Source: Pseudomonadota bacterium
GTDB taxonomy: Bacteria > Bdellovibrionota_B > Oligoflexia > Oligoflexales > RGVZ01
Direction of reading: 5' to 3'
Assembly (NCBI GenBank): GCA_041178085.1
Contig: JBEGVZ010000067.1
Location: forward strand, 1 to 32,719
Length of the DNA: 32,719 bases
In this document: positions 1-32,719 of the stretch, in pieces
How the letters are laid out: the number at the start of each line of letters is the position of its first letter
Numbering within the stretch: the stretch's first letter is position 1
The notes under the pieces: model-generated
What the model saw: only the letters and a program-made list of their open reading frames with translations
What the model was told of the DNA's origin: nothing
Databases searched by the model: none
Translations under genes and position numbers: made by a program

Positions 1-392
1 ATACCGGCGGAAAAACCGAGGCTCCGGTTTACGAGCAGGTTAAAACGGGGGGCACAGGACACGCCGAAGCTGTGGAAATCACCTTCGATCCAGCTGTGTT
101 GAGCTTCGAGTCTTTGCTCGGCTACTTCTTCCGCCTGCATGATCCCACCCACCTGAACCGCCAAATGAACGACATCGGGACCCAATATCGTTCGGCGATT
201 TTCTACCTTTCGCCCCTGCAGAAGGAGGTCGCAGCCCGGGTAAAAGCCGATGTTGACGCCTCTGGCAAATGGTCCAAGCCGTTGGTGACAGAGATTGTAC
301 CGGCTGGCCGTTTTTACCCGGCTGAGGAGTACCATCAGAAGTATCTGGTCAAGAATCCGGGGGGTTACAACTGCCACTTCCTGCGGAAATGA
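1..392 (+). CDS. msrA: Peptide-methionine (S)-S-oxide reductase MsrA, 5'-truncated by the window edge (possibly the C-terminal domain of an MsrB-MsrA fusion)
   Basis: Frame is open from position 3: TGGKTEAPVYEQVKTGGTGHAEAVEITFDP...HDPT..NRQ.NDIGTQYRSAIF...FYPAEEYHQKYL..NPGGYNCH. These are hallmark MsrA motifs; the N-terminal GCFW motif lies outside the window. Confidence 0.95.
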   Translation, partial: TGGKTEAPVYEQVKTGGTGHAEAVEITFDPAVLSFESLLGYFFRLHDPTHLNRQMNDIGTQYRSAIFYLSPLQKEVAARVKADVDASGKWSKPLVTEIVPAGRFYPAEEYHQKYLVKNPGGYNCHFLRK

Positions 393-446
393 TCCCCTCT
401 GTGGTAAACTTTTGGTTACAGAACCCCTCACGGAGGCAACTGTCCC

Positions 447-944
447 ATGAGTTCCATGCCCAGCCCCAATGCCGGGAATCCGATCGAATCCGCAGGAATC
501 AACCGGCGGAGCGTCCGTAATTTCCTGCTGCAGCCTTTTCTTCAAATCCAGTTGGGCTTGTATAGTGTGCTACTTTCGTTCGCCTTCGCTGGCGTGATTG
601 CCTGGCTTTTTTACGCTTACCTGAACCGTTTTGCGACTGTGGTGATCCAGTTGACCGACGCAGAGGAGCAGGTGCTTGAACTGCTTTATTCAAGCCTGGA
701 CCAGATGCGTTTTTCGGTGATCGGAACGATCGCGGTTTTCCTGCTTCTGAACATCGGCGTTTCAATTATTTTTACCCACAAGATGGTGGGGCCAACCATC
801 GCTTTCCGCCGCTTGATCCGGGGACTTTCCGATGGCAACTACGGTTTGCAAGTGAAGCTCCGCGATGGTGATGCTTTCGTCGAGGTGGCGGACGAGTTGA
901 ATCACCTGTCAAACGTCTTGGCAGAGAAACACAGCGGAAAGTAA
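447..944 (+). CDS. Small membrane protein with two TM helices and a C-terminal HAMP domain, no output domain
   Basis: Two hydrophobic segments followed by THKMVGPTIAFRRLIRGLSDGNYGLQVKLRDGDAFVEVADELNHL, a HAMP pattern. GGAGG RBS upstream. Confidence 0.8.
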   Translation: MSSMPSPNAGNPIESAGINRRSVRNFLLQPFLQIQLGLYSVLLSFAFAGVIAWLFYAYLNRFATVVIQLTDAEEQVLELLYSSLDQMRFSVIGTIAVFLLLNIGVSIIFTHKMVGPTIAFRRLIRGLSDGNYGLQVKLRDGDAFVEVADELNHLSNVLAEKHSGK

Positions 945-950
945 CGAGCC

Positions 951-1949
951 GTGCAACCTGCAAACGACTGGTTCCTGACCGCAATACTCACCGATGGCAG
1001 TGTGGCCGGGTGCCTTGACGCGGTCATCGCCGAGCTCGACTTTCGCCGGGAATTCGTGGCCGCCCTGAAGGGGCGACTTGACCCGGTTGCCGGGGGCCAG
1101 GTCGACGCCGTGACGGACTTGTCGAACCGCCTCAAACCACTTGAAAACACTTTGCGCGCGCGGCTCCCCTTGCTTCTGCCTGACCGGCCCGGCGCCTGGT
1201 TTCGCGTGCCTGCAGCCAGGTCAGCTGGCCCTTTTTCGACTTCAATCCTGCACGAACCGGTGTTTGCTCCCTACGGTTCCGCGCCGCCGAAAATGGTACG
1301 CGAAACCCTGGTATCAGCTTGGGATTCCGGGGCTTCTTCTGTCGGGGTCTTCAGGGTTGGGATTCGGTGCCTGTGGTTGACCATGCTCGAGCTGAACGCC
1401 CGCTACACATCGATCAACACGATTGCGATCGCGCCTGTCGCTGCCAAAAAGACGACTCTGCTGCTCGACCAGTTGCCAGAGGGATTGCCAGCACATCTGG
1501 ACTGCCGCTCCTTGCGTGCGTTCCTGGTGAATGTGAAGAACGAATTGCATTCATGTCGCCAGCGGCTTGATGCCTGCAAGCGGGATTTGCTTGCGGCTTC
1601 CGACTTGTTTTTTGAGCACCAGTCAAAACCAGGCAGCAACCGGACCGGCGCCTGGCGGGACAAGGCAGATGAATTCCGCGATGAACAAAGCCGGCGCAGG
1701 TCATCGGCCGGTCAGGCGCGTGCCGGCGCAGACTCGACGCCCGGTCGCGGCGGTGGCCTGAAAACGTCGCGCGACCTTGAAGCATTGCGGTATTTTGGGT
1801 TCAGCGAGTTTCCCACCTCGGAAGAGCTGCGCAAAAGGTACCTGGACTTGGCCCGGCGCTACCATCCGGATGCCGCAACGGGGCACGAAGAGAAATTCAA
1901 GATGTTAAGCCGCGTCTATGAGCATTTGTTGCAGCGCGTCGCGGGTTGA
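951..1949 (+). CDS. Protein with a C-terminal J domain (class C DnaJ-like co-chaperone)
   Basis: C-terminal ALRYFGFSEFPTSEELRKRYLDLARRYHPDAATGHEEKFKMLSRVYEHL with intact HPD. The N-terminal region is unrecognised and includes a likely coiled coil. Confidence 0.85.
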   Translation: MQPANDWFLTAILTDGSVAGCLDAVIAELDFRREFVAALKGRLDPVAGGQVDAVTDLSNRLKPLENTLRARLPLLLPDRPGAWFRVPAARSAGPFSTSILHEPVFAPYGSAPPKMVRETLVSAWDSGASSVGVFRVGIRCLWLTMLELNARYTSINTIAIAPVAAKKTTLLLDQLPEGLPAHLDCRSLRAFLVNVKNELHSCRQRLDACKRDLLAASDLFFEHQSKPGSNRTGAWRDKADEFRDEQSRRRSSAGQARAGADSTPGRGGGLKTSRDLEALRYFGFSEFPTSEELRKRYLDLARRYHPDAATGHEEKFKMLSRVYEHLLQRVAG

Positions 1950-1963
1950 GACATAACAACCGC

Positions 1964-2365
1964 ATGGCAACTCCCCAGGGAAAAATTTCGGTGCTGTCTT
2001 TGCTGAAGCTGCGTTGTCCCTATTGCGGTGTGACGCCCCTCCGGTCGGGTACTTCGTGGTTCAATTTCGCGGAAGGTTGCCCGGTATGCGATTACCGCTT
2101 CGAGCGCGAACCAGGTTATTTCACTGGTGCGTCGTGGATGGTCAACTACACGGCTTCAGCTTTGTTCGGACTGAGCATGGGTGCGGCAATCATGGTTTTT
2201 TTGCCCGATCTTGACGGGCTTATCGTAGCGGCTGTGGTCAGCTTGTTTCTGATCGGGTTCGGGTTGTGGTTCATTCCCTACAGCATGGCTCTGTGGCTGG
2301 GTTTTGATCATCTGATCCATCCACTCAATCCAGAAGAGCGTTTTCGCTCCTTCAAAAACCCATAG
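1964..2365 (+). CDS. DUF983-family membrane protein
   Basis: LKLRCPYCG...CPVCDYRFEREPGYF (two CxxC motifs) followed by two TM helices. Start ATG 1964 preferred over TTG 1946. Confidence 0.8.
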   Translation: MATPQGKISVLSLLKLRCPYCGVTPLRSGTSWFNFAEGCPVCDYRFEREPGYFTGASWMVNYTASALFGLSMGAAIMVFLPDLDGLIVAAVVSLFLIGFGLWFIPYSMALWLGFDHLIHPLNPEERFRSFKNP

Positions 2366-2421
2366 ATAAAACGCTAAGTATCCGTAAATATTAAAAAAAT
2401 ATCGATTTTAATCCTGCGGAC

Positions 2422-2448
2422 TGATGTTTTCCCTTTTTAATCCGATGG
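2422..2448 (+). promoter_or_regulatory. Weak candidate sigma28 (FliA)-type promoter for the DUF1566 gene
   Basis: TGATGTTT-N11-TCCGATGG versus consensus TAAAGTTT-N11-GCCGATAA (6/8 and 5/8 matches, exact spacing), followed by a G-rich RBS. Confidence 0.35.
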
Positions 2449-2467
2449 GTTGAAAGGGGGGAATGAT

Positions 2468-4045
2468 TTGTTTTCGAGCCCGCCACGAAATTACGCGGCC
2501 TGCTTCACGCTGGTTTTAGCACTGGCGCCGCTGTTCTATTCGTGCAGGAACGATTCTGGGGTTCCCGTCGATACCGGATCAAAGGATCCCGGCTCTTCAA
2601 ACCAGAATGTTTCTATCTCCGGAGTTACCCCGGTTGCGGGCAAACCCGGAGATGTCATGACGTTGACTGGAGAAAACCTGGATGCAGAAGCAGCTCTGCA
2701 GGTCGCCATTGGTAATGCGCGGGCAAATGTCGAGGTCAGCGATTCCACCCGGGGTAAATTCAGCATGCCGGACGGTCTGGGTATGGGCCTCAAGGTTGCA
2801 TCTGTGGTTGGTTCTGCCGGTGAAGTCGGCACACTCCGGCTGATTGCGGACTCGGCAGGTAACTCGCTGCCGATCATTGTGGCTGACGCCTCCCAGGTCT
2901 GTAGCGACATCATCTACATCAATGCCGCAGGCGAACAGGCAACCGGTACGCGTGACTGTAGCGGTTCGGCAGAGGGAACGGTCGACCCCTTCGACATTCG
3001 CAAAGGAAAGACCGTCAGCGGCGTCGCCGGCAAGTTGAACGCACGGTGCCAGAACACCAGTAACCTGACCACATTTAACATGGCAGCCGTAGCGGTCACG
3101 GCAAGCGTCTCCACGGTCCGTGCAGCACGTGTCAGGAAAATCACGGACTCTGGGATACTGACCCTTGGCGCAATCTCTGGCGTGCCTTTGCCTCCCCTGA
3201 ACAACACGGTTTACGTCCGCCCTTTGGGTAACACGCACCCGATAAAGAATGGCGATGGTAGCCGTCACACGGGGCGTTTGCGTTTCAGTACCCAGATTGC
3301 TGCAATCGATGGCAGCGGAAACCCGGTGTACACAGATGTGAATGTCGCGGGCAACGAAATCGCCCTTTACCGGGAAGGCACATCCACAACGGAGACCTTC
3401 ACCTCGGTTGCGTGTGATGAGACCTTGACAACCCCAGTCAGCACGGACTGTTTCGATCTGGTTGTGGTGGATGATTCTGCAAACGTGTGGGACACGATTG
3501 ATGACGACAACTTTGGAACCGGGGCTTCTCCACGGGTGCCGTCAGACCTGGGTGCTCAGGAGGCATTCAACACCGGGGTTTGTGGTTATCTTGAGGCGCC
3601 TGATATCACGGTGCCGGCGCATGCCAATGCAACATGGCGTGATGTCACACGCACGAACGGCGGAGCGCCATCAAGCTGTGCGGTAACCCCGGCGAACTGC
3701 TCAATCATGGATCTTCACAGTGGCTTGACCTGGTTCAAGGGGCCAGGAGTTCCCCAAACTTGGTTCGGTGCAGTGCTTTACTGCTCACAGCTGACCAAGG
3801 GCGGGCTTGGCGGTTGGCGTCTTCCAACCCAGAAGGAACTCATGTCTGCTTATATAAATTCGATCAGCCGGATCAATTCCACCGGGACGGTGGCGGACTA
3901 CAATATGCAGTGGTGGTCAGCTACAACCCAGAGTCAGGACACAAATCAGGCTTGGTGGGTCAACCTTTCGACCGGTCAGTCGGGGGTTCAGGTGAAGCGT
4001 TTGTCTCCCACAGCATCCAGGGCAATGTGTGTGCGCGGGCCATGA
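2468..4045 (+). CDS. Secreted lipoprotein with an IPT/TIG domain and a C-terminal DUF1566 (Lcl C-terminal, CLec-like fold) domain
   Basis: Hydrophobic signal ending LFYSC. IPT/TIG-like ISGVTPVAGKPGDVMTLTGENL. C-terminal DLHSGLTW...TWFGAVLYCSQLTKGGLGGWRLPTQKELM...WWSATT...AWWVNL...AMCVR. TTG 2468 follows a GGGGGA RBS; the track start is 2450. Confidence 0.85.
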   Translation: MFSSPPRNYAACFTLVLALAPLFYSCRNDSGVPVDTGSKDPGSSNQNVSISGVTPVAGKPGDVMTLTGENLDAEAALQVAIGNARANVEVSDSTRGKFSMPDGLGMGLKVASVVGSAGEVGTLRLIADSAGNSLPIIVADASQVCSDIIYINAAGEQATGTRDCSGSAEGTVDPFDIRKGKTVSGVAGKLNARCQNTSNLTTFNMAAVAVTASVSTVRAARVRKITDSGILTLGAISGVPLPPLNNTVYVRPLGNTHPIKNGDGSRHTGRLRFSTQIAAIDGSGNPVYTDVNVAGNEIALYREGTSTTETFTSVACDETLTTPVSTDCFDLVVVDDSANVWDTIDDDNFGTGASPRVPSDLGAQEAFNTGVCGYLEAPDITVPAHANATWRDVTRTNGGAPSSCAVTPANCSIMDLHSGLTWFKGPGVPQTWFGAVLYCSQLTKGGLGGWRLPTQKELMSAYINSISRINSTGTVADYNMQWWSATTQSQDTNQAWWVNLSTGQSGVQVKRLSPTASRAMCVRGP

Positions 4046-4090
4046 TCCTGCATTGGAAGGTTTGCAGAAACGGCTAAAAAGGAATTTGGC

Positions 4091-4891
4091 GTGTCGATCT
4101 TTGCAACTGGCAAGAGCCACAACATCGTTGCATATGCCTTTGCGGAAAACTTTCGCATGGCTCAGGCTCAGGCCGAGCTGGGTGCCAGCCTCAGCTTGAT
4201 GGACCCCAAGGATTCCGTAAGCCGCGAAGTTCCCGGTGGTGGCTGGGTGTACGCTTACAACTTTGGCGTGCTCGCTTTCTGGAACGTCAGTCCTGAAGTG
4301 CGTGCGCGCGAGATCGAGCAGTTCCGTGGCAAGCGCCCGGAGGGGCTTTCTGATCCGGCAGTGATTGAGGACTTCATCGTCGAAGAAGACCCTGGCGAGC
4401 GTCCCCGTGCGGAATTCAGCCGACTGATCCTGGACAAGGTCACGCCACAGCGGGCGGAAGTGGTTGCATTGACCGTCGCCCAGAGCGCGGCAATGTCCTA
4501 CTACGAACAACTCCTCGAACGGTCCCATACCAAGCTCGCAGCCATGCTGGTCCAGCTAGAACAACGCGGTCACATCGGTCGTTCGCCGGCAAAGTTGCAC
4601 CGGTTCATCGCAGAAGCTGTCATGATGCGAAGCGATGTCGTCGGCGTCTTGCACTTGCTCGACCGTCCAGACTTGATTTGGGAAGACAAGATCATGGACG
4701 GTCTTTATGACGACTTGCGCGCGGTGTTCGACCTCAAGGAAAGGTTCCAGGCCCTTGGACACAAGTTGGACTACATCCAGGACGCAGGCGAGGTCTTGCT
4801 GGACATGGCCAGGGACAGCCGACTCTTCCTGGTCGAAATGTCGATCGTTGTGCTGATCCTGGCAGAGATCCTGATGTCAATCTTCCGCTGA
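4091..4891 (+). CDS. RMD1/YagE (DUF155) family protein
   Basis: YNFGVLAFWN, VAQSAAMSYYE, LLDRPDLIWE, FDLKERFQALGHKL and a C-terminal TM segment (VEMSIVVLILAEI) match the RMD1 family. Confidence 0.9.
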   Translation: MSIFATGKSHNIVAYAFAENFRMAQAQAELGASLSLMDPKDSVSREVPGGGWVYAYNFGVLAFWNVSPEVRAREIEQFRGKRPEGLSDPAVIEDFIVEEDPGERPRAEFSRLILDKVTPQRAEVVALTVAQSAAMSYYEQLLERSHTKLAAMLVQLEQRGHIGRSPAKLHRFIAEAVMMRSDVVGVLHLLDRPDLIWEDKIMDGLYDDLRAVFDLKERFQALGHKLDYIQDAGEVLLDMARDSRLFLVEMSIVVLILAEILMSIFR

Positions 4892-5476
4892 CTTCAGGTG
4901 CCTTGAACGGATGAACTCACCTTCGGAGAGTTTCGCCCAGCCGGCGGCCTCGTCCAGGTCCACCATCACTTTGTCCCCCTGACGCAGCTCGCCAACGATG
5001 CGCGATTTGCGGTCCGGCGATGTCCTGATGTTGATACGGCTGACCGATATCACCATGAGACGACCACCGTGCCCGCGGACTGATCCAGAACGCTTTGTTG
5101 GTTCCTTTTCAGCAGCGAGTGGCGCTGCCGGTTTGTAGCCCGGATCAGGATCAAATGCCTGGCTGTAGTCCCGCGTGACAGGATCCGCTTTCTCTTCCGC
5201 TGGAGCAGCTTTTTTTGCGGCTCCATCTGCCATCATCGCGTCAACGGGAACAGGCTGGTCAGAACCAGTGTTCTGGCCGTCCTCGCCCTGCGTGGGGCTC
5301 GCGGGAGCTTGTGATGCCTGAGGTTCCGTCGAAGGGGGTGCAGCTGGTGCATAGGGGTCGACTTCCGCCACCTCGGCCACGGATTGCTTGAGGAAGCAAC
5401 CCGGGGCCAAGGTCGTGGCGACGGCAAGGCAACTGGCGCCAAGCATGCGCCTTACAGCTACGGAACTCATCATCAC
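4877..5476 (-). CDS. Lipoprotein with a low-complexity linker and a C-terminal bacterial SH3 (SH3b) domain
   Basis: Lipobox-like LAPGC. P/A/Q-rich linker. C-terminal [26 protein letters not shown]...GWAKL..GEFI...L. Confidence 0.75.
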
Positions 5477-6699
5477 TTCAGGCCCCTGCTAAGGTTTGAT
5501 GCCAGCTTGTCGAGGAAATCGCCCGTGTTCAGGTAACTGCCTTCCGGCACCTTGTCGCCATGGATGCAAACCGCCAGATCCTTGGTCATGGCGCCACTCT
5601 CGATGGTCTCCACGCAGACTTTCTCAAGCACCTGGCAGAAGTTGATCAGGTCCTTGTTGCCGTCAAGCTTGCCGCGATGGGCAAGGCCCTGGGTCCAGGC
5701 AAATATGCTGGCGATCGGATTCGTGCTGGTGGGTTTGCCCTGCAAGTGCTGGCGGTAGTGCCTGGTTACCGTGCCGTGGGCGGCTTCGGTCTCGATTGTC
5801 TTGCCGTCCGGACACATGAGCACGGAGGTCATCAGCCCCAGGCTGCCGAAACCTTGTGCGACAGAATCCGATTGGACGTCGCCATCGTAGTTCTTGCATG
5901 CCCACACGAATCCGCCATTCCATTTCATGGCTTGCGCAACCATGTCGTCGATCAGGCGATGTTCATAGACAAGTCCTGCCGCTTCGTATTTGGACTTGTA
6001 TTGTTCGTCGTAGATCTTCTGAAAGATATCCTTGAACCGGCCATCGTAGACCTTGAGGATGGTATTCTTCGTGGACAGGTAGACCGGGAATTTCTTCATC
6101 AGGCCGTAGTTGAAGCAGGAGTGGGCGAATCCCTCGATCGAAGCGTCAAGGTTGTACATGCCCATGGCAATGCCCGGGCCGTCAAACTTGTTGATCTCCC
6201 ACGTCAGGGTTTCCCCCGCGCCTTCCGGCTGGAACACCATCTTCAGCGTACCTTTGCCCGGGATCTTCATGTCGGTGGCTCGATACTGGTCCCCGTGGGC
6301 GTGCCGTCCGATGACGATCGGGCGCGTCCAGTTGGTCACCAGGCGTGGCACGTTCCGGCAGATGATCGGCTCACGGAATACGGTTCCGCCCAGGATGTTG
6401 CGGATCGTTCCGTTGGGGCTCTTCCACATTTTCTTGAGGTTGAACTCCTTCACCCGCGCCTCGTCCGGGGTGATCGTCGCGCACTTGATGCCGACGTTGT
6501 ATTTTTTGATCGCTTCAGCGGCCTCGATCGTGACCTTGTCTTCGGTCTTGTCCCGGTATTCGATGCCAAGGTCGAAATAGATGAGGTTCACATCCAGAAA
6601 GGGGAGGATCAGCTTTTTCTTGATGTCCGCCCAGATGATGCGTGTCATCTCGTCGCCGTCGAGTTCGACAACCGGATTGGTGACCTTGATCTTGTTCAT
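5473..6699 (-). CDS. icd: NADP-dependent isocitrate dehydrogenase (homodimeric, eukaryote-like subfamily II)
   Basis: [78 protein letters not shown]. Confidence 0.98.
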
Positions 6700-7706
6700 T
6701 TCGCAGAAACTCCTGTGTTTGGTGCGGTGAAATAATGTATCGACCGCGCGACCTTCTCAAAGTCGCGCGACTTCATTCTGGTATCGATCAGTGCAATGAC
6801 TTCCGTGGCCTTTCCTGGCGCAACATTGCAGACCAGCCCGTGGCTGTTGAAGTAAAGGGTCATCAGTCCGATCCCTGCGCCTTCACTCTTCTTGTCGAGG
6901 ATCTCGTCGCTGTTGGTGCGGTGCAACACCTTGCGTGCGTATTGGAAGAACTGGTTTCGCTGGAACAGACCAAACGGGTCGCGAATCCCGATGGCAACCA
7001 CATCGCCGTCGTAACCGATCTCAAGGACAGCCTGGTCATTCGGGGCGAGTTCGACGTTGCCGCGCGACTGTGCATCGCCGGGCACCGGGCGCCCGGCAGC
7101 TCTCGGGGCATCGTAAATGGCGTTCATCAGCATCTCTTCGCAGATCTTTCGGATCGTGCTGGCGGTGTGCTGACTCAAGCCTTGTTCAATCACGTATGCG
7201 CCGACCTGTGGTGTCAGTGTTTCTCGGTCGCGGCCAGATTTGACCGCAAAGGTGCGGGTACCGGTGCCAGTGCGCAAATACTTGCCCAGCCCGAAAACAT
7301 CGCGGCGGATGATTTTCTGCATGGTTGCCCGGAGGTCCGTGATCGTCCAGTTGGAACCCCCGTCCCCGGCGCCCGGTCGCAGGGCAACAAAGTGGTCGGC
7401 CAGTTCGTGGTCCTTGCCGTCAAGTGCACGAGAGTATTCTGCGATCACCTTGTCGACCATCAGGACTATTTTGCCAGGGGCTGTGTTTGAACCGCCGCGT
7501 TCGAGTCGTGCGCGAACTGCCTCCAACAGGCCGGAGTCCAGGGAATTGGTGATGACTGCAACGGGATCCTTGTCGATTGCGGCAAGGAAAGTCCCCTGGT
7601 CGGTTGTAGAAAGCAAATCCGCACCGTCGCACACAGCCACGAGCGTTCCCACATCGGGAAGTGGTGTGCGACCAGGCTCGTTGTAGGCAACAACCGTTGG
7701 TTGCAT
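6696..7706 (-). CDS. Hypothetical protein with a C-terminal GHKL/HATPase-like (RsbW/SpoIIAB-like) domain and a possibly degenerate receiver-like N-terminus
   Basis: [13 protein letters not shown] (N-box-like), IGIRDPFG (G1-like) and KSEGAGIGL (G2-like). No His-box or TM segment seen. Confidence 0.6.
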
Positions 7707-7709
7707 CTG

Positions 7710-8219
7710 TCAGGTACCAGCGGTTTGTCCAACCGGGGCATTTTTTCCGTGGACTGCTTCCCGGTCAATCTTGTCCTGCAAGGTCATCAGTCCAGCAATC
7801 ACGGCCTCGGGAGTCGGTGGGCACCCGGCAACGTAAACATCAACCGGAATCACGCGGTCGACGCCCTGCAGCACGTGATAAGCACGGTAAAAGCCCCCAC
7901 TGGAGGCGCAGGCACCCATGGCCATCACCCACTTGGGTTCTGCCATCTGCTCGTAGATCTTCTTGATCACAGGTGCCATTTTCTCGGTGATTGTGCCAGC
8001 CACGATCATCAGGTCACATTGACGCGGGGAGAACCTGACTACTTCGGCCCCGAACCTGCTTATGTCGTACTTGGGCCCAACGACAGCCATATACTCGATA
8101 CCGCAGCAGGCCGTCCCAAAGGGATAGGGCCACAGGGAGTTCTTGCGTGCCCATGCAAGGAACTCTTTGTGCTTTGTTGTAAAAACGGGAATTCCGCCAT
8201 CGTTTTGCTGATGTTTCAT
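7710..8219 (-). CDS. nuoB: NADH-quinone oxidoreductase subunit B
   Basis: [69 protein letters not shown]. Start ATG 8219 follows an AAAGGA RBS; the track start is 8267. Confidence 0.95.
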
Positions 8220-8392
8220 GGTCCGGTGTTCCTTTGCGCCGGTCCAGCTCGCGGCTGCCAGCGTCATCCATGGAAAAACCTGAAAAGCCTAAACCCACCG
8301 CGAGCTTACGATAATTTTCCGGAACATGACACCCCTTTCATTGATTGGAACCAGGCTGAGCTGCGGGGCGGCTGTCGTTTTTGGGGGGTGAG

Positions 8393-8422
8393 TTGACTTG
8401 GGGTCCGGCGGGTTCGTAAAAT
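8393..8422 (+). promoter_or_regulatory. Candidate sigma70 promoter for the agl-glt cluster
   Basis: TTGACT-N18-TAAAAT in the divergent nuoB/aglR intergenic region, about 75 nt before the aglR ATG. Confidence 0.55.
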
Positions 8423-8496
8423 ATCAGTGAACTTAATTGTTTAGGCCCGCACCGTCGTCGCCGGCCGATGACCCGGAGCAAGAGGAGCTGCGCACC

Positions 8497-9186
8497 ATGA
8501 TCACTACGATTGTCAAGCTGTTCAACCCCGAGGATGGTCCTCACTTTATTGTGATGTGCAGCATCACGCTGACACTGATCATCTCGCTCTCGATCATTGT
8601 CGAGAGGGTTTTCCGGTACTGGTACCAGTACGACCTTTCGAACAGCTCGGCATTCATGTCGGCTGTCCAGAAGCTGGTCATGAACAATTCCATCGAGAAC
8701 GCCATCCGCCTTTGCAAGGGCAAGCGGAATCAGGGCCAACTCCTTCCTTACGTATTGGCTGAAGGTCTGAAGCGCGCCAATGATTCCACGGAGGAGATCG
8801 AGAACGCCATGCACCACGCGCAGCTGGCGGCAATTCCCCGGGTTGCGCGCAGGGTTCCGCTGCTGGCGACTACGGCCAACGTGGCCACCCTTCTGGGGCT
8901 GCTCGGTACGCTGTTCGGGCTGATCAAGTCCTTCGCCGCCGCAGCAGATTCCACTGGTCAACAAAAAGCGGTGATCCTTGCCAAGGGTATTGCGGAGGCT
9001 CTCTCTGCGACCACCTTCGGTCTTGCGACCGCCCTTCTTTGTCTGCTGGTTTACGGGATTCTGATGACCAAGCAGACTGCGATCGTTGACGACATCAACC
9101 AGAACGCAGCGCGGCTCATGGACTTGCTCTACACCCGCAAGATGAAGATCCGCAGCGGGCAAGACATGTCAGCCAGCGTTGAGTGA
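8497..9186 (+). CDS. aglR: MotA/TolQ/ExbB proton-channel protein (AglR-like)
   Basis: IIVERV, ANVATLLGLLGTLFGLIKSF and GIAEALSATTFGL TM motifs. ATG 8497 follows GAGGAG. First gene of the cluster; symbol rests on synteny. Confidence 0.88.
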   Translation: MITTIVKLFNPEDGPHFIVMCSITLTLIISLSIIVERVFRYWYQYDLSNSSAFMSAVQKLVMNNSIENAIRLCKGKRNQGQLLPYVLAEGLKRANDSTEEIENAMHHAQLAAIPRVARRVPLLATTANVATLLGLLGTLFGLIKSFAAAADSTGQQKAVILAKGIAEALSATTFGLATALLCLLVYGILMTKQTAIVDDINQNAARLMDLLYTRKMKIRSGQDMSASVE

Positions 9187-9204
9187 CCAAGCGAAGGGGC
9201 GGAA

Positions 9205-9750
9205 ATGGCGAGGAAGCGCAAGACCATAAAGAGGAATGAGTCGACAGACATCGAGCTGAACATCATCCCGTTCATCGATGTCTTTTCGATGCTTAACACG
9301 TTCCTTTTGTTTTCGGCCGTTTTCGTAGCCACCGGGATCATCGAGGTCCAGGTGCCGTTCCTGTCCAGTGCTCCTCCCCCAAAGGATGCTGGCGAGCGAA
9401 GCCTTTCTGTAAAGATCGACGCTGAAAAAACAAAGGTTCAAGTCGTTACCAGCTACAGCAAGGAGCCGGTGAACGAGCAAAAGTTTGACTTTCCAAACAC
9501 CAAGGACGGGCTGGACGAGATGCACAAGAAGCTGGTCTCGATCCGCCAGGCCAATCCGGACACGGACAAGTTGACTTTTTTCTCCGAGGACGACGTGATT
9601 TTCGAGAATGTTTCGGCCATTCTTGATGCGGCCAAGTTCCGACTCTCGACCGATCCTGTTTTTCCAGTGAAAAACCCCAAGACGGGTGTGATGGAACAGG
9701 ACCAGCAATTCGTGTTCCCGAAAATTGTGATAGGCAGCGTGGTGCTGTAA
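9205..9750 (+). CDS. aglQ: ExbD/TolR family protein (AglQ-like)
   Basis: ELNIIPFIDVFSMLNTFLL TM with the conserved Asp, followed by a periplasmic domain. Symbol from the aglR-Q-S order. Confidence 0.8.
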   Translation: MARKRKTIKRNESTDIELNIIPFIDVFSMLNTFLLFSAVFVATGIIEVQVPFLSSAPPPKDAGERSLSVKIDAEKTKVQVVTSYSKEPVNEQKFDFPNTKDGLDEMHKKLVSIRQANPDTDKLTFFSEDDVIFENVSAILDAAKFRLSTDPVFPVKNPKTGVMEQDQQFVFPKIVIGSVVL

Positions 9751-9779
9751 CCCGGTGACCGCCTCAGGGAGCGACCAAG

Positions 9780-10298
9780 ATGGCCTCAGCAGGCTCGAGT
9801 AAAGACACACTTTCGCTGAACCTCTATCCGATGATGGATATTTTCAGCATCCTGATCACGTTTTTGCTCATGAGTTATTCGACGGATCCGGTGTCTCACG
9901 ATGTGAATGCGGGGCTGGAATTGCCCGAATCCCGGACCATGATCGCACTTGATGAGATTCCGGCCATTGTTGTCACCAAGTCAGAGCTGTTCGTCAACGA
10001 CAAGAAGGTAGTCGACGTCGTCAACGGTGAGGTTCCGCAGGCACAACTTGGCGAGTCCCATCAGGGCGCGATCCGTCCGGTATTCGATGAGCTCAAACGC
10101 ATTGCAGAGACCAACAAGCGCATCACTGCATCCGTGGCGGCATCACCGGCGGACAATGTGGCAGTGGGCAAGACCGGTGCTTTGACCATGGAGATGGACA
10201 AAGGCCATCCGTTCAAGCTGATGAAGCGCATCATGCTGTCAGCCCAGCAGGCAGAATTCGTGACATTCAAACTGGTCGCTACTCGGCTCGACAACTGA
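9780..10298 (+). CDS. aglS: Second ExbD/TolR family protein (AglS-like)
   Basis: LNLYPMMDIFSILITFLLMSYS TM with the conserved Asp, LELPES, and C-terminal MDKGHPFKLMKRIMLSAQQAEF. Confidence 0.82.
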   Translation: MASAGSSKDTLSLNLYPMMDIFSILITFLLMSYSTDPVSHDVNAGLELPESRTMIALDEIPAIVVTKSELFVNDKKVVDVVNGEVPQAQLGESHQGAIRPVFDELKRIAETNKRITASVAASPADNVAVGKTGALTMEMDKGHPFKLMKRIMLSAQQAEFVTFKLVATRLDN

Positions 10299-10317
10299 GG
10301 CCGGATCGGGGATTCAT

Positions 10318-11097
10318 TTGGGTTGGCCAAAGCAAATCGGGGGTCGTGCACGCGCGCTGTTGTCGGGCGGAATGATGATTTTCGCCTGCCTTGTTTTGCC
10401 AGTGGCAAATATGCCCGCCTTCGCAGAATCAGACGACCAGCCGAAGGGGCAGTTCGAAGGTTACGAAGTCCGGGTTATCCGGCCAAAATTCTTCACCAAG
10501 GCAAAGCGCGCAGAGCTTGGCGCTCAGATGAGCGTCATCATGAACCAAACGTTCATCTACACGTATTTGCTTACAGGCGTGCTCAACTACCACCTGACCG
10601 AATCGATCGGGATTGAGTTTGATGGCAGTTACGGACTGAGTCTGGACAAGGAAGACAAGGGCATCCTCAAGAAACCGCCGACTTCGATCAACACGACCAT
10701 TCTGCGGACGCAATACCAGATGCTGGGTGGGCTCGTCTGGACGCCGCTTTACGGCAAGTACCAGCTGGCCAGTGGCCGCCTGATTTATTTTGACACTTTC
10801 CTGATTGGCGGCGGTGGTCTTACCGGGATCGATTATCAATACGATCATTGCGTCAAGTCAGCCTCGGGAAGAACGGCCGCTGCGCCATCTCCCCAGACCA
10901 AGAGTTACATGGGCGGCATGATCGGCATTGGTCAGCGGTTTTTCATCGACAAGAGCCTGTCCCTTCGCTTCGAGGTGCGTGACAACTTCTTCTCGGTCGA
11001 TTCACGTGACGGATCCTGTGATCCTGAGTTCGCTGAAAGCTCAGTGACCACGACCAACAACATCACGGTGCAGTTTGGCGCATCAAGGTTCCTGTAG
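10318..11097 (+). CDS. Outer-membrane beta-barrel protein, GltA/GltB/GltH-like
   Basis: Signal peptide ending AFA. VRVIRPKFFTKAKRAEL, WTPLYGK, IYFD, GIGQRFFI..LSLRFEVRD and a terminal aromatic strand (FGASRFL). Located within the Agl-Glt cluster. Start is uncertain (10318 or 10372). Confidence 0.75.
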   Translation: MGWPKQIGGRARALLSGGMMIFACLVLPVANMPAFAESDDQPKGQFEGYEVRVIRPKFFTKAKRAELGAQMSVIMNQTFIYTYLLTGVLNYHLTESIGIEFDGSYGLSLDKEDKGILKKPPTSINTTILRTQYQMLGGLVWTPLYGKYQLASGRLIYFDTFLIGGGGLTGIDYQYDHCVKSASGRTAAAPSPQTKSYMGGMIGIGQRFFIDKSLSLRFEVRDNFFSVDSRDGSCDPEFAESSVTTTNNITVQFGASRFL

Positions 11098-11111
11098 TAG
11101 GGGGTGGCTGG

Positions 11112-12665
11112 GTGGCGACATGGAACACAATAAGAGGAGCCAGGCTGGTCGCCTTTGCCGCATTAGTGGCGGGGATTGTCGTGTTCCCCCGGTCAGCCGA
11201 GGCGGCAAGCCTGCGTAACGTGTCCGTGCTCTACGCGCGGGGGGATTTTCCCTCGGCTGCGTCAGCAGCCTTTCAGCTATATAGTGCAAGCCGTAATGCC
11301 ACGGAGAAGTTGAACGCCGGTTTTTTTCTTGCGCGGTCACTTCAGGCCCTTGGCCTCCCGTACTCAGCGTCTCGCTTCTACACACCGATTGTCTCTGTTG
11401 GTCCGGCCAACAATCCGTTTTTCAAGCAGGCGTTTGAGCAGCTTGGCGCAATCAACAGCACAGTCAGCCTTGGCCAGTCACAGATTGTCCAGATGGTCTC
11501 TGGTCGTGACGGGGGCGGAGTAAATCCAGATTCCGTGCCGGGTTCTGCCCGTGGTTTCTACTTCTACTACCTGGGTGTTCAGGACTTCGAGGAGCGCAAG
11601 TACGAGTCGGCGGCACGTAATTTCCGCTCCGTCCCAGGTGGATCTTCTTATTACCTTCGTGCCCAGTTTCACCTGGGTGTGATTGCCAATCTTCAGGGGC
11701 AGCACAGCCAGGCGATCAGCTATTTCAACACGGTCGCTTCCGGTGCGAAGCGAAACGAAGACGGTGAGCACCTGCGGGCGTCGGCCATCATGAACATCGC
11801 GCGGGTTGAATATGAGACCAAGCGCTACATCGAGTCGCTCGACCAGTACAAACGCATCCCACGCGAATCTGAGTGGTGGCTCGATGCAATTTTTGAAGGT
11901 TCATGGACTTTCTTCCTGATCCAAAAGCACAACAACACTCTGGGTAACCTGCACACCGTCCAGGCACCGTTTTTTGACAACCGTTTCTATCCGGAGAGTT
12001 ACATCCTTCAGTCGATCACGTTCCTGCGACTTTGCAAGTTTGACGAGACCAAGCAATCGCTTGAGGCATTCAGGAACCGTTACAAGCCATTGTTTGGTGA
12101 GTTGCGGCGCATGATTAACGATTACGGAGACAATCCTCGCGCCTTCTACAAGATCGTCTACGACTTCCGTACGGGTAGCCTTGGCAAGTTCCGCGAAGCA
12201 TGGCCAATCCTGGATTCATTGTCCCGCACGGACGCATACCGCGACGGGGCGATCGCCGTCAGGAACTCAGATGCCGAGTTAGCCCGTTTGTCCCGTTATG
12301 GTGCAAAATGGGCGTCTTCCGGCCTGCAGGAAGAACTCAGGGGTTTCCTCGCCAGGAAGAAGTCGATTGCAGTTGAGGAATCAGGACGCAGGCTCTATCG
12401 CAAACTTGATTCCCAGCAGAAATATCTGAAAGAACTCTCACGTCAGACGGAGTTCATCCAGGCCGAGATGTTGCTGAATCGCGTGGATGCCTTGCGCGCC
12501 TCGCTGCGCGTGTCAACCGCCGAAAAACGGATCAACTTCATCGGCGGATTTCAATCCTTGAACCTTGCCCAGGAGCTTGAGTACTGGCCGTTCCAGGGCG
12601 AGTACTGGGAAGACGAACTCGGTTACTACGTTTACAACCTTGATAGCAGCTGTCCCAAGGGATAG
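11112..12665 (+). CDS. gltC: Periplasmic TPR protein, GltC-like
   Basis: Signal peptide (AEA). TPR helices, A.FE.SW..F, LGNLHTVQAPFF...YPE, and C-terminal EYWPFQGEYWEDELGYY..NLDSSC typical of GltC-like proteins. Confidence 0.8.
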   Translation: MATWNTIRGARLVAFAALVAGIVVFPRSAEAASLRNVSVLYARGDFPSAASAAFQLYSASRNATEKLNAGFFLARSLQALGLPYSASRFYTPIVSVGPANNPFFKQAFEQLGAINSTVSLGQSQIVQMVSGRDGGGVNPDSVPGSARGFYFYYLGVQDFEERKYESAARNFRSVPGGSSYYLRAQFHLGVIANLQGQHSQAISYFNTVASGAKRNEDGEHLRASAIMNIARVEYETKRYIESLDQYKRIPRESEWWLDAIFEGSWTFFLIQKHNNTLGNLHTVQAPFFDNRFYPESYILQSITFLRLCKFDETKQSLEAFRNRYKPLFGELRRMINDYGDNPRAFYKIVYDFRTGSLGKFREAWPILDSLSRTDAYRDGAIAVRNSDAELARLSRYGAKWASSGLQEELRGFLARKKSIAVEESGRRLYRKLDSQQKYLKELSRQTEFIQAEMLLNRVDALRASLRVSTAEKRINFIGGFQSLNLAQELEYWPFQGEYWEDELGYYVYNLDSSCPKG

Positions 12666-15600
12666 TGAGGCAACAGATGACTTCTTCCGTTGGTCTTTTC
12701 CGGAAATTGGCGGTCCTGTCGTCGAGTCTTGTACTCAGCGCTCTGCTTTGCGGTGCGGTCGGGGTTGTGCCTGACCAGAACCGCGGCAAGGACCACAAGG
12801 AATCGAGCATTGACGTGGTCGAGCGGAAAATCGACCGTGGCACTGCCGCAGAACGCAAGAACATGTCGAGTTTCACGCGTGCAGAGGCCTTCCTTGTCGC
12901 GACTGAGCAGAAACTGAGTTCCGAGATTGGCAAGACGATCCAGTATCTTCTGAAAATCGAACCCAGGACTCCGCCCCAGTCCCCGGAACGGTTGCGGATC
13001 CTTGAGCAGCTTCTGAACCTGAACATGGAGCTTGCGCTCTACGAGTCCAATGATGAATTCCGTCGCTATGACGAGGCGTACGAACGCTGGGACAATGGTG
13101 GCCGGCGTGGACCCGAGCCAAAACTTGTATCTTCCAAGTCGCAGAACCAGTGGCGGGTCGTGGCCAACCGCGCAGAAAACCTGCTGCGTCAGTTTCCCCG
13201 TGCCCGCAACGCCGACGAGACGATGTTCAACCAGGCAGTGGCCTATCAGTTCCTCAAGCGTGACAAGGATGCAGCACGAGCCTATACGACTCTGATCAGG
13301 AAGTATCCGAACTCGCCGAAAGCTGGCGACGCCTACTTCCAGCTTGGAGATTACAATTTTGACAAGGTGAACTTCCGTGCAGCCATCATCAACTACAAGT
13401 CTGCATTGAGGTACGAGCGATCCCGCGGTTACTCGTGGGCGCTGTTCAAACTTGGCTGGTGCTATTACAACCTGGGCGATTACAGCAAGAGCCTCGATTT
13501 CTGGAAGCAGACTGTGTCCAATGCCCGCAAGGCATCGGAACGTTCCGTAGCACAGTTGAAGGACGAGGCGTTGCGCGACATGGTTTATTCCTTCGCGGAG
13601 CTCAAGGCGATCGATCCGGCGATCAACTATTACCGCGCCAACGGTGGAGAGAAGTTCATCGGGCAGTTCCTGCTGCTGCTCTCCACGGTGTTTACGGACC
13701 AGGGCCAGTATGCAGAGGCAATCGGTACGCTCAAGCGCTTCCAGGCGATTGCTCCGACCAACCCCCAGGCACCGGACGCCCAGAAGGACATCGCCTCCCT
13801 GCTCTACGAACTTGGTCGTTGGAATTCTCTGTGGGCGGAGCTTGAAGCCTTCCCCCGTCTGTATGGGCCCGGAAGTGCCTGGGAAACCGCAAATCAGGGT
13901 GACCGGAAGCTTGTCCTGGAGACCCAGGCCCTGATCAAGGACCAGATCATTTACTATGCGAAGGTGTCACACAAATCCGCGCAGAAAAATGATGACGTCC
14001 GCATCTACCGGGAGGCGATGAAGGGTTACAACCTTTTCCTGAAGACGTTCCCGAAGTCCAGCGAAACGGTCGAGGTCAAATACAACATGGCCGACATCGA
14101 GTTCTTCCTGAAAGACTACCGGTCGGCCGGAAAGCTCTACCTGGACATCGCCCTCTTGGGCAAAGACAAGGCAATCATCAATTATGCCGGCGGCAAAAAG
14201 CCGACCAACATCCACTCAACAGCTGCTCGTTACATGCTGGATTCGTACTATCTGGACTTTGAGCCGGAGTTGAAAAAGCTGATCAAGGAGAAACCCGACT
14301 TCAACAAGCCGGGGAAGGTTTCGGAACGCGCTGGAAACTTCGTTAAAGGGTGTGGTTATTACAAGCAGTGGTATCCCGAGGACCGCAAGAACCTGAAGAC
14401 CTGTGACCTTTATGTTGCGGAAATCTACTACCGCCTTGGCGACCGCAACATGTCGATCCAGTACCTGACAACGATTGCCTACAAGTACCCTAACGACAAG
14501 GAAGGGCCACAGGCTGTCGAATCCCTGATCCCGCTGTACAAAAACGATCGCAAGAGCCTGCTGGAGACCGCGGACAAACTACTCAAGATCGCCGCCTATC
14601 AGAAAGGTGCCCTCGGGGAGAAGCTGCGTGACCTGCGTCGCGACGTTGAGATTGAAGAGGCTGAGAAGATCCCGGATCCGCTCAAGCGCGCAATGGCCCT
14701 TGAGGAACAGGCACGCAAAAAGCCAAACGATTCCAGGGCAGACCTTCTGGTTTACAAGTCGGCATTTGGATACGTGAAGGGGGGCGACGTCCCGCGCGCG
14801 GTGGCCATGTTCCTGACCCTGATCAAGCGGTATCCCAAGTCTGCATACGTCAAAGAAGCCCTTCTTGAGGTGGCGAAGCTCAAGGATCGGCGTCTGGAAC
14901 TGGAGTCGGCCGCGGAGCTTTACTCCGAATTCGCTGAGCGTTACCCCAAGGAAAAAGAGGCGCTTCCAGCGATGGGTCGCGCCTGCGAGCTGTTCTCTGC
15001 AAACGAAAGCCAAAAGGCTTTGCCTGCCTGCTTGACGCTTGCCAAGGTTGATCCGTCTGGCGCCAAGGTGTTCTTCGAGCGCATGATTCGTTCAGCTGCC
15101 TACGGCAAGAAATTCGAGCGCCTGAATTCCTTGACCGCTACTTATTTCACCAAGTTCAGCCTGAATGCCAATGAGCGCATCATCGCTGCGTGGCGGGTGT
15201 TCAACGCGGCCGATGGCAAGGGTTCGGAGGCCGCAAAAGCTGCAACAGATATCCTGCAATCGTTCCAGAAATCGGGTGGCAAGATATCTGGCGAGGCCCA
15301 GCGATGCGTTGGCGAGATTGTTTTCCGCCGGGCTCTGGCTGAAGTTCCAAAATACGAGGCGGTCAAGCTGGCCGGAGGCACGGTGGATGCGCTGGCTGCG
15401 TCGATCGACCGGAAGGCTGGAGCTCTTGGCCGCTTGAAGCAAGCCATGGAGACGGTCGCCGCAACCAAGGATTCATATTGGGGCGTTGCATCAATCTACG
15501 AAACCGGCAGGGCATTCGAGGCATTTGCCAGCGATCTTGAAAATCCACCGGGCATCAAGGGCGCGAGTATCGAGGATGTAAAGAAGCAACTGGCGCCACA

Positions 15601-15811
15601 GGCGCAGAAGGCCCGCCAGGAAGCCGCCACGCTTTACAAGATCGCCCTCGATACGATTGGCAAGTTCAATGTTTACAGTGATTACTCGAAGCGTGTGGTC
15701 ACCGCCGCGGCCAAACTGGGTGGTGCCAAGTTGGTGATGGAAGACTGGATCCAGACACCTGACCTGGTTGGTTCAGATGTGTCTGAGACCGTCGCGGCTG
15801 AAGTGCGGTGA
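12665..15811 (+). CDS. gltD: Large periplasmic TPR-repeat protein, GltD/AgmU-like
   Basis: 1048 aa with an N-terminal signal and many TPRs (FPRARNADETMF, YPNSPKAGDAYFQLGDYNF, ALFKLGWCYYNLG, LKDEALRD). Lies between gltC and gltE. Confidence 0.78.
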   Translation: MRQQMTSSVGLFRKLAVLSSSLVLSALLCGAVGVVPDQNRGKDHKESSIDVVERKIDRGTAAERKNMSSFTRAEAFLVATEQKLSSEIGKTIQYLLKIEPRTPPQSPERLRILEQLLNLNMELALYESNDEFRRYDEAYERWDNGGRRGPEPKLVSSKSQNQWRVVANRAENLLRQFPRARNADETMFNQAVAYQFLKRDKDAARAYTTLIRKYPNSPKAGDAYFQLGDYNFDKVNFRAAIINYKSALRYERSRGYSWALFKLGWCYYNLGDYSKSLDFWKQTVSNARKASERSVAQLKDEALRDMVYSFAELKAIDPAINYYRANGGEKFIGQFLLLLSTVFTDQGQYAEAIGTLKRFQAIAPTNPQAPDAQKDIASLLYELGRWNSLWAELEAFPRLYGPGSAWETANQGDRKLVLETQALIKDQIIYYAKVSHKSAQKNDDVRIYREAMKGYNLFLKTFPKSSETVEVKYNMADIEFFLKDYRSAGKLYLDIALLGKDKAIINYAGGKKPTNIHSTAARYMLDSYYLDFEPELKKLIKEKPDFNKPGKVSERAGNFVKGCGYYKQWYPEDRKNLKTCDLYVAEIYYRLGDRNMSIQYLTTIAYKYPNDKEGPQAVESLIPLYKNDRKSLLETADKLLKIAAYQKGALGEKLRDLRRDVEIEEAEKIPDPLKRAMALEEQARKKPNDSRADLLVYKSAFGYVKGGDVPRAVAMFLTLIKRYPKSAYVKEALLEVAKLKDRRLELESAAELYSEFAERYPKEKEALPAMGRACELFSANESQKALPACLTLAKVDPSGAKVFFERMIRSAAYGKKFERLNSLTATYFTKFSLNANERIIAAWRVFNAADGKGSEAAKAATDILQSFQKSGGKISGEAQRCVGEIVFRRALAEVPKYEAVKLAGGTVDALAASIDRKAGALGRLKQAMETVAATKDSYWGVASIYETGRAFEAFASDLENPPGIKGASIEDVKKQLAPQAQKARQEAATLYKIALDTIGKFNVYSDYSKRVVTAAAKLGGAKLVMEDWIQTPDLVGSDVSETVAAEVR

Positions 15812-15821
15812 GGGGGACACG

Positions 15822-16916
15822 ATGAAATCAACACCTTGGCAAAGCAATGTCTCCCGGATGTGTCTGGCGGCAGCCGTATTGGCAGGCCTTTGTTTGCAGG
15901 CATGCGCAACCGGCAAGAAGAAGGAATCCAGCAATGCCGATGTTGGCCGCTCGGATTCGGATGATTCAGGACCTGCAGATCCGGGAGCTCCTTCGGTATC
16001 TGGCGATCGCCGGATGGTGATCCAGTCGCTCAGCCGTGATCCCTACATGCAGCGTCCTCTTAATCGCCAGAAGCTGGAGCAGCTGGTTGGCAAGATTGCG
16101 CCCTCCGTGACCGGCGACAAGGCCGACAAGGCCAATCGCCGGTTGTTGGAGGCTTACCTAAGTGCGCAGCGCCTCGCCGGCAGGCCTCTGCCCGACCAGG
16201 CATCCACTGTGCGTGGCATTGCCGATCAATCGATGAAGAAGAATCCTGATTTCGACCTGCCTCCGGCGATCGCCCTGGAACTGGCGATATCAGCAGCCGA
16301 ATCGGGTCGCTTGTCGCTCGCTGAATTTTTCCTGGATCCGTTGCTCAAGCTCAAAGAAGGGCGGACGCGTGCCGCCGCCTTCAACCTGGCCGGTGTCATC
16401 GCGTTGAAGGAAGAACGGATCCCGGAGGCGGTATTTGCCTTCAAGGAATCCCTGAAGACGGTCAACGACTATCGGCCGGCCCAGATCAACCTTGGCATGC
16501 TTGCCTTGCACGGTGGTGATTTTGCGCTTGCGCGTGGCCTGCTCGGCGATGCCGGTGAGGACGCCCTTGTCACCAGCGGCATGGTCACCCTTGCCCGCTT
16601 CAAAGACAGCCCAGACGCTGCCGGGGAGATTTGCTCCCGCGCAGTATCACGTTACCCTGATTACAAGCCCGTGCTGTTCAACTGTGCACTTAATGAGCTG
16701 CAGGCACGCAAGGACCTGCCCAAGGCGAAGGATTACCTGGCGAAGATGCTTCGTGCGCCGGGAGGCGCCGACCGGCGTAGCGAAAGGTTTAACGACCGGG
16801 CTCAGCGGCTTCTGACGGCGATTGAGTCTGAAATCGCCTCTGCACAGGCCAAGTCAGGAGCGGGCTCTTCAGGTGCACCGGCAGAGGGATCGGCCCCCGA
16901 TTCGAAGGGCGATTGA
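15822..16916 (+). CDS. gltE: TPR lipoprotein, GltE/AglT-like
   Basis: ATG 15822 follows GGGGGA. Lipobox LQAC. TPRs AAFNLAGVIAL..., PAQINLGMLAL..GDF, VLFNCAL. Synteny gltD-gltE-gltG. Confidence 0.72.
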   Translation: MKSTPWQSNVSRMCLAAAVLAGLCLQACATGKKKESSNADVGRSDSDDSGPADPGAPSVSGDRRMVIQSLSRDPYMQRPLNRQKLEQLVGKIAPSVTGDKADKANRRLLEAYLSAQRLAGRPLPDQASTVRGIADQSMKKNPDFDLPPAIALELAISAAESGRLSLAEFFLDPLLKLKEGRTRAAAFNLAGVIALKEERIPEAVFAFKESLKTVNDYRPAQINLGMLALHGGDFALARGLLGDAGEDALVTSGMVTLARFKDSPDAAGEICSRAVSRYPDYKPVLFNCALNELQARKDLPKAKDYLAKMLRAPGGADRRSERFNDRAQRLLTAIESEIASAQAKSGAGSSGAPAEGSAPDSKGD

Positions 16917-17003
16917 ACAAACGTCAGCAGGTGCTCAGGTTTTCAGATAACCCGTGGTAATATCTAATTGTCTTGTGGAATTGGCTCGGGGAACGATGGC
17001 AGC

Positions 17004-19199
17004 ATGCTAGAACTGCGCTTCAAATTGCCGGAACAAGAAGAACAAAGCGTACCGCTGGATCAGTTCCGCATGGTCCTTGGTACCCTTCTTTCCAATCAAG
17101 TCGTTTTGCGTGCGCCCATGGTCGAACCGATTCATGGGTTGCTGGAAGCGGCTGATGAAAACAACCCGGAAAGTTGTTCCAAGTGGATCCTTACCGACCT
17201 CGGTTCCGAGGGCGGCATTCAAGTGAACGGAAATTTCATCGAAGTCGAGGCGACGCTCGCAGCAGGTGACAAGATCACTGTGGGTGCAGTCGAGTTGGTG
17301 GTTGTAGAGCGCGGGGTACAACCCGTCATGACGCCGCCGCCGCCACCTCCCCGTTTCGCCAGCACCATGACATCCCCAGAAATGCAGCCCGCCGTTGCGG
17401 GTGTCCCTCCCGTCGTACCGGGGCGCGCCGATAAAGGCGTTGCCCAGCAATCAGCGCGCGGACAATCCACGCTGATGCGTCAGCCTGAAGCCAGCGTGGG
17501 CAGGGCACCGGAAAGCACGATGCCCGGCAGCGGTGTACTGTTTTCGCCGAAGAATGCCCGACCTTCAGGTGATGTCGTTGAGGCTGTCGCCTTCTGGGGC
17601 GACACGGTTTTGGATGTGGATTATTTCCATCCAAGCATCAAGGGCAACGAACAATTGCTGATCGGCGATCCTACGAAGGACGCCCACTTGATTGCCGCAG
17701 GACCTGACAACATTTCGAGCCACGCGCTGGCTTCTATCTCGTCCAGTGGGTTCCGTCTGCGCCTTTTGCCTGGGATGACAGCGCGCCTGCGTCGTGGCGG
17801 CAAAGTGGAAAAAGTCGCTGGCCCGACGAAGGTCAACTTGGATCGCCGCGACATTGCCCTCGTGCAGTATGGTCCGGTGAATTACTTCCTGATGAATATC
17901 CGCCCGCCGGCGCTGGAAATTCCCAAGCGTGGTTTGCGCGATCCCCTGTTCGCGACAATCCTTGGATTTGGACTGTTGCTGTTCGTCTTGTTCTTGCCTT
18001 TGACTTTCATTTACAAGCCAAAGCCGGATGACAAGAAGCCCGATGATCCCTGGACGATCGTCAATCTGCCCGAGGCCGTTAAGCCACCGGAGCCGACACC
18101 AAAGCCAAAGGTCGAGATCAAGGAAGTCAAGGTGCCGCCGCCGACGCCGAAGGCTCCGCCCCCACCCAAGCCGGTGCCTGTGAAGGCGGCCAAGCCTGTG
18201 GAGCGCGAGAAGGTCGAGCAGCCGAAGCCGGTCGAGAAGCCAGTTGAGAAGAAAACTGAGCAGATCATGGCCGAGAACAAGCAAACCCAGGCTGACAAGC
18301 CCAAGGTGCCGACGCCGCCCACGCCCAAGCCGGCCGACAAGCCGCTGGACAAGCTGAGCAAGAGTGCTGGGGGTATGCCGTCTGCGGACGCCAAGAAGCC
18401 CGACTTCAAGTACGCTGGACCGCAAAATAACAAGCCTCTCGGCGCCTCGGGCGGCGAGAAAGGCAGCGGAATGAACCAGAAGGGCGGCGAACGCAAGGGT
18501 AACCAGGCCGCCAGTGTGATGGGTGTTGAAGGGGTCAAGAACAATAAGGCCTCTGGTCCCAACCTGGACAAGCTTGGCCTTGGTGCGGGCAAGGTTTTTG
18601 ACAAGAGCGGACCGAGCGCCCTCTATACCAATATGCGCAGCTCAGCGGGCGGCGCCGGTGGTGGCATGGGGTCAGGATCGAAGACCTACGGCCTCGGCGG
18701 AGTGGGTAACGGTAAGTCTCTTGGCCTTGCAGGTTCGGGTGGAGCGGTGAACAACTTCGGCTCCGGTTCCGGTGGCTTGCTTGGTGGTCAGGGCGGCCTG
18801 GGCGGCCTTGGCGGTGCGGGTGGCGGACGCGGCGCCGGGTTCGGTGGCGGATCTGGTCACGGCCGGGCTAACGTCGATGTACCGGGCACTCCTGATGTGG
18901 CCGGTGGCGGGTTGAGTCCGCAGGAGATCGTCGCGGTGGTTCGTGCCAACTTGAACCAAATTCGCCATTGTTACGAGCAGTTGCTTGCGCGCTCGCCCAG
19001 CGCGTCAGGAAAGCTTGCGGTGAACTGGACCATTGGTGTATCTGGTTCTGTGACTTCGGTTTCGATCGTGGAAAGCTCGTTTGCGGACGCCCAGATGAAG
19101 GGGTGCGTGACCAGCAGGATCCAGCGGTGGAAATTCCCGGCGCCCCGTGGTGGGCAGGCAGTGGAAGTCAACTATCCATGGACTCTAACACCGATTTGA
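17004..19199 (+). CDS. gltG: FHA - TM - Pro/Lys- and Gly-rich linker - TonB-C-like (AgmX/PglI C-terminal) protein, GltG-like
   Basis: N-terminal FHA fold (WILTDLGSEGGIQVNG...LAAGDKITVG). One TM. PK-rich then G-rich linker. C-terminal LSPQEIVAVVRANLNQIRHCYE...GKL...I..SGSV...CV...IQRWKFPAPRGG..V.VNYPW. ATG 17004 preferred to TTG 16968. Confidence 0.85.
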   Translation: MLELRFKLPEQEEQSVPLDQFRMVLGTLLSNQVVLRAPMVEPIHGLLEAADENNPESCSKWILTDLGSEGGIQVNGNFIEVEATLAAGDKITVGAVELVVVERGVQPVMTPPPPPPRFASTMTSPEMQPAVAGVPPVVPGRADKGVAQQSARGQSTLMRQPEASVGRAPESTMPGSGVLFSPKNARPSGDVVEAVAFWGDTVLDVDYFHPSIKGNEQLLIGDPTKDAHLIAAGPDNISSHALASISSSGFRLRLLPGMTARLRRGGKVEKVAGPTKVNLDRRDIALVQYGPVNYFLMNIRPPALEIPKRGLRDPLFATILGFGLLLFVLFLPLTFIYKPKPDDKKPDDPWTIVNLPEAVKPPEPTPKPKVEIKEVKVPPPTPKAPPPPKPVPVKAAKPVEREKVEQPKPVEKPVEKKTEQIMAENKQTQADKPKVPTPPTPKPADKPLDKLSKSAGGMPSADAKKPDFKYAGPQNNKPLGASGGEKGSGMNQKGGERKGNQAASVMGVEGVKNNKASGPNLDKLGLGAGKVFDKSGPSALYTNMRSSAGGAGGGMGSGSKTYGLGGVGNGKSLGLAGSGGAVNNFGSGSGGLLGGQGGLGGLGGAGGGRGAGFGGGSGHGRANVDVPGTPDVAGGGLSPQEIVAVVRANLNQIRHCYEQLLARSPSASGKLAVNWTIGVSGSVTSVSIVESSFADAQMKGCVTSRIQRWKFPAPRGGQAVEVNYPWTLTPI

Positions 19200-19202
19200 C
19201 GA

Positions 19203-20006
19203 GTGAACGTGACCCAGGGCGAGAACAGATCCAAACCACTGTTTCTGCTCTGTAATGATGACGGGGTCCATGCCCCCGGAATCAGGGTGTTGGCGGAAGC
19301 CATTGCCCCCCTCGGTGAGGTGGTGGTGGTGGCCCCGCATGTTGAACGTTCAGCTTCCAGTCACGCTATTTCGATTCACAGTCCACTCCGGGTTGAACAG
19401 CTTTCCCGTAATTTTTATGCGGTCGAAGGAACCCCGGCCGATTGCATCATGCTAGCCTGTCGCCGCCTCCTGCATCGCAAGCCGTCCTGGGTGATAAGTG
19501 GCATCAATCGCGGTGCAAACCTCGGAATTGACACGATTTATTCGGGTACGGTGCATGCCGCGATGGAAGGTGCCCTGCACGGTTACCGGTCCATGGCAGT
19601 ATCCACGCATGGGCGTGGCCAGTTGAATTATGCGACTGCTGGCAAGGTGGTACGCATGCTTCTGGAACGTGAAGATTTGCTAGCCGTAGGCGACCGTTTT
19701 ACGATAAATGTCAACGTCCCAAACCTGCCCTTCGAGGAGCTCAAGGGCATCGCAGTGGCTGGAATGGGTCGTCGGATCTATGAAGACGAGATGGTCGAGG
19801 GGATCGACCCAAGGGGCCGACCCTATTACTGGATTGGCGCTGGTGGTGAGATGTTCGAGGATATTCCCGACTCTGACTGCTACCTTGTGGACCAAGGCTA
19901 CGCTTCGGTGTCGGTCTTGCGCCCGAGCCTCCTCGACGAACGGGCAAACGATAAACTTCGGCAACCTTTGGCCGATGCCTTTTCTGGTGCGTTTGCGCGG
20001 AAATGA
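19203..20006 (+). CDS. surE: 5'/3'-nucleotidase SurE
   Basis: LLCNDDGVHAPGI, VVAP..ERSASSHAIS, GTPADC, SGINRGANLG.DTIYSGTVHAAMEG, NVNVP, DPRGRPYYW. Confidence 0.97.
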   Translation: MNVTQGENRSKPLFLLCNDDGVHAPGIRVLAEAIAPLGEVVVVAPHVERSASSHAISIHSPLRVEQLSRNFYAVEGTPADCIMLACRRLLHRKPSWVISGINRGANLGIDTIYSGTVHAAMEGALHGYRSMAVSTHGRGQLNYATAGKVVRMLLEREDLLAVGDRFTINVNVPNLPFEELKGIAVAGMGRRIYEDEMVEGIDPRGRPYYWIGAGGEMFEDIPDSDCYLVDQGYASVSVLRPSLLDERANDKLRQPLADAFSGAFARK

Positions 20007-20126
20007 AAACCGGCCGGGAGCCTGAAAACCTCCCATCCCGCGGGTAACTCCGGAGCGCCTGTTCCGGTGTCCACGACTCGCTGCCTGTAACGGGCCCGGC
20101 CACATGTCGCAAATTGAGGAGGGTTC

Positions 20127-21146
20127 ATGTTGCGACTCAATCGCCGCCAGAGAGTTTTTTTGTACCCGGTTACTAACGGGTGCCTCAGGGGGCTTTTTTC
20201 TATTGGCATGCTTCTGCTTGCATCCGGTTGCTTGACGTCCGGTCTCCGGGACGGGGTGATCTATCAGGTCAAGGTCGAGAATGGCGACACGCTGGCGAGT
20301 CTGGCCGGTCGTTTTGACACGTCCTGGCAACGCATTGCTCGCATGAATGGTTTGAACGGTAAGAATCCTTTGCGCGTTGGCCAGGTTTTGCGGATTGCGG
20401 CCGGCCCCGGAGGAGAGGGGTTCCAGGTTGGCAGTCTGGACGAGCAAGTCAGCCCCGGTGGTGGACGCCGTTCACCAGGGCGGGTTGTTTCCAAAGGTCG
20501 CGGCCAGGTGCCTGTTCGTGACGAGAGGCCGATCGAGGAGCCAGCCGGTAATCCGAGTTCTGAAGATGACAAGGTCTGGCAGGAAGAAGACTTGAATGCC
20601 CCGCGCAAGACGCCCGGCGCGCGTGACGATGACGATGTCCGCCCATCCCGCAGTTCATCGATTCGTGGGAACTTGATGGGTGACCCGGCGGAGAATTTTG
20701 TCATTCGATGGCCGGCAAGGGGTGAGGTTTCTTCGGTGTGGGGTCCCCGCTGGGGGCGCTTCCACAACGGAATCGACATCCGTGCCCCCAAGGGCTCCCC
20801 CATCAGTTCTGCGGCCGAGGGCCGGGTGATTTTTGTTGGTCGCCTGAACGGGTACGGAAAAACCGTCATCGTCGATCACGGGCAGTACCGCTCACTCTAC
20901 GGACACTGCGGCAAGATTGTTGCGAAGCAGGGTTCGTGGGTGCGCGCGGGCGCCTTGATCGCCCATGTAGGAATTTCGGGTAATGCCCGGGGCGCACACC
21001 TGCATTTTGAATTGCGGACGAGGCGCGATCAACCCGTGGACCCGATTCCATTCATGGAAGCCAAGCTGCTCAGTTCGAACAGCCGTAAGGTAAAGCGCAA
21101 GTCGTCTACTCGTTCGTCCGGAGTCCGCACTGCGGCATCTCATTGA
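20127..21146 (+). CDS. LysM + M23 metallopeptidase lipoprotein (NlpD-like architecture, Zn ligands intact)
   Basis: Lipobox LASGC. LysM (VKVENGDTLASLAGRF..SWQRIARMNGL...LRVGQVLRI). M23 domain with HNGID (HxxxD) and HLH (HxH). Confidence 0.9.
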   Translation: MLRLNRRQRVFLYPVTNGCLRGLFSIGMLLLASGCLTSGLRDGVIYQVKVENGDTLASLAGRFDTSWQRIARMNGLNGKNPLRVGQVLRIAAGPGGEGFQVGSLDEQVSPGGGRRSPGRVVSKGRGQVPVRDERPIEEPAGNPSSEDDKVWQEEDLNAPRKTPGARDDDDVRPSRSSSIRGNLMGDPAENFVIRWPARGEVSSVWGPRWGRFHNGIDIRAPKGSPISSAAEGRVIFVGRLNGYGKTVIVDHGQYRSLYGHCGKIVAKQGSWVRAGALIAHVGISGNARGAHLHFELRTRRDQPVDPIPFMEAKLLSSNSRKVKRKSSTRSSGVRTAASH

Positions 21147-21158
21147 TGATTTCTTTAG

Positions 21159-21177
21159 GCGGAGGTTTCTCCTCCGC
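21159..21177. terminator. Hairpin between convergent genes, possible bidirectional terminator
   Basis: GCGGAGG-tttct-CCTCCGC, a perfect 7-bp GC-rich stem between the stops at 21146 and 21180. U-tracts are poor. Confidence 0.5.
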
Positions 21178-21179
21178 GT

Positions 21180-21971
21180 TCAGCCGATTTTTTTGAACAC
21201 CTGGTAAGCGTGGGCCGTCGCATAGGCGGCCAGGTTTTTCCGGGCGTCCTCGATGCGCTGATCCTGCGCTTTAATCAAATCCCGCTCTGCCAACCTGTTT
21301 TCTGTTGCGTCGAGTTTGCGCTGGTTGGATTCAATAGCGTTCTGATTTGCCGTCTCCTGCGGTGCCGTCGCCCGCGAAGCCATGAGCCGCGCGATCCAAG
21401 TCCTGTCATGGTTGTTGAGAGCAATGAAGGCGGAGAGTTCTTCCCGGGACAAGGCTAGTCGGTTAAGAAGTTGCGACATTTCGCTCTGCAGCGCACTGAT
21501 GTGGTCCCGACTGCCCAGGACTCTTTTTCGATGGTAGTCGATGGTGAAGAGCAGCGCAGCCTGTGTGAAACGCGAAAGCACGAAAGTGATTTCCCTGGTA
21601 GTCCATTGCTCCCGCTGCAGAACGCGGCGGACTTCCTCTTGCTCCCGGCTCGTCAAGTTACCATTGCGCCAGTAAGTAGCATCGTTCGGGTTTGCCCCTT
21701 CGCTTGCGTCGGGTCGCATGCGTGGGTCTTGTCGCAATTCCGGGTTTTCTCGAAGGCGGTCTGGTTGAATGGGCATGTTCCTTTGAGCGGTGTATTTGAC
21801 TTTAAAGTCGACGACCATCCCGGGAACCGGGCTGGCAGGGGCGCGAAACACAGTCGGATCTTTCACAGCGGGCAGAATTCCGGTCGTCGGTTCGGTCTCG
21901 ATGCTTCGCAACTTTTTGGAAACAGCTTCTGCACGCTCGATGGTGACCGGTTTGAGTAAGTCGATCAGCAT
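21180..21971 (-). CDS. Hypothetical cytoplasmic protein with a C-terminal coiled coil
   Basis: Long ORF filling the gap. ATG 21971 follows an AGGAGG RBS (track start 21998). The C-terminal half is rich in Q/E/R/N heptads. No recognisable family. Confidence 0.7.
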   Translation of the reverse strand: MLIDLLKPVTIERAEAVSKKLRSIETEPTTGILPAVKDPTVFRAPASPVPGMVVDFKVKYTAQRNMPIQPDRLRENPELRQDPRMRPDASEGANPNDATYWRNGNLTSREQEEVRRVLQREQWTTREITFVLSRFTQAALLFTIDYHRKRVLGSRDHISALQSEMSQLLNRLALSREELSAFIALNNHDRTWIARLMASRATAPQETANQNAIESNQRKLDATENRLAERDLIKAQDQRIEDARKNLAAYATAHAYQVFKKIG

Positions 21972-22150
21972 GGGGTCCTCCTGAAAAACAGCACCCATCA
22001 GGAGGAGAACGGCTGGGCTAGAGAGAATCTTTGGTAATCAGGCAGGTATCCGTAATAATTGCTTTTTATCGATATATTTAACGGCCTGGTGGTTGCCAGA
22101 GGATGATTGGTTTGCATTGAGTCTGTTAGCCGGTCTATGAATAGCGACCC

Positions 22151-23284
22151 ATGAACCTGATGTCCGAAACATCCAACTTGAATTCACAGGCCGTTGCAGC
22201 CGCTCCCGGCTCCAATGGTCGTGAGCGATTAGCTGGCCTTGGCGTCAATTTCCCGGTCATGGTTGCGCCGATGGTTGGCATCAGCCACGTCGCGTTTCGC
22301 GCCATGGTGCGTCGTTATGTGCCTTGTGGTCTGAATCCACTTGTTTTCACGGAAATGTTGTCTACGCGCCGGTTGCCATCTGAGCGGCTCGACACCACGG
22401 CGGAACTTCGTTGCACAGATGGCGAACGCGCCGGTGCCGAGGCTTTCATCCCGCAACTTCTTGGCAATGAGGAACGATTTATTGCCCCGAGTGTGGCCAA
22501 GCTTGAGACGCTTGGGCCATGGGGTTTTGATATCAACATGGGATGCCCCGCCACGCATGTCCTGAAGCACAACTGGGGTGTGCGTTTGATGGGTGATCCT
22601 GCCTACGCTGCGGATGTTGTGCGCATGGTACGGAGCGCGACCCAGCGCCCCGTCAGCGTCAAGATGCGGGGTGGTGGTGAAAAGGTTTGTGAGCTCGCCC
22701 ACCTGGACGAGTTCACGCATGCGCTGCAGGAAGCAGGGGCGGATTGGATCACGATTCATGCGCGTGCGCGCGATCAAGGCCACGAAGGTCGCGCTGATTG
22801 GGAACTGGTCGCGGAAATCGCGCGGCGTCGCAAGATTGCTGTCGTTGCCAACGGCGACATCCAGACCGCCGGCGATGTGCTGGCATTGTTGCGCAGTGAG
22901 CGGCCTGTTGATGGCGTCATGGTCGCTCGTGCTGCGACCGTTCGGCCTTGGATTCTTTGGCAGGTTGCAGAGGACCTGGGAATTGACGCGAAACCCCCGG
23001 GTCGTGCCGGTGAATTTGCTCCAAGGTCAGAACTTGAAGAGAGCGCGGAATTCTTCCGTGCCTGTCTGTTCCTGATTGATGACCTGGATTTTTATTTGGG
23101 CGATCGTCCCGATGATGCCTTGAAGAAGTTCAGCTTTTTCGCAGCAACCGGTGCGCGCTGGTTCATGTTTGGACATGCGTTCTGGGCGATGACGCGCAAG
23201 GCAAAATCTATCGATCACCTTCGCAGCCTGGTTCTTGATTACCGCGCCCGCTTTGCACATCCGCTCAAGCAGCGTATTCAGTGA
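22151..23284 (+). CDS. dus: tRNA-dihydrouridine synthase (Dus family)
   Basis: VAPMVGISH.AFR, FTEM, QLLGN, DINMGCP (catalytic Cys), PVSVKMR, ITIHAR, VVANGDI, DGVMVAR. Subfamily not assigned. Confidence 0.92.
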   Translation: MNLMSETSNLNSQAVAAAPGSNGRERLAGLGVNFPVMVAPMVGISHVAFRAMVRRYVPCGLNPLVFTEMLSTRRLPSERLDTTAELRCTDGERAGAEAFIPQLLGNEERFIAPSVAKLETLGPWGFDINMGCPATHVLKHNWGVRLMGDPAYAADVVRMVRSATQRPVSVKMRGGGEKVCELAHLDEFTHALQEAGADWITIHARARDQGHEGRADWELVAEIARRRKIAVVANGDIQTAGDVLALLRSERPVDGVMVARAATVRPWILWQVAEDLGIDAKPPGRAGEFAPRSELEESAEFFRACLFLIDDLDFYLGDRPDDALKKFSFFAATGARWFMFGHAFWAMTRKAKSIDHLRSLVLDYRARFAHPLKQRIQ

Positions 23285-23329
23285 CGGCAAAGCCGGCGTC
23301 AGCATAAAAGTTGCCATCAATCATTCGAT

Positions 23330-23722
23330 CTAGGATCGCTTTGAGCGGATAAAAAAACGCCTTAATGCGGCCAGACTGAAAATCAATGCAGTGTAACTGC
23401 CTTGGAACAAGATCGGTCCGAAAATATATTTCAAGGCCTCAAGTGCATCCGATTTGTAGCCAGGAAAGTACCGCAGGCATGGAAGATAGAGAGTGAAGCC
23501 CACCATTCCTGGAACATAGAGCATCCAGAGACTGCGTCCGAGAAATCCTGCGAATTTGTCGTGGAGTTTGTAAATGATCACAATGGGAGTCAGGTAAACT
23601 GCGAGTAACACAGGGAACAGGATCGCTCCGGCCGCTGTAATCGTACCTCCACTCATTTTCCACAGATCGAGAAGCGCAAGTATGAGCGCTAAAAAACATC
23701 CGGCCAGCAAGGTTTCTTTCAT
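23330..23722 (-). CDS. Small hypothetical integral membrane protein (about 4 TM)
   Basis: 130-aa ORF with four hydrophobic stretches and a basic C-terminal tail. The region looks more AT-rich than its neighbours. Confidence 0.55.
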   Translation of the reverse strand: MKETLLAGCFLALILALLDLWKMSGGTITAAGAILFPVLLAVYLTPIVIIYKLHDKFAGFLGRSLWMLYVPGMVGFTLYLPCLRYFPGYKSDALEALKYIFGPILFQGSYTALIFSLAALRRFFIRSKRS

Positions 23723-23868
23723 TCGGGAATCGTATTAGCGGCAGGGATCAAGATCAAGTGGCCTTGCCTTGTTGCCCAAAACTGCCTCGAAATATGCGTG
23801 GCCGTCTGACGGTGCCAAGAAATCAAACGCCATAACCATGCGGCATGACTGCTATTAATAGGTCTGCT

Positions 23869-23895
23869 TCAGGTGCCTCTGCCGGAAGCCGATAG
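23869..23895 (+). promoter_or_regulatory. Candidate sigma28 (FliA)-type promoter for the Hint lipoprotein gene
   Basis: TCAG-N15-GCCGATAG versus consensus TAAA-N15-GCCGATAA; ends 25 nt before ATG 23921, with RBS AGGGGGGAA in between. Confidence 0.6.
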
Positions 23896-23920
23896 TAAGT
23901 GACAATTCTGAGGGGGGAAC

Positions 23921-24949
23921 ATGAAGGTAACATCAGGAACCAAATCACTTCTGGCCATGGCGCTTGCAAGCCAATTGTTTGCCGCGGGTTGCCGCATCAA
24001 AGACGTCGCAACCGAGTCCAGTCGTGCCGCTGGTAACGGCAAGTCAAGCCGTTCCTCTGACAAGGGTTCCACCTTCATGGGTGACGGGACTGGCGTCAAG
24101 GAGGACCAGGGCGGAAAGGATGTAGCCGAAGTCTCAGAGAAGACCGAGGTACCGGAATGTGCTCTGCTTGACCCGAATGGTAACGTCAGCCAGGTCATCC
24201 CGGGAGGTCCAGCTGGACTGGTAATCCCAGTAAGCAAGTACGTCAAGCAACCCGGCTTGGTGAGCTACTCCTCTCCCTCAGAGGCCAAATTCAAATTCGA
24301 CGTTTTCAGAGGTCCCAACGGCTTGGTTCTTGAGTGGCCTTCCGGCGTTGGCGGCCATTCGCTATATGTTTACGAAGCGACGATTGCCAGCGCTGATACG
24401 GCGAAGTGCACAATTACAGCCAAACTGGTGGACTCGGTGGAAAACCGGACGATGCTTGGCTGTTTCGACCCGGCAACGCGCATTCGCATGGCATCCGGGC
24501 GTGATGTCCGGATCGATGCAGTGAAGCCTGGTGACATGGTTTTCAACCCGATCGTTGGCAAGTCAGTGCCAGTGGTTCGCGTGACCAAAGGTCCCGAGGC
24601 GGGCAAAGGCATGTACCTGATTGGGTTTAAGGGGCAGGGTAACGAACAGGTAAAAGTGACCTCCAAGCATCCGTTCATGACGGACCAGGGCTTGCGAGCG
24701 GCCGAACAACTTCGCAAAGGCGACCGGATTTTGACGGCTGACGGCTCGTTCCGTAAGATTGAAGTGGCGAAGAGTTTGCCTGAGAAGGCTGGTCAAGTTG
24801 TCGTGAACGTGTCCCTTGCTGGAGCCCATCTTGAAGCTAGCCACCACATGGTCCTGGCAAATGGTGTGGTCTCTGGTGATCTGCAGCTGCAGGAGCGCCT
24901 CGAGAACGTCACTCAATTGAGCCTGTCGCGCGCCAAGGTAGCCAAATAG
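23921..24949 (+). CDS. Lipoprotein with a C-terminal Hint (Hedgehog/intein) autoprocessing domain
   Basis: Lipobox FAAGC (C24). Hint begins G180|C181 FDPATRIRMASG...IDAVKPGDMV. Block B VTSKHPF. AEQLRKGDRI. Block F VVNVSL. Block G HMVLANGVVSGD. Confidence 0.9.
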   Translation: MKVTSGTKSLLAMALASQLFAAGCRIKDVATESSRAAGNGKSSRSSDKGSTFMGDGTGVKEDQGGKDVAEVSEKTEVPECALLDPNGNVSQVIPGGPAGLVIPVSKYVKQPGLVSYSSPSEAKFKFDVFRGPNGLVLEWPSGVGGHSLYVYEATIASADTAKCTITAKLVDSVENRTMLGCFDPATRIRMASGRDVRIDAVKPGDMVFNPIVGKSVPVVRVTKGPEAGKGMYLIGFKGQGNEQVKVTSKHPFMTDQGLRAAEQLRKGDRILTADGSFRKIEVAKSLPEKAGQVVVNVSLAGAHLEASHHMVLANGVVSGDLQLQERLENVTQLSLSRAKVAK

Positions 24950-24958
24950 GAATATATT

Positions 24959-26644
24959 TTGACGAGAAAGCACGAAACAAAAGCGGTCGCCCATGCGTTA
25001 AAGCTGGCGGCCGCTTTACTTTTTTTTCCGACTTTTTCCATTTCTTGTCTGCCTAAAAAAGATGAGAAGTCAGTCAACCGTTCTAGCGGAACTGATTGCG
25101 CGTCCTCTGCGGCCTCCTGCAATGCCATCAGGACGTCGTGGGTGCTGGCTGGGTTTTCCGGCCCGGTAAGCCGGCTTGATGCCTCTGCCGGGTTCGCTCC
25201 GCCTGAGGCTGCGCAGCCGGAGGTTGTCGCGCAGCCCGGAGACCGTATCGCACGTTTTTCTACTGCGAAAACGGCGCCAGCGACACAACTGGTCAAGGAT
25301 TCGCAGCAGAGTGCCGTGAAGGCCACCGTGGATTCTCCGGTGGAGTTTCTATTCCGTCCGCGGGACAAAGTGGCAGACGGTTTCGGCTGGTTTCTGCGCG
25401 ATGCTGCAGATGCAGACAAGAATTCCGTCCCTTCGTTCAAACCGTCGGCGGCGGGAGTTGCCGTTTTGAAATTGCCAGAGAAGTCTTTCGCGCAGGGTGA
25501 CCTGTTGTTGCTGAGAGGCGCAGTTCCGCTTGAAATCAAGTTGGAGGACCGGGTTGCATGCTCAGGCATGTCCCTGGAGATGCAGGTTCGTGCGGAGAAC
25601 CTTACGAAGCCACTATCTGCTGGGAAGGTTGCTTTTGACCAGTTTACCCTTCACAAAACGGTCTTCCTGAACACCCTGTCCAGGGTGCCGGAGGCCGGAG
25701 CGTTCAAACTTGAACTGGCATTGGTCGGGGATAAACCAGCTTGTAACATCAAGGTTCTTGAACCTGCGACCTTCACGCTTCTGGTTTTCACCCGCATGAG
25801 CAGGCTTGCTGACTTCAGCGAAGCGGCCAAGTACCTGGTTGAGTCATCCATGAGTGGCGCCGACGATTTTACGGCGCCTGATAGTGTGACCACTTTGCGC
25901 GCCGGCCCGCCCATTGTGACCCTGGCCAGGAAAGACTGGCTGCATGAGAAAGATGATTTCCTCCTGGTTGATGCCTCGGTGACTTTGACGGCCGGTGACC
26001 GGTTCACGGAAACGACTGGATGGCTCCAACTGGCGCGCGCCCCCTCGGGTCTTAACTCTCATCTCACGGCGAACTCCCAGGTGGCTCAGGAGGGGCCGGT
26101 TTTGCAGCGGGTGCACGACTGGGCTTTTGCTGCTAGCGGCGCAGGGAGGACTACGTTTTATCTTAGTATTATGTCGACTGGCGAGAACGAGAAGCCGCTT
26201 GCGGTCAAGAATCCGACCATTGTTTTCCTCCATTTTGGATCCGCAGTTGGAGATGGGACGTCGCTGCAGGTAGCTGATTCGCCAGAGGCGTCAGGCGGAC
26301 GTCAGGTGGATCTTTATGCGATTCGCGCCAAAATGGCTTTCGGACCTTCCAAGCCAGCGGAGGATTCACTGCCCTGCCGTTTCTTCCAGATTGGGGCCCA
26401 AAAGATTCCCGGGGCACCCGGGATTGACGTGCCATCTCCTGTTCACCACAAGTTCAAGACAAGGTGGGTTGGCGCCAACATCGTATTTCCGGTGGTCTAT
26501 TACGAGAACATCTACCACCAGGCGCCGGTATGGACGCTGAGCCCTCCGGCTGGCCGGGAGAACCATTACGCTGACCGGTTTTATGAGGTCACTGTGACCA
26601 ACCCCGCGTCAGTTTCCTGTTCGGCGAGCGCGGCGCGCCGCTGA
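24959..26644 (+). CDS. Hypothetical secreted (lipo)protein, 561 aa
   Basis: TTG start 9 nt after the Hint gene stop, with TAGGAA upstream. Basic N-terminus plus a hydrophobic stretch ending FSISC. Beta-rich appearance with several Cys. No family recognised. Confidence 0.7.
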   Translation: MTRKHETKAVAHALKLAAALLFFPTFSISCLPKKDEKSVNRSSGTDCASSAASCNAIRTSWVLAGFSGPVSRLDASAGFAPPEAAQPEVVAQPGDRIARFSTAKTAPATQLVKDSQQSAVKATVDSPVEFLFRPRDKVADGFGWFLRDAADADKNSVPSFKPSAAGVAVLKLPEKSFAQGDLLLLRGAVPLEIKLEDRVACSGMSLEMQVRAENLTKPLSAGKVAFDQFTLHKTVFLNTLSRVPEAGAFKLELALVGDKPACNIKVLEPATFTLLVFTRMSRLADFSEAAKYLVESSMSGADDFTAPDSVTTLRAGPPIVTLARKDWLHEKDDFLLVDASVTLTAGDRFTETTGWLQLARAPSGLNSHLTANSQVAQEGPVLQRVHDWAFAASGAGRTTFYLSIMSTGENEKPLAVKNPTIVFLHFGSAVGDGTSLQVADSPEASGGRQVDLYAIRAKMAFGPSKPAEDSLPCRFFQIGAQKIPGAPGIDVPSPVHHKFKTRWVGANIVFPVVYYENIYHQAPVWTLSPPAGRENHYADRFYEVTVTNPASVSCSASAARR

Positions 26645-27726
26645 GGTGCGAGAAGATCCAGCCCCAGACCTTTTCCGGTCGGCACGGGAAGTTCACATGT
26701 ATGCCTTGTCCATGGGCTTCCGGTCGTGATGGCGTTCTTCAGAAAAAATGGCGTATCAAGATCAATAAATCGGAAGCTGTCCAGCCCGCAGGCCATGTGC
26801 AGGGAAAAGCCCATCGCAATTTCCGTTTCGACCATGCCACCGATCATCATTCCAAGGCCCAATGCGCGAGCCGTCGCAATCATTCGAAGTGATTCAATGA
26901 CGCCTGATTTTGTGATTTTGATATTGATCATCCCGCCTGCGCCAAGGCGGGCAGCTTTCGCCACGTCGGCGGCGCACATGACGGATTCGTCGAGTAGTAA
27001 AGGAACAGGCGAGGTTGCTGAAAGTTTCGCAAGGCCCTTCCAGTTGTCCTTGGGTAGCGGCTGTTCAAAGCATGACGGATTGATTCCCAGTTCAGCGAGC
27101 TCCTTGAGAAGCTTGTGCGCAGAATCGAGGGCATAGCCCTGGTTTCCATCAAGGAGTATCTCGCAACTTTCCCCGTCACGGTTTCCTTTTGCCCAATCAT
27201 GTGTCGCCAGTACGCTATCGATATCTGATACAACGTCGCCAGAAACCTTGACCTTGTAAGTGGAAAACTTGTGAGCCCTGAACCTTTCAAGAAATGGCTT
27301 AACTTGGTCTGGCTTCATGACCGGCACTGTCAGGTCCGTTTTGACAGTCGGGGCACATGTCGTGCGAGGCGAACCGAACAGCCGCCAGAGGGGTGTTCCA
27401 TGTTGACGGGCAATCAAGCCAAGCAGAGCACATTCGACAGCGCACAAGGCACTGGGATCGCCCATCAAGACTGTTTTTTCTGCGCGAAGGACGTCGATCG
27501 CGTTGTGGTGCTTGTGGCGTGCCAGGAAGTCTTCAATGCGGTTGGCCGTGTCGGCAAGTCGCTGACCAGAAACAGCAGAAAACGGTGCGGCTTCGCCGAT
27601 TCCAGTGTTTCCGTATTCGTCTCTGAGCACGACAATCGCACATTGTGCGGTTTGCATTGTCCCGCCGGAGATCGCAAATGGCGTGTGGAGCGGGAAATCA
27701 TGGATATCAATCACATGGTTGAGCAT
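26581..27726 (-). CDS. Dipeptide (L-Ala-D/L-Glu) epimerase, enolase superfamily MLE subgroup
   Basis: PLHTPFAIS.G, GIGEAAP, YKVKV (KxK), LDGNQG, FEQP, LDES, INIK, GGMVE, and DLD, the DxD motif typical of dipeptide epimerases. Confidence 0.88.
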   Translation of the reverse strand: MLNHVIDIHDFPLHTPFAISGGTMQTAQCAIVVLRDEYGNTGIGEAAPFSAVSGQRLADTANRIEDFLARHKHHNAIDVLRAEKTVLMGDPSALCAVECALLGLIARQHGTPLWRLFGSPRTTCAPTVKTDLTVPVMKPDQVKPFLERFRAHKFSTYKVKVSGDVVSDIDSVLATHDWAKGNRDGESCEILLDGNQGYALDSAHKLLKELAELGINPSCFEQPLPKDNWKGLAKLSATSPVPLLLDESVMCAADVAKAARLGAGGMINIKITKSGVIESLRMIATARALGLGMMIGGMVETEIAMGFSLHMACGLDSFRFIDLDTPFFLKNAITTGSPWTRHTCELPVPTGKGLGLDLLAPQRRAALAEQETDAGLVTVTS

Positions 27727-27766
27727 GTGTTGTCAGTGGCCTTTCTTGGTGGAGTCCGGTGTTCGG

Positions 27767-28327
27767 TTACTCGGTCTCGCCCAAGAATAGCGTAAATGAA
27801 GGTGCCGATATAGAGGCAGCTGTTGCTGATTCCTCATCTGCCTCCGTGATGGTCTTGCCCCAGTTTGCGCGGATGGTGATAACGGTTTCCTTGCCCTTGG
27901 TGATGGAGAACGCCTCGTTCATTATGAGGTCGCCGGAATCAAGAACCAGTGTGTTCTCGTCCTGGGCCTCGTCCAGCACCACAACAGCAGGGTCCAACTT
28001 CACTGTGGCTGAAACAAAAGTTGTTCCTTCGTAGGTGGCGAGATCGGTGGTCGACCAAAGCTCCTGGGCGCGGGTGATGATCCTGCGCTCCAGGGGATCG
28101 CCGTCATAAAGATCTACCGCTGCGGATCCGTCCTCGGGTTGCAAGGAGAGGTTGTTGAACAAATAGACCTGTGCCATGGGCGACTTGCTTCCCGTGGCGC
28201 CTGTTGGCTGGGTCTGTGACCCCGCCATGCGGACGCGGATTTTTGTATCGCTGCTCAAGGTCGTGCCGCATCCGGCAAGTCCCTGTAATGACAGGATCAA
28301 TAAAAAAGTTATCAATAATTTCAGCAT
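27767..28327 (-). CDS. Hypothetical lipoprotein
   Basis: MLKLLITFLLILSLQGLAGC lipobox. Acidic, beta-rich mature domain. ATG 28327 preferred over 28384. Confidence 0.75.
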   Translation of the reverse strand: MLKLLITFLLILSLQGLAGCGTTLSSDTKIRVRMAGSQTQPTGATGSKSPMAQVYLFNNLSLQPEDGSAAVDLYDGDPLERRIITRAQELWSTTDLATYEGTTFVSATVKLDPAVVVLDEAQDENTLVLDSGDLIMNEAFSITKGKETVITIRANWGKTITEADEESATAASISAPSFTLFLGETE

Positions 28328-28396
28328 GTTGTGTTCACCCTGAAAAATCCTCTGCCTTTCCTTGGTTATCGGCTGTTTTTTCACGGGCTTTACGGG

Positions 28397-28423
28397 TCAA
28401 TAAAATGGCGACCCTGCCGATGC
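28397..28423 (+). promoter_or_regulatory. Candidate sigma28 (FliA)-type promoter for the giant surface protein gene
   Basis: TCAA-N15-GCCGATGC with exact consensus spacing, directly upstream of the large ORF. Confidence 0.5.
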
Positions 28424-28433
28424 CTTCTATAGT

Positions 28434-31400
28434 ATGGACGGCGATTTTAAATTCCGGCGCCTGAGGCGAGAAGCAGCTGCCTGCGTTATTGCAACGCTGG
28501 GATCTTTGCGTCGCGTCATTCTTTTAGCCGCGACGTCTTGCGTGTTGCAGCTGGTCGCATGCTCCGGTGGCGGAAGCGGCTCCGAGGAAACTGGCAACCC
28601 CAGTCGGCCCTACGGCCATCCGGGGGCGACCGGCGGTGGTTCGACCAATACGACACAAGGCCGTCTTGCGAAGTTAGTGGATGGCGAGATCAGCGACGAT
28701 TTGACCGTCGAGCTGGCGACGACATCCCTGACCGTGCGTGGCGGTACTTATCAGACCGCTTACCAGGCTCTGCTGACCGACCTGGCCGGTGAAATCATCG
28801 AGTCAAACTCCCTGAAGCTGCTTAGCCTGCCAGTCCGGGTCAGGTTATCGGATGAGGGAGGAATTTTCGATCGCACAGATTCGCACCGTGATCTTGAGAT
28901 CACCGTCACTGCAGCAAAGTCAGCCACCATTCACAAAGCCGTTTTGCTGATCATTGACTACGACGGCGTAGTAGAAGGTGAGCCTGCATCTTCGCGTTCG
29001 TTCATCCGGCTATCTGCATTGGGCAGTGCGGCCACGACCAACGCCGATGGCAAATTGACGGCAACGATCAAGGGGCGATCCGCCAATTTTGGAATTGCAA
29101 TGATCAGCGCCGAGACAGGTGATCCTGCCGGTTATTCGGCTTACAAGGAACCGCCGGTCGATCCAGTCGGTGTCTTGGCGAGCAGTGATGCTCCAGACAA
29201 GGCCGTCGTCAAGTGGCGCGCACAGAGGTTAACAGGGCAGGGTTTTGCAGTGGCCTATGGTTTGGCACCTGTCGCTCCCCTTTGTTCCGATGACTTTGCC
29301 GTGACGGCAACGGAAACATCCACTGCTCCGACGTTGGACGCGTCAGGAAAAATGCTCTACGAATACCGCGCGGAGATTGACGGGCTCGCAGACAACACAA
29401 CCTATGCTCTGCGTGTGTGTGCCTCCAACGATCGCAGTCCCAAGGATTACTCGGGTCCCGGTGCAGGCGGCCAGGTGACAACCGTGGCCCGCGCACGTGC
29501 TGTCCTCTCTGGAACCCCCGCGACACCAACCACTGAAAATTCCATCTTTGTCACCGTGGGTGGCGATGGGCTGGTGACTTATAAAAAAGCGGTCATCGAG
29601 GGATCAAGTTGTGTGGGTGCCGTTTATGGCACTTGGACTAACGTGGCCACGCCAATTTCCGAGTCTGGACTGACAGAGTCAATACACACGTTGTGTGTGC
29701 TAGGGAAAATTAATGACACGAACGTGCAGCTTGTGCCGACGACTCACACTTGGGAAGTTGACAGGACCCCGCCCACAATTACAGTTTTGCCAGCATTGGA
29801 TGCGATTGTCCTTTCCGGTGGTGGAATCAATCTTCCGGAGGCACAGTCGGACCAGGCTTTGCACAACGCTGCCACAGTCACCGGTGGTGCAGTGCTCGTT
29901 CAGTATAAAGTTTCCGGCCAATCTGTAGCCTGCAGCACAGAAACGTTTTCCGGCGCACACAACAACCTTGTCAAGAGCGGTGCCATCTCTGCGGACGGGA
30001 ACTGGAAGATTTGTGTTCGCGCAGCGGACGCAGCTGGTAACGCCGCCTATGGGGAAAGTTCCTCCTTTGTCGCGGACATTACACCGCCTGTGTTCATTAG
30101 CGGGCTTGATCTTGCCGGTGCGGCGGCGAATGGGTTTGTCAATTCGTCAGAGGTGGCGGTCGTACCGGGGAGTGATTTGGCTTCAGCTCCGGTTTTCAAT
30201 GAGGACGTGACAAAGAGCTATGCGTTAATTGCTGGTACTGAAACCTGTGGATCTGCGGCGAATCCTGCAGGGGTTTCGATTCCGACGACAACCGAATTGC
30301 AGGCAAAAGCTGACAGTTCATGGAAGGTCTGCCTGAAGGCAGTCGATCAATCTGACAATCCGGCGACGTACCAGGCGAGCCCAGTCTTCATTTTGGATAC
30401 TGTCGCGCCAAGCCTTGCCAGTGGCTTCGCCTGGGATGGTGCTGCTGCAGATTTCTATCTCAATGCTTCAGAGCGTACGGCTACCACGGCAATCCTTGGC
30501 GCTGCGGTAGCAGACGAGACCTCTACCTATCAATACACAGTCCTGCCGCTCCTGGGATCTTGCGCGACGGCAAGCGACTACGCCTCTGGTTTGCCAGCGG
30601 CGGATACCACCAAAATCACAGCCGACGGCAGCTATCTGGGCTGCGTCGAGATGACGGACAGCGCCGGAAACGTGACCCGCACGCAGTCGGCAGCTGCAGT
30701 CACTGTGGATACGGTGGAACCGTCTGCGACGATGGAGCTGATCAATGCAGCGTCTGACAGTAAAATCAATGGAGCGGAAAAATCGTCCGTTTCTACAGAA
30801 ATGGGTGACCAGCCCGCGCCATCTGAACCCCTCTCTGCAAAGACGTACAAGCTGATTCCATCGGCCACTTCGTGCGATCAAAGTCTTGTTTTTGGTGCAG
30901 CGATTCCACCGGCAAACAGCTCTGATTTTGGGGCAGACGGGGACTACCGGATTTGTATGAAGCTGATAGACCAGGCCGGTAACTCAGGGTACTCGACATC
31001 TGATTTGATTTCTCTCGATACGACGGCCCCCGTCTTCTCTTCGATCGCTTTCGCAAACGAAGCTTCTGACGGCTACATAAACCTGGCCGAAAAAGATGCG
31101 ACGACAGACATGGTGGAAGATCCGGTCGTATCGGGTGCTGATGTCGCGGAATATAAAGTGGCGGCGAATACGGCCACCTGTAGCAGCCTTTCAAGCTACT
31201 CAAGCACCAAGCCTAAGGTCAATGACGCTGAGATCTCAGCGGATGGATCGTGGAAGGTCTGCGTGAGGCTATCCGATACAGCAGGAAACGTGACGTACGG
31301 GGAAAGCTCCACTGTAGTCCGGGACATCGTGGCGCCGACGCTGAGCACTGGCTTCGCCTGGGATGGTGCTGCTGCAGATTTCTATCTCAATGCTTCAGAG

Positions 31401-32719
31401 CGTGCGGCTACGACAGCAATCCTTAGTGCGGCGGTAGCAGACGAGACTTCTACCTATCAATACACAGTGCTGCCGCTCCTGGGATCTTGCGCGACGGCAA
31501 GCGACTACGCCTCTGGTTTGCCAGCGGCGGATACCACCAAAATCACAGCCGACGGCAGCTACCTGGGCTGCGTCGAGATGGCGGATACAGCCGGAAATGT
31601 GACTCGCACGCAGTCGGCATCTGCAGTGGTAGTAGATACGGCAGCTCCGACAGCGACCATGGCCCTGATCAATGCCGCTTCTGACAGCAAGATCAATGGC
31701 ACAGAAAAATCTTCCCTCTCCACAGCAATGGGTGATGAGCCTGTCGCGTCAGAGGCGCTCTCTGCAAAAACTTACAAGCTGATCGCTTCGGCTACGAGCT
31801 GTGACAGTAGTCTTTCCTTCGGATCTTCGATGCCTGCTGCAAACAGCGCGGATTTCGGAGTCGACGGGGATTACAAGATCTGTATGAAGCTGGTCGACGT
31901 CGCAGGAAACGCCGGATACTCGGCCTCAGGCCTGATCACCCTCGATACGACCGGCCCAGTTTTCACTTCGATTGCTTTCACAAACGAAGCCTCTGACGGA
32001 TACGTAAACCTGGCCGAAAAAGACGCGACGACGGACCTCGTCGCAAGTCCCGTCGTCTCAGGTGCTGATGTCACGGAATATAAAGTGGCGGCGAATACGG
32101 CCACCTGTAGCAGCCTTTCAAGCTACTCAAGCACCAAGCCTAAGGTCAATGACGCGGAGATCTCAGCGGATGGATCGTGGAAAGTGTGCGTCAAACTCTC
32201 TGATGCAGCAGGAAACGTGACGTACGGGGAAAGTTCTGCTGTGGTCCGGGATATCGTGGCTCCTGCTCTCAGTACGGGATTTGCTTGGTCTGGCGCTGCA
32301 GCCGATTCCTATCTCAATGCTTCAGAGCGTGCGGCTACGACAGCAATCCTCAGTGCTGCGGTGGCAGACGAGACCTCTACCTATCAATACACAGTGCTGC
32401 CGCTCCTGGGATCTTGCGCGACGGCAAGCGACTACGCCTCCGGTTTGCCAGCGGCGGATACCACCAAAATCACAGCCGACGGCAGCTACCTCGGCTGCGT
32501 CGAGATTGCGGATACAGCCGGAAACGTGACTCGCACGCAGTCGGCATCTGTAGTGGTAGTAGATACGGCAGCTCCGACAGCGACCATGGCCCTGATCAAT
32601 GCCGCTTCTGACAGCAAGATCAATGGTACAGAAAAATCTTCCCTCTCCACAGCAATGGGTGATGAGCCTGTCGCGTCAGAGGCGATCTCTGCAAAAACAT
32701 ACAAGCTGATTGCTTCGGC
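28434..32719 (+). CDS. Giant surface lipoprotein/adhesin with an FN3-like domain and tandem Cys-containing Ig-like repeats; 3'-truncated by the window (>1,400 aa); missing from the ORF track
   Basis: Translated by hand; the same frame holds at 28434, 30003 and 32643, and the track lists no terminated ORF in this frame. Begins MDGDFKFRR...LRRVILLAATSCVLQLVAC (lipobox Cys at 28560; TTG 28506 is an alternative start). FN3-like segment about 29150-29480 (VVKW...IDGLADNTTYALRVCASN). Then ~103-aa modules with DxxxP starts, DGYINLAE-like and WKVCVRLSDTAGN motifs. Confidence 0.88.
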   Translation, partial: MDGDFKFRRLRREAAACVIATLGSLRRVILLAATSCVLQLVACSGGGSGSEETGNPSRPYGHPGATGGGSTNTTQGRLAKLVDGEISDDLTVELATTSLTVRGGTYQTAYQALLTDLAGEIIESNSLKLLSLPVRVRLSDEGGIFDRTDSHRDLEITVTAAKSATIHKAVLLIIDYDGVVEGEPASSRSFIRLSALGSAATTNADGKLTATIKGRSANFGIAMISAETGDPAGYSAYKEPPVDPVGVLASSDAPDKAVVKWRAQRLTGQGFAVAYGLAPVAPLCSDDFAVTATETSTAPTLDASGKMLYEYRAEIDGLADNTTYALRVCASNDRSPKDYSGPGAGGQVTTVARARAVLSGTPATPTTENSIFVTVGGDGLVTYKKAVIEGSSCVGAVYGTWTNVATPISESGLTESIHTLCVLGKINDTNVQLVPTTHTWEVDRTPPTITVLPALDAIVLSGGGINLPEAQSDQALHNAATVTGGAVLVQYKVSGQSVACSTETFSGAHNNLVKSGAISADGNWKICVRAADAAGNAAYGESSSFVADITPPVFISGLDLAGAAANGFVNSSEVAVVPGSDLASAPVFNEDVTKSYALIAGTETCGSAANPAGVSIPTTTELQAKADSSWKVCLKAVDQSDNPATYQASPVFILDTVAPSLASGFAWDGAAADFYLNASERTATTAILGAAVADETSTYQYTVLPLLGSCATASDYASGLPAADTTKITADGSYLGCVEMTDSAGNVTRTQSAAAVTVDTVEPSATMELINAASDSKINGAEKSSVSTEMGDQPAPSEPLSAKTYKLIPSATSCDQSLVFGAAIPPANSSDFGADGDYRICMKLIDQAGNSGYSTSDLISLDTTAPVFSSIAFANEASDGYINLAEKDATTDMVEDPVVSGADVAEYKVAANTATCSSLSSYSSTKPKVNDAEISADGSWKVCVRLSDTAGNVTYGESSTVVRDIVAPTLSTGFAWDGAAADFYLNASERAATTAILSAAVADETSTYQYTVLPLLGSCATASDYASGLPAADTTKITADGSYLGCVEMADTAGNVTRTQSASAVVVDTAAPTATMALINAASDSKINGTEKSSLSTAMGDEPVASEALSAKTYKLIASATSCDSSLSFGSSMPAANSADFGVDGDYKICMKLVDVAGNAGYSASGLITLDTTGPVFTSIAFTNEASDGYVNLAEKDATTDLVASPVVSGADVTEYKVAANTATCSSLSSYSSTKPKVNDAEISADGSWKVCVKLSDAAGNVTYGESSAVVRDIVAPALSTGFAWSGAAADSYLNASERAATTAILSAAVADETSTYQYTVLPLLGSCATASDYASGLPAADTTKITADGSYLGCVEIADTAGNVTRTQSASVVVVDTAAPTATMALINAASDSKINGTEKSSLSTAMGDEPVASEAISAKTYKLIAS
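30396..32719 (+). repeat. In-frame 927-bp tandem repeat (309 aa), about 2.5 copies visible
   Basis: Copies start at 30396, 31323 and 32250. The GGCTTCGCCTGGGATGGTGCTGCTGCAGATTTCTATCTCAATGC block recurs exactly 927 nt apart. Each unit holds three modules of 104, 103 and 102 aa. Confidence 0.95.

Follow-up and report, generated by a model that had tools for sequence, protein, structure and literature searches.

What becomes of the thioester in bacterial Hint domains that do not splice, release by water or attachment to something else, is the key question raised by one gene of the window, as we call the whole 32,719-nucleotide stretch of DNA analysed. The open reading frame at 23921-24949 (forward strand, as are all its sub-features) encodes a predicted lipoprotein of 342 aa, and a purine-rich sequence resembling a ribosome-binding site lies 5′ of its ATG (23910-23919). 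A lipoprotein signal peptide with the lipobox F-A-A-G-C24 (23921-23992; C24 codon at 23990-23992) is followed by a low-complexity, variable linker of residues 25-76 that is poorly conserved among homologues (23993-24148), by a beta-rich N-domain (domain X) of approximately residues 77-180 that ends at G180 (24149-24460; delimited by conservation and the structure model), by a Hint domain of residues 181-320 (24461-24880), and by a terminal helix of residues 321-342 with the near-invariant Q324 (24890-24892), then the stop (24881-24949; again from conservation and the model). The earlier note, made from the letters of this DNA, had named the lipobox, C80, C163, G180|C181, T247-x-x-H250, the stretch A313-N-G-V-V-S-G319-D320-L321 and a 22-aa tail, and all were found in place; the extracytoplasmic domain that it put at ~155 aa exists, but the folded part is about 100 aa (about 77-180) and residues 25-76 are linker.

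Domain X contains C80 (24158), C163 (24407) and the conserved R176 (24446). The protein has only four cysteines (24, 80, 163 and 181), and a C80-C163 disulfide is likely. The gene is single-copy in its own genome (one match to the protein). C24, C80, C163, C181, H250, D320 and Q324 are invariant in 11/11 homologues, and in 3/3 close pairs each of the two domains has a dN much lower than its dS, indicating purifying selection; together these observations argue that the features of the Hint lipoprotein are not due to chance. Scans for promoters (three sites vs 1.2 by chance) and terminators (four vs 4.4) were not informative.

The Hint assignment draws on Pfam-type matches, conservation, the model and structural matches. 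Pfam Hint_2 (27.3 bits against a cut-off of 28.4, from short stretches), PT-HINT (24.4 against 27.7), Vint (PF14623; 25.9 against 27 on the protein, 28.9 in the genome scan), Hint and Hom_end_hint all match the protein, each below its curated cut-off. An AlphaFold2 model of residues 76-342 (pLDDT 92.3, pTM 0.84, 119 aligned rows) has the beta-rich N-domain, a Hint domain and one helix over 321-341. Its top structural matches are Hint domains (2LWY, Z 17.2, rmsd 1.8 Å, 131 aligned); the searches returned BILs, inteins, Hedgehog and Vint, with BILs and inteins matching as well as or better than Hedgehog (1AT0, Z 15.8). A Hint fold in the model, with Cys1 and TxxH, places the protein in the Hint superfamily. 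For domain X the best structural match reached only Z 4.5, in a search with the whole model.

Within the Hint domain lie C181 (codon at 24461), N209-P210, G224-P225-E226 (24590-24598), T247/H250, N296 (position F4), H309 (F13) and, at the His-Asn positions, G319-D320, such that Gly-Asp-Leu (G319-D320-L321) stands in place of His-Asn-nucleophile. Residue 245 of the model, which is D320, was the last to be aligned against the last residues of 2IMZ (440), 1AM2 (198), 1DQ3 (454) and 6RIZ (125); this puts D320 at the terminal-Asn position of inteins and bears out the earlier mapping of block G.

The number of clusters matched by a profile built from 11 homologues rose from 470 at E<=1e-30 to 1413 at 1e-10 and, with other Hint types now included, to 6948 at 1e-3. 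We analysed 158 proteins, made up of the 150 best profile matches and the first homologues. Conservation counts, inflated because this set was picked by a profile containing the same columns, were as follows: for the residues of the first step, G180 156/157, C181 157/157, T247 143/158 (Ser in 14) and H250 158/158; for block G, G319 154/156, D320 156/156 and Q324 155/156; for other Hint columns, N209 154/158, P210 156/158, E226 157/158, N296 155/156 and H309 146/157; and for the upstream domain, C163 144/153 and R176 132/148. C1, TxxH, G-x-E and G-D-x-x-x-Q are shared by the set. The Hint is C-terminal in 158/158, which agrees with the earlier view that no toxin lies downstream, and 8-55 aa (median 18) follow the Asp. 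These tails, 12 aa or shorter in 31/158, are polar on average, and their conservation ends beyond about +7. Cys, Ser or Thr at +1 was found in 0/158.

The terminal Hint caps unrelated exported hosts: lipoproteins, Sec proteins and, in minor-pilin operons, prepilin-like proteins, with an adhesin-like build (PKD, Ig, lectin, prepilin). Rough N-terminal patterns, by which a few proteins were misassigned as judged by eye, divided the 158 into 51 with a lipobox, 44 prepilin-like, 23 with a Sec signal or transmembrane segment, and 40 partial or unclear. Among the DNA-pattern matches listed, 46 of 121 loci contain a true Hint match, and named carriers include records of Oligoflexus tunisiensis, Oligoflexales, Silvanigrellaceae, Pseudobacteriovorax, Bdellovibrionales and Bacteriovoracaceae. 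The genome tallies (34/61, 76/104, 5/18, 9/29, 102/373 and 32/151) are upper bounds that include weak matches to other Hints. The cultured species O. tunisiensis (locus L067), whose record and the window's genome appear to belong to the same order, has seven matches. A Cys at -2 (column 179), next to Cys1, occurs in 19/153 relatives; it could lock cleavage in a redox-dependent way or belong to a tip disulfide network.

Two minor-pilin-like genes, one of which passes Pfam N_methyl, come after the gene for a prepilin-like Hint protein of 819 aa (WP_141733789.1) in O. tunisiensis. We selected 20 long-ORF loci from among the strong matches, and in 11 of them a gene that is prepilin-like by pattern lies on the same strand within two genes; TIGR02532 was above cut-off in 4/33 neighbours and in 0/5 Hint proteins tested. 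Most prepilin-like Hint carriers lack Glu5, and lack of Glu5 is a trait of PilX/GspK; we infer that these proteins sit at pilus tips. Another O. tunisiensis prepilin-like paralogue (L165:1154-2767) has a Hint without Cys1 and without the G-D-x-x-x-Q end, and constitutes a natural dead control. At loci L048 and L049, three prepilin-like Hint paralogues stand in tandem; their Hints are nearly identical and their Cys-rich tips differ, which suggests a variable cassette array. A membrane-anchored protein of 280-340 aa recurs beside Hint genes in several genomes (L255:5485-6333, L256:1038-1877, L264:2703-3710, L265:5954-6967, L274:5761-6621 and L278:2654-3532), as judged from the likeness of the N-termini; the clustering covered those of L255 and L256.

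Downstream of the Hint gene in the window, a partner gene (24959-26644, forward strand) encodes a predicted lipoprotein (C30) of 561 aa that contains beta-sandwich domains and matches no Pfam or NCBIfam family. It lies directly downstream in 11 of 21 loci examined, and the other neighbours vary. Among 22 genomes of the window's family, which are kin and not independent, 11 have both a close Hint lipoprotein and the partner and 11 have neither; 107 further genomes of the phylum gave no match. The partner is thus co-inherited with the Hint lipoprotein in 11/11 carriers in the family. Its C-terminal domain (residues 443-561; 26285-26641, forward strand) is paralogous to domain X and has no Hint (hhalign probability 96.6, E 6.4e-10), and in the sister genus such a paralogue forms a separate third lipoprotein gene. 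Since the Hint-less paralogue stops about 11 residues short of the G180 position, domain X is also used without a Hint. Structural searches with the partner gave weak jelly-roll matches only (best TM 0.21), the first Atlas match was at 0.76, and the model of its C-terminal domain is of low confidence. Lipoproteins directly downstream of more distant Hint lipoproteins (L252:5290-7116 and L253:7505-9202) look partner-like by eye; their profile scores are only 5-6%, and they were not counted as partners.

The motif type itself is in print. In the accessible part of his paper, Bürglin (2008; PMC2362128) presents six bacterial proteins that are exported and whose terminal Hint ends in G-x-x-x-G-D-x-x-x-Q, the "novel Hint-like" proteins MXAN_6253, STIAU_1829, plu1731 and three others, and credits the subgroup to Dassa and Pietrokovski. 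The window protein has in common with these six its export, an upstream Cys pair, the terminal Hint and this ending, as well as the G-x-E-like motif present before block B in most of their rows; the group's signal peptide, C-terminal Hint and S16 motifs are all found in it, the motifs having been compared by eye. The six differ in their N-regions of about 400-550 aa, unlike domain X by eye, and in having no N-P at 209-210; for none of them does the accessible text give an experiment, pilin hosts or a partner gene. In a quick tree, L209 and L210, which have Bürglin's motif type, fell among window-type Hints (SH-aLRT 87, not strong).

The 2009 work of Dori-Bachash reportedly describes Bd2400 as a C-type BIL of predatory bacteria, with N-terminal cleavage in vitro and processing in vivo. 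The accessible passages of PMC9185962 cite that work for the C-type BIL and mention PPS-1, Bd2400 is mentioned in PMC2797640 (in the passage and supplement row available), and the accessible parts of PMC5874633, PMC7765530 and PMC3403396 hold no detail on type C. Our profile picked up a B. bacteriovorus protein of 913 aa (P0159; CAE80217.1 / WP_011164819.1) that contains two PKD domains as well as a terminal Hint; from its architecture and its name, "putative cell surface protein", we take it to be Bd2400. It has, as does the window protein, a lipoprotein-type signal, a terminal Hint, C1, TxxH, F4 Asn, G6 Gly, Gln at +4 and the helix. The non-splicing block G, G-[S/D]-x-x-x-Q plus helix, is common to the window protein and the Bd2400 type, and profiles of the two Hint types matched each other with probability 99.1 (E 3.7e-19). 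The Bd2400 type differs in an insertion before block B, in lacking G-P-E and N-P, and in having mostly Ser at G7 (6/8 rows). The Sec-signal proteins of loci L166, L169-L173 and L187 are short (about 260-300 aa), have C-x-C-G|C junctions and an insertion, and are intermediate between the window and Bd2400 types. G-[DS]-x-x-x-Q is kept across the window, short Sec and Bd2400 types and, in the accessible rows, Bürglin's six (PMC2362128). Domain X was also compared with the upstream Cys domain of eight Bd2400-type proteins, taken as PPS-1, and identity of the two was rejected (hhalign probability 0.3).

In an 83-row tree with the block G columns removed, 47 G-[DS]-x-x-x-Q Hints separated from 36 His-Asn Hints (100/93), and six Bd2400-type rows, a group delimited by us, formed their own branch (100/93). 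The tree used 32 of 63 window-type rows (every second row), and its outgroup consisted of His-Asn Hints only, with no Hog, Vint, type B BILs or typical inteins and with loci lacking a locatable Cys1 or His-Asn left out, so that status as a clade depends on the root. Placement of the window Hint inside the Bd2400-type branch was rejected (AU p 0.014). Window-type Hints were not one branch in the best tree, and a single clade was not rejected (p 0.4). By these tests, and dependent on the root, the window Hint would be a sister of the Bd2400-type group and outside it.

From sequence and model, the Hint protein is real and conserved, and probably active. We regard the chances as evenly balanced that its Hint self-cleaves at G180|C181 and that the thioester is then hydrolysed. 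From the residues kept and from Hint chemistry as given in the accessible parts of PMC4031507 and PMC4695875, an N-S acyl shift at G180-C181, with help from T247 and H250, would form the thioester; water would hydrolyse it at G180, the Hint would be lost in a single cut, and the lipid-anchored, disulfide-bonded N-domain would remain at the cell envelope, its new C-terminus a glycine. The cut may, less firmly, mature a surface assembly of two or three lipoproteins that includes the partner, and the cassette would act likewise at the tips of prepilin-like subunits and on secreted proteins of these bacteria. C-terminal cleavage and splicing appear unlikely, because His-Asn is absent and Ser stands at G7 in most Bd2400-type rows; this Ser also argues that cyclisation at G7 is not the conserved job of the clade. 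Chemistry confined to the N-terminal side, as the earlier note had proposed, would fit G6 Gly, G7 Asp and the residues at +1. Its statement that the protein cannot splice since +1 is Leu holds in that there is no His-Asn, but Leu alone is no bar, as type A BILs splice by aminolysis (PMC4031507, accessible part). Hydrolysis is favoured over coupling to an amine because no acceptor-binding module and no common acceptor are visible, and is supported by the terminal Hint on unrelated exported hosts, by the use of domain X without a Hint, by the short polar tail and by the cleavage by water of a Hedgehog Hint that lacks its acceptor-binding region (PMC4695875, accessible part). Against it, the near-invariant E226, D320, Q324, N209 and R176, which the first step does not require, seem to exceed the needs of simple hydrolysis and fit a controlled second step, and the reason to keep a 160-aa domain merely for discarding is not obvious.

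Attachment would supply such a second step: the G180 thioester might be held until an amine attacks, with E226, D320 and Q324 steering the reaction, and the N-domain would become covalently attached. The attacking amine could belong to a lysine in the partner lipoprotein, to a different subunit, to peptidoglycan, or to some foreign cell or surface, and on prepilin-like members the result might be a pilus tip that bonds covalently with its target. We consider this possible, with the balance against it, as an exposed thioester in water tends to hydrolyse, no acceptor-binding module is present, no acceptor is common to such varied hosts, and Bd2400-type Hints do not retain the Glu. The near-invariance of E226, D320, Q324, N209-P210 and the extein R176 speaks for attachment, as do the retention of G-[DS]-x-x-x-Q in all these Hint types and in Bürglin's six as far as accessible, the adhesin-like surface hosts, the prepilin-like neighbours (11 of the 20 selected loci; TIGR02532 in 4 of 33), the functional precedent of FrpC/FrpD (PMC5472700, accessible part), and the position of E226 in a hairpin equivalent to that of Hedgehog Asp303, at the same offset but in a register that is not established (PMC4695875, accessible part). 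It is speculative that a large clade of bacterial Hint domains is a portable, self-contained C-terminal cassette arming lipoproteins and PilX-like minor pilins with a thioester that bonds to an amine of a partner or of a foreign cell; if true, it would be a sortase-free covalent glue and a pilus-tip chemical harpoon in Oligoflexia and Bdellovibrionota.

Relatives without Cys1 (L165), and the Cys at -2 in 19/153 that could lock Cys1, would suit a Hint that stays mostly uncleaved as a structural, folding or export domain, any cleavage being slow or conditional, for example redox-gated; we think this improbable, since structural use alone would allow drift and C181 (157/157), H250 (158/158) and the Gly at -1 are kept. 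A Hedgehog-like reaction that passes the N-domain on to a lipid (hopanoid, sterol, lipid A or phospholipid), with the terminal helix as guide, would account for the G|C junction, the helix and the match to 1AT0. The earlier note had drawn this analogy, and it was not supported: nothing resembles the sterol-recognition region, a hydrophobic stretch of about 70 residues in the accessible part of PMC4695875, against which tails of 8-55 aa (median 18) are short and polar; there is no equivalent of the C-terminal Cys; the protein is already lipid-anchored at C24; and BILs and inteins match at least as well as Hedgehog. We therefore hold lipid transfer to be very unlikely. We give equally little credence to an atypical splicing route, in which D320 cyclises and the freed amine of L321 attacks the thioester, joining the N-domain to the tail helix. 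D320 does occupy the terminal-Asn position, the F13 His is kept in 146/157, and type A BILs provide a precedent for aminolysis without a +1 nucleophile, but that route needs His-Asn (PMC4031507, accessible part) and the window Hint has Gly at G6, most Bd2400-type rows have Ser at G7, and the tail is not conserved beyond about +7.

Self-cleavage followed by hydrolysis, the preferred reading, and its rivals are directly testable, as the protein is small, intact and well modelled, mutation targets are clear, and a cultured carrier exists in O. tunisiensis; the family points to C181, H250, E226, D320, Q324 and R176 as targets. If coupling is real, it would give gliding and predatory Gram-negative bacteria a new way of covalent attachment at their surface and might yield a protein-ligation tool; if there is hydrolysis only, C-type BIL biology would be extended to new hosts in an ordinary way. 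Elsewhere in the window, genes for ExbD, an outer-membrane beta-barrel, three TPR proteins and FHA/TonB_C proteins form a run (9780-19199) that we take to resemble the Agl/Glt gliding clusters of myxobacteria and Bdellovibrio. A 531-aa protein (2450-4045, forward strand) with IPT/TIG and Lcl C-terminal domains is likely a surface protein, and an open frame of about 1428 aa (28434-32717, forward strand), absent from the list of closed ORFs, runs off the contig end.

Among known systems, Hedgehog resembles the window protein in the G|C junction, the chemistry on the N-side only and the helix after the Hint. Its Asp303, required for the second step, and E226 share a +45 offset from Cys1 and the same hairpin, with a register uncertain by about 3 residues (PMC4695875, accessible part); unlike Hedgehog, the window protein has no sterol-recognition region or downstream Cys, and its tail is short and polar. 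Type A BILs, PT-HINT and inteins share the fold (2LWY), C1, TxxH, F4 Asn and F13 His, whereas the window protein lacks His-Asn, a +1 nucleophile, a C-extein and a toxin and falls on a separate branch. Vint proteins are cytoplasmic and have VWA and Vwaint upstream; the window protein has no VWA, and a literature search that covered few subscription journals gave nothing relevant on the Vint structure. The marks of a type B BIL are a Hint_2 score over the cut-off and a lack of block G similarity; the window protein scores 27.3 vs 28.4 bits, from short stretches, and no type B BIL was in the tree. FrpC of Neisseria, when bound to the co-operonic lipoprotein FrpD, cleaves itself and couples the N-fragment to lysines (PMC5472700, accessible part). 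As an exported self-cleaving protein with a co-operonic surface lipoprotein it is like the window pair in manner of working only: FrpC has no Hint, cleaves at Asp-Pro, is driven by calcium and uses RTX secretion, and attachment of the window protein is not implied.

The window protein would work like a C-type BIL and by these tests is not a member, its features placing it closest to Bürglin's uncharacterised group. The earlier note had allowed that the family might prove already characterised, and this is so in part: the motif type was described in 2008 and the sister group contains the characterised, processed Bd2400 (sources accessible in part), but a literature search that covered few subscription journals returned no paper on the subgroup, its pilin hosts or the partner. 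New here are the scale of the family, its occurrence on pilin-like subunits, and the partner lipoprotein that is inherited with the window's Hint gene and contains a paralogue of domain X without a Hint.
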